This document shows, one piece after another, positions 1 through 64,000 of a stretch of 64,000 bases of DNA (within the stretch, counting starts at the first letter, position 1; each line of letters opens with the position of its first letter). Made by a program: the position numbers and the translations under genes. Origin of the DNA: Marsupella aquatica (lineage: Eukaryota > Plantae > Marchantiophyta); assembly GCA_973895155.1 (NCBI GenBank), contig OZ316898.1, positions 7,613,079 to 7,677,078 of the forward strand, given 5' to 3'. The notes below the pieces were generated by a model. The model saw nothing but the letters and a program-made list of their open reading frames with translations, did not search any database and was not told where the DNA came from.

Positions 1-25
1 ACAAAAATTAAGGAACACTACCTAC

Positions 26-3000
26 CACGTTGATCAGCCATGAAGGACTGAAAACCTTGGGCTTTTTCAATTTCAACCATATGATGCAAGGTAACTGCAC
101 AGAGAAATTCAGGCCAAGTCAAGACTATTTCAATCTATGTTTCTCCTTAACATATGCTTTATCCAACACGCTCAAGACAGCAAATGTGCATGCCCAACAT
201 CTATATAGGACTAACTTGAAGAGAAATTCAGGGTACATACAAAATATGTTGTTGGCGTTAGTGCAAATCCTCCCACAAATGCGAGCAGGTCGTCAAAGAA
301 TGGCAAAGCCATAGCTATAAATGCTGTGAAAACTGAAACAACAAACAACAAGGCCCAAGCAGCCAAAAGAGAGTTAGATTACTTGCCACTAAATTTATTG
401 GATGTTTGCATTCTGAAAATTGCACAAGCAAGAAAGGAATTAGGGTTTAGGGTTTAATTAGGGAAATTGCACAAGCAAGAAAGGAATTAGGGTTTAGGGT
501 TTAATTAGGGACATTAGAGAAAGGAAACTTCATGTCAACAAAAAACTTACGAACATAAGTGCTTCTAGTGACAATTCGTGTCATTGAAGTGTGTCCATGT
601 GGGTTATACACTACGCCAAATGACCGTTTCAAAACCTTCTCGATCAAATCAAACATTGGCATGGCATACACCTGCAAGGAAGCAATCCACACATTGCCTC
701 AATCTGTTATGCAGGTCCATTTGTTCAAGTTGGATCCGATAGTACTCCCAAAAATGCAAGGTGAAGAGGGGAACCCTAACATGTTTCCCTGATGTCCAGT
801 GTCACTTCACTTGCCCAGAGCTTTTGTCAGCCCAATAAACAATCTGGCTGTCCAGCCATGTGAGCAGGACCCACCGGGCACTAACCATGGGGGGTTTAAC
901 AAGAACGAACGGATGGACAATTTTCCCAGACCAAGTGAGTGGACCATTTGCAACCTAAAATATAGGGCCCCATGACAAATGGAGGGGCCTGCTTGGGGAA
1001 TGCATGGACATGAGACCGAGCATGCAAGATTTTGGCCACAAAAAAGTGTCCAGGTCACCATTCCTCTACTAGAAAAGCGCTGCATGGTGATTCTGTGCGA
1101 ACCTGGACTTTCTCCCTGGCACCCCTTGTTTTCTCCCTGTGACATTCAGATGGACTGAGACTCAAATAAATTGTGGCTAGAACCCTCAATGGATGAACTG
1201 TTAGGTGGAAATAACTGTGGCTAGAACCCTCACAAGATGAACTGTTAGGTGGAAATAACTGTGCCTAGAGCCCTCACAAGCTTGGGAATACTGATATCCA
1301 CTTCAGTTGTTGTCCTGTACTGTAAAATGATAATTGTGAGGACAAGATATCTTCTGACGTGTGAAAGTGCCTTCAATGTGAAACTATTCTTACAGGCATT
1401 GTTGGCTACCCCTTCTTACCTGCTGAGTTTTTAATTGTTTAGTATAGATACCCTTAAGGCCAAAAAAAACACAATTTTCATAAGCACAGGTCCCCTGTGC
1501 AGCTACTGTACTTTTCTGGGGCTCAGAAAGTTTCACAGAATGCTGGAAACCATGGCAAGGTGATAGTGGGCGTACCAGGTAACTTCCACTGACATGTATT
1601 GCAACAAAAAAACAGGCTATTGCAATGAGCCATGATGGTTCACCCAATTGAAGCAAAATATTTCCGCTCCTTGGATTTCCAGGTGAAATGCCACGGACAG
1701 TGAGGGCAGTTCCAAATGCCCAATACCCAGCAAATGCCACGGGAAAGTAGCAAATTGCAACAATGATGTATGCCACCATCACACCGCGCCACATTCGTTC
1801 CTTGGCCGGATGCTGTGGGGTAGATGGCAGAGTCGCTTGAATCTCGAGGACCACATTGTGACCGGCATAAGAAAAGGCTATAACTCCAAGGGCAGAGAAC
1901 ACTCCGAAAACTTGGTCTGCCTTTGACATGTGAGGATAAGAATCGTACTTGTCATGAGAAATTTTGTAGGAAGTTGGGCAAACTGCTGCCAGAGCTTGCG
2001 TGGAATTGGCAAATCCTCCATGATTAGACTTGCCCAATTGCAGAGAGTCGATCCAAGCTATGAGGCAATAACTGCACACCAAGAAATTGATGTTATTAGC
2101 GGGCTGACTTTCTGGATTCTCAAGGACGAATTGATCACAGGAATTGACATTAAACACTACCTAGCTAGAGAACTATAGGCTGTATGGAAGATCAAACAAC
2201 ACATCCCTATCCTGTACAAGAATTGAGATCTTGAAACTTACATTATGTCAGAGGAAGAGGAACACAGGACATAAATTCTACCAACAACGTTTTTTATCGA
2301 GATGTGTCCCACACACAGAATCTCTGCCCTTAGAATTTCTAGGATTTAAGGAGTTCTATTTGATCTGACAACCTGGGCCTCAAGGATGGGGTAAGGAATC
2401 TGACAAATTTGGTTGATATGGACTGAGGAAATTGGAGATTCTTGTATTTGGCTATTGACAGTTTACGATGAGCTGCCGGCGAAGGACATCTCTTGGAGGA
2501 GATGCATTCTCGGAGCTGCAATTCATCGATAATGAAGATGACAAAGAAATTCATCGGCTCACCGGCGGTCAAGAAATTCATCTATGGTACGTATATGACC
2601 AGGGAAACAAGTTAGCAAAATTTGACCGGACGTACGAGTTCGGCTTTCAACAAAGAACCAGTTCCTAAGGAGGTACAATTGCTCTATGACCACGGACTGC
2701 AATTCCTGCAAGAGCGTCTTCTTGAAGGTATAGTCGTCGCAGATAGGGTGTATATCTTTGAAGTGAAAACCATACTCTGCAATTTCCAGCTCGCCTGTGG
2801 ACAGACGATGATTGCGAGGAGTGGGAGAGGCCCCTAAAGTTTCAAAATTTCGGAAAACGCCGGACTAGTCGATGAGACTTAGCGAATCGGCTGCGGGAAT
2901 GGAAAACCGGCATGACTTCGGAATTTGGAGGACAGAAACAATTCTTTTGGATTGAAAAGCACCTGTATTTCAGCAAGAAGAATTGTTCTAGACGGTAGCG

Positions 3001-4959
3001 TAAAAGAATCTGCTACAGCCGATGAAGACCAACCCTATTCGAAAGAAGCAAAGAGAGAGGGAAAGATGACAAGAAATTTTGACAAAAACATTGCCCATAA
3101 AGGACACGTCTGGAAAGGTTCAATCAGTCAATCCATGTGTCTCCGTCAAGAGGAAATCTACACTACGTAGCAATAAAGAAAAATGCCGAGAAGGCTCAAT
3201 CATACCCGATGCACGTAATAGAAGCAAATAACGAGATGCTTGCGATGGAGTTGAAATTCCCGAGCTGGGCGAGGACGAGCTCATAGAAGGCAAAGAATAT
3301 AATGAACGTAGTTTTCCCAAGTTTCCCGCAGCACTGCTCTTCGGTTGCCATGGCGGCCAAATTAGTCTGTGGACAACGGACCAGCTGGTAGAACTGCCAG
3401 AGAGCATGGCCTCCTGTGAGCATGTAGACGATGTTAACTCCAACCTGCACGATAATTTGTTGTGGCAGAACTATCCACAGCCCCAGCCTCGGCCCGAACG
3501 CTTTTTGCCCGAGCTGGGAGTATGTATCAATCCTCTCCATTTCCCCGTTTTCGTTCCTTATCTCGTGCATCTGCACCATTTGCCACAACGTGAAAAGGGT
3601 GATGACCCACGACATCACCAGGACCACCACTCCTCCACCCCTGCGGCAAATCAATATATACATTCAACTCGTCAACTTCACAATTGGACAGTCTCGCACA
3701 TGATCCAAAGATCTTCTTATTCAGCTATCTGCCCGACTGTCAAGAATAAATCAAAATCATGGAAATGGTACGTGATGGTCGAGTCTTCTCCCTCTCACTC
3801 TCTCTCGGACACTTCATCCAGGCTAGAACTCGATTCCTGTGTACTAACAGCTTGAGGCATGAACGTGCTCGCTGATTGCGACAGGGCTGGCATCATCTAA
3901 ACAGTTGCCAACTGTAAAGTAGCTTTGTAGTTGCACACTTGCAAGGTCCGTAGCCACGGTAGTCAGAGCAAGTGAGACTAGATTGCGGTACCACCGTTCT
4001 TTGGATTCAAATGTTCAGTTTTAAGTGCTAGTTCATCACTCGAAATCGGTTGCTTCGAGTTGGCAATGAAGTCATGCATTCTCTTTCGCTTTTCGTCTCG
4101 AATGGAACAATATAAATTTTGTTCTCCTCGGTTCAGTAAAGCATGTTTGAGGAGCATTTTCATTGAACAGCAGGGTATCTATATTGATTGCAATGATTGA
4201 TGTCCGGTGAGATTGACCGTAATGGCTCACGTACCAGCCAAGATAGACCATTGCAGTTGGAAGACCAAGCACACCGGCTCCCACAATGGCCGTGACGTTG
4301 TGGAAGGCGGCGTACCACCATTTGCCATTCCGAGCTCTCGTCTGAGGTAGGCGATCATCGATTTCTTCGGCATCCTGCGCGCTTGAACGGTCACAAATTC
4401 CAGAGTTACAAATGCATAGCTAGGTGCACATAGATCATACCTCAGCAGGGGAAATCTGGAAAATCTTTCACAAATTCTTGACGTGACGTGAACTCGCCTT
4501 CTCTAGCTAGCTGCGCCTACATTTCAATTTCCAAGTTTAAGGTTACTTGTACAAAAACCATCGTCATCGCTCACTGATCAAGCAGGTAGAAAAATCTGTT
4601 GGGCACTGGAGTTGGCAATCGAGGCTCTAGAATCCCAAGACGATGAGATTCCAAGACCTTGTAATACGATTGAGCTCCACTTTTCGGAAGCTTGAAGGCG
4701 CAAGAGTATAGCTCAGCAGGAGTTTTTCCCCTCTCGAGACCTCGGGTCCATAAACCACCATTAGGTCATGTGAAAACTACAAGGAGCGCAACGATCAAAG
4801 TGAAGCCTAACGGTCTCTTCCGATGGTCGATATGGAAGGATCGAATTTGTTATGGTCACTGTATGCCCGTACCTCTTCACTAGTATGAAACTCGGTGCTG
4901 AAAGGTCGACTTGGACTCAACATGGTCATGGATTGCCCATTCTCGACAGACGTCGCCAT
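26..4959 (-). CDS. LHT: Lysine/histidine transporter (LHT)-like amino acid permease, AAAP family; last exon(s) lie beyond the left edge
   Basis: Phase-compatible GT-AG exons read by eye: 4959-4873 (MATSVENG..EE), 4374-4235 (IDDRLPQTRARNGKWWYAAFHNVTAIVGAGVLGLP), 3640-3206 (TLWQMVQMHE..YSQLGQKAFGPRLGLWIVLPQQ), 2071-1576 (FSYAGHNVVLEIQATLPST..WRGVMVAYIIVAICYFPVA), 671-551 (VYAMPMFDLIE), 332-241 (LPFFDDLLAFVGGFALTPTTYF), 94-26 (LPCIIWLKLKKPKVFSPSW). These are hallmark LHT motifs. The first exon is the least certain. Confidence 0.93.
417..511. repeat. Tandem duplication of a ~47-bp unit containing telomere-type TTAGGGTTTAGGGTTT (telo-box) in an LHT intron
   Basis: aaattgcacaagcaagaaaggaattagggtttagggtttaattaggga occurs twice head-to-tail. 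Confidence 0.9.
1165..1280. repeat. Short tandem repeat (~48-bp unit, ~2.5 copies) in an LHT intron
   Basis: Repeated ctgtggctagaaccctca..gatgaactgttaggtggaaataa. Confidence 0.8.
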
Positions 4960-5910
4960 CACACTGCAACTATGGTGCTCCCGATGGCGCTGTCACATTA
5001 TCCGCTTGCAGTTGTCGAATAAATGGACGACAATTGCCTGTCCAACAATCCGAAAAGAGGAGCTACCGCGAGCTTAGGCACCAGAATGGTAACACATACA
5101 TGTAAAACCGATTCAGTGTCCGAAAGATGGTGGAGGCTAAACCGATTCAGTGTCCGGAAAATGGTGGAGGCTAACATGCAATCTCGGAAATCCAAATATT
5201 TGTAATTGATCTCTCGCTTAGCGGTCCAGCAATCATGGCCCCCGACCTTCGAATCAAGGCCATTCCTCCTTGTCCGGCGGGTCAATTTTTGACGTCGATA
5301 GATATTCTTCATTGAATCAATAAAAAACACTTCACTGAATCAATAAAAAACATAAACAGAGAGCACAGCGCCACAGGATCATCACAGCCAGGACGGAGCA
5401 GGAATCCAGGGGGTGACTTCCAGGATCGTGCACGTTGGCAAGGCGCGTGGGACGACTTCTTGAGGAGTTAGCTCCATGGAGAAGCCCCGTGAGAAGCTTT
5501 CTATCTGTCAAGATGGACTGAGCGAATCGATGTCCGTTTCTATCGATTCAGTTTCCTCTCACACCTTCGTCACATCTTCCCTTTGTGGGCTTTGCTCGCA
5601 GATCTCTACCGAAAGTGAAAATTCATACCGCTCAGAAATGAACGACGCAAAAATGCAAAATCATTTTCTAGGCCAGCTTTCCAAATAAACGCGTAGACCG
5701 CTTTGATAGAACCAGTGGCGACATACGCCACGTGACTGTCCGTCGATGGAGTCTCACAATTGTTTTCTTCAGCGCATTACCAGGTTGCCGTTCTTCTGTG
5801 CACTCTTGAAGCAATCGAATTGATTTCCTTCCGATGACCAGTGAAGACTTTTGTGCTTATGAGCGGAAGCTGCTGTGTAAGAGCTGTTTGCTTCCTATAT
5901 ATATATACTA

Positions 5911-6335
5911 GATATTTGCTTACTGTATAAATTAAATATAGGGTTGCTGATATGTCAAAAAGCAATCCCAATGTACACTATTTGCTTGCTGTACTCTATA
6001 AATAAAATATATGGTTGTTGATATGTCAAAAAGGAAGCCCAATGTACACTATTTGCTTACTCTATACATTAAGTATAGGGTTGCTGATATGTCAAAAAGC
6101 AAGCCCAATGGTTAGTGGGTTATCTAGTATCTCCTGACATATGCACTCTTGGATGCTAACAATTGGATCTATGTGACCCTTGGATGGGATTCATCGAATC
6201 TTGGTGAACCCATGCACTCTTGGATGCTAACAATTGGATCTATGTCACCCTTGGATGGGATTCATTGAATCTTGGTGAACCCAGGAATAATATGCACTCT
6301 TGGATGCTAATCATTGGATCTATGTCACCCTTGGA
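5911..6335. repeat. Two adjacent minisatellites (~65-bp unit x3 and ~71-bp unit x3)
   Basis: atttgcttactgtataaattaaatatagggttgctgatatgtcaaaaagcaatcccaatgtacact x3 (5911-6110); atgcactcttggatgctaacaattggatctatgtcacccttgga.. x3 (6140-6335). Confidence 0.85.
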
Positions 6336-6655
6336 ATGAATCCTATATACAGTTAATGCCCTATTAATACACTGACTCATATACAGATCCACTAATAGCA
6401 TTAGAGTAACCCATTGGGTTGTCTTTTCTGTTGAACCTTACTGGATTTGGTCAACATAGCATTACACTAGGCCACCCTAGTAACTGGTGGAGATGCTCTA
6501 AGCATGTGCTTTGCCAAATGAATTGTAAGCTTGATTGTAAGATTATTCAACATTGACTTTCTGATAACACAATGTTTTATAGTGCAAAGGAGACAATCTA
6601 GCTAGGTATTGTTCCTCATCTGGCTCGGAGAGTCTTTTCATGATGAAAAGTTCTT

Positions 6656-6957
6656 TTTTTTTGCCTTGAAACCGAAAGCTGACCAATCCAACAGAGGATA
6701 GACCATCAACTCCGGAGCATGCACCTCTGTAGGGTAGCCCACAAGGGGGGTCATACCCAGGACCAGGAGGAAGAGAGGGTTGGACCAGAGCCCAAAGCGG
6801 ACCAGCCAGGGCTGAAGAAAAACCAATACTCCCACCACTACACCCCACCCACACACACACTCACCCTCCACAACCCTTGCATGTGGAGGGGGGATTGAAC
6901 CTGGGACCTCTCAGTTCTAGGCTCATCCCCTGGCCAACTGACCACAGCCAGTTGGTT
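6656..6957 (-). mobile_element. tRNA-derived SINE, full length, with target-site duplication
   Basis: The minus strand has box A-like TGGTCAGTTGG, box B GGTTCAATCCC and a 3' TTCAAGGC-poly(A) tail. It is flanked by 16-bp direct repeats atgatgaaaagttctt (6640-6655) and atgataaaaagttctt (6958-6973). A homologous copy lies at 33941-34284. Confidence 0.88.
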
Positions 6958-8102
6958 ATGATAAAAAGTTCTTATCTGTTTGGGCACCCTTGGGTTGATG
7001 AGTTGAGGGCCCTGTTAATTTGGACTCCCTATGGAAATCTCCTTAGTTCCAAAATCCCTCTAAGCATGTGCAGACACACCAGCATTATTGGTTACAAACA
7101 AGAATGGTTAGTTATGTAAGGAAACCAAACGTGATGTTTTGTGTTTGAGTCAAGACAAAGAAAAAGAAGTAGCATTTCACAAAAAGAGAGGATAAAACAG
7201 GGGTAAAGAACTGTTGGGTTGTCATTGATATATCAGTGTTTTTGGTAAACTGTTTGAATTTTCTATTTGATTAGCAACCAATTGAAATAAACCATGGGTA
7301 AAAAAAGTAACTCTTCAGCTTCCATGGTGACATAAGAAACTCTTTGGCTACTATGGACAGAGGAATACCAAGAGAATGTAAAGAAACCCTTTGGTGACCA
7401 TGGGAATACCAAGGGAATGTAAGAAACCCCTCGGCTACTTTAACATTTTGCATGGAGTGTATGGAATGTCATATGAGTTGCATGGACATAAGAGTACAAA
7501 GGGAAAGTTGGGACTGTTACCATGAATAGTTGTTTCTTTGTGCCCTCTCATCTCCACACTCAAAACTATTCCAATATGCACCTCTTCATTGCTCCAACTT
7601 GTTGATTTACATCAAACTTAATAACCAAGGGTCATCAAACTAATTGTGTTAATTTGATACCATGTTTGAATGTCATTTTGGAACTTTCATGGACCGGACC
7701 CTAGGAGTTGAACTTAGGACCTTATGTGAACATTGTAGTGCACCTTTGGGCCTGCACCATCATTGGTCCAAGTGTGGTTCATTTCCAACATTTTGCACAT
7801 CAAGGCATCATAGGTGTATTTTGCTACATAGCAAGTGCCCATGGCTTACTACACATCAAAAAGCAGCCTCAATATGGTTTATATACTATATGGCAAGTGC
7901 CCATAGGTTTGAATGGAATATTGATACCAGGATAAATCAAATTCTTCCTTTATCTCGCCTAGTCTAGTGTTGTACCTATCTGGGTGCTGGTTTTGATGAT
8001 TGTGCACTTTCAGACCAACTTCAGGATCTTGTCTCACAGAGCACATGACATTGTACAATGTGTCATGATCTGTTTGGGAAGTTAGGATTTGGAGAATCAC
8101 TC

Positions 8103-8300
8103 TGCTCAGGCATGCATGTAAATACACTTAACCGTGTCTAAGTGCAAGCTCCCAGGAAGACACCACCAACCAGCACTTACCCAGCAGATGCACTATGCTG
8201 TTGCTCAGGCATGCATGTAAATACACTTAACCATGTCTAAGTGCAAGCTCCCAGGAAGACACCACCAACCAGCACTTACCCAGCAGATGCACTATGCTGT
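8103..8300. repeat. Near-perfect tandem duplication of ~99 bp
   Basis: tgctcaggcatgcatgtaaatacacttaacc..cagcagatgcactatgctgt occurs twice. Confidence 0.9.
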
Positions 8301-8469
8301 GACTGCATGGGATATCACTTACATTGCCTAGTAAATGCATGGGAAATCTCTTAGGCACTTCTTCATTGTGTTGTCAGTTCACACACATTGGGTTCCTCAT
8401 GCCCCGAGCCCTCATGTTGCACGATTCAACTGAATAAGTCAATAAATGGTTCTTATGTATGGGTTCAGT

Positions 8470-8605
8470 AGTCTAGCTCAGGTGGCCAGAGCATTGGGCC
8501 CAAGACTTACCAGTAAGATCTCTAAGGTCTCAACTTCAACTCTCCCTCTATACACAAGCTAGGGTATGGAGAATAAAGAGTGGGTGTGGATTGCAGTTGT
8601 GACTG
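8470..8605 (+). mobile_element. Possible old/diverged SINE head
   Basis: tagctcaggtggccagagc (box A-like) is followed by a decayed box B and ccctc..agggtatggag..gtgggtgtgg, resembling the 5' half of the SINE at 6656 and 33941. Confidence 0.35.
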
Positions 8606-9889
8606 AGTCACATTAGGTTGTGAGGCTGACTCCTACAAAACTAGTCCTACTGTAGTTTAACATCTACATTACCCTTGTAACGAACCTTGCACAAATGGGT
8701 TCGTTTAATTCATTAAGAGGAAACAGTGTGTTCCCATGGGCTGCTTTTTACTTAATTAATGCATGCCAGAATGCCACCTTATCGTTAGTGCATACCAATG
8801 TTGCACTGCAGATTCAGGGAGTGTTCACCTTCACTAGCCCTAAAACCTGTGCATAGTCTGAATACTTGTGCATGTGTACTGGAATGTATGCACAGGAACG
8901 GCTCCCTACAACCTAGACTCTACTGCTCAATTAAGCACAAAAAGCAATCTCAAGGAAAATCAATGCTCCTAATAATTTGTACTAATCCACTCCGCATGCT
9001 CAATTAAGCACAAAAACATTCTCACCCCAAAAAGCAATCTCAAGGCAAATCAATGCACCTAATTGTACTAATCCGATTCATGTAAGTCATGAACAGTAAA
9101 TTTAGTTACTTTGGGTTTGGAGGTGCACCAAAAAGAAGGCAATTATGTAGACTTTCAGTATTCTGCATTACCGGAAGGCGGAATAGCTCATATGGTTTGA
9201 AATCCATCCATTCTTCTGCGAGGTCCAGCATGGGTGATTGGCTTAATGCTGTACTCTAATCCTTGTCATCGAATCTGACAAGACAAACATCTGTGATCCA
9301 TCTCTTTCGAAACAAATTCACCTGACTGAACGACAACAAGAAAAGTAGCCACTAAATTTCGAGGAAAAAAGAAATGGGGTGAGATCATTGAGTACAAGGT
9401 TGGTTCAAGAAAGCTCGATGACAAATGGTTTATCACATTGTCTACCACTGAATAGCATTCTCTGTCAAACGAAACGGGCAACAAACTGATGAAACAAGTC
9501 GTTCAATGACTGAGCTCTGGTCGGAGAAAAGAAAACTCTTTACACTGAAGGAACACTAATGGAAAAAATTGGTTCCTTGCTCCGCTTTAGCACTGGAGAA
9601 AGTTCCCGCACATGAGCAGAATCTGATAACAAAAATATTCTACAAAACAATAAGAAACTTATCACAGGACTGTAAAGATCCTAGAAAACCTGATCTTAAC
9701 ACTGTCCTAAAAAGAGCTACAGAGCTAGACAGAATTCTTTCAATTCTGACTCTCGTTTAAGCTTTGGCTCTTGGTGCTCACTGACGAGGTCTGCATACTT
9801 GTTTCCTACCTTCGACAATCCTAAAGTGAAGATGCATGCCCGAAAAAATAAAATAAAAGCATTGCACGAATCAGCCCTTGCCGATTTCT

Positions 9890-11797
9890 TCAGACTGACT
9901 TTGCCGAGGTCTGCTCACACCACGACTTGGGCTGGGAGAATTGGGAAGTAAGTCTACCCTGGTGAAGGTCTCGAGTGAGTTCTGCGCAAGTGTTCTTCAG
10001 CTCCTCGGCAATTCGAGTCCTTACTTTCTCAAACGCAGCACCGATGCGGAAATCCATGTATCTATTGAAACTATCGTCAGAGGCCCCAAGATAATTCAAT
10101 TTGCGCCTCTTACTTGATATAATCGCAGAGCTAGTCATCTCATTCATCAGCTTCGTACCAATGGGAACTGATTGACTCTGCAACCATGAACTTAGATGGG
10201 AAAATTCTAGGTCTAATCTCCTTAGGTCTAGTGTCCTTTCATCGTACGTGGTATGAGTCGTCAAAGTAGTACTACTCTTCCGCACCAAGCTGGAGGCTCG
10301 TAAACATAGTCGCGTTAGGTGCCTTGATTGAGATTGGATTGAAGCTCCAGTTTGAACGGCAGGTCGATCAGAAGGTGTGGCCATCTGTTTACAATCCTTG
10401 GACTCGCTTCCAGATGTGGATGTAAATTCTCTAGTAGAGCTCGGTGGCTTGTTCGGATTGTGAGAATGATAGGCCAGAACTAAAGGGCTGGACGGACAAC
10501 CAAGAGATGAGTCTGCTTTGTTTCTCTCGGTAGACTTCTCGTGGGCAATCTGGTTTGGCTCCATTTTCTTGTCGGAGTGTGGAGCTTTCTCAGAACTCTC
10601 CTTGGTATGATCTAATATGAAGCTGACTCCTTGTTCTATCGCCGTTCCACTAGAACGCCACTCTGTCGAAAACCCTTCGTCAGGATACGCATTGAGGGAA
10701 TTGTGGCCGGTTGCTAACAAGTCCTCTTGGTCATTCGCCGAACAAGTTCTTGTACTGACTCTGTAAGAACTTCCTGATTTCAAACTGTTCTCCGTTGCAA
10801 CGGAACTCCGAGCACTCACCAGACGTTTGAGAAGGTCGCAGACTGGCTCCGTCAGCATGCTGTGCATACGGGCTTTGCGATTTGTCCGCTTCATATTGTC
10901 TCTATATGCCTTTAAGACGGTGTCGAACAATCGTTCGCATTTGTATTTGTTGTACCTTTCTCGTTGGAAGTTCCATGTCCTTCCTCGCAGTGTAGGAGGA
11001 AGGAGAACCTCGACACGCTTCCACTTTGTCATCGGTCTCCCAGTAGATGATTGAATAGGTATATTGCATTTGTTTCTAGTCTCCTCCTCAACTTGTCTCA
11101 CGGCCTCGATAACTTGAAGGCAGCCGGTTTCGGTCCAATGTATGATCGTGGCGTTACCCTCAGACTTGACTCGAGCAAGATCTGTCCTCTGTTCTTTTCC
11201 CGCATTGCTATCAAAGTTTTGAGCTTCCACAGGACGCTGTAACTCAGTCTCCCGAGCTTCTCCATCCTCTCGTACTGATGAATACGACTGACCCTGCACA
11301 GAATTCGCCACCCTTTCCGACAGGCGTCGCCCCACCCGACCCGAAATCAGATTGCTAGCATTGACCCTCTTTGAACTTCCTGGTATCAAGCGTCTCTCCA
11401 GTGGGACTGAACCGATCCTGTTGAGAAGATCTTCACGCCTCTTCAAGAGTCTACAGACAGGCTCGGTCAGATTCCCCAGATTTCCCTTCCCTTCGACTTT
11501 GTCTCTGTAAGCTTTCACAAGGTTGTGAAAAAAGCTGTAGCATTTTGGAGTATTGTTCGATTGTCTTTTCCTGCTGCATGTCATCGCTCGCAACTCAACT
11601 GGTAAGAGCTTTGTGATTGCTTTCCATTTTTCCATCTTACTACCCGTTTTCTGGCCAGCTGATCCTCCACTCGCTTTCTGTGACGCGTCGATCATAGCCT
11701 CCTTCTCTACCTTGATCACAGCTTCCACAAGCTGAAGGCGAGCCCTCTCAGTCCAATTGATGACTCTCTGCTCCGCACTCATCTTCAAATCTTTCAT
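9890..11797 (-). CDS. Intronless 635-aa protein with two divergent trihelix/Myb-SANT-like repeats and a C-terminal helical/coiled-coil segment; putative DNA-binding protein
   Basis: Long ATG-initiated ORF. Internal repeat: INWTERARLQLVEAV..KWKAITKLLP..KCYSFFHNLVKAYRD..LTEPVCRLLKR versus IHWTETGCLQVIEAV..KWKRVEVLLP..KCERLFDTVLKAYRD..LTEPVCDLLKR. The W..W..KC..F.N/D..K.YR spacing matches trihelix (GT-like) domains. Basic SKRRK motif near the C-terminus. Confidence 0.75.
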   Translation of the reverse strand: MKDLKMSAEQRVINWTERARLQLVEAVIKVEKEAMIDASQKASGGSAGQKTGSKMEKWKAITKLLPVELRAMTCSRKRQSNNTPKCYSFFHNLVKAYRDKVEGKGNLGNLTEPVCRLLKRREDLLNRIGSVPLERRLIPGSSKRVNASNLISGRVGRRLSERVANSVQGQSYSSVREDGEARETELQRPVEAQNFDSNAGKEQRTDLARVKSEGNATIIHWTETGCLQVIEAVRQVEEETRNKCNIPIQSSTGRPMTKWKRVEVLLPPTLRGRTWNFQRERYNKYKCERLFDTVLKAYRDNMKRTNRKARMHSMLTEPVCDLLKRLVSARSSVATENSLKSGSSYRVSTRTCSANDQEDLLATGHNSLNAYPDEGFSTEWRSSGTAIEQGVSFILDHTKESSEKAPHSDKKMEPNQIAHEKSTERNKADSSLGCPSSPLVLAYHSHNPNKPPSSTREFTSTSGSESKDCKQMATPSDRPAVQTGASIQSQSRHLTRLCLRASSLVRKSSTTLTTHTTYDERTLDLRRLDLEFSHLSSWLQSQSVPIGTKLMNEMTSSAIISSKRRKLNYLGASDDSFNRYMDFRIGAAFEKVRTRIAEELKNTCAELTRDLHQGRLTSQFSQPKSWCEQTSAKSV

Positions 11798-14700
11798 GAT
11801 TTTTAGATGTAAGATACGACGTTACTTGCTAAGCAGGATCTCAGCTACCCACGACTGCCTTATATGAATGCCTAGCCACTTTCCAATTGTGGTAATGATA
11901 GCTAGTCTAGAGACAAAATGTATGGGATGGCTGAAGTTGATCGATCAAGCAGCTGTTGTCTAAAGTCTGTCATTCGGAGGCTATGTTACGTCCAAACTCA
12001 AGCTAGAGCTCGAGCTGCACATATAAAAGCGAATTTGGGACACGCATACTGGTTAGCTCTGGAAGAGCTCTTCGGGGATACAGCACTGGACTGCGATCGA
12101 GGTTGTCTGAGCTTTACGGCATTCATCGGCAGCAAGTTAGTGCTTGAAAACACAATCTAGTAGATCATAATTCCTAAAGGACTAAAGGAGCGTATTTCCG
12201 AGCGATAACTCCCTCAAATGTATCGAAAGGGCTGCTGGGAGAACTTTCATTACTAAGCCGCCCACAATTTATTAGTAGAGCATTCTATGGTTCCGAGTCC
12301 GGAGTCCCAGTGAGCACATTAATTATGTGAAACTGAGCCCGAGCAGGTACGAGAGTACTCTGAGGAACATCGGAGAACTGGACGACGTTCCAGTAGCGTA
12401 CATCTGCACTTCTAGTCGTAGCATCTACGATAAATGCAAATCTGCCGGCTGCGGAGCAACGATTGCCATCACACGCTCCATGCTTAGTAATCATGTGACC
12501 ATGATTGAACAGTTCAGTTCTATGGTAGTTCTGTGTGAACTAGTTATGGAATTTAGGCTGAAAAGCAATCTCGAGGCCATTAGTGACCCCTCCCGTATTT
12601 AATCTCGAAGCCATTAATGAGCCTCCCTTACTTAGCTGTCCCTGGCCTAGTGGCATTTGTACTCTGTAGGATTTAGAGAAATTTCCGACCTCGTTATGAA
12701 ATTCTGTATGTGTCCAGTCTCTCCATTTTTTTCTAAGTGTAAAGGGGGCCTCACAAGAAGCGGTGTTTTTGGGTCCCTTTTTGGGGCCATTTTTGCCTCT
12801 TTGGCAGTTGGTTCTTGTGTGCTCTGCCCCTTGGGTTTGTTGTTCTTAGTGTCTGGCTGGTCTTTGTCCTTTTGGTCTCTGTAATAAATTGGCACACCAT
12901 TGCCCATCAACAAATTCAAAGAGAAATTGGGCACCCTTAAACAACAGGAGGACTGCCCCACTGCATTAATTTGGAGTTGTCCAATTTCTGGTCTTCAGTT
13001 GGGTTCAGTCTGCCCTCCAGCAAGTCAAAGGACATGTCATTGAAGGCATCATTAAACATGGATTTACCATCCCTAATTCCAGAGCGATGGCGGTTGCAGT
13101 CTCTTTGGAGGTAGATGCCAAGTCTGTGCCGGGATTTGTGAATTACTCCCTATGCATTCGATTGAGTGTGTTCAAGGGCGGGGTGCCTACCTTGTTCACT
13201 GGCCGGCCTTATGGAGTAGGAGCTGCACCTTCCGGAGTACTTAAATTTGTAGTTTAGGTTTTAGCTTCCCTAGTTCCTGGTTCCGGCCTCTCTGGTTTGT
13301 AGGCTTGTCAACCTTTGGTCCACCTGGGTGCAGACCCCCTCTGTGGGACACCCATGTTGTATGCTGACTTTTAATGTCATTCAATGAGGTTTTTTGAGGC
13401 AAAAAGAAAGTAATTTGGGCACACTGTTTCAGCCTTGTAAATCCAATCTAAACACTGTAGCCGACTGAAGACTGCTCCAGGTGATTTACAAAAACTTGAG
13501 GGTCATTGAGGTGTGGTGCCTACCAGTCTTACATGGCAAACAGTGGAGTCCAAGTAACTGCTAGTGTGGAGTACTTATTTTGTCTAGAAATTTTAATTAG
13601 ACAACCAGCTGTGGTCCAAGTATTTCCAAGCTTTGGTTTCCTTGGGTCAATCAAAGGACTTGTAGAGTCAGGCAAGGGTGGCATTGGGCAGTGGCATCCC
13701 TAAACAAATAGGCTAATCAGCATTGATCAGGGTTGGGAATACCTCTTGTTCCTTATGTTTGGAAGTGTTCAATGAGTTTCCCTTGATCAGCATAATTGTG
13801 AATACAATGCCTGCTGAATACCGTTGGCTCTCTCTTAGTGCAAACTCCATAGTGCTAAACCTGGATAACTGCAAGGCATCTTGTTCCGACTTCCCATTCT
13901 TTTACAAGGAGTTTGCACTTTTTTTGCATCTTCTGAAAGGCCTCAAATATTGTTGCTAGTAGAGTCATTGTACGAATCATTAAGATGGGGTCAACTTGGT
14001 AAAACTAGTTACACGGGGGCTAAACAAGGAAAGCTTTTCTGGCATGGAGTCCATCAAGCATATTCATTGCATGAATGGCCGGAAATCACAACAGAAAAGT
14101 GAAATGCTGGCAATTTCACATGAGAATGTGAAACAACCAAAATCAATCTGCCGATTATGCAGATAAGTTGGCCAATCACTCAAACTTGAAACCAAAGCCC
14201 GGATGGACTGGGAGGTTGTCTCCCAACATCCCTATGGACGGTGACACATAAACTGAGCATCTTACACCTAATGATGAGAAAATCTAGGTAATAAATGTTC
14301 TCATTAATTAGCTATTTACCTACATTTTAATCACATTAGGAGATTCTGTGCACCTAGAAGTGAACTGAAAACATACATGAAATGAAATAAAAGTGTACAT
14401 CTAGTACTGTATTTAAAATTTTAGAGACCTCCGCAATGCCAAAGTACTCGAAGCGTTGATTGTAACAAGAGCAGCACTCTCTGAAAAATATGATTTCTTA
14501 GCAATATACTCTTGGATTAAAATCTGAGGTAGCTTTGCTGCAACAAAATAAGTCAAACCCCTCCTTAACACAAGGGCAACAATGTATGGAAAATAGTATT
14601 CCATCTCAAGAGCAATTCTCTATGAAAATCAAGGTTTGTCCCCCGTTTTCCTAATGGAGATTGTTATATTGGTTCACGGGTCATTGTGGTGCTTGTTTCC

Positions 14701-15680
14701 CCCTTTTGTGGGAGTTTTGCAATCTACTATAAACATAAAAATATTCTTGAAAACAAATTGAGTTAATTTTGCTTCTACTCATTGAATGAACTACTTGAGG
14801 CGCTATGAGTAAATTGTGAAGAGCTTAGTCTACACCTAATTTTATTTACCAGAAAGGCCAGATAAGGCCTACAAATATCTAAACATACTTTACATCTTTT
14901 TTTATTGAACTCTAAAAAAATTGTTAAAGTGACTAGCTTGAGGGAATAGAATATTAAGAGAATGCAACTAAACTTGCAATCAATGATCTAGCTGGTACAT
15001 GGTAACCTTGGACAAAAATGGACAGAGGTGGCATGGTACTTTTGGATAGTTGGACAAAAGTGATCATTTGACAGTGTATTTTTGGTACACAAATGTAAAA
15101 CATAGTATCCAAACATATATGTGTTTGAGTCAAGTCCATCCAAGTTTGGTTTGTCCATGGGGACTTCATAGACAACCTATCAGTCCATCCCGGCTTCTAG
15201 TTACTCAAACTTATTAAATATTTTCCAGAAACTACTAAAGTTTAGGGTTATTTTAACTCACTTAGAGACTTAAGATACGTGGTAGTCTCAATTTTTCCCA
15301 CCAAAATAGTTTTCTCGGTCTACTTTATCCGCTCTTTTACTTACATGTAGCCAAAAACAAGCATGTGCAGTCTTTTTCAACAGAACAAGTTTTCTGGTTA
15401 TTTCACCCTGGCCATCAAAAGTTTTTCAGGCTGTCATGACAGGAATGTAATCTCCTTGGTCCCCATTTCCTAAGGTGCCCATATTTTCCAGCTCAATATT
15501 GTGGGGCATCGCTTTACTGCACAAGGCACCAGAAAAATTGTTTGTTTATCGCTTTGTGCCACCTAATTATGACTGCACTACCGTGAATACCCATGCCTCT
15601 ACAGAAGAAGGGCCCCATGTATACAGACTTCTCATGCCAATCGTAGGTAACAAGCATAGTGAGTCTAAATCCCAAAAACA

Positions 15681-16160
15681 TGTTTCAGACTTATTGTGGC
15701 CTTTGGTTTCACTCTGGGGAGTAGTTCATAAATGGTATAATTCGATAGTGAATTATAGCATAACTTGCAATTTAATTGTTCATACTAGGATTACAAGTAG
15801 TACCTCAAAGAGTTGGTGCATTGTCCAGATATAGCTCAAGTCCAACTAGATGAAAGAGTTCAAACTCTTTTGCAAATTCAATGAAGGGACTTAAAAATAT
15901 TTTGGGGTACTTGAAAGCTCCAACTAATTTTGCTATGCAGATTTTACAATTTCAATCTATGTCTTTCTTCCTGTTATATCAACTTGCGCATCATTATTGT
16001 ACCATCATTGCTCTTCATCTTACTCATCACTACCAACTTTTTCTTATACTCCCCTGTTGTTTGTGACATGTTCTTCCTTCTCCTTTTTAATTCCTAACAC
16101 ATTTATGAGACATTGGTCGTGGCAAGGCCAGGTAAAAAGTGAATTCTAGTTTGTTATTTA
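15681..16160. repeat. Dispersed repeat, inverted homologue of 35105-35780
   Basis: For example, gtcgtggcaaggccaggtaaaaagtgaattctagtttgttattta and ctcttcatcttactcatcactaccaac match the reverse complement of 35105-35290. Collinear similarity with indels continues to ~35780. Confidence 0.8.
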
Positions 16161-16169
16161 TGATATAAA

Positions 16170-16640
16170 CTAGCTCAATACCCATGCAGTGCATAGAAGA
16201 TGTTGTTGCACTAAAGATGTCAATGCATTAAACATGTCATTTTCAAAAACGATGTTCTGTAAAAGACTTTATATGCAGAAAAGACAACATTACACAAAAG
16301 ATGTGCTGTGAAAATGGATGTCTATAAAACATGTCATTTGAGAAAAGATGTCATTTGCAGAAAGGTGTCGATGTGTGAAAGATGTTTGGGAGAAATTGTT
16401 GTTACACAAAAATTTTTGTTGTGTAAAGATGTCATTGCATAATAGATGTCTGAAAAAAATGCTGTTATGCAAAGATGTCATTATGGAAAAGTTGTTGTTG
16501 AGTAAAAGATGCTTGCAAAAAATTGTTTTTGCAAAACAGTGTCACCGTGTACAGATGCCATTGCACAAAAGATGGGGTTGTGTAAAAGATGTTTGCAAAG
16601 AAAATGTTCTTGCTCAAAGATGCCATCCTTGTCCCATCCA
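16170..16640 (-). mobile_element. Probable non-autonomous Helitron 3' end with an internal degenerate ~18-19-bp satellite
   Basis: The minus strand ends ctatgcactgcatgg (hairpin)-gtattgag-CTAG|T at 16170-16196, the canonical Helitron 3' layout. To its right lie many aaaagatgtcattgca-like units. The 5' end was not identified. Confidence 0.5.
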
Positions 16641-19109
16641 TGTGCAAGAGCAAATTAGAACTTACTTATTTTTTTAACTTTCATCGATGCCTAGTTTTCT
16701 AAGAGTTTGTACACTTAAAAAAAAAGCCACACCACACAACAACCAAAAACAAATGCAAGGTTTATACATGTCATATTTTGATGTGCATTTACCGGATGGT
16801 CTTCCTTGGTCTTTTTCTTTTATCCTTATGAGATTAGGTGAAGACCAATGAATGGAAATTGCTGCAACTAGCTTTATAAGAAACTTGCTTAGTTTACAAT
16901 AACCCGAGGCATTTAGGTATGGTGTCTAGGGATCCTACATGGCAACGAGTGGGCATGTGGAGTGCTTATTTTGTCTATAATTTTAGACATCCTTAGACCG
17001 AGGGAGATATTGGCTTGATGGACCCACAAGCCACAATTATCTCCCCAACAAATCCAATGAGGTTTTTGATATATTGATTTTGAGATATATCAATAGTGTG
17101 GATCATTCAGGAAAATCATCAAGTAGCACTTATTGGGGGTGGTTAAAGCATATACCTCCCCTATAGGTGGTCAAAATATTTGCAAACTTTGCTCCTTTCA
17201 TTAAAGGATTTGCATTTATTGAAGTTCATTTCCAAATATTTTTGGTCTGGAATCTATCTTTAGAATAAGAAGTAGCCCTATTTAATGCAGTTCATTTCAA
17301 AATACTTTTGGTCTGCTCAGGACTTATCTGTAAGCAGGAGAAGCCCTCCTGTTTGCTTTGGTAAGAAAAGTCACTAAAGCCCTTATGGGACCATTATCTA
17401 CTGTACCTGCCTATATCACTTTGTGACCCAAGTCTACCATTCATGACCTACTCTATAAAGTGAAGTCATAGGTAGTATTTTCTCCGGACATACCAAATTC
17501 TGACGTTCAGACTATGCTAGTAAGTAGGGAGGCATGGGGATTCTGGGTATGTGGAGCCCTTCATGAGCATACACGGGGCTACATTGGGGCAAGGACTCTG
17601 CCGTAGTCATCATTTTGTATGCAAAGAAATTTAATGAAAAAAATTTGGCATGAAGGTGATGGTCCTAAAATGGCAGGCTGGGAAATATATGAGGATAGTT
17701 TCAGTACATGGGGAGGAAATCAAACTGTAGATATGATGGTCTGGAAATCTTTGTATGAGGCAAATGCCAGGGATAGTGTGTTTTCCGTTCAGGTGCCAAA
17801 AAGTTTTCTTTGTCTATTTTTTGATAAGAAAAATGAAAATGGCCATCGGCAAGAATTAAGATAGCTAACCTAGTTTTGACTATGGTAAGCTTGTAAGTAG
17901 GGATGGGCATGGGGAGCCTGGATATGGTGAGCCTTTCCTGTGCATACTCATGCTAGTGACTCTAATTTTCTACCTACAGTTTGCACCAAGTCTGACTCTA
18001 ATTTTCTACCTAATACAGTTTCCGCCAAGGATTGAATAGGAGTCAATGGACAATCTATGTGTATTTGTTTGTGTAGCCCAGAGCTAGTCTTGCCAGTAAA
18101 TTTATCTATTAAATAATGACGTGACATGAAGACTGATCTGCGAATCATTGGATAACTAACCAGGCATACATTCTTGCACCAACACAAATTGACTCATGAA
18201 GCTCTCGTTGAGGATGTGGAGGAATCCAAGTAGTCTCTTTCTCAAAGTTGTAGCATTGTGGTTAAGGTTGTCTCATTTTGACTTCAGCTGCTGGTGGCTT
18301 TCAAAGCAAAACACAACCCAAAGCCCATTTGGCAGTTTCAGCTCCTCTTCAAATCCTGGGTAGGTCAAATGGGAGATGTCACACAACTCACCATTGATGC
18401 ATGCTAAGTAATAGTTGGGTCACCCCATTTTGGACAATTCTAATAAATACTGAACTCACCTTGGATTGGTGCCCAAAAAATAGTCAACTCACCCCAACTT
18501 TGACCACATTATGGACAACTCTAACAGATATTGAATCCACCTTGGATTGGTGCCTAAGTACTACTCATGTCACCCCCATTTGGCACATTACAGACAACAC
18601 TAATAGGCGTCTCAAAACCTGCTATTCCCCAAAATATTTTGGCCAGTTACTCTGGGACATTTTCATCTGCAACCATGACCAAAACCCAACTTTCAGGCAA
18701 ACTTAACCCATGGGGTTTTCAGTTGGAAATGGGTCCCAACACCTGCCCGTGGGTAACTCAACATCATCAAAATTTCTAATTGAGACTTTTTCTTAAGGAT
18801 GCAGCATTGGCGTAGACAAATTGTTGTTCGGGCCATTGGGACCCCCAAGTTAGTGGACCTGCCCTACAACATCTGGGTCACTTCCCCGGTCACTTCAAAA
18901 TTGAGGTATGTATTTGATGGATACCCAAAATGAAAAACGTTATTTGATGTGACCCTGAATGATCCAGACCGTGACAGATCTTATATTGACATGCCCAAAA
19001 CCTCATGGGGCTGGTTGGGGCTAAAAGTTTGGTTTGGGGGTCCATAAGCATGTATATCCGTCAAACTGCCACTAGCCACAAAAAGTGGGGAAGTGTCCCA
19101 TACTCCCTT

Positions 19110-19481
19110 TTTCACTTTCCTCTCATTCTTCTCCTCTCCAATTCAGTATTGCTCCACAAAGTAGGGAAAAGATACTATTTATCGTGAAACCTGGTGTAAC
19201 CAGGTTTTTGTCCATCATGGCTAATAGTGGTTTAAAAACCTGGGTGAAACAAAAGGTTGAAACCCCTATTGTTTCACATTATTTTGTTCACTTTTTCACT
19301 TTACTCTCATTCTTCTCCTTTCCAGTTCCATATTGCTCCACCAAGTCAGGAAAAGAGACTATTTATGGTGAAACCTGTTGCAATCAGATTTTTGTCATGG
19401 CTAATGGTGGTTAAAATCCTCACTGGAACAAAAGGTAGGAACAGAAGGTTTGAAACCCCTAATGTTTCGCATTATTTTGTT
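19110..19481. repeat. Diverged tandem duplication of ~185 bp
   Basis: ttctcc..tattgctccac.aagt.ggaaaaga.actatttat.gtgaaacctg..catggctaat.gtggtt..ttgaaacccct..tgtttc.cattattttgtt occurs twice. Confidence 0.75.
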
Positions 19482-20146
19482 GGGGGTTCTGCCACGACTG
19501 CCGGCCAGCCTTTCGCCTCCCCCTCCTGTGCATGCGCATGCGCAATCGCCGTTGAATGAAGGTCCTTTGCCAGGATCGACGGCTCTCTGCACACCAGGGG
19601 CGGACCCTGGCTCTATCCAATCCGCAGTCAATGCCTCCATTAATGAAATCCCGTGCAAAACGTTTCAGATCCCACCCTTCATATCCTCAGATCATTGGTC
19701 ATCGCTATTTTGGGCACACCGTTTTGGGTCCTGTCAGCTCGATGCAGATCATTGGGCATCTTCAGTGCAGAAATGTTCGGGACTGTCAGCTGGAGCACTC
19801 TCTCTCGATTCTCGATTCCCGACCGTCTTGCTCTGTAAAGATTTACTCATTTAGTTCTCCATTCGAGGCAAACGGGTCCACTCTCTGCTGCAGGAAGACT
19901 AAAAGGCCCTTTCTGTGGATTTGCGATCGAGGTGGCAGAGTAAGTTAACAGTATTCTTTTTTGGGGCTCAGCTTTTTTGTGGCTCAGCTCCAGTGGAATC
20001 TCTGGGTCCTTTCCTTTCCTTTCCTTTCCTTTCCTCGAGGAGCTGCCAGCGCAATCCAACGCTTTTCCCTCCGTATCATTTTCCCACAAATCCACACTAT
20101 CAGCAGTGAGTTGGTCTGTTTTTATGTCCCATGGAACTATGGAAGA

Positions 20147-20716
20147 GGCTACCGTGTCGACGGAGACTGGAGTGCTTTCTATCCTTTGCTTTTCCTGTAG
20201 AAAGGAAAGGACGGAAAACCTTTCGAATCTACGGTACACTGTAGAAGTACAATCAGGGAGGGAGACAATGATGAAGAAATTGATACGTCAGGATCAGAAA
20301 GGGGGACCAGTTACTGGAGACAAGAAATCCGAGGGCCAGGGTGGATATGGTGTTGTGGTCGAATTGCAGGAGAGGGACAGACAGTCACACACGGATTGAA
20401 TGGTTGGAGACGGTCCAGGGGCGAGCGACATGTTTTGGAGGCCCACTGAATTGGTTTGACGTGACAGGGCCAAGCACATTCAGCAGAGCAGATTGACTCT
20501 GAGGAATCTGGATGCTGTCGGTATGGACCCACGGAGGAGCAAAGCAGTCCCATAGGGACCTGCTGTTGGATTGCTCGTGTGGAGCTTTGTGATCAATGCT
20601 CAGGTTTGCTGCTTCCCTCAAGTGCTTTCACGATTCGGTAATTCCTTCCGTCTCAGGATCCTGCTGTGGTGTAGTATATTATCAGTCTCCACGCAGTTGT
20701 AGACTGTGAAAGAATT

Positions 20717-20768
<52 letters not shown>

Positions 20769-21813
20769 CTCTACACCTGTGCTGGTGGACAATTTGGGGC
20801 GGTAGAGAAAGGATTGTTGAGGCGTGAGGAGAAGTAACCTGCAGAAGCTGCACCCTCACTTTTAGAGTTGAGTAGACTATGAGAGGAGGGAAGAAGCTTA
20901 TGGGGAGGCCCTGATGATGGAGTATAGCAGCTTCAGGAGTTTGTCGTTCCTTGTTCGAAGCCAATAGCTTTGCTGCACAACTGTGAACACTCGACAGATT
21001 CCGGTCTCCGTGACAGGACGTGGCGTTCGACTTCGCTTTCAGCGGATTTTATACTGTAGTGCCCAGGGATTGAGATGTTTGCGCCCAGTTCGCGTGCCAA
21101 TGTTCAACACGTACTGGAAAACAGAAAAGTACTTCATCACGATCTCTTGAGAACTTTCCCTGGTTATGTGGTTGATGTCGATGAACGATTGATTTTTGTT
21201 GACATGGTTATTTCGGATGGCGCCTTTGTCCTTTCGGAGTTGGGTTTCCGTTTGTCTGGTGCGAGTATTACTGGCGTGGGCCCTGCCTTGCCTTGCGCAA
21301 TCTCACACAGTCATCGGGACTGAGCTGCGGAGTTCAAGGAGTATAATTAGGGTTCTGAGCTGGAGAAATCTCCGATGGTTGACTCATTTTGGGTTCCAAT
21401 AATGCAGAGCTCTAAGCAAGGTAAGGATCGCACATGTCCATCACGATCGGACAGCCGAGGGAGTGAAGGACTATGGTGATCGTAAAAGAGAGAATCAATT
21501 TGTATTTGATGCTAAGGATGAATGACCTCCGCGAGAGAGGGTTGAAGTGTTGTGGAGAGATAGGTTGCGAAGGAAGGAGTGGAAGCTTTCGTGTCCCGAG
21601 GATGGAAGAACACAAGAAAGCAAGGATTGAAGTGTCGTCTCACGAGAGAGCTCATGACGGACGATAAACTAGCACTGATAGTGGTAGCGATGCTTCTGTT
21701 TCCTTACGGTAACTTGAGAATCCAGGGGAAGGTGATTGTTTTAGAGATGCAGTAGGCCTTGCTGGTTGAGCTCACCTGAGAGCGTAGGATCTTTAGATTG
21801 AACTTGGGTTGAA
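20147..21813 (+). repeat. SAC3C upstream leader/5'UTR block, inverted-duplicated at 31657-33253
   Basis: Continuous collinear similarity to the reverse complement of 31657-33253. Examples: aaaacctttcgaatctacgg.acactgtag; tcacttttagagttgagtagactatga; aacttgagaatccaggggaaggtgattg.tttagagatgcagt.ggccttgctggttgagc. Confidence 0.93.
20719..20766. repeat. (GA)24 microsatellite
   Basis: Perfect GA run read directly from the sequence. Confidence 0.97.
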
Positions 21814-22097
21814 GATAGAAATTTCAGTCTGGGAGATGCAGTTGGCCTTGCTTTCACGAGTTTGCCTTACTAGGGTGCTGTCGCTGCGCAGGGTTGAGCT
21901 GGAACGAGATGAAACTGCGAATAGTGATTGAAGGAATGCAGTTTTAAGTCCTGGGTCATTATCATTGGGGGCGAAGACATTAACTGTGTGGTTTGGTGAC
22001 CTTTTGAGCTTCAGCTGGAAGACATGGATTGCAAGACAGAATGGTGGTTGAAGGCGGTCGTTTGTCCTGAATAGACCCCTGGATCTAGCAGACAGCG

Positions 22098-25000
22098 ATG
22101 GCGGCCAGAGGTCCACCTCCTTCTCTCTCGATACCAACGTACCCGCGAGGAGGAGGATCAGGTGGTTCTTCAGATCCTTACCGAGCTCGAGGCCGGAACC
22201 GTTCTACCGGTAACAGTGGGCCAAGCAGTAGGGATCATTCCGTAGAGGGAAGAGGAGATACCAGACGAGGACGGGAGGTAAGAAATAGTGGAGAGTTCAG
22301 AGCCAGCTACAACAACCAATATCAGGGGCAAATTTACGAACCAAATCGTAGAACTTCAGGTCAAAGCTGGGGTTATGGACGGGAACAACAAGCTGATAGT
22401 AAACAACAAGCTGATAGCAGCAACCAAGAGTTTTACTGGCGAGATGACCGATTGGGAGTTCATGGGAGGGTGCAAGGAGTTTGGGAAGACGAGGACGGTT
22501 CCTTGGGAAGCAGCGAATCATCCAGTAGCTACTCTCTTACGATTGGGGTTGACAGTCAAGGGCGAAGATCCTCTATTTCGCAGCCGCGACAGGAGAATAG
22601 CTACGGTGCTAATCGTAGGCAATCCAATGGCTATGACAGTACTCTGAGGCAAGAGAATGGCCATGCAGTAGGCAGTCAGAGACCTGGGAGTGCCAATGGT
22701 GGTTACGAGCGTTCAGGTGGCTATCGTAGATCTTCTTCCCAAAGTGGAAGCCATCGCGGTCGAACTGCGTCTTTGGAGCCCGTCCGAGGTGCTGCTGGTG
22801 CATCGAGGGTTTTACCAGGGAAAGACTCTGACAACCCTAAGGAGGTCGAGGCATTTGGTTATGGCAGAGAGCTTGAGACTTTTGGTTCCCAAAGCAGCTT
22901 AAAAAGCCGCAGCACTAAGTCTGCAGGTGTCTTCATCCCACCAGCAGAGGCAAGACGGCAGGGGCTCAAGGATGAGGCTATAAATGGTCGAGATGTGGTA
23001 GCAAGCACCTTTAAGGGTTTCAAAGAAGGAGATATAAGGCAGAGTTTCGCTAACGACAGCGTTGGTCAAGGGGACGGGTGGAGGAGTAGTGGTAGTTCTA
23101 GTCCCAATGGTGGTAAGAGCAGTATCCGTGAGAAATCTCAAACACGTACGAGGGCAGAAAGCACTATTGTAAGAAAGGAGTACAACGTGGATGCACATAG
23201 AATGGATGATTACGAAATCGCTCAAAAACTTGTTATGAACGATAAATCTCGGATCGTTGATGGACACCATGGAGAGAGGATCCACTTTCGTCCCACGAAA
23301 GACGAAGATGGAGAGCTGCTCATTCCCAGCCCGGGCATCACAAAGTGGAGCTCTGGTTACACAATGAACCACAGTTCTGAAAGGGAGAGCGATTTATCCG
23401 GCGAATTAGTGTCACCGAGTCGTAGCTCGTTCTCGAAGAAGTCTTTGAGCGGGAGGAACAGCTACGACAGGGTGAAAAGACGAGATCTGTCCGATCAATT
23501 GCCGGTCTTCAGTCCCAGCTCAGAAGCTAGTAAGGCTGACACCAAACTAGAGAGCAGCATTGGTCCACTGTCTCGAGAGAGTTCCAGGAGAGTGTCACTT
23601 GCGAGCCCCATGTCAGATTTTGCTACCAAAGAACTTGGTTTGGATGGGAACAAGGATCGGAATGCCGTGAAGCAGCAGCTTCCTGATAAAACACCGGAGT
23701 CTGCTAGTGTAGGGATGCCTCGGACCCGGAGCACGGACTGGTACGAGATTTGTTTGAAGGAGGAAGAAGAGGAGGAAATGCTGGCTAGAACTAGGAAGAT
23801 CGACGAAGAGTCCAACCTTGGCAACCCGACGCTCACCCGCAATGGAGTCAGGAATTTCAGCAGGACGGGCAGTACGGATCCAAAGCGGGGAGAATCGGCA
23901 GTCTTTAGCCTGAGCTTGGTTCCAGGGGGCAACTATCGAGAGTCAAAAAACAACCTGGAGAAAGGACGGGCGAGGGAGAGGTTCGTACGAGGCGATGCTG
24001 CCGATTTAGCGCAGCCCAATTCGGCCAGTGGCCAAAGGCATGCAGATGCTGGAGGTAAACAGACGTTGTTCACGCCCTGGAACGCCCTAGAGCGTCTACC
24101 CGCTTCCAGGAACGTACCAAGCGGTGCCCCAAGGCCGAAGTCTAGTCATCAACATTCTGAGAATGGCCCTGTAGAGCCACGGGAAAGTGTGGTGCAACAG
24201 GAGAATCTGAGGATATCCATAGCAGGTGGGCGACAAGAAGCACGAGGGAGAAGATCAGCAACTATCGAACCTGACGAAGCAGCGAATTGGAGGGCAGAGA
24301 GGAGACCATCAAGAGATCATTCTAGGGAGTTCGTGAGACCTGAAGTATCTCAGGAGTCTGTAGCAGGCCCATCAGGACGAGCCAGACCTACTCTCACAAA
24401 TGAAAGAGGCATCGTTCCAGCCTCAGTGGTTATGCCTGGAGGTTTGCTCAACAGAGGGAATGGGTCAATTAGGCCGGCAACATTTTATCGTGCCTTACAT
24501 GAAGCTGTGGGTGGAGATGAGGAAGCTCTGCCTCACATTGTTGGGACCTGTCCTGACATGTGTCCCAGTATGTTCCTCCCTCCTTTTCCGTAACCTCTTT
24601 CATTCGAAGACCACTAGATAACTCCGTAAAAATACATTGTCACACTTGAAAGGTCGAATGGAATCTTGTCCTGATTACATTACTGAATGTCGCGTAAAAT
24701 AAGGGTGAGCTCCCAAAAGCAGAGCTCCCAAAAGCAGCATGACAGGAAATCTCGAAATGAACAACTATGGAGCTACCAAATATCATGTACATTTTCGCTG
24801 AATTTTTCCGTTTCTAGCATGCGGAAGCAGAGGTCACCTCCTGTAAGAATATCAAGCTCTGTGTGTACTTGCAACTGTATAGTATGCAGCTAACGTCAGT
24901 TAGGCCTCCAATTGTACCAAAGGGGGAAGCTAAAACAATACCTTCGTTTGACCTGCTTCTTGTGGTATCAGGTAAAGAGAGATTGCAGCGGGAGAGATTG

Positions 25001-27028
25001 AGAGACTTGGCTGTCTTTGAGCGTGTAAGTGGTGACATGAGGAAAACTTCCAAGGACCTTGCCGTCAAGAAGGTATGAAGTCGTTTTATCTAGACAACTG
25101 TCCACAGCATCCTCTTCAGTCTCTTCTTTGTGTAACAACATCCCAGAACTTTTTCTCATGTTGTCTCTCGGTAGGCTGATTCCATTTAGTGAAGTTGATG
25201 TCTATCTCTCCTTGGTGCTAATTCTCTGAAGAAGCGGATGTGTACCTATCAACCCATAGCTTGTCACTAGTTTTTGGCCTTTTCTATGCCCTATTAATCC
25301 TGTGAAGATAAGGGATGTCTCACGTTTGTAGGAGATGTGGTAAATGAAGAAACTATTCAGTGAAAATTTTAGTCAATGGTGCTTGTCTGCCTTTCAGCTT
25401 TGGTGTAGTGATGGAAAAGGCACTTTTTTGCTTCGATATAATATTGTTTTTCAGGTGGTCAAGAGAATACCATACTTAATGCTTTTCTCCACAGTTTTGC
25501 AGGACTGTTGTAGCTTCAGAGCTGGAAAGTACAGATGTTCGTCCTCTACCTGTGTTATTGAGAACACAGCAATACCTCCTGGGTCTTCTCGACGACCCTG
25601 AGTTCTCATTTGACATTATCCACAATTTTCTTTTCGATCGAACGCGAGCAATTAGGCAAGAGCTTGGAATGCAGCGAGTTTTTGATCATCAAACCATCAT
25701 AATACATGAAGAAATTGTAAGTATTTTGTGGAGTTATAGAGTCTACGGCCCTTTTTGAGGCTAAGATGCTTTCAGACCTTCTCGAGAAACGCTAGAAGAT
25801 ATGCTTGCAGCTTCTTAATCATGATCTAGTAGCAGCAATGTGTTCCAATTGATGAGGTCTTCTTTTCTACCGAATTCCTTTCATCTTATCATGACATTGT
25901 ATCAGCGATGAACCTCCTTGATAGCTGGTTGCGTCAACCCTGACATGTTCGTCTTGTTATCAACTGTGTTGCTCATATACTTTCATCTATTGTAGGTACG
26001 ATTTCACATTATATCAGAGCATGAACTGCGAGACCTAAATAGAAAGAGATCCAAGCAATTCGACACTCACCTGAATCTCCAACAGCTATCAAAATCTCTG
26101 CATAACCTTCTAAACCTTTACATTAGTCTGGGAGGAAATGGTGAAACACATTCTGTAAGCGAGGCCGAGTTTCATGCATATTATGTGCTCTTGAATCTCG
26201 GAAACCATGGCCGATTCCATGCTGAGCCTCTCTCGCTATGGTTTCCAAACGTATCCTCTCACGTGCTCGAAGGAGCTCCAATGCAGTTTGCAAGGAAAGC
26301 TCTGAGGTAATGTCTCTTCCTCCCTCACCCTCTACAACCATTCGATATTGTCTCTAGCTCAGTGGAAAATGTGGACAACAGGATTTCACCTTTCTATTTG
26401 TGGTTTCGGTCATCTCTTATTTGTCTCAATGTTTCTCTCTCTCACAGAGCTAATATGAGACCTAGCACTACCAGAATTGGGGTCCTTATGTGTACAGTTT
26501 TCAGTGAGAGAGGATTCATTTAAGGTCCGCAAGAATTGTGCCAGATGGATGAAGTAAGGTGTTTGTGCTTTTATTGGTAGCAATCAGTGCTGATCAGCTT
26601 TTGTATGCAATTAACGTGTAAATTCGTCGGTTGGCAGATTCTACAGGAGTAACAACTTCATAGGATTTTTCCGGATGGTGAAGGAAGCTACTTACTTGCA
26701 GGCCTGCCTCTTGGAACTAAATTTTGATTCTGTTCGTGCTGCGGCTTTGGAAACTCTTAATGTCGCAGAGTACAGGCGTCATCCTTATCCTCTATCGGAG
26801 TTGGCGGAACAATTGATGTTAAAGGAGAACGAGGTTGACGAGCTCTGCATGTATTTTGGGCTTGCTACAGGCACAGACGCTTCCAGTGAAAAGCTCTGTC
26901 TTCTGGCAAAGCAAGGTCAATTTTCCAGACCAGAAAAGGGAGATCTTCCACAACACGGCTGCCCTCTGATTGATGATAAACGCGCTCCCACTTTATATCA
27001 GGAGGTGAAAGCTTTGAAAGTAGTTTAA
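22098..27028 (+). CDS. SAC3C: SAC3/GANP/THP3-family protein, SAC3C type, ~1164 aa, with a long disordered N-terminal extension
   Basis: Exons 22098-24567, 24972-25072, 25495-25716, 25996-26306, 26638-27028; all GT-AG and phase-compatible, 3495 nt in total. Motifs: [100 protein letters not shown]. Confidence 0.92.
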
Positions 27029-27754
27029 CAACAACATTTTAGAATATGCAGACTGGCAAGTCTTCCTGTCCTGTCATGTAGAAGAGCTGGTCCTAGTCTC
27101 CAGCCCAGGGACGCATTGCAAAATTGCTTACTGCATCCCTCTAATTTGTGAAAGTCACTGGTAGACAGCTTGGTCCTCACACATTTTTGTGAGTTTGTGT
27201 GAGAGAACCCAATGAAAATCATTGTAGGCCTAACCTGTAAAGGTTGTACAGATTTGCAAACTACATGTCTAGCTTCTGCTACCTTAGGATGAACTGTTGA
27301 TGGACCGAATTGAAACTTGTTTGAGGAATACATTTCATTTGTACACTTTGACACGTCCAAATTTTGACAGAAGAAACGTTTGGATTAAAATCATTCAAGT
27401 TTTAACGTGCTATCATCCTTTTCCTCTCTCTTGTTTCCACCTTTTCTGGAGACTCGTGTAAGTTCTAGGCATCATTACCAGGAATACCAGCATACAGACA
27501 ACTCCACGAGAGGGTTGCAATGAGGGGCCTGCAATGAAACTCTGTAATTGCATTGCTGAGTCCAGATGATATCTTCTGAAAAAGCTAAAGAATCAGTACT
27601 AGATTCTATCATAATGTGGGCGTCAGATTTTACCAAGGTGCGTCTGACCCATCTGCCTGTGGTGGTATTGTATGATACTAGTGGTGTTTAATTTATTTTC
27701 ATTTTTTGCTGATTTCATATTTTTAGTGCATTTGAAGGACTCCAGATGGGTAGC

Positions 27755-27840
27755 TCGTTCCCTAGCCAAATTCGCTAGCCATAAGAAGAGTCCCAAAATT
27801 AGATTATACTAACCGGGTTTTTGTTTAGCTAGGGATTAAC
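27755..27840. repeat. Short dispersed repeat, inverted homologue of ~33650-33730
   Basis: gctagccataagaagagtcccaaaattagattatactaaccgggtttttgtttagc versus the reverse complement gctagcaaaaagagaagtcccaaaaatggatgttatcaaccaggttgttgttagc. Confidence 0.55.
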
Positions 27841-30370
27841 CTTGCTATTTTAGTGAGGCTTTTTTTGCTCATACGAGTAAATGTTTTACTGTCTGTTTGT
27901 ACGCTACAATTACCCCAAACACAAATCTTCACAAGTCATAATTATTTTCTGAATGTGATGGATTGCCGAGATGATGATGCCCGTTTGGATTTGATAAAAG
28001 TCTCCACAAATTGACCTGTCAACTTCCCAAAAACCGATCAGCTAAACCCACACAAATGTGAAAAATCCAGCTACACCCACAAAATGTGAAACCTTCAGTT
28101 TCATGCAGTCTTTTGCGATCCAATCTTCAGAGAACTCTTGCGACATTACACTCTAAAAGTAACTAACTAATATTGACTGCTATCAAACTAATGCTGTTTC
28201 TGAAGGGAAAATCAAAAGATGTCCAGAGCAATGTACCTAAGTTATCAGGTATTTCCTGCACTCTTTTCATGGATGAATGAATGGAGAAACCGGTACTAGT
28301 CGCCTCAAATTTCTCCAGTCAGATACTTGCAGTTATCTCTAATCCACAAGTGTGGAAACAGACTGGAGGATATCCACATGGCACTTGAATTGAGTGGGCA
28401 CTTAGATTAGAAACGGGTAATAAGAAATATTACGAGACTAGATAGTAGGGTGAACAGAGTTAGCAGTGTTTAGTAGTACGGCCGTCTCGAAAACTTACAA
28501 TCCCGATCGGTCACTTTTGTCCGTTTGAAGAATTTATATGCTGCATTCTCTTCAAATCGACGACGTACTCTGTTGGGTTTGTATTCTTTGCCGACTCACA
28601 ATCTTGCTAGAAAGAAGACCTTGAGTTGAAGCAGACCGTATAGGTCTTTGGCAACGATCATTGTACAAACACCACCCGTGGATGTCGTCTTCCCAGCTAA
28701 CCGTCTACATCTGTACTGCAGCTATTCATACTAGAAGTAAATGCACTTGATAAAATTCACTAATGATGACCCAAACGCGCTCGTCAGTGGACACACAAAC
28801 AGTGGCAAATTAACAATATAGAACTAAAAATGATCAAAACCCGGTCAAGAAGCTAAATTGTTTTTAGAATGGAGCACAAGTCTTGCTAGGCTGCAGAAAG
28901 TAAGGCATAGAAGTCCATAATTTCTCTTGTGGTCGTTGTCACCCAGGATCATCATAACTTTTGAATCACGTATGTCATCAAGAGGTAAAGATTGTGTTCT
29001 TCCAGTATTTAGACATCGAAATGAAGACGACTTAATTTCGATGGAAAAGTCTGCAATCGAATCATTTGATGTTGAGCGTGTGCGAAATAAATATCCTGTC
29101 TGGGACACCTTCACAATCTTGACGTCCCTCCTTAATCCAGATTCCAAGTGCACCTCCTTCGTTTTGATCGAGTCAACTTTATATTCTGGAGCTCCAAGTG
29201 AGTGAGAATCAAAAGAAACAGGTCTTTTTTGGAGCCCCTAAACTCGTGCATTAACGAAAAAGGACAGCTAGAGGGACCTTGTAAAGAGATGCACTGGGAA
29301 TAAGCTGCAGGTGATTTATTGAATTGAATCTCAGGTACTCCGATTTCCTCGCCCTTTATTCTGTTTGCCACTTCTTGTTGTACAATACCCACTTGTTTTC
29401 GCTCTTCTACCAAACACCTGGCCGGATTCCCCAATTGGATTTTGCTGCAGCATCATCATCTTCGAAGCTCAGATTCGAAATCAGGTCATTGCCGAGGATG
29501 TTGCAAGCTCCTTTCGTTGACTGCTATAAATGAATCCTGGAACTGTGGCCATGATTGGGTCAATCAGGATATCTAAAAAATAGGCTGTAATGGAATACAA
29601 ATTTTGTTCGGATATAACTATCTCAACAGTTGAGTAGCATGCATCTGCACTATCGAACAGAACAAAGCATGATGAGTGCTTGAAAACGAAGTTGTTTTAA
29701 GTTGATAGGAATCTTTCGAAACAATCCTGTAAACAATAGAAAATGTGGCAGTCGAAGGCCTTGGATGAGACAACACGAATCAGAAACATGAAGCAAAAAA
29801 TGCCTCGTAAGGATTGTTCCCAATTATCTAGAAAGGTTCCACAAGTGACAGATCCTGCAACTTCTCTCTAAGTGATTTCTTGACAAAGATCTTGCATCAT
29901 GTCACGTATGTCAATTTAGAAAACCTAACGTAAACCGGCAATAATCTACTTTGCCTTGCGACCTTGTAGCTTCAGATCGAATACAACACATCTCTGCTAT
30001 TGCGGTTAGAGAAATCACGGTTCACAAAAAAAAGTGAACCAAACAACGGTGCAAGCTCTGCCCAGATTACTAAATCTAACAGACCAGTAACAGTGACAAG
30101 TAAGGGGAACATGCTGCTGACAAGTAACCAGTAGGACCGCTCGGTAGCTTTTGAATGGTAAGCTGACTATCAACTGATGGAAAGGACCTTTAAATATCTG
30201 CATTGCCCACGGTAAAATTAAGCAGCTGGCAAAAGGGCGTGACCTTAGATGCTAAAAACAAGGCTCTAGCAGCAAGCTTGGGCCATTTTGTACGTAGCTG
30301 TCTTATCCACGGACAGTTCTAGATCCTCTGCTTTTACCGGCCTGTTCTTGTCTCAGTAGATACTGGGCCT

Positions 30371-31615
30371 TTATATCAAAAGGTACGTACTACTCGACGG
30401 AAAATTAGCTTCATCTTGATCTCCATAAGAACCTCCTTCGCCCATACCGGGCAATGGACCAGGATGAGTTCCGGACGGCAAACGTGGAATCCTCAGTCCT
30501 CTCGGAAGGTGATACTGTGTTGGGTTTGCTCCAAACCCTTGGAAGAAATCCCCAAAGGGATGAGAAAAAGAAGGTGGCCGGTGCATGACTCCGGGAGTAA
30601 ACACCTCAGCAAGAAATCGTCTCTCCGCGTCTCTCCTAGCTTCTTCACTTCTCTTTCTGTGCTGAAATTCCCTCACAAAGGCACTCTTCCACCCACGGCT
30701 CCCAGGAGCTCTTTCCCCACAGGGTCCAAACTCCTCCTTGTACTTCTGCTTCCAGAGCTCCTCACTTGAGGTCAGGAACCTAAATTCCGAGCAAGCACGT
30801 GCAAGATTCGCCAACACAACAGGCGGAAGCGAATCCAAGACTTTAATTTTCAATTCTGTGGGGAGTCTCAGGAGGGATGGGGGAGGAGGAAGCCCAGTTT
30901 TCTCACACATGAACATCAGCAACGGTAGAGAAAGAGAATCCTTGACCTCTTTCCATAATTCAAAAATGTCACGGAAAATGTTCTCCCCCATCGAAGTTGC
31001 TGCTACCATCCGAGCTCCATCTCCAGAATTATCTGCGTTTGCAACCTTACCACCCACAGCTGGCTCCATGACTGACTCATTATCCCGCTTGCTCACATTA
31101 CTGCTGCTGCTGCTCGCTCCAACAGCAACAAAGTTTCCCAATTTGAGATTTTCGTGCAAGAACTTCGACACAGACAAACAAACCCGATGAGGACTCCCAT
31201 CTGTGACAGCACCGTAAACCACAACGGTATTCCCGACCATCAGGCATCGGAGAAGAACCTCTTGTCCTAACTCCCGAGTAGTCTCCCGTATGCTGAGCTC
31301 AGGGAGTGTGTATGTGAGATTGACAAAGCCAGTACCACTCGACCCAGATGGAAGCTCATACCCACCTAGGGTACGAGGCCCTTCCCATGCTGCATTATTG
31401 CTCTTGGATCTACCAGCTTCAATCCCCACAAACCCAGTCTCCAGCATCACAGCATGCACAGCAAGAACTAAGAACATAGAAGGCTGACGGATATTCTCAA
31501 ATTCCGCAATCAGGACTCGTTGGAGAAGATCCGGAATGGGTACCAAACGATGTCCTCCTCCTGCACTTTGTGCCATTTCTTGCAGCGGCCCTTTTGAGTC
31601 TATTTGCATATCCAT
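30371..31615 (-). CDS. SKIP22/FBXO7-like F-box protein (PI31/FP domain + F-box + Pro/Gly-rich tail) lacking the N-terminal ubiquitin-like domain; copy 1
   Basis: 414-aa ORF: LVLAVHAVMLETGF (FP/PI31 domain), FELWKEVKDSLSLPLL, F-box PPSLLRLPTELKIKVLDSLPPVVLANLARACSEFRFLTSSEELWKQKYKEEFG. A possible splice acceptor ttgtag lies 6 nt before the ATG. A possible donor (GTACGT) near the stop could mean an extra 3' exon. Confidence 0.88.
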   Translation of the reverse strand: MDMQIDSKGPLQEMAQSAGGGHRLVPIPDLLQRVLIAEFENIRQPSMFLVLAVHAVMLETGFVGIEAGRSKSNNAAWEGPRTLGGYELPSGSSGTGFVNLTYTLPELSIRETTRELGQEVLLRCLMVGNTVVVYGAVTDGSPHRVCLSVSKFLHENLKLGNFVAVGASSSSSNVSKRDNESVMEPAVGGKVANADNSGDGARMVAATSMGENIFRDIFELWKEVKDSLSLPLLMFMCEKTGLPPPPSLLRLPTELKIKVLDSLPPVVLANLARACSEFRFLTSSEELWKQKYKEEFGPCGERAPGSRGWKSAFVREFQHRKRSEEARRDAERRFLAEVFTPGVMHRPPSFSHPFGDFFQGFGANPTQYHLPRGLRIPRLPSGTHPGPLPGMGEGGSYGDQDEANFPSSSTYLLI

Positions 31616-31656
31616 GACAGGCTACAAGTTCAAGACCTGCTCTGTATGTTTCTTCC

Positions 31657-33253
31657 CTTCAACACAAGTTCAATCTAATTGGCTCAACCAGCAAGGCCCA
31701 CTGCATCTCTAAAGCAATCACCTTCCCCTGGATTCTCAAGTTACAGTAAGGTCAACAGCAGCATGGCTACAACTATCACTGCTAGTTTTATCGTCCGTCA
31801 TGAGCTCTCATGTGTGACGAAAGCTTTCTTGTGTTCCTCCCTCCTCGCGACACGAAAGCTTTCCAGCACTTCCTTCGCACAGTATCTCTCCACAACAATT
31901 CAACCCTCTCTGGAGGAGATCAATCATCATTAGCATCATATACTAATTGATTCTCTCTTTACCATCACAAAAGTCCTTCACGCCCTCGGCTGTCTCTCGG
32001 TCGGATTACCCTGCTCAGAGCTCTGAGTTATTGTAACCCAAATTGAGTCGACCATCGGAGACTTCTCCAGCTCAGAACCCTAATTATCCTCCTTGGAACT
32101 CCGCAGCTCAGTCCCGATGACTGTGTGAGATTGCACAAGGCAAGGCAGGGCCCACGCCAGTAGTACTCGCCCCAGACAAACGGAAACCCAACTCCGAAAG
32201 GACAAAGGCGTCATCCGAAATACCCATGCCAACAAGCAAAGCAATTCATCGAAATCAACCAGATGACCAGCAAAAGCTTTCAGAGATTGTGATGAAGTAC
32301 TTTTCTGATTTCCAGTACGTGTTGCACACTCGCACACGAACTGGGTGCAAAGATCTCAATCCCTGGGCACTACAGAACAAAATCCGCTGACAAGAAGTCG
32401 AAGGTCACGTCCAGTCACGGAGTCGGGAATCTGTCGAGTGTCCACAGTTGTGCAGCAAAGCTGTTGGCTTCGAACAAGGAACGACAAACTCCTGAAGCTG
32501 CTATACTGCATCATCGGGGCCTCCCCTCACCTCCTTCGGTCCTTTTCATAGTCTACTCAACTCTAAAAGTGAGGGTACAGGTTCTGCAGGTTACTTCTCC
32601 CCACGCCTCAACAATCCTTTCTCTTCCGCGCCAATTATCCAAATTGTCAACCAGCACAGGTGTGCAGCAGGACTCTCTCTGTCCGAATTCTTTCACAGTC
32701 TACAACTGCGTGGAGACTGATAAGATATCACACCACAGCAGGATCCTGAGACGGAGGGCATCACCGAATCGTGAAAGCAATTGAGGGAAGGAGGAAAGCT
32801 GAGCATTGAACACAAAGCTCCACACGAGCAATCGAACAGCAGCTTCCTATGGGACTGCTTTGCTCCTCCTTGGGTCCAACCCACAGCATCCAGATTCTTC
32901 AGAGAGTGAATCTGCTCTGCTGAATGCGCTTGGCTCTGTCACGTCAAACCAATTCATTGGGCCTCCAAAACATGTAGCTCGACCCTCGATCGTCTCCAAC
33001 CATTCAATCCGTGTGTGACTGTTTGTCACTCTTCCTGCAATTCGACAGCACAACACCATGTCCACCCCTGGCTCTCCGATTTCTTGTCTCCAGTGACTGA
33101 TCTCCCATTCTGATCCTGGCCAATGAATTTCTTCATCATTGTCTCCCTCCCTGGTTATACTCCTACAGTGTGCCGTAGATTCGAAAGGTTTTCAGTCGCT
33201 TTGTTTCTACGGCAAAGGCAAAGGGCAGAAAGCACTCCATCCACACGGCAGCC
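31657..33253 (-). promoter_or_regulatory. Copy of the SAC3C leader serving as the upstream region of F-box copy 1
   Basis: Inverted homologue of 20147-21813. It ends ~40 bp upstream of the F-box ATG (31615) and has the same orientation relative to its gene as the SAC3C copy. The regulatory role is inferred. Confidence 0.75.
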
Positions 33254-33350
33254 GGGTCATTCTAGAGTGCCAGTAAACAGTAAAACCTTTCGTCTTCTAT
33301 GTCCAACTTTCTCCTTCTTTCCTCTTTTATATCCAACTTTGTCCTTTGAT

Positions 33351-33508
33351 GAGGGATTTGCTTGGTGGGACCCCAAATGAAAATGTTTTACTTGATAGGA
33401 CCCCTGAGTGATCCACACGTTGATTTACCTTGAATAGACGGACCTAAACTTTCAAGGGTCCAATTAAGTAAAACATTTTCATTTGGGGTCCCACCAAGCA
33501 AATCTCTC
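33351..33508. mobile_element. 158-bp Mutator-like MITE (fold-back) with 9-bp TSD
   Basis: ~57-bp terminal inverted repeats gagggatttgcttggtgggaccccaaatgaaaatgttttactt.. / ..aagtaaaacattttcatttggggtcccaccaagcaaatctctc. Perfect TSD tcctttgat at 33342-33350 and 33509-33517. Confidence 0.9.
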
Positions 33509-33940
33509 TCCTTTGATTGGGTTTCTTGTCTACTTTCTCCTTCTTTCCTCGTTTATATCCAACTTTCTCCTTTGATTGGATTTCTTGCCTGAGTGATTTC
33601 GTCTCCAGGTTGGGCACCCTTCGTTTTTTGGCAGTTTGTAAAACTGCCTGGCTTGCTAACAACAACCTGGTTGATAACATCCATTTTTGGGACTTCTCTT
33701 TTTGCTAGCTAATGCGGTAGCCATTTGGAGTCGTTAAAAAACACAAAAAAATTTAAAAGACAGCGAAAAGGAAAAGAAATTTAAAATTACTAGTGTCTCG
33801 CTAACAACACTCTCCTTGCTTTCAAAATTCCTGTTTGCTAGCTTGCATTATACAATACCTCCACGGCAGCCTCTTCCTCGGGATATAAAAACACAGCAAC
33901 TCACTACTGCTGAGTGTAGATTTAATTTGTGGAAAATAAT

Positions 33941-34284
33941 ACCAGCTGGCTTTGGTCAGTTGGCCGAGATAGCCTAGAATCTAGAGGTGCCAGGTTCAAT
34001 CCCCCCTCCACGGGCCAATCCCCCCCTCCATGCAACGGGGGTGGAGGGTATATGTGGATGTGTGGGTGGGGGGTGTAGTGGTGAGAATCCTGGTTTCTCC
34101 TCAGCCCCTGGCTAGCCCACTTTGGGGCCCTGGTTCAGCACTCTCTCCTTCCTGGTCTGGGTCCTTGTCGGATTCCTGGGTATTGTCCCCCCTTAGTTGT
34201 GGGCTAACCTACAGTGGTGCAGACTCCAAAGTAGCACGTCTATCTTGTTGGATGGGTCTACTTTCTGCTTTCAAGGCAAAAAAA
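33941..34284 (+). mobile_element. tRNA-derived SINE, second copy
   Basis: Box A tggtcagttgg, box B ggttcaatccc and tail ttcaaggcaaaaaaa. Collinear with the 6656-6957 copy. Possible short TSD aaaataa. Confidence 0.85.
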
Positions 34285-35104
34285 TAACACGGAGAAAAAG
34301 CGTTGGACGGCGCAGGCAGTTCTGCACGGAAAGGACCCGAGATTCAATTGGAGTATCAGCTGAGCCACAATAAAAAAATAGTGTTATCTAAGTCTGCCAC
34401 CTCCATCATCAATTCAAAGAAAAGCCTTTTACTTCTTCTGAGGCAGAGAGTGGATCCATTGGCCTTGAGCAGGGCATTTCAAAGCTTAGAATTTGATGGA
34501 CCTTAGGGGTGGGGGGCTTTTACAAGAAGGTGGGGGCCTTTCACCCGTCTCTCCATCCAAAGCAAAGCTGATGGCCAGTTCCCCTGGGAAGTGCCACGGA
34601 CACCCTCTGTCTAATGAAGGCCACAGTGACAGCCAGCCAGCACCAACCAGGGCCTTGAGCAGGCGCCAGGCTTAGCCCAGGGCCGGAAACCAACCCGCCA
34701 GGACCAGCGTAAGGGTTTTACCTTTTTGCCAGAGTGGCAAATGTCCAGTGTGTGAAGGAGAAGATGCTTAAAATATTCCTTATTTGATTATTTTTCTGAC
34801 CATCAGATCTCCCTATATTTTAGAATGACCATTAGATCCTGGCTAATGGGGCCTGTGATTAGGTGGGACACTGGCTAATGAGAAGGAAAAATACTAGCAA
34901 AGTTTTTCCAAAAGTGGCAAAAGCTTTTTGGGGAGGTGGAATTTGGCAAATTTTTGCCACTAAAAACAAAACTGGCTGTCGGGGCAACAAGCTAGATGAA
35001 TTACCAGGTGACAGGGGAAATGGGAAATGGTGGGTCAAAACAAAATGCACAAAAATAAAGGAGATACAAAATGCGCAAATATAAAGGAGATATAATTTGT
35101 AGCG

Positions 35105-35780
35105 TAAATAACAAACTACAATACACTTTTCACCTGGCCTAGCTTGCCACGACTAATATCTTATACATGTGTTACATATTAGAAATTTGATGCACAATTA
35201 GGTAACCAAGGACAAACAAAAAAAACATGTCACAAATAACAGGGGAGTAAATAATAAAACGTTGGCAGTGATGAGTAAGATGAAGAGCCATGATCGATGG
35301 AACTATTACAGTGTGCAAGTTAGTAGAATCAAAAAGAAAGACCTAGACTTAAACCTTAGAATTTACATTGCAAAAATATTTGGAGCTTTTAAGTACCCCA
35401 AATTAATTTATGTAATTGAGCTTGCCAAACAATATATTATTAATTATAACTTAGTTATTGTGTGAACTGGGATGTCACTATGGTAAATGGACCTGTGGAT
35501 CAGGTATGGAGTAAAACACAAGTGACTTAAACTGTTTGAATCTCTTCATCTAATTTGCAGAAGACTTTGGATTCTTTCTTTTATTTGGACTTGAACTATA
35601 TCTTGATAATGTACGAACTCTATGCCGTATGACTTGTAATCCAAGAATGAATTATAATCATTGCAAAATTTATGCTATAATCTTGGCTATAATTCACTAT
35701 TAAAGTTGAGATTAAAGTCTACCAGTCGTGACCTACTCTGGCCCCACAGTGAAGCCAAAGGCCAATATTTTCTTGAAACA
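35105..35780. repeat. Dispersed repeat, inverted homologue of 15681-16160
   Basis: Reverse-complement similarity to 15681-16160 with internal insertions. Confidence 0.8.
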
Positions 35781-38665
35781 ATGGGAGCGGAGCTTGGTAC
35801 CTAGAACCAATGTTTGTGGAATGCGAGGTGGAATGTTCACTTAGTTGGTAATTAACCCTTATGCTTTGGTTTGTGAAGAAACATACACAGGCCCAAGCTG
35901 ATTGTGCTCCCTTTTAGAGCCTTGTTCTCGAGAAAGGTAGAAAAAGATAGTAGACAAAGACATTACTCAGGGGAAGTACTGATCTACGTTCAAGGAGCTA
36001 AATGACTGTTGTAGTGACATTCTAGGAGTTTTTGCTCTAATGTGAAACATTTGTTTTAGGCGAAATAAAAAGTTATTGGTGTAAGACATGTTAGGTGAGG
36101 ATAGAGGTTCTTATTGGTAAATTAAATCCATCAACTCTTTGTATCCATCACAGCAGTGGTTATGTTAATCTTCCTTTGGTGTAGAGGTGTGCACTCCTTA
36201 CAAGAGACAAAAAAGTTATAATCACATAATTGGACGATTGACAGAGATTAGGATCTAAACCCCTGGATCTAAACTGGCAGAATGGTTTAGTATCTCAAAG
36301 CACGAGTTGATTTTGCCTAGTTGCAAGTCAGTCCATTCGAGCTAAAAACACAATTCAAGGTCTGCAACATCTTAATTGTGAACCCTGTCAATTGGAAAAA
36401 AAGGTTCCATGAATATTTCACGAGTAATCCAATGCATCTCTCCTACAATATGAGATTAAATTAAACATGGAAACCTGGGAGAGAGGGACAAGAGGGACAT
36501 TGTTTAGAGTCAAAGACATTATATAACTATATAATTGACAGTTTGCCCACGAGAGCACAAGTCATGGGGAGGAGTTGCAAGAAAGGAAGAGTACTCTATT
36601 CAGTCTAAGGTGGCAGCTGTGTGTCTGGCTAAATTTTAGTTTTGAATTGGCCACCCAGCTTGTTAGATTATTGCATGAACCACCCTGGCCAATCTATATG
36701 AATCAGATTGAGGACAATGACCTTCCATCATTAACAGGGGAGGCCAGAATTTTATGAAATAATGTAGTCATTTAGAAGTATGAGGTTGCAATATGTTTTA
36801 TGCAAACTTATAAACAGACAATTTCCATTCCAGGTGATCACATTCCTGCCAATTGTGATTCTTGTACAACCACCTACATACAGTGGTTTAAATGATGATA
36901 TTTTACTTGAGATATAGCCATGAATTGAAGGTACACTTATTTACAACATCACTTAATTCCAAGGATCCAACTTGATCTCTTTCTATTGCACATCACCCTT
37001 ACATAACAAAGGACCTTTGGTGCTATTTAAGAAACACCATTAATACGAAGGTAAGGGCAATGCCATGTAAAAAAGTGCAGCAAGATCTGACATTGTTTCT
37101 TTCTATGAATGGTGGTGTGAGCAGGCAAAACGAGAGAGACATATCCTGTCCAACTGAAACCTATCTGAAACAGTATATAGAAGAGTTCTTGGCTGGGTAC
37201 ATACGTCGCTTCACTACAACTTTTGGCCATAAAGAGCCAGCTTGAACTCATGCCACGTAGGCTCATTCTGTGACATGCTATACATTCAACAAGAGCTCCT
37301 CTTTGGAAAAGGGAGCCGACCATCAAATCAGGAGGATTAAATGACACATTCGGGAAGTAAATTACAGGTTGGTTGAGATCTCGGTCAAGATACATACCAG
37401 CCTGCAGACATCACATCCCCGATCACATTGACATTTATACTTGCACTTGAAACTATCCCTCTGGATTAATTCTGCTTTTCCAATTCTATCATTTCCTCAG
37501 TATTAATGGAATTCAGGTTTGGCATCGATCAAACGGGCAGGCTGGTCTACATCATAACGAAGATTTAAATGCCTCAAATTAAGTCCATCAAGGCTTCCAT
37601 GTGCCCCAGCTCCTGTCCTCATATTGCTGCAAATTCTAAGTGCGTATATATATATTCCTGTTCTCCCTGAATGGCTTGCTTTCACTCCATTCTGCAAATA
37701 TGTACAGATGCATCTCCAGTGAGAATGCACAATCATAATAACATGTAACATTCCACCAATAAAGTCTCCTAGTTCTCCTTCAGATCGAGGCTTCAATTTT
37801 GTTTGAAGCTGTTTGGGCCTAAAAGTTGATTTTGATGCCGCAAAATCTTGGGGATGCACATACATGCTCAACAAAACCCATAGCAACAAGAGTCACATAT
37901 GACAGTTCAGAATGACTGTCAAATCAATTGCCACATTTCTGAATGTTGCAAGATATAGACATTAGGGACCTTGTGAGGTTCAGTTTCTGCAAATAAAGAA
38001 GGAACAAATTCCATGAAGGTTTTTGCATTAATAATAGAACTTGGCTCCCCATTGATTTTCATTTCTCTTATTTGAGATAGGAAAAAAATCCAAACTGCCC
38101 AGGAACTTAAAACCAAAACTTATACCGACAACTACATCACCCATCTGTTTTCTGCAAGTTCTCTTCTTCCTGAAAATTAAACAAACCGTGCTGTCACGAA
38201 ATGGTCTCCAAGCCTCATAACTCTAATCCTTCCAGTCAGTGTGGATACCTTGTCATGGGCTTGTACCATAGCTCAACCACTACTTGGGTTGTCATTCATT
38301 TGACTCACCTCATTATCTACCCACTGTCCTATGTTTGCTATTGGAAAAAACCATACCTTGCCTCAGTAGTAAGGACCCAATCTTGGAAACCCCCCTCATC
38401 CCTCCATAGAGCATGTGTACGCCAAGCCCCCTTTATCACCAATATCTTCCCTGTCTACGTTCATGAAACTGGGTCTCGGGAATATAATGGTTACAGGTTG
38501 CCATGCATGGCCAGTCAAACATCATTTCTATTAAACCTTTGGGGAAAATAGGCTTCATCTTGATCTTCATAAAAGCCTTGTTCGGCCATCCCGGGCAATC
38601 CCGCGGGCAATGCACCGGAATGATTTTTCAATGGCAAATGTCAAATCCTAAGTCCTCTTTAAAGG

Positions 38666-40060
38666 TTATATATATTCTGTCGGGTCTGCTTCCAACGCTT
38701 GGAAGAAATCCCCAAAGGGATGAGAAAAAGAAGGTGGTCGGAGCATGACTCTGGGAGTAAACACCTCAGCAAGAAATTGTCTCTCTGCTTCTCTAATAGC
38801 TTCTTCACTTCTCTTCCTGTACTGAAATTCATTCACAAAGGCCCTCTTCCATCCACTACCTGCAGGAGCTCTCTCCCCACAAGGTCCAAACTCTTCCTTG
38901 TACTTATGCTTCCAGAGCTCCTCATTTGACGTCAGGAACCTAAATTCGGAGCAAGCACATGCAAGATTTCCCAGCGCAATTGGCGGAAGCAAATCCAAAA
39001 CTTTAATTTTCAATTCCGTGGGGAGTCTCAGGAGTGATGGGGGAGGAGGAAGCCCATTTTTTTCACACATGAACATTAATAGTGGTAGAGAAAGAGAATC
39101 CTTGACCTCCCTCCATAACTCAAAAATGTCACAAAAAATGTTCTTCCCTATCAATGTTGCTGCTATCATCCGAGCTCCATCTCCAGAATTATCTGTGTTT
39201 GCAACCTTACCATCCACAACCGGCTGCATGGTTGAATCTTTATCCCGCTTGTTACCATAACTGCTGTTGTTGCTCGCTCCAACAGCAACAAAGTTTCCCA
39301 ATTTTAGATTTTTGTGCAAAAACTTTGACACAGACAAACAAACCCGATGAGGACTCCCATCTGTGACAGCACCATAAACCACAAAGGTGTTCCCCACCAT
39401 CAAGCATCGGAGAAGAACCTCTTGTCCTAACTCTCGAGTAGTCTCCTGTATGGTGAGCTCAGGGAGTGTGTATGTGAGATTGACAAAGCCAATACCACTT
39501 GACCCAGATGGAAGCTCATATCCACCTAAAGTCCAAGTCCCTTCTTGGGTTGCATTATTGCTGTTGGATCTACCAGTCTCAATCCCGACAAACCCAGTCT
39601 CCAGCATTACAGCATGCACAGCGAGAACTAAAAACATAGAAGGCTGTCGGATATTCTCAAATTCTTTAGTCAACACTCGTTGGAGTAGGTCTGGAATGGG
39701 TACCAAATGATGTCTTCCTCCTCCACTTGGTGCCATTTCTTGCAGTGGCCCTCTTGCATTTATTTCCATTAATGTGACCGGCCCGTGTTCTACCATCGGT
39801 GGATTTGACGATGGGACAAGAATGACACCACCTGGAGAACTTGTGTTGTCCAATTCCCGTGTAGTTTTTAGGTCCATAGTGGTAGAATCTGAACTTGGCA
39901 CCTTAGTTTCTGGTTGCTGCCCTCCTGCAAGAGATGCTGCTTGTCTACAAGCAGCTGCTGCAGCACAAAGTTCCCTTCTTGTAGCGGGAGTGCTCACACC
40001 TCTCCCTCCATGGTTTGGGGTTCCCGCTTGTTGGGGAGGAATTGGCTCAAGCCCATCCAT
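38666..40060 (-). CDS. SKIP22/FBXO7-like F-box protein, copy 2 (open FP + F-box frame; C-terminus truncated); possibly a pseudogene
   Basis: Highly similar to 30371-31615 from ~39780 downward. The first in-frame ATG is at 40060 (the ORF track starts at a TTG). An ATAT-slippage-like change gives a stop at 38666, although homology to copy 1 (..GATCAAGATGAAGC..) continues to ~38545. Confidence 0.7.
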   Translation of the reverse strand: MDGLEPIPPQQAGTPNHGGRGVSTPATRRELCAAAAACRQAASLAGGQQPETKVPSSDSTTMDLKTTRELDNTSSPGGVILVPSSNPPMVEHGPVTLMEINARGPLQEMAPSGGGRHHLVPIPDLLQRVLTKEFENIRQPSMFLVLAVHAVMLETGFVGIETGRSNSNNATQEGTWTLGGYELPSGSSGIGFVNLTYTLPELTIQETTRELGQEVLLRCLMVGNTFVVYGAVTDGSPHRVCLSVSKFLHKNLKLGNFVAVGASNNSSYGNKRDKDSTMQPVVDGKVANTDNSGDGARMIAATLIGKNIFCDIFELWREVKDSLSLPLLMFMCEKNGLPPPPSLLRLPTELKIKVLDLLPPIALGNLACACSEFRFLTSNEELWKHKYKEEFGPCGERAPAGSGWKRAFVNEFQYRKRSEEAIREAERQFLAEVFTPRVMLRPPSFSHPFGDFFQALEADPTEYI

Positions 40061-40164
40061 TGAGTGCACCAAGGCTCTGGCAACCCTTGACTACTCTATA
40101 GGATTTGCACTTCCAACAAGTCAAGAGATGGGCTCCCAATAAGACTAAGGGGAGAAAAACCTCC

Positions 40165-40399
40165 TTAATTGATAATGTAGTATACAAGATCCCCAATTTA
40201 TTGTCACCCAAAGAAAGGAGGACACTGCCAGGGCCCTGGATCTTTTCCTCTAGCGTCTTATTGAAGGATAGGCTGAATGAGGAGGTTAGTAAGGACACCA
40301 GTGGCCCTAACCCTGTAAGGTAGAGAGGAGTGGAATTTCCACCCTAGTTGTTGACCCCCGCTTGCTGCACGCCCTCACTCTCAATTTGATGCTGGCCAT
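40165..40399 (-). pseudogene. Frameshifted N-terminal ubiquitin-like domain of the SKIP22-like gene (copy 2)
   Basis: Three frames give MASIKLRVRACSKRGSTTRVEIPLLSTLQ / LGPLVSLLTSSFSLSFNKTLEEKIQGPGSVLLSLG / GDLVYYIIN*. This matches the recalled SKIP22 Ubl pattern MKLRLR..TL..L..LSLN.K....L.SLG..SGDLIYF. Confidence 0.72.
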
Positions 40400-43300
40400 G
40401 GCCAATCCCGCTTGCTGAATTCTGGAGTCGACAGGTATACTAATATGACTTGGATGGATCAACTCATGATGAATACTACACTGCGCTTTGGAATTGAACG
40501 GTCTCACAAACTAAGAAGAGAAGTAGGTCAAGCAAGGAAGACAAATCCTTACAAGTGGAGTTAAGTGAATGCCAAACAAAACATGAAGCTGTAGAATTGA
40601 GCAGCGCCTTCACGTACAGATGTCAACCATAGACAAACCCTTGCAAGGCGAAGGAAACACAAAGCGATTGTATGTCAGAAACCATTGATCCATCCAGAAC
40701 CCACCGACCACCTTGTTCGCGATGAAAATGGGTAGTTGTGCATTCCAATTACCATCTCTAGGAAGAGGCTGGCACCCAAGATCAAACCACTGTAGACGCT
40801 ATCTTCAAGAGGAATGCAAGGATCAAAGAGTTTTGTATTGACGAACCATCCAAAAAGTTTCCTGCAAAACCAAATTGTACTTGCTCTTTGCCACCAATGT
40901 AAGCTGCCAGTCAGATTTCCCAATAGCCATGCAAATTTTACAATTCTTGAGACTGCCACCCTCAGTGAAGCGTTTAGCTTGCTTGCCAAGTAGATACTTC
41001 CAGATGTAATTGAAATGAAAAATAAATTAAAATTCACACAGGCCGTTTCTAAGAAGCTAAAGTGGGTCTTTAGGCCTTTAGTGGGTGCAGAGAATTATAG
41101 TTCAAGCCATGAGCATTCACATTATGTCACTGGTTAGATTTTGGTTTCACTTTATCTTTATCTTTAGTGTAACACATTCTATCCAGGAAAGTTGGCATTT
41201 GGACGCAGTCTATTCTGGTTGTGGAAGTCCATCCAAGCTTATTAGAAAAACCTCAGGTCCATCCGACCATAATGTTTAAAGGATAAGGCTGGGAATTAGG
41301 TGTATCGATGAGAAGCCTTTTAGCTATTCTGGTCTTCAGGATAAGAATCAGACAATTGAACGAAGGGCATGGAAATAAGTGGGACAGAAGTGGGATAATT
41401 ACTTAATTTTCTTTTTTGTTTTGAGATAAGTTATATTAGGTGAGCCTCCATTACCATAGGTTCAGGCCTAGGTTGCTTAATCAATTACGCAAGGCCAATG
41501 GGGCATTATTCAACTAATAATTGGCTGTTGCAAATCTAGGAATTATGTCTCTTGACATTATTGTGTAGGAGATCAGACATTGGCAATTAACAGTTTGTCT
41601 AGCCTGCACCAAAATCAAACGTTGAAAGGTAGTCAGACTAGTGAGCAAATTACAAGGCTCATTTCTGAGTCAACTTCCAATAACTACTAGACCACACCTG
41701 TCCACTAAAATCATTTTGATGTGTAATAGATCAGTCTAAGTTCTTACATTATTAGTCTAACATGTCTTTCCAATAATACTAGATCAATTATATTGACATC
41801 GAATATTGGACATATAACTCAATTATTTGACGTTGCGGGCATTTAAGATGTAGACATCCACTATAGAGAGGATTTTGATGTCCAAATTATTGTCAATTGA
41901 TTTATATTTCTATATGCCAACAAATTGGATGTCAAATGGATACACTGCAAACTTATTTGTGTTCTATAAGTTTGTGTCTCTATGAAGTTCTTATCACACA
42001 CTTCTATCATTACCACCGCCAGTATATGTGGTTGAAGAGTGAAAATTTACCTGAAATCATGACTTGTATGTGCATTATTGTTTAAACACAAAACAAATTA
42101 ATTGAACATAAGAATACATCCTGATCAATCCAACTACCTACATCAGGATGGATTCTTAATTTACAATCACTTAATCATAATGTTAGTATTTTTTTTGCCT
42201 CAACTCATAGCAACAATCCAAAATATGTGTCACAAGTGTGATTTAAAATCTTTGTTGCAAGGAACTATATCCGAATCTAGATTGTTCAATCCAATCAAAT
42301 AAGAGTCAACACATCTTTCCATCAGAAAGCTATACAAGCATGATAGCACTAACATTGCTAGCAAAACATGAAATGGTTATTATCCTTTTTCATAAAATCA
42401 TTTGAGGGCAATGCAAGCTAGAATTTTATACTATCTAATCAAGGTCTGGTTATAATTTGCATACCAATTTTCAATTTAGAGAAAGTTGGAATTGCGTGCC
42501 ATTGCAGTCTGGGTATATTTGAGCACCAACTTTCCAAAATTGAGCAAAAGTTTGAATGGCATGTCTGTTCTAATTATTTATGTCTTAGTGTTTAAGTCAC
42601 TGGCATGTTCATATCTACACATTATTTATGGTACCTATATGGATACAATATGTCAATTTTTGTTAGTTTCTTAGTTCACTACTATGACAACTTCAATTCT
42701 AAGGATTGCATTATTAAGTAAGAAATCTATTGTATTGTAAAGTTAGATTTTCATTATGAATGCTCACAAAAAAATTTCATTTGATGAAAATACTAGGTTA
42801 TCAAATAGTCACAATGGGGTCACAATCTCCCCATTTTGATACCCAATTCATGGTAATTATTAGTCCGAGGAGTAAGAGGACCCTGACTCACTTTCATAAC
42901 CTCCACCTCCACCTCCACCTCCACATCCACAACAACAGGGGCAACAACATGGGCAACAACATGTGGCTATTGGAGTAAGCAACGAAAGCAATTGTGGACA
43001 GGCTGATACTACTTTGACGACAGTTAAAGCTAAGCCCATGGAAACTGGTTTGTCCTTCACACACCTGCTTATTTGCTACCCCCAGGCCAGGACCTTCCTC
43101 TAGTCGCTTGTAATGCATGAGACCCTAACTAGGTGAGATGTACTATGTTTACAAATCACACTTGGATCTTGGTTGTTCTCCCTGCTTGCATCAAAATAAT
43201 TATGTGAGTTGGGAACAACTTTCATTTCACCGTTCCTTTCATTGTGCCCCCTCTTGGTACCTATTGCTCTTTGAAAGCAAAAAGCAGGGGATTCGTTTTT

Positions 43301-44825
43301 GAACAAATTTGCCACCCATGGCATGATCAATGGATGCAGATGTGGACCAGTCTTGGGGCCCCTGTATTGTAATTTTTATTGTACAACCGCAGGGAGCGAG
43401 ATGCAGGAAAGCCAAATGATAGCCCTGGATTTAATTGTAGGCTTTTTAATTGAAGACCTTGTCAAACAGCAGCAAGCATTTCTTAGAATGTGAATGCATC
43501 AAAATCTAATGTGAGTAGTCAGAGAAGAGGTGCTAGCGCAAAGCATTGTAAGTATCTTAGTAAAGACACCAACTATTGACCATGAGTTTTATCAAGGTTA
43601 TTTGTTATCACAATAATTCTATTTTAAAATGGAGTTACTTTCCTGGCTCAGGGGATCACTTTGTCATTTTCATTGTCAATGATTAGTTATTTTGGCCCCC
43701 ACCCACCCGCAGAAGCCTGTACCCATTGCATGGTTCCCTCCCCCTCTTCAGGATAAATAAAAATAATAAATCGTTTCCATAAACAGGAAACCAAAACATA
43801 TATTCCTAACAAAATGATTAATATACCCAACCATAAGCTAATGACTGTCTGAAGGTTATTGCTCAGTCAGATTGCATTCATTAGATGTAGTGTACTATTA
43901 CAAGAAGAGCTTACAATATCTCCGGCTCAGGGGCTCACTTTTTTCCAAATCACCCATCACGTGCAAAAAGAAAGGGTTTTAAAATTTGATTTTGCAGAAG
44001 ACTTACTAAGCACTTACTAAGGCACTTACTAAGGCATCACTAGTCACTAACTAAATTAAAAATAACTAACAGCATTCAGATAAAGCTGGAGTATTTGCAT
44101 TAAGGGTGCAGAGATGTGAACATTGAAGCTAGCAAAAATTCAAATGTAGCTTCATTGTCAACTATTTTCTAAACCAGAAGCACAGAAACTCGCAGATCAG
44201 GCTTTCGCTTAGATTCTTGAAACAAGAATGGCACATGATACTAAAATCGTTACTAGCACATACAATCACACGCTGGAATCTCGAGAAATCGAGTGGCTTT
44301 CCAAGTAGGTGTGCTCTGTACCCTGGTTGCAAAGAATCACCTTAAGCCATCACTAACCAATATAAAAATCCCACTAAAGAATTGTTGGCCACCGAATACC
44401 TACGACTCGGACTAGGATTCCCAATGGCTGATTGAAGCACCATACCCAGCTCACCCATCTGTACCCAGGGCCGACGTCAGGGAATCATTGAGGCTCTGCA
44501 AATTCAAGCTTACCAGTGTGAGAACCCGTCCGGGTTGACAAGTGACCTGATAATATTCAACAATTTATATGTCTATTTCCGTTCCAAGGACATTCTGTAT
44601 AATTCCTATGCCAAATCCTAGAAACTGAGGAGAGACAACAGATAAGGGAACTGGTCCAAGCAGTTTTTTCTTACCAAAACAAATTTAGAAAGCAGGCAAA
44701 CCGTGCTCCTTTCACACCAATAGCAGGCAATCATGTTTCTAAGTTATGGATAGTTCAGAAACTCACTAGGACAGTAGGTAAAAGGCAAATCGCAAACGGA
44801 AGTCCGGACAATTTGCGGAAAGACA

Positions 44826-45980
44826 TTATCGAGCACAGGTTGGTCTTTGCGGAATGACATTATCGAGCACAGGTTCGTCAAAATCAGGGACTCTCCTGCT
44901 TTCCATATCTCTAGCAAGAAGCACCTTACTTCTAAAAAGTTCTGACTTCGAGGGTTGTTTCATTGACCAAGACAAGCGACGTGTGCATCGGATGTGAAAC
45001 TTACTCCATTTTAGTAGGCTCTCTCTCTGTGGCTTATTCAATCGTGCTCGCGGCCGTACACTTTTGATGAGTTTCTCAGCCTCACTCCATGTCGCTGCCA
45101 GGTTTAATTCTACCAACAAAGCACACATTACAGTGACACTGCGTCCGTGTCCTGCAATCACATCACACGGACACATCACTAGAGGAGAGCATCCTGAAAT
45201 AAGACGAGCTGATACCAAAGAACGACAGACACAGGGCTTTATAGTCTACCAGTGAAACCCAAATCCATCAGTGTCAGGAAAAGGCACGGGCAGTTGCACG
45301 CGAGGACATGAATAGCTATTTCAAAGCTGAATCATTAATGAAGGAGCAAAATGAATCTGCTAAACAAAGCATAGGCAAGTGAAACTATGAAATATGCGAA
45401 TTGAAGCCGCTGAGAGTTCAAGACAAGCACATTACTCACCAAAGGCACAATGAATATATACTGGGCGATTCTCTTGTGTCTTTTTGTTCAGTGCCCACCT
45501 CACAGCTAGCTCAATATCTTCAGGTCTTGGGCCTCGTGAATCCCAAGTAGGGATGTTCAAATATGGAAGCCCTGGTGAATGTGGTGGCCGAGGTAGCTCA
45601 CATGTGCAATCTACAACAGCTGGATTGCCAGGAGGCATATCTCCAGCATTTATAGGCCAGCCTCCCACAAACAAACCTGGACTTACTTCATCGTACACTG
45701 CCTCCTTGCTTCTCATTCTTCTCAGCAGAACGTATGCTCTGAGACCATATAGATAGGGATAAAAAGTGGCATACGACCACCAGGGAAAATCTCCATCAGA
45801 GGTCTTGCCAAAAAGGGCAGGTTTGTTCACACTAGGGTGTGCTGCGATGGCAGCAGTAAAGCCCACCAATGATGCTTGCAAAATGGGGAGAAGGATGTAC
45901 GAGGGAGCATGGTTCCTCAAGCTTATGTATGAACCCAAAAGAATTGTTGATGGAATTGTAACAATGACAGATATTCCCAT
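44826..45980 (-). CDS. Dual-specificity/PTP-like phosphatase with hydrophobic N-terminus (YnbD-like), ~288 aa
   Basis: Exons 45980-45440 and 45151-44826. The splice joins the catalytic CX5R motif VYIHCAFG|HGRS. Also has EVSPGLFVGGWP, VVDCTCELP, IPTWDS and IKSVRPRARLN. Confidence 0.9.
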
Positions 45981-48900
45981 GATTCCTTAAGTGGCTATGT
46001 CTCTGAGACTGAGCCTTCCTCCCCAACAGGCTCTAAAGGTGTGGTGAATTTCGCAAAATTTACGGTGATTGTAGATGCTTTATGACCCGCCCTTCAAAAA
46101 CACTTTCTATTGCTTCAAAGAGATCCTCCTTGATCATCCTGCAACTTTTCTCCTGCCTTTTTCACCATTGGGAATCTTTCCAAGGCTGAGCGTCCTCGCC
46201 TTTCCAGTGGCCCTCCAGCAACAACGTAATCGTATCACACTTTGTGTCCTGTTTCAGAGGAATTTGACGTCCACCAATATCAAGTTAGCGTTTAGACAAA
46301 AGCAGAAAGAAAGTCGAGAAAGCAGAGCAGGAACCAGAAGGCGTCTTGTAAACTTAATCCAAAAGTTCCATAAAGTGAAAGGAGTTGGGAGTAATCGCTC
46401 CTTCTGAAGCCAAAATTGTAAGAAGCTCACAAGAGCACTCGTAAGGGTGAGTCAGCATACAAATTACGAATTTATCTAGGAGGGGCCTCCCAAGACAAAT
46501 CATTGATGAACTAAAACTACGAGAAATGCAAATATGAGAGCTTGCTCGAAGGGAACCAGTGGCTCATAGAAATCTCAATTGAGATTGACGGCCAGCCATG
46601 GCCATCCTGCGGTCAGATGACTACCCAGCTTGACACGACTCCGCGGCTGGTGCTTAAAGCCCACTCTTCTCGCTACAGCTTGCTTACGATCATGCTCAAC
46701 AAGAGTCAATCTCTTAGCCCTAGTTTTCACCCCACGAGCCCCTTGCGAACCTTTCATAGAGCAACCTTCCCCCCTTAACGCATGTACTTTCCCATCATAT
46801 CCAACAGGATCGTGCACAGAATCTTGCCACCAATTCAAGGAAAAAATCGAAACAAAGCTTTCCAAGCAAAACGTTACAATGTGCAATACCTCAGGACTGT
46901 GTTGATGTGTTCTCCGTCCCGCACTTGGCTCTTCACATGGGGAGCAACCTCCAAGTTGAATCACTCTGGCAGCTTTTTGTCTCACCGGATTCACCCGACA
47001 AGCAAGCAGCTCACTGGATCAGGACAGAATTGATTTCCTTCGAGTCACCAAACACAAACCCCCTCGACGATTACAGTGCTGCAATGCTGCCGACCATCAC
47101 AGCACCGACGTACCTTTCGATCTCTTGCTCTGTCTCAGGTGTGCCTCTCGCGAAGTAGTGGGGAGGAACCAAGGGACAGACTGTTTGTGGGACATGATCG
47201 ACCCACTAACTTCCATTTCAGATCTTTTCGAAAGGGGACATCTTTTCGGGAACTACTATGTACTAGTGAGGATCAGGTCACCACAATAAATAAATTATGT
47301 ATACTGTTAAGGAAGCTGACTGTGACGTATATTGTTGCATACTCGAGGAGACAGTATATGGGAGGAAATGTATCTCATTAGAGCATCTGCACCGATATAG
47401 TCAAATGCACCTGTAACCTCTACAATGCATACAGAGGTTGATTTTGGAGGGATGGCTTTCCAGGGGTGCCCCCTATCTCTAAATAAATGGCGGCCAGTCT
47501 TTATTTAGGAGAGAGACCTTTATGCTTACCTCTATGAGCAAGCAATCTTTACTTCACTGGGTGATGTAAGCATTGACCTACACATTGACTAATGCCTGGA
47601 TGCACCATTTGATTGTATCTCTGTGCTCCATGCAGACCATATCAAGTACATTCAACATTATGAGATGTAATCATAAGCAAAAGTGCTATTAATAGTGGCA
47701 GCAGGTTAAAGCCACAAAGGGTTAAGAATCATCCACACATCCTTAATGGAAAACTTGAGTCCCTAAGATGGAATGTTAAGCCCGGTGGACCTAAGGATTT
47801 AATATGAAGCCCCCATGGACTTCCAAATCTTGGATGGATTGACTCATAACATCAAAAAATGCTTGAATAACACTATTTATAGTCTTAACTGAAATGTGAT
47901 CTACAAAAGGGGCTCCTGACCGTTTGCAGCTGGTTTCCAATAGTTCACATAATGGTTAGTCTAGGCTACAAACAAACTACTCAGGGAGTCCCTCACAAAC
48001 ATGAAACATCAGTTGGCGATTAGTTTATAATATTTGACCAGTTTTGCACTCATTAGCAATTAAGAAACATAGTCATTTTCAATATAGGCTTGGAGAGCAA
48101 GAATGTTGTCTCCAACTTTGGCTTAAAAGCTAGGGGCACAAAGATTATCTTTGAATTTAAATTGAGGGATGGAATAAACCTATTTTCCTCAAATGAGCAT
48201 ACACACTTGAGATTAATATTTTCCAGAAACCTGTAGGGTCGGATTGTAAATTATAATTCTTCCATTGACTGTGTGTCACATTTGCACAGGTCACAACTAC
48301 TACTTTAAGATATAGACCTATCCACAAAGGTCATGACTACCTTAGCAACTTTTACAAAAAGTTGTCAAGAAATACCCTATCCGCAAACTTGCTTAACCAG
48401 ACATGACTGGTGAGTGACTATTTTTTGACTAAAAGATGCAACAAGACAAAAGCATGACAACAGGTCATTCATGGTATGGAAGATCCGTTCAATGTGTCGG
48501 CACGTGCTGTGTGACACAGTTCACCATATGCTGCTGATATCTTATGTGCACAACCAAAAAGGTCCCTTTTTGCATGTAAAGAGTTAAGGGTCAATGACCA
48601 CAAGAAACTCCATACCATCAGGAGATGGCACACAGGCAAGAGAGAGGGCTGGCCACAAGGAGTGACCACAAGAAACCAGACTCCTTGTGTCCATTACTGC
48701 ATTCTTAGAGGACTGGTTCGCTTGCAAAGAGATGTGCTTTCTTAGTACACTAACTGAATCACTTGTTTGGTTGATGAGCTCCACTATCTCTCATCACGCA
48801 GGCATTACCACCGGCTCTAAATGCCTGGCCAGTGATGAGTTTTGCAAGAGCGGCTTACAACTACTCACATTTTCCTATTCCCACCCAACTGTGCCAAGTC

Positions 48901-49369
48901 AAAACCGGCTGCCCCGGCCGGCCTGCCAGAAATTGCCTCCCACTCTTCACTTGGTGACATTGAGCACAGCAATTCCCTCACTCAACATCCTCACGCATCC
49001 CCGCATGCATCTCCCTAGACAGACCTGATATAATAACCTTGGGACACATGGAATGATGGCCATCTTCGTAATGAAACAGACATCATACTATGTTCATTGT
49101 AGATGTTTTGTGTGGGGATTGGGTGTGGGTGGGGATCACAGTTGGGTGCTATAGGCCAAAGAACATTTACTGGCCCATCACTCGCATTGCCCACCACTCA
49201 CCTTGCCAGAGTTCCCAATACTGATTTAGGTTGATGGTTCCTTGGAAACTCATTTAATATCACAAGTCAGGTTCATCTGCTATGTCCAAGGGGCAGTGCA
49301 TGGGACCCAACAGCTAGCAATACAGGAAAGTTTGTCCAAAATCAGTACCTCAATCTATACCAGGTCCCA

Positions 49370-49519
49370 ATTACAGTGTGAGGTGGGAATTCTCTCAGGC
49401 TTGAGGCCCACGGTTTTGTGGCACTCTTGGTCTCCAAACAAAGAATGGGGCTTCGGAGTCTGTCCCCTTGCTTGCTTTAAAGCTTAAAAAAAGAAAAGAA
49501 AGAAAGAAAGAAAGAAAGA
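49370..49519 (+). mobile_element. Possible 3' end of a retroposon with an A-rich/(GAAA)n tail
   Basis: Ends aaaaaaagaaaagaaagaaagaaagaaagaaag. No head or TSD was identified. Confidence 0.3.
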
Positions 49520-50204
49520 GTAAGCCCTGATCTGATAGTACAGATTTTTCAGTTTTGTTTAGTTTACCCTAAGTAGCTATCATGGTGAAATGAAACTCAG
49601 CCCCAACCCTTACTGGATAATTGTACTCTGCACTTGAAATCTACTTCACCGGCCCCACCATAGATTGAAATCTTGAAGATCCAACAACTTACCAAGTAGA
49701 ATGTCAAATCCGTATATTTTCATCCAAATATTAAGGAAAGACCCTATTCATCTTAAGCCAATAGGGTTGGACATAACTTTGTGAGTTCATTTAGTGGGTT
49801 TGGTCAACACCCAATTAGAGTAATTAAGGCTCTCCACTTAGGGTTGCAGATGCTGTTTGAGTGGCCCAATGACTGTTGTGTACTCCGGCCATTGTTGATA
49901 GGGATCAATTGCTGCCATAGCATGAATCTGGCACTTCAGTTTGGCATGCCACCACTGTAGATGGGAGGCCATGGTAATTACAATCAGGAGTGATTCAATC
50001 AAATGCACAAAGATGTAGACAAGTTTGCTTGTGAATTGTACAACTCATGAGTTGGTATTGGCATTTGGCACATGTTTCCTGTCAAGGTTGGGAGAGATCT
50101 CAATTTGCAATTTGCACTCCAATGCACACAATTCAAAGTTTGGGAGACTTGTGTACCTGGTTTGAACTTATAGAGTTATATTTTTAGCGCATAACCCTGG
50201 AGTA

Positions 50205-50626
50205 CACTACCTGCCCCCGCCAATAGTGTGTGTCAAAAGAGACTCGCCACTTTGGGCAATAAGGGGTCAGCTTACCAGGCCCCGTTTGAACTGACGGGCA
50301 ACTTGCCGAGTTGTTGGGCACGTCAACTCGTCACTTGCTGAGCGGAAATTGATCCAAATGTCGGATATTCTCCATTATTCCCCGGGTGGCGCCGGGATGG
50401 GCCGAGAAAGGCCAGGGTGGGGCTGGGACAGGCCGGGGGTCGGGCCGGGACAGGGCTGGGCTGGTCAGGTATGGGGAGGTCGGGTATGGGGAGGCCGGGA
50501 AGTCGAGATCAGGCGGTCGGGACGGTCTGGGTGACGAGTTGTCGGTTCACTGACTCTAAAGCCTCTATTTATCGGGCAAGTCCAAACCGGGTTACCAGGC
50601 ACTGGTGGGAGTAGAGTTAGGGAGTG
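50205..50626. mobile_element. Degenerate TA-flanked MITE-like element with a G-rich core
   Basis: TA|cactacct.. and ..agggagtg|TA termini. Internal inverted matches (caactcgtcac / gtgacgagttg; cccgtttgaac / gtccaaaccggg). G-run tract at ~50384-50500. Confidence 0.45.
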
Positions 50627-50752
50627 TAGTTTTGGCCCCACCCTAAGTTTGTCCCTTTGTGGGCTCTCCTATTGTACCTCATCTGATCCATTATTGGTTA
50701 AAAGGGAATTTTTCCAATGCACAAAAAGTAACCCTATCCAGATTCTCAATAG

Positions 50753-50871
50753 CGTTACCTCTCGCTCTGCACTACTGTAGCGATGGTGCTCGAGCTCTGC
50801 CTCCCGTCGTTCGTTACCACTCGCTCTGCACTACTGTAGCGATGGTGCTCGAGCTCTGCCTCCCGTCGTTC
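50753..50871. repeat. Near-perfect 59-bp tandem duplication upstream of GUN4
   Basis: cgttacc(t/a)ctcgctctgcactactgtagcgatggtgctcgagctctgcctcccgtcgtt x2. Confidence 0.92.
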
Positions 50872-51466
50872 TCTCCCTTCTCTCTGTTTCTCAATCATCA
50901 GTCTTTGGGAGCGCTCGTCTGATTCGCCAATTCGTTCGCAACGACACTAATAGGTTGAAGCATTGTGTTGAAGCTCCATTAATTATCACTCTCTCTCGTT
51001 CGTCCTTTCGTTCCCGTCTTTTGCAAGTACTGTAGGTCGCAGCATTTCTCAAAGCTCTGCTCACACTCCAGCTATCTTCTCGTTTCTGTTCAAGCATTTT
51101 GTGGAAGCTCAGCACAGAAATCTTAGCTTTACGAACTCTCTGCTCTGTCTGTGCGCGAGCATTTCGGGCGTTTAGTGATCTTTGAATGCGGTGGTCTTTG
51201 AATTTGACGTACTAAGATTTCTGCAATGATGCATGGCTCCTGCAGTTCGCTTGAACGTCTCTAAGGCAATCGGGACTCCCGGTTTCTTCTTCCCCTGTCC
51301 CGTGCGATTCCTTCCTGCCGACAAGGGTCTTTGCGGACGGACGGACAACACTTTGGCTAGGGAGAGCCCTCTCTTCACTCAGGAATTGTTTGCGGAAGGA
51401 GAAGCGTTTGCCAGGCGATTCCAATTCCCTCGAGGTGTTGCTTAAAAATAGGGAGCTAGAGCGATA

Positions 51467-52312
51467 ATGATGTCGCTGGAAGCCGTAACGGGCGCCATGG
51501 GAGTCGGAGTCGGAGTGGCGATAGGCTCTCCTCGCCTGCCGGTTAGACAGCAGCAGCAGCAGCTTCGGCAATGTGTGCAGGTACCATCATCGTTATCCGT
51601 GTCACCTTATGTCAAGACGACGTCTCATAGGGTGTGCTTGAGAGTGGTAGCAACAGCAGCATCTTCAGCATCATCAATTTCCAGGCCGCAGCAGGAGGTG
51701 GATTTGAACTCGGAGGTTGGAGTGAGCTACGAAACACTTCGGGACAAGCTTGCGGCTGGAGAATGGGAAGCAGCAGATGCTGAGACGAGGCAGTTGTTGT
51801 GTGTGCTTGCCGGCGATACTGCTGTGAAACGTAAATGGGTCTATTACTCCGAGGTGCAGTTCATCCCAGAAGTAGACTTGAAGACTATAGATGGGTTATG
51901 GAGAGCCTACAGCGACAATAAGTTTGGTTACTCCGTACAGCGCCGCATTTGGAAAAATTGTAATGAGAGCTGGACAGTCTTTTTTTCCAAGGTGGGATGG
52001 ACGAGACAGATGGCTGACTCTCGAAACAGCGCTTATAAGAAGTTCCCGCTCGAGTTCATGTGGGATGTTGCGGACCCGACTCCACTAGGCCATTTGCCTC
52101 TGACCAATGCTCTACGTGGGACTCAGCTTCTCGAGAAGTTGCTCTCCCATCCTGCCTTCGAATTCGCTGATGATGAAGAGAAATTGCTCCTACCGGACAC
52201 AGATGGTGTATTCTCACAACCTTCTCAAGAGCAACAGCAACCGCAACAAAGTCCTCAGCCACAAAGAGGAGTCTATACAGAGAATGATTTGGCTGTCGAC
52301 TACGGATTTTAG
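51467..52312 (+). CDS. GUN4: Tetrapyrrole-binding protein GUN4 (Mg-chelatase cofactor), chloroplast precursor
   Basis: Intronless, 281 aa, with a Ser/Val/Ala-rich transit-peptide-like N-terminus. Motifs: YETLRDKLAAGEWEAADAETRQLL, AVKRKWVYYSEVQFIP, DLKTIDGLWRAYSDNKFGYSVQRRIW, GHLPLTNALRGTQLL. Confidence 0.96.
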   Translation: MMSLEAVTGAMGVGVGVAIGSPRLPVRQQQQQLRQCVQVPSSLSVSPYVKTTSHRVCLRVVATAASSASSISRPQQEVDLNSEVGVSYETLRDKLAAGEWEAADAETRQLLCVLAGDTAVKRKWVYYSEVQFIPEVDLKTIDGLWRAYSDNKFGYSVQRRIWKNCNESWTVFFSKVGWTRQMADSRNSAYKKFPLEFMWDVADPTPLGHLPLTNALRGTQLLEKLLSHPAFEFADDEEKLLLPDTDGVFSQPSQEQQQPQQSPQPQRGVYTENDLAVDYGF

Positions 52313-55284
52313 TTTGATTTTAATTTCTACTCCGAGCATCTCCAATTGGTCTTCTAGCTTAGAGCGAAAATGTTGTAGTGTTGAATGCAGATTGGTCGGA
52401 AGGTCATCTCTGTGGTCTGCACAATGATCTGGAAAGAATTATCTGCATCTGGCCGAAGTCGTCTGAAGACATTCACAAACTCATAAACTTCAACAAACTT
52501 GCTTTTCAGTGCCTCGTCCTGAATCTCCAGTCTTATCATAATACTGGACTTGTCGAGTGGCTGCGAGCTAAGTTGTTGCAGTCCAATTTTCAGCAATTTG
52601 ATAAGCATTTGTAACATTTTTATGCCCTAAGTTGACCAGGAAGGAAAAGCGTGATCCTGACAATTTTATGAGGGACAGAGAATTAGATCTGGTGGTAAAG
52701 AGTGGACTACTGTTCCTATGGTTTAGCTGTGTTCTAGGATCAGAGCCATATCAATGGAATATCCTGTCAACTTGTTTTGTCATCAACTTGAAGTCTGAAG
52801 AACTCTGGGCTTTCGAGATGATGATGCTAGTTAATCTCACCTAATGCAAAGTTTGAGCACACTCGTTCAGAGTGAAAGTGCTACGATCATCCATCTGTTC
52901 CATCTTTCAACACTTGCTTTTTATGTCCTCATGTGATATTAGCATTCTTCTGGCCAGATGAGATTGGAGCCACCTTTGCCTTGTAATGCCTGTTCCATTG
53001 GTTTGCATATGTCGAGAAATTGGTTGAGGAAATTGATCAAGCTTCAACCGGTCAAAGAGTCTGCTCAAAGCTTGGAGGGACGGTAAGGGCTTAGAACGTA
53101 GAGACTCGTGGCTCTGCCCTGCAAGGAGTTTCACTGGTATGCAATTAGGATTTTCGAAACAGAGTACAAGTTATTTTTAAGCCAAGAACAGCTGCGATGA
53201 TAACTCGTCTCCAGACACCTATGAGCTGCACGTTCGATTGGTGTTTTTCCCAGCAGGATTGTCCGTAATATTTAGGAGGCACAAATGTCGACAAGATGAC
53301 AGTTGGTTGATAGTGTGTTTGCTATGCTTGGGGATCAACCCTCACCGTGGAGCTGGTGATAAAAGCCATTATGAGAAGGACATTGGAGAGTTTCCGGCTT
53401 GCCATCCCGGGTAGGACATCGTATAGTAAGTGAGAGGGTCAGGAAAGTCACCACAATGATTTATGTACAACAGTATACGATCTACCTAGTTCTGGTAACA
53501 AACTGAAATTCCGTCACCTTCAACGTGGTGCTCCAACTGTGTTGAAAAGACTCGGCTCATTGACAGGAAAAGTACGGCCGAGTGGAGCCTAAGATTGTTT
53601 TTTTGCAACAGTATTCCCAAACCTTTCGAATTTGAGAATTAAAAAATTAAGTTCTCCGATCGCCTACTGTTCATCTCCCATAACCTTGAGCACGATGGCT
53701 CGTTGCCTTGCCATCTTGACTGAAAGAATCGCCTTCAGTAGCAAAGAACAGTGCAGCTGCAAGGTTTGGAGTTGTGATAGTTCAGTATGTACCAAGTGGC
53801 TCAATCGTTGTCCAGGTTATCTGTAGATCAACAGCAACGGAGGTAAGATTGTGAATATAAATGGTGTTCTGGTTTGACTATCCTGTGTTACATTCATAAA
53901 GAGCTGATACCATTACAAATCTGTTGAGGTATCACCATGTGACTTCAAAGTTTAAGATTAGACATGTTCTGTAATTCATTGCCTGTGATCTTCAGATGAG
54001 AGATGTGGAAGATTGCACATTTCTTAAATGCAGTTTTGAGTGCTAGCATGCACAGTAAGCTCGAGTTATTTGGACTTCTTCAATGTACTTGGTTCCCTTT
54101 CTTGTTGTTCTCGACAATTTTCGAATCACCATTTCCAGTAGATAGGTTTGATGGTCAAGTAATTTGACAGTTTTGATGGACTCTTTTGATAGACCAACTT
54201 CCATTGATAATTTTTTGAAACTGCCAACATAACTGGATTGTTCGACATTGAGAATGCGATATTTGTGTTCAAGCAGAGGTGAAGAATGATGACCGTAGTC
54301 TAGCTCGACCAGACCGTTTCTGCCATAGCCCAAAAGCGCCATTTCAACGTTTACATGATTTGAATAAACCTTGAACAGCCGGTCCTGGCTTATTTGTGGT
54401 CGCAGTTGGGGTTTCAGGAAACACAAATCTACAGTGAACCCATTGATCTCAACCTGAAAAAATGCTCCGGGACATGGCGACAGGTTTTTCCTCAGTCAAG
54501 TTAAGGAAAAATATGAACCAGTACGTACATATCTAGCTGTCGAACAGGATTGCAAGAAAGGGACTTTGGTTCTGCAACGTCTTCGACTATTAGGCTGGGC
54601 TTGGACGGGACCGGCAACATTTAACCCAAATTCTCACATCAATTTCTATTTGCTAGTTGCTTTGTCTAATTTTGACGAGTGTCGTCATACCAGTAAACAA
54701 TCCCTTTCATAACATGTTGGCTGCATTACCTAGCTCCGTTCGATGCATGACAACAATTTCACATCATTCAATCTGATATTTACTGTAATCCGATACATGA
54801 AAAACAAATCATGGGCACACCTCCTTTCGCCAAGAAGTATCAATTTATTCGATATAATGAGTGGTGTGTTGCAGAATGATCTGCGGACATTGCGAGATAG
54901 GTCCTCGTGCAATCTTTTGATCAACTTACTAAACACCGTCTAGAAATACGCAATGTGTGTACTGCAGTCTCAAAATCTCACCTTCATGATCATCTATATG
55001 ATGAGCATGTAGCATGATACTAGCCGTGAGCACAAACACCTTATTCGTGCAGAAGACCTACTCCTGCTTCTACGGTAATGGAGCGGGTGGTAGTACTAGC
55101 CTCACTCCACCTCACAATCCTACAAGCTTTCACGAGTAAACACACTCACATCTGAGAACTGTGAGCGCGACACTCACATAACATCAGACAACGTTCTATC
55201 TCCTAGTCTGTAACTGCTAATCCGGCGCGCAGCCTCTCATCAAGATAGAAGACGACTCTGCCGGTTAGGGAGCGGAGAGTCGCA

Positions 55285-56853
55285 CTACCAGCCGAAGTTG
55301 TACTTGTATTCGTAAGTTTGCCCCAATTTCCAGTCGGCCGGGACAGCATTCCAGAAAGTCCAAGTCTTCTGATATGAGGCGTCTCCGACTGTCGCCCGGA
55401 AAGTTAGTGTCTGACCAAGGAACTGGGTAACCAATGTCCAGACCTGACCCCAATTGTGATTCAGGGCGTTGAATGATTCAGAGTCCGACCCTTTAATGGA
55501 AAGGGCCTGAATGTTACCAGCTCCTCCGACGTTGGTCACCAACACGCTAATGTACCACGGGCTTCCACTGATTGTGAAGCGGATACCGCCCTCTTTGTGG
55601 CAAGGAACCCTGTAATGAAACCGCAAGACATTCAGTAAGTACATTGATAAAGACCTCGGGTGAAAAGTAGATAACAGTGAAACGGAACGTTGTTCAATTG
55701 TCTCTAAATGTCATTGGCATCTCACAGCCGTAGAGTAACGAGGCAACTGTAACAAGCGCACGACTGCATTATCAACTATGAGTTAGCTCACAAAACAATC
55801 CGCAGCCGGTCACATAGGCAATAGCGGTTGCGTTAGTGTCGGCTTATGTAAGCCATCTGTCGAATGATCATCTCGAATATCTATCTACGTGTATACAATA
55901 CTTCTCAACAAACACAAAACGGACGACAGATTGAATGAGCAGCTTTTGCAAGTTTCTCTGAAGATAAATATAATGCACTCGGTCAAGGTGGGAAGCGACT
56001 TACCTCTTATAATGAACCGGAATGACTCCGCCGACAGCCTGCGCAAGCTGGGTGAATGCAGGATATGCCAAGTCGAAGTGTGTCTTCGGATAGTCGCACC
56101 AGCCGCCAAAGGAACCTTGCGGACAGTAGTTGGTGGCCGTCACGTAAAGGACGTTGTCTCCATAACACCATTTGGTCTGTGAGGTGTCGCATTGAAGTGC
56201 AAAGCAAGCTCCGCAACTCAGCCCGTCATTGAACAACACATGGCTCAGCGCGGCCGTGTTCGTTCCATATCCCTGCCAGTAAAGGTTACCGTATCCGCAA
56301 GCACCCTCTGCACAAACAGTCATCTTCAAATATCAGATCGAAACCCAGCTTCCAGACCCGTTCGAGTTCGATTAAATCAAGCTTTTCAGAGTATCAAGAT
56401 TGCGAGTGCATACTGAAAGAAGACTCAAGTTCAGATTCACTAGTCAGCACGTAAAGTAATGTTTTCTTCGACGGATCGACAGTGCATACTGAAAGAAGAC
56501 TCCAGTTCAGATTCACTAGTCAGCACGTAAAGTAATGTTTTCTTCGACGGATCGACGATGTTAGAAAAGTCGCGCTATTGCGAGTCGCGCTATTGCGAGT
56601 GCATACTGAAAGAAGACTCAAGTTCAGATTCACTAGTCAGCACGTAAAGCAATGTTCGACGGATCGACGATGTTAGAAAAGTCGCGCTAGTTCACTTACG
56701 CATAGTTCCCGAAGCATCTTGTCCACCGTAGAATGTAGCGTGAGCTCCTGACGTCCACTCTGTGACCGCATACTGCTGTGCACGCACGGAGGCTGCCCAA
56801 GAGCAAAGCGCAACCAAACAAAGGAAGACCCGAGCGCCGCTCATAATTGCCAT
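55285..56853 (-). CDS. EXPA: Alpha-expansin, ~260 aa with signal peptide
   Basis: Exons 56853-56700, 56307-56004, 55609-55285 (783 nt). Motifs: [89 protein letters not shown]. Confidence 0.96.
56404..56690. repeat. Three-copy tandem repeat (~78-100 bp) in expansin intron 1
   Basis: agtgcatactgaaagaagactc.agttcagattcactagtcagcacgtaaag.aatgtt..cgacggatcgac x3. Confidence 0.9.
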
Positions 56854-56992
56854 CTCTCGTCACCGTTCACTACCTCACAACCTAGAGTTTGAAGGCACTG
56901 AGGCACTGATCGGCAGAGACTTGAGAGCTATTGAGAAGCTGCGCTGGGTCGCAAGAGGAAGCGAATGTCTCCAATGTCGAGCTGCGGGACAT

Positions 56993-56999
56993 ATTTATA
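56993..56999 (-). promoter_or_regulatory. Probable TATA box of the expansin gene
   Basis: TATAAAT on the minus strand, ~140 bp upstream of the ATG. Confidence 0.6.
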
Positions 57000-57010
57000 C
57001 ACCAGAGGTC

Positions 57011-57302
57011 GGCGACGGAATGCAATAGGGGACGCATTTTGGATGGCGAGGAAATGCAATAGGGGCTGCATGTTTGGTCGGCTACTGAATGGAATAGGGG
57101 ACGCATGTTTGGATGGCGAAGAAATGCAATAGGGGATGCATGTTTGGATGGCGAAGAAGATTGCAATAGGGGACGGATGTTTGGTCGGCGAAGAAATGCA
57201 ATAGGGGATGCATGTTTGGATGGCGAAGAAGAATGCAATAGGGGACTCCTGTTTGGATGGCGAAGAAATCCAATAGGGGACGCATGTTTGGATGGCGAAG
57301 AT
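57011..57302. repeat. Minisatellite, ~35-37-bp unit x8, abutting the expansin TATA box
   Basis: Consensus ggcgaagaaatgcaataggggacgcatgtttggat. Confidence 0.92.
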
Positions 57303-57649
57303 GGAAAACCTGAGGGAAAGAACGAACGACAGTCTCTCCGTTGCAGTCGATGTCCAACAAACTATCTATCGAAGTGAGTTGGCAGGGTCTATCCAGGGAT
57401 CGTCCGACCCCATTATTCCAGGCCCTGCTGGGTGCGTTTGAGTACGTGCCTTTCTCGAGAGCAATTGAGTATTGGAAACATGTCAAGGAAGCAACCAAAG
57501 TCCAGTCGTCGCAGTCCCTGTCGATCCATGTCGAAGCGCATGGAAAACTATCGAGATGACAACTATCGAGATGACTTGGCAATCTATCCACTCAGGGAGA
57601 TATACGCTGGATGTACGAACAAACCAAAGTTTTCTAACCTCGCGAGGTT

Positions 57650-58080
57650 TTGGGTCCGTTGATTTAGGGTCTGTCAAGGTTGATCGATGGTCTGCATCAC
57701 TTATGGGGTCGATTAAGTAACGCTTTTGATTTTGGGGTCCTTCAAGCGTATATTTAGGTCTACGAAAGATGATTTAGGGTCTATCAAAGTCTATCAATGG
57801 TCAGGATCACTCTTGGGGTCTGTTGATTTAGGGTCTATCAAGGTCTATCAATGGTCCCGATCATGGGTCAAGGAACTTAGACTTTTCATGTTGGAGTTCT
57901 TTCTAGCATATACATCTACGTATCCATGGTGTCCATCAAGATATCCTTTTTCATTTTGGGGTCCTTCAAGTGTATAACTCAGTCTAGGTAAGTTCAATTG
58001 GGTCTATCACTGTATATAAATGGTCTGGATCACTCATGGGGTGTATCAAGTAATACTTTTCATTCTGGGGTCCATCAAAT
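57650..58080. repeat. Degenerate tandem repeat with gatttagggtct / ggggtc units
   Basis: Recurrent gatttagggtct.tcaa.gtctatcaatggtc..gatcac....ggggt motifs. Confidence 0.6.
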
Positions 58081-59101
58081 ATATTAACTGACATCCAGGT
58101 ATCATCTACCCCAATTTTCCATCCATGCCTACCCTTTCTCAAGCAATTGAGATCGGAAAGAGTCTCTCTGGTTGCAGTAAGTCTCTGTGGAATCTAAAAT
58201 AATTATCTCAAACACTTCAAATATTCATTAGAAATTTTAAATAAAATTTATGGATTGATTGTTTGTCTTATAAACTATCTCACACAAAGCTCATTACAAA
58301 ATGAACATTCTCAAAACGCTACTCGATCTCCTTTACAAACTATTCATGAATTACTCATTTATCATTTTTTTTCAATTTTAACAAACTCAAGTAACAATAG
58401 TTTTAGAACTCTCTTATACTCAAATTAATCCGCAAACTTTACATGTGTTGCTAGTTTTGAAATATTATCCTAGCTCACCTAAAAATAATTTTTTTCGTAT
58501 AATTCCAACATTTTATGACTAAAGGTATCAAAGTTTTACTAACATATATAAGCCTCTTTGTTTTTATTCTTGAAAACTTTTTAATCTTATTTAACTTAAT
58601 ATTTGTTACTTTATTGCAAAGTAAACATAGAATACTCTCTTTGTCAAATTAATGTTTTTGTACTTTTTGGCAAACTCTTCACTCATAGCTTTCTTTGTCT
58701 CTATTGGATCATGTTTGAATCATTTTCTTTGTCTTGACTGGTCTTTCTTTTGAGCATTTTTGAAATGTTTCTTAAGTTTATTTTTGCTTTTTAAAGGGTT
58801 TGTTAAAATTGATGCCAGATTCAGTTTCATGAATTCATGAAGCTTTTGGATTTTACAAGCTTCATAAATTCAAGAAGATTTTGGATTTACAAGCTACATG
58901 AATTCATGAAGCTAAGAATATATGAGAGGGCAAAGTTGGGCGAGCAACAATCTGTGATGGGCAATGGGTGAGCTATGATGGGCGAGGTGCAATAGGCAGG
59001 CTGCCCTTGGCTGCAATAGGCAAGGCAAAGTGTGTTTGGCAAAAGGCAAGGGGCAATCGGCAATGAGGGATCCCATTAGGGATTAGCTAAGAAGAGTTAT
59101 G

Positions 59102-59445
59102 TGTTGAGCATAGATGACATTCGCAACGGCAAGCCCATGAACCATCCAACGCACAAGAGTCGACACAGAGAGATACGTGGTTCACCTCCACATGAGGCTA
59201 CGTCCACGGGAACACACAAGAGCTTTACTGCACTCTAGGCCGACCGGCCATACCAAGCATCCACAGCACAAGCTCTTCCTATCTCTCAACTAGCTCCGTA
59301 ACAATGAGCCTAAGTTCCACCAGGGTCTGGCATCAGCCCTGGCTATATGCACAATAGCACTACCGCTAACATTAGCTAAGTCCTAACCCGAGTTAGCCTA
59401 ACTGTAGTTAGCTCATGAGTCACAAGACTAGAGCAATATCTAACA
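59102..59445 (-). repeat. 3' LTR (~344 bp) of the copia element
   Basis: The minus strand reads PPT aagggggag-tt, then TGTTAG...CTCAACA (TG..CA termini). Confidence 0.8.
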
Positions 59446-62400
59446 AACTCCCCCTTGACTCTTGTCTTGGGGACTAGACTAAATGCTACCATATGGAATC
59501 CTCAGCGGGAAGTTCTAGACAATCACCAAACCAGGTCTCCCCCTAAAAACCACAAGGGTTAACTAAGGGTTAACTAGAACTAAGCCGTAGCCTAACAGGA
59601 ATGAGTAATCCATATACAAATAGTCACACATTGCTAAATAACTCTACTTGCACTACAACTGCAAAACCTGCAAAGTAGCACGGTGTCTTGAGAAACTCTC
59701 CAAAGGAATCACTTTGGTAAAAGCATCAGCGGGATTGAGCTTTCCATCAATCTTGACTAGCTCAAAAGTTTTATCAGACACTGCTTGCCTGATAAAATGG
59801 TACCTGATATCAATGTGCTTCACCCTGCTATCCATCACCTGGTTAGCAGCCAAGTGAAGAGCACTCTGACTATCACAGTTTAGAGTCATTTTTCCATGCT
59901 CTAAACCCATCTCCGCAATCAACTTATCCAACCAAATTGCTTCCTTTGCAGCTTCTGCTGCTGCAACATACTCTGCTTCTGTAGTAGACTGAGATATGCA
60001 CTTCTGCAAGGTAGATTTCCAACTGATACATCCTCCTCCAAGAGTGTATACAAACCTTGTTGTAGATCTCCTTGTATCCAGACAGCCTCCATAGTCAGAA
60101 TCTACATAGCCAACTAACATTCTATTTGATCTGTTATCAAATAGTAATCCATAGTCCTGTGTTCCCTTCACATACCTGAGAATCCATTTCACAGCTTCCC
60201 AATGTACCTTCCCTGGATTTGACATGAATCTGCTAACCTTGCCCATCGCTAGGGCTAAGTCAGGCCTAGTACAAGTCATCAAATACATCAGACTGCCTAC
60301 TGCCTTCTCATAAGGAATCTTAGCCATCAAACCTTTCTCCACAGCATCCGTAGGAGAGAAAGCCGATGATAACTTAAAATGTGAAGCTAAAGGAATACTC
60401 ACTGGCTTACAGTTCTCCATGTTGAATCGTGCAAGTACTTTCCTCGCATACTGGCCTTGATTCAAGCACAACTGTCCAGTATCAGAGTTCCTAAAAATCT
60501 CCATCCTTAAGATCCTCTTGGCCTTACCAAGATCCTTCATCCTGAATTCAGCACTCAATTTCGCCTTGAGACTGTCAACCTCAGATTGATCTTTAGCCAC
60601 AATCAGCATGTCATCCACATAGATCACCAGAATGATGAAACCAAATACATCATTCTTGACTGATTTCGTATACACACAAGGATCATACACCATCCTTGTA
60701 AAACCTTGAGCAAGCATGAAATCATCAAACCGCTTGTTCCACTGTCTGGGAGACTGCTTCAATCCATACAAGGATTTGAGCAATCTGCAAACTAAGTTCT
60801 CTTGGCCCTTCTTCATAAAGCCTAGTGGCTGTCTCATGAAGATCATCTCTTCCAAGTTGCCATAGAGAAAAGTAGTAACAACATCCATTTGATCCATCAC
60901 CAGATTAAAAAACACAACAAGCTGACACAAGATCCGAATTGTGGAATACTTAGCCACCGGTGAAAAGACCTCATTGTAATCGACTCCTTTCTCCTGAGTA
61001 AACCCCTTGGCAACAAGCCTTGCCTTGTAGATCTTATCTCCACCCTATGAAGGACTGTCCTTCAACTTGTAAATCCACTTACTGTCCATCACTTGCTGAC
61101 CTCTTGGAAGCTCCACCAGCTCCCATGTCTTGTTGTCACTCAAAGATTGCAACTCCCTCTACATTGCTGCATTCCACTCATGCTTCTGCTCTGAAGCACA
61201 AGCCTCACTATACGAAGAAGGCTCTCCTTCTTCCAAGATCAAAGCCATATCATCTTCATCAGGTGCAATGTCAATATCATCTAGCTTAGATGAGTCTGCC
61301 CATTGACCATACCTGGTAGGAGCTCTAGTAGAACGACTGGAAGTTCTTCTAGTAGATGACTCAGGCTGATCTGTTGCTGCTACTGGTTGAATTTGAGGTA
61401 CCCAGCAACAATTTGCTCCTCTTGTTCCATCACAGGAACCAGCTCCAAGCTCGGAGCTTCTCCATCTTTCCTGTCATGAACTGCATCATGACTAATCTCC
61501 CCCTCAACCCGGTCCGGGATGGGAGATTTCCCCTTGTCAGTATGGGAGTCCTGAGAACTCTCCCCCTCCTTTGATGATCTGGATTCATTAAAGGACACAT
61601 CTCTACTGACAATTAGCTTACAGGTTACTGGATCCCATAACCTATAACCCTTCACACCTTTCTGATAGCCAAGGAAAATGCACTTCTTCGACTTGGACTC
61701 CAGCTTGGATCGAAGCTGGGAAGGTGTAAGCACATAAGCATCACATCCAAAAATCCTCAGATGTGAATAATCTGCTGGACGCCCGTACCTCATTTCATAT
61801 GGCGTCTTGAATCCAATAGAACTGGATGGAGAAAAATTTACCAAATAAGCTGCAGTGTTAACAGCTTCAGCCCAAAACTCATGTGGTAAGCATGATTGAC
61901 TCAACATACTCCTCGAGCGGTCCAATAGTGTTCGGTTGAGTCTCTCAGAAACACCATTCTGCTGAGGAGTATAACTTGTTGTGAGATGGCGGGTAATCCC
62001 TTGCTCCTTACAATACGTTCCAAATTCCCCGGAACTGTATTCACCGCCGTTATCCGATCGAAGATATCTCACCTTATTACCAGTCTAATTCTCAACCTGG
62101 GCTTTCCACTCCTTAAAAATGGCAAAAACATCAGACTTATTGTGTAGAAAGTATATCCACACATACCTTGAGTAATCGTCTATAAACGTGACATAGTATA
62201 ACCGTCCAGAATGTGAGGGAGTAGGGGCTGGACCCCACACATTACTATGTACATACTCAAGTACCTCCTTGCTGGTGTGAGTTCCAACTCCGAAGGGTTT
62301 CCTGTGCTGCTTCCCTAGCACACAGTGCTCACAAAATTCTAACTTACAAGACTGCAAATTAGAAAGTAATCCTTTCTTCTGAAGAATAACCAAACCTTTT

Positions 62401-64000
62401 TCACTCATGTGGCCCAAACGGAAGTGCCACAGCCGGGCCGTCTCCTCATGAGATAAGGTTGCATTGGCTTCATCACTGACTACACTGCCCTCCAAAACGT
62501 ATAGATTGCAATGTCTCTTTCCCTTCAATACAACTTTAGTACCAGTTGAAACCTGAAGGACACCATTAGCAGAACTCCACTGATGGCCATTTTCTTCTAA
62601 AACTCCAAGTGAAATGAGATTTTTCATCGTGCTGGGAATATGTCTTACATTCCTCAACGTTCTCACAGCACCATCAAACATCTAAAATCTTACAGATCCA
62701 AGTCCAACAACTTGACATGGGATTCCATTTCCCATCAACACTGACCCGTTGGAAACCGTGTAAGAACTGAAAAAATCTCTCCTAGAGCAAATGTGAAAAG
62801 TACATGCACTATCTAGAATCCAGTCATCACTACCTGGATTTGACACTACGTTGAGAGCATAACCTTGACATCACAAAATGTCATCATCATCAAGTAAATC
62901 TACCTCATGCGAGCTCGATGCCGCGTTAGCAGAGGCAGTAGGGACCTTTACTCGACAATCCCTTTTCATGTGGCCAGGCTTGCCACAATTCCAACATGCA
63001 AGAGGCTTCCTCTCTTGCGATTTCCCTCTAGATTTAGATCTCCCCCGTGATGTAGATCTAAACCTGTTCTGTCCATTCGTGCGCTGCACTGCTCTTCCCC
63101 TGTTCACATTGAGCGCAGTGCCAGAAGAAGATGCTGTCTGTGATTGACCCAGCTTCTTCTGAGCATCATCAGACAGTAATGAGCTCACCACCTCATTATA
63201 CGAAATGGACTTCAGATCTCTATACAAGAGCACCTGTTTCAAGCCCTGATATGACGGCGGTAAGGAGCTTAGTAGAAGCAAGGCCTTATCCTCATCTTCA
63301 ACTCCTTTTCCCAGGTTTGACAGATCCACCGCTAGACTGTCAAATTCATCCAGGTGATCCTGCATCTTGCTCCCTTCCTTGAGCCTGAGGCTCATCAAGA
63401 GAGACTTCTTGTATAGCCGGTCTGACGCATCTTCCCGGTAATACTTCTCTCTTAGAGCCTTGAACAGTGATGCGCAATCCGCATAATCATTCAGCTGTTT
63501 GATTATGTGCGGCTTCAAATAAAGCATCACTGCATTAACAGCAATCACCTGCTCCTATCTCCACTGCTTTTCTGAGATCTCCTCCTCTCCATCATACTGC
63601 TCTCGCGAAGAGAGCAGATGAGCTAAGCCCATGGCCCGAAGAACACCCTTCACTTGCTTCTCCCACAGCAAGTAATCAGTACGACCATCGTACTTCTCCA
63701 CCTCAAATTTTACTCCTCCGAATCTAGCCATCTCCCTCTTCTTCCCAACTACCAACAGCTCTGGTAGTAGTACAGCTTCCTCCACTGCACGCCGCACCGG
63801 TGATCGTACCGGTGTTACTTGTTCCTCCTCAAATGGTAGCAGCTCCTCCTCAGACTCTCCGTCTGACCTTCGTGATCCTGAAGCTCCACCGACGCCAATT
63901 CTTCCAGTATCCTCTGAGTCACTCATATGAAACAATCACGAAAAAACGTCTTTTTTCGAAACTTCTCATAAAACTCAAAACTCAACACCGCCGCGTAGCC
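59102..64000 (-). mobile_element. Ty1/copia LTR retrotransposon (Tnt1/Tork-like), inactivated; 5' LTR beyond the right edge
   Basis: Domain order on the minus strand: gag (KFEVEKYDGRTDYLLW; CWNCGKPGHMKRDC knuckle), protease (WILDSACTFH), GAG-pre-integrase/integrase (LWHFRLGHMS, LRSDNGGEY, PQQNGVSERLNRTL, KGVKGYRLWD), RT (YKARLVAKGF, SLYGLKQSPRQW, IYVDDML), RNase H (YVDSDYGG, STTEAEY, KHIDIRYHFIR). Several in-frame stops and a frameshift near 61400. Confidence 0.96.

Follow-up and report, generated by a model that had tools for sequence, protein, structure and literature searches.

This locus raises the question of how a truncated F-box gene came to lie against an inverted copy of DNA belonging to another gene, and whether a new gene may have arisen in this way. 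The window, that is, the whole 64-kb stretch of DNA that was analysed, holds a SAC3/GANP-family gene and two related F-box sequences (copy 1 and copy 2). The initial annotation had reported that a block of ~1.65 kb upstream of the SAC3 gene recurs inverted near copy 1. Self-BLAST of the window matched positions 20168-21771 to 33239-31682 (85.2% identity over 1,625 columns with gaps, E = 0) and gave an extra short match between the same arms (21793-21814 vs 31678-31657). In the global alignment, arm A (20148-21816, + strand) and its inverted recurrence, arm B (33253-31655), were 88.7% identical (179 mismatches in 1,580 aligned columns, with 19 gap events), the longest run of perfect identity being 44 bp. 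These two comparisons bore out the inverted recurrence at the coordinates reported, and the spacing of ~40 bp between the block and the copy 1 ATG was also found (inner end at ~31655, ATG at 31615-31613). Arm B has the same polarity with respect to copy 1 as arm A has with respect to SAC3. No third copy of the block was found in the 64-kb window, which contains two copies only.

The SAC3/GANP-family gene downstream of arm A (22098..27028, + strand) was delimited by tblastn of the Calypogeia protein P0083, so that its bounds are approximate. It was assessed piece by piece. Five coding pieces were obtained (~22098-24569, 24974-25120, 25492-25719, 25975-26307 and 26636-27028, approximate limits taken from the alignment pieces), with 68-89% identity per piece to P0083 (1,176 residues). 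Pfam detected SAC3_GANP (PF03399) on 26675-27028 with an E-value of 1.2e-11, a domain also carried by the orthologue P0083. The first exon comprises 831 codons. The Marchantia orthologue has 1,115 residues and is annotated as “nuclear mRNA export protein SAC3,” without a subtype. The gene had earlier been labelled SAC3C, a subtype for which the 831-codon first exon and the 1,176-residue orthologue offer no support; since Arabidopsis SAC3C is ~400 residues long, the label looks unlikely.

The comparison with Calypogeia fissa polarised the two arms. The inner ~700-900 bp of the block aligned colinearly with sequence preceding the C. fissa SAC3 orthologue: arm A positions 20929-21623 were colinear with L002 8593-9311, and this same stretch also aligned with arm B positions 32499-31824. 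On the SAC3 side, positions 21847-22094 aligned with L002 9716-9996, continuing into the SAC3 coding sequence, and had no counterpart in arm B. Because the inner part of the block is colinear with the Calypogeia SAC3 upstream DNA, this comparison shows the SAC3-side arm to be, on sequence grounds, the ancestral one and the F-box-side arm the derived one. Arm A, as ancestral DNA upstream of the SAC3-family gene, spans 19863..21816 (+ strand; alignment with arm B and Calypogeia colinearity), with the well-matched core at 20148-21816 and a weaker outer part at 19863-20147. The core of arm B, its inverted derived copy, lies at 31655..33253 (- strand; alignments polarised by Calypogeia).

The block had been described as the “SAC3C leader.” The Calypogeia alignment confirmed it as SAC3 upstream DNA, of which a leader would be only a putative part, and the block leaves out the proximal 284 bp before the SAC3 ATG. 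This unduplicated proximal DNA (21817..22097, + strand) aligned with L002, is absent from arm B and contains a 9-codon upstream ORF (22041-22070) that has equal length and position in Calypogeia (L002 9936-9965). Hence, the conserved short upstream ORF was not copied with the rest. Apart from a GA microsatellite, no alignable conservation was seen in the Marchantia SAC3 upstream DNA (L003), where the short upstream ORF is not conserved either. On the sense strand, G exceeds C from ~20150 to the SAC3 coding sequence, with a matching onset of the skew in Calypogeia at ~2.3 kb upstream of the start codon. We have set this skew aside as a marker of transcription start, as C > G is the rule at angiosperm transcription start sites (PMC555766), whereas G > C was found here. 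Rfam (over the whole window) and tRNA scans found nothing.

At the sites common to all three sequences, Calypogeia assigned 25 changes to arm B vs 12 to arm A. Of the nine runs of at least 9 bases identical between arm A and Calypogeia within the block, eight are kept in arm B at 89% or more, and a conserved 14-bp patch after GCAAGGTAAGGA has been lost from it. The roughly twofold faster change of arm B, together with the lost patch, suggests that constraint on it has been relaxed.

Positions 20147 and 33253 had been taken as the outer end of the duplication. This did not hold, as a 608-bp insertion sits there (33254..33861, no strand assigned) and homology extends beyond it. The insertion is later than the duplication, since arm A has a single target site (20148-20157). 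It is flanked by a 10-bp direct repeat, CACGGCAGCC, at 33244-33253 and 33862-33871 (0.07 matches expected by chance), and contains a hairpin with 57-bp arms at 33351-33508. Arm B continues at 33862..33942 (- strand), matching arm A 20073-20156, and is then interrupted by a second insertion (33943..34280, no strand assigned), which belongs to a dispersed repeat with another copy at 6660-6954. Its outer part follows at 34281..34468 (- strand), matching arm A 19863-20082. With both insertions removed, homology between the arms reaches 19863 in arm A and 34468 in arm B, and the inverted copy is at least 1.95 kb long. A weaker inverted similarity (70-72%) was also seen between 15681-16172 and 35780-35093. 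We have not counted it as part of a longer duplication, because a dispersed repeat would explain its lower identity and a further partial match at 17421-17483 just as well.

Such repeats, and an insertion flanked by its target site, in or beside arm B could be read as signs that the block itself is mobile: an element inserted independently at both places, or a Pack-MULE- or Helitron-like element that captured the F-box fragment. Mutator and CACTA elements abound in the genome, and copy 1 is an internal gene fragment, as is common among captured fragments. We nevertheless consider this very improbable. Upstream of SAC3 in Calypogeia the block has a colinear counterpart, and this colinearity continues into the gene; no terminal inverted or direct repeats surround the block or the composite (27000-38300), the only ones being those within the small insertion; Pfam detected nothing, and so no transposon domains, in the ORFs of the block; and the window lacks the third copy that a mobile block might have left. 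The initial annotation had named a transposon inserted twice as a possible refutation of its model, and this failed on the orthology of the block to Calypogeia host DNA.

Copy 1 (30371..31615, - strand; defined by its ORF, Pfam and alignments) is an open frame of 414 codons with FP (PI31_Prot_N) and F-box domains. Its orthologue in Calypogeia (L001) is intronless and encodes 673 residues. Nucleotide alignments placed the parent-derived fragment at 30399..31622 (- strand), corresponding to orthologue residues 212-616, with 83.7% nucleotide identity to L001 10633-11837. The homology to copy 2 (30399-31609 vs 38543-39769, 86%) was seen to begin in the middle of the copy 2 frame, as had been noticed earlier. 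At the other end, the last 57 orthologue residues are missing and the final 8 codons are novel. The FP domain (PF11566, 3.2e-05, 24.0 bits for a cut-off of 21) occupies residues 41-157, before the F-box motif at residues 248-292 (Pfam F-box-like 1.8e-08, F-box 1.7e-05). The N-terminal ubiquitin-like domain is absent, with homology starting at residue 212 and an in-frame TAG three codons before the ATG. The predicted copy 1 product is hence a truncated derivative of the FBXO7/SKIP22 family, not a full-architecture member. Its start codon, which had been described as new, aligns with the codon for Calypogeia Met-214 and is an ancestral internal methionine; both -3 and +4 of the start context are occupied by G. 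An exact look-up of the protein in public assemblies gave no record, and none of the proteins recovered exceeded 70% identity. An origin of copy 1 by retroposition was discarded, for neither the 3' end of the gene nor any trace of poly(A) is present in the fragment.

The join between arm B and the F-box fragment falls in a zone no longer than ~33 bp (31623..31655, - strand; local alignments to arm A, Calypogeia and copy 2), with the in-frame TAG at 31624-31622. The fragment covering residues 212-616 directly abuts the inverted duplicate, which agreed with the earlier proposal that copy 1 is a mosaic of SKIP22-like internal CDS and SAC3-derived upstream DNA. The predicted copy 1 protein itself is not chimeric, as SAC3 coding sequence takes no part in it. 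Because the second fragment is non-coding upstream DNA, chimerism would go no further than regulation or the transcript. Assemblers can be misled by repeats and inverted duplications, and a false join of two unrelated places, a danger that the initial annotation had itself raised, would give a junction of this kind. We regard such an artefact as extremely improbable: divergence between the arms (11%) and between the F-box copies lies in the range 11-14%, with private indels and the two insertions besides, as in distinct loci, and 40 bp separate the junction from the open frame, whose start lies in a good context.

Copy 2 (38256..40421, - strand; alignment with the Calypogeia gene) represents the parental locus, with the whole gene and short native flanks. 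Orthologue residues 1-672 were found at 40399-38369, and the flanks aligned with Calypogeia over 22 bp on the 5' side and ~107 bp on the 3' side, whereas copy 1 aligned for residues 212-616 only. Copy 2 is thus taken as the parent because the whole gene and its native flanks are present. It has five frameshifts, all at its two ends (residues 29, 69, 94, 577 and 624), and its core frame (38666-40072) is open. In the maximum-likelihood tree, the two copies were sisters inside the liverwort clade (100/99 support), and the F-box duplication is, as judged from the tree, later than the split from Calypogeia. The outgroup has a single intact F-box gene and SAC3 upstream DNA colinear with arm A, as the mosaic model anticipates, and its SAC3 and F-box orthologues lie on different scaffolds. 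No tblastx matches revealed synteny with Calypogeia beyond both genes in the four 10-kb flanks; parentage consequently rests on gene completeness and native flanks. The whole copy 2 gene is 74% identical to the Calypogeia orthologue at the nucleotide level, and over the codons common to both copies, copy 1 differs from Calypogeia at 15.9% vs 20.0% for copy 2.

The distance between the arms was 0.123, or ~0.06 per arm, and the synonymous branch of copy 1 was 0.052 (95% interval 0.003-0.107). These values are compatible with an equal age of the arm and F-box duplications. Over 1,223 bp, copy 1 shows neither a stop nor an indel of its own; ~7 indels would be expected at the rate of the non-coding arms (Poisson P ~0.001, assuming equal age). 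Its branch dN/dS was 0.59 with an interval of 0.23-9.2, indistinguishable from neutrality. Neutral substitution would leave the frame without a stop with a probability of 0.35, so the case for selection comes down to the missing indels, an indirect indication that selection may have maintained the copy 1 frame.

The structure could be as described and copy 1 still have been dead on arrival, silent or incidentally transcribed, with the SAC3 DNA having no regulatory consequence. This is possible, although we find it doubtful. The dN/dS and stop-free values just given leave room for it, as do the faster change of arm B with its lost patch, the uncopied proximal 284 bp of SAC3 upstream DNA and the insertion bordering the core on its outer side. 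Copy 1 has lost both of its ends, and most partial duplicates, the kind to which it belongs, are non-functional (PMC3449122). Purifying selection still acts on the core of copy 2 (ratio 0.25, interval 0.15-0.42), whose role copy 1 therefore need not have assumed. Against this stand the missing indels, judged from equally old non-coding arms, and the FP and F-box domains, both intact. Moreover, copy 1 is the slowest branch and the copy closest to the orthologue, whose GC content it has kept (0.50 vs 0.507), whereas copy 2 has gone down to 0.45, with an excess of GC-to-AT changes that deamination may explain.

A lineage-specific local duplication joined two nearby templates, and we consider it probable that copying proceeded by template switching and that copy 1 is expressed with SAC3-derived upstream regulation. 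From the interior of the intronless SKIP22/FBXO7-like gene, a piece of 1.22 kb was set 8.2 kb off in the same orientation, directly adjoining the inverted SAC3/GANP upstream copy of at least 1.95 kb. The outcome is the 414-codon open frame starting at the ancestral Met-214, with the FP and F-box domains kept and the ubiquitin-like domain and last 57 residues gone. A single event, or events close together, may have copied both pieces through template switching in replication or break repair. If copy 1 is expressed, the SAC3-derived DNA would be its putative upstream regulatory region and its product a putative SCF adaptor without a ubiquitin-like domain; a role of arm B as promoter or leader is something that we only infer. 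The co-expression or co-silencing of the two genes and the inversion of the ~10 kb between the arms that the initial annotation had suggested would be speculative. Unlikely, in our judgement, is a more far-reaching outcome in which copy 1 would be a working F-box successor on SAC3-derived regulatory DNA, co-regulated with the TREX-2 scaffold gene, and/or the 1.6-kb inverted arms around the convergent pair would give hairpin or small RNAs that couple the silencing of both genes.

The locus offers a clean, datable liverwort case, with both parents present and polarity fixed by an outgroup, of a gene fragment gaining the upstream DNA of another gene via local rearrangement, and may be of use as a model case where gene birth in bryophytes is studied. 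It also opens the question of the role of an FBXO7/SKIP22-type protein without the ubiquitin-like domain. Any biological effect of copy 1 depends entirely on its expression.

Copy 1 follows a known route to new genes, that of the partial or chimeric duplicate, and does not add a new class of mechanism. Pack-MULE and Helitron transposons capture gene fragments, and here too an internal gene fragment was relocated beside repeated DNA; however, the composite has neither terminal repeats nor a target-site duplication, and what is repeated is orthologous DNA of the host. Recognised classes of new gene include both partial duplicates with recruitment and chimeric duplicates from two duplicated fragments (PMC3449122). 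As in these, copy 1 lacks part of the parental CDS and gains 8 codons from its flank, is joined to a duplicated fragment of the locus of a second gene, and is revealed as the derived copy by its parent and a single-copy outgroup. It departs from them in that its second fragment comes from upstream of a gene, is non-coding and has been inverted with respect to its source, and the case is known from sequence alone.

The Drosophila gene Hun, a young chimeric gene formed by illegitimate recombination (PMC1463047), likewise combines a DNA-level partial duplication with coding loss and a novel 5' region, and recruited flanking sequence into its coding region. Unlike copy 1, which lost both ends and lies only 8 kb away, Hun lost 3' coding sequence only and moved to another chromosome, and its testis expression and selection have been demonstrated. 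Human FBXO7 isoform 2 has the FP domain, the F-box and a proline-rich tail without the N-terminal ubiquitin-like domain (PMC3037939). One gene produces it through alternative 5' exons, whereas here copy 1 is truncated and copy 2 carries frameshifts; it shows that a natural FBXO7-type product without the ubiquitin-like domain can exist.

Comparison of the window, which is of liverwort origin, with itself revealed one strong inverted pair (20168-21771 vs. 33239-31682, plus 21793-21814 vs. 31678-31657), in agreement with the initial annotation, which had placed an inverted repeat at 20147-21813 and 31657-33253. Arm A (core 20148-21816, +) precedes a SAC3/GANP-family gene (22098-27028, +), and arm B (core 31655-33253) has the same orientation towards the SKIP22/FBXO7-like F-box copy 1 (30371-31615, -) as arm A has towards SAC3. 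In a global alignment over 20148-21816, the two arms were 88.7% identical (179 mismatches in 1,580 aligned columns), with 19 gap events. Identity was roughly uniform (0.84-0.94 per 200 nt), the longest perfect match being 44 bp, and the self-comparison detected no third copy of this block within the 64-kb window.

The outer edge previously proposed for the repeat (20147/33253) proved to be the site of a later insertion in arm B, with homology extending past it. This insertion (33254-33861, 608 bp) is bordered on both sides by the 10-bp repeat CACGGCAGCC, present once in arm A, and contains a strong, near-perfect hairpin with 57-bp arms (33351-33508, z-score -8.8). Weaker relatives occur in the window at 18902-19050, 17004-17158, 27674-27832, 57653-57740 and 57990-58073, and this small, non-autonomous element with its 10-bp target duplication probably represents a miniature transposon family. 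A dispersed repeat of ~300 bp accounts for a second insertion in arm B (33943-34280); its other window copy (6660-6954) is 72% identical to this one. With both insertions taken out, homology reached A 19863 and B 34468, and the copied segment is therefore at least 1.95 kb long; the final 284 bp upstream of the SAC3 ATG are absent from it. Additional inverted similarity (15681-16172 vs. 35780-35093, 70-72%), colinear with the arms and far more diverged, is either what remains of an inverted duplication that was older or longer, or two copies of a repeat family.

We have then compared the block with Calypogeia fissa, the source of the closest protein to the window SAC3 gene (68% identity). The Calypogeia SAC3 orthologue (1,176 residues; locus L002) and the F-box orthologue are on separate scaffolds. 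Upstream of the SAC3 orthologue, L002 8593-9311 aligned in order with A 20929-21623 and B 32499-31824, and L002 9716-9996 matched A 21847-22094 but not arm B, running into coding sequence. Hence, the ancestral SAC3 upstream DNA is arm A, of which arm B is a copy. This colinearity identifies the block as host DNA and makes a transposon origin, the main alternative considered in the initial annotation, very unlikely. No terminal repeats bounded the block or the composite of copy 1 and arm B, and a domain search of the block ORFs returned no transposon domains. Changes polarised by Calypogeia numbered 25 on arm B and 12 on arm A. Within the block, eight of the nine runs of at least 9 bases identical between arm A and Calypogeia were at least 89% kept in arm B, the remaining one (A 21416-21427) being interrupted by a 14-bp deletion. 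A 70-bp piece of the dispersed repeat also matched Calypogeia DNA at L002 3822-3891, 6 kb upstream of SAC3.

The claimed homology between the F-box copies was likewise recovered as a direct duplication (30399-31609 vs. 38543-39769, 86%). The closest protein was again from Calypogeia (70% identity), an intronless orthologue of 673 residues (P0001, L001 10001-12022). Copy 2 (38256-40421, -) covers residues 1-672 at 40399-38369, i.e., the entire orthologue length, and the alignment also takes in 22 bp of 5' and ~107 bp of 3' flank; because the alignment spans the whole orthologue and its native flanks, copy 2 is the parental locus. Copy 1 covers residues 212-616 only (31621-30398), in an unbroken frame of 414 codons; its homology ends at 30399 (residue 616), followed by eight novel codons and a stop at 30371. 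Copy 2 carries frameshifts in the ubiquitin-like region (residues 29, -13; 69, -1; 94, -1) and in the tail (577, +4; 624, +8), while all four indels in its core (residues 111-576) are in frame; an ATG near 40060 may still allow translation of a protein that lacks the ubiquitin-like domain. Pfam FP (PI31_Prot_N) and F-box domains are present in both copies. Maximum-likelihood analysis, which included seven relatives from bryophytes and lycophytes, recovered the copies as sisters (100/99), postdating the Calypogeia split.

At the inner junction, homology to arm A is firm to ~31655 and F-box homology is firm from 31622, possibly 31644, leaving at most ~33 bp of unclear origin. Three codons upstream of the copy 1 ATG (31615-31613), an in-frame TAG (31624-31622) ends the frame. 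This ATG had been taken for a new start codon; since it aligns with Met-214 of the orthologue, it was recruited. In copy 1, a partial duplicate of the F-box gene abuts an inverted copy of SAC3 upstream DNA.

The arms differ by a Jukes-Cantor distance of 0.123, and half of it (~0.06) agrees with the synonymous branch of copy 1 (0.052, 0.003-0.107). The dS between the F-box copies (0.29) was strongly asymmetric, the copy 2 branch reaching 0.237 (0.161-0.322). These values would fit a single duplication or two in quick succession. Private substitutions number 95 in copy 2, 2.2 times the 44 of copy 1; GC-to-AT transitions, with an enrichment at CG sites, account for 53 of the 95 (56%), vs. 10 in copy 1. 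The GC content of copy 2 is down to 0.45, that of copy 1 and the orthologue being 0.50, and we infer deamination of methylated cytosines. Despite this GC loss, the core dN/dS of 0.25 (0.15-0.42) indicates that the core of copy 2 has been under purifying selection. For copy 1, the dN/dS of 0.59 (0.23-9.2) was not informative. Copy 1 has no private indels in 1,223 bp, vs. ~7 predicted from the non-coding arms (P ~0.001, assuming equal age with the arms). These missing indels would be a better argument for constraint than the missing stops, as a stop-free frame (P = 0.35) is weak evidence alone.

The templates for both pieces of the composite would have lain 8-18 kb away, and copying would have involved template switching or else break repair with ectopic copying. 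The SAC3-derived DNA would be the sole evident upstream region of copy 1, with translation beginning at the former Met-214. Humans have a natural FBXO7 form that lacks the ubiquitin-like domain (PMC3037939), which makes a similar copy 1 product plausible. The 15 upstream ATGs within 700 nt before the SAC3 ATG argue that much of the block may be promoter or intron, not mature leader. Co-expression, co-silencing and inversion via the arms are speculation.

The label "SAC3C" was unsupported by gene length. Outside the block, a 9-codon upstream ORF (22041-22070, +) is located 57 nt upstream of the SAC3 ATG. Its Calypogeia counterpart (L002 9936-9965) has identical length, start/stop positions and first six residues (MVVEGG), and a perfectly conserved 19-nt run encloses the ORF; it is not conserved in Marchantia. 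Over 20150-22100 (+) and L002 7700-9950, GC content is raised and sense-strand G persistently exceeds C (skew +0.2 to +0.37). The excess starts abruptly at the block core edge, ~1.95 kb before the SAC3 start codon, and Calypogeia shows a matching onset ~2.3 kb upstream. The sign of this skew is the reverse of that at angiosperm start sites.

Elsewhere in the window, a 635-codon ORF upstream of the SAC3 region (9890-11797, -) had no match in Pfam, and a Copia-type LTR retrotransposon (59653-63548, -) has coding sequence spread over several ORFs (gag, zinc knuckle, integrase, RVT_2). A GUN4-domain gene (51467-52312, +) and amino-acid transporter exons (Aa_trans, 1390-3663, -) are ordinary neighbours.

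Genes of this kind, whether partial duplicates that recruited sequence from their flanks or chimeras of two duplicated fragments, are common and have been thoroughly reviewed (PMC3449122). The copy 1 composite belongs to this known class, of which Drosophila Hun (PMC1463047) is a close studied case.
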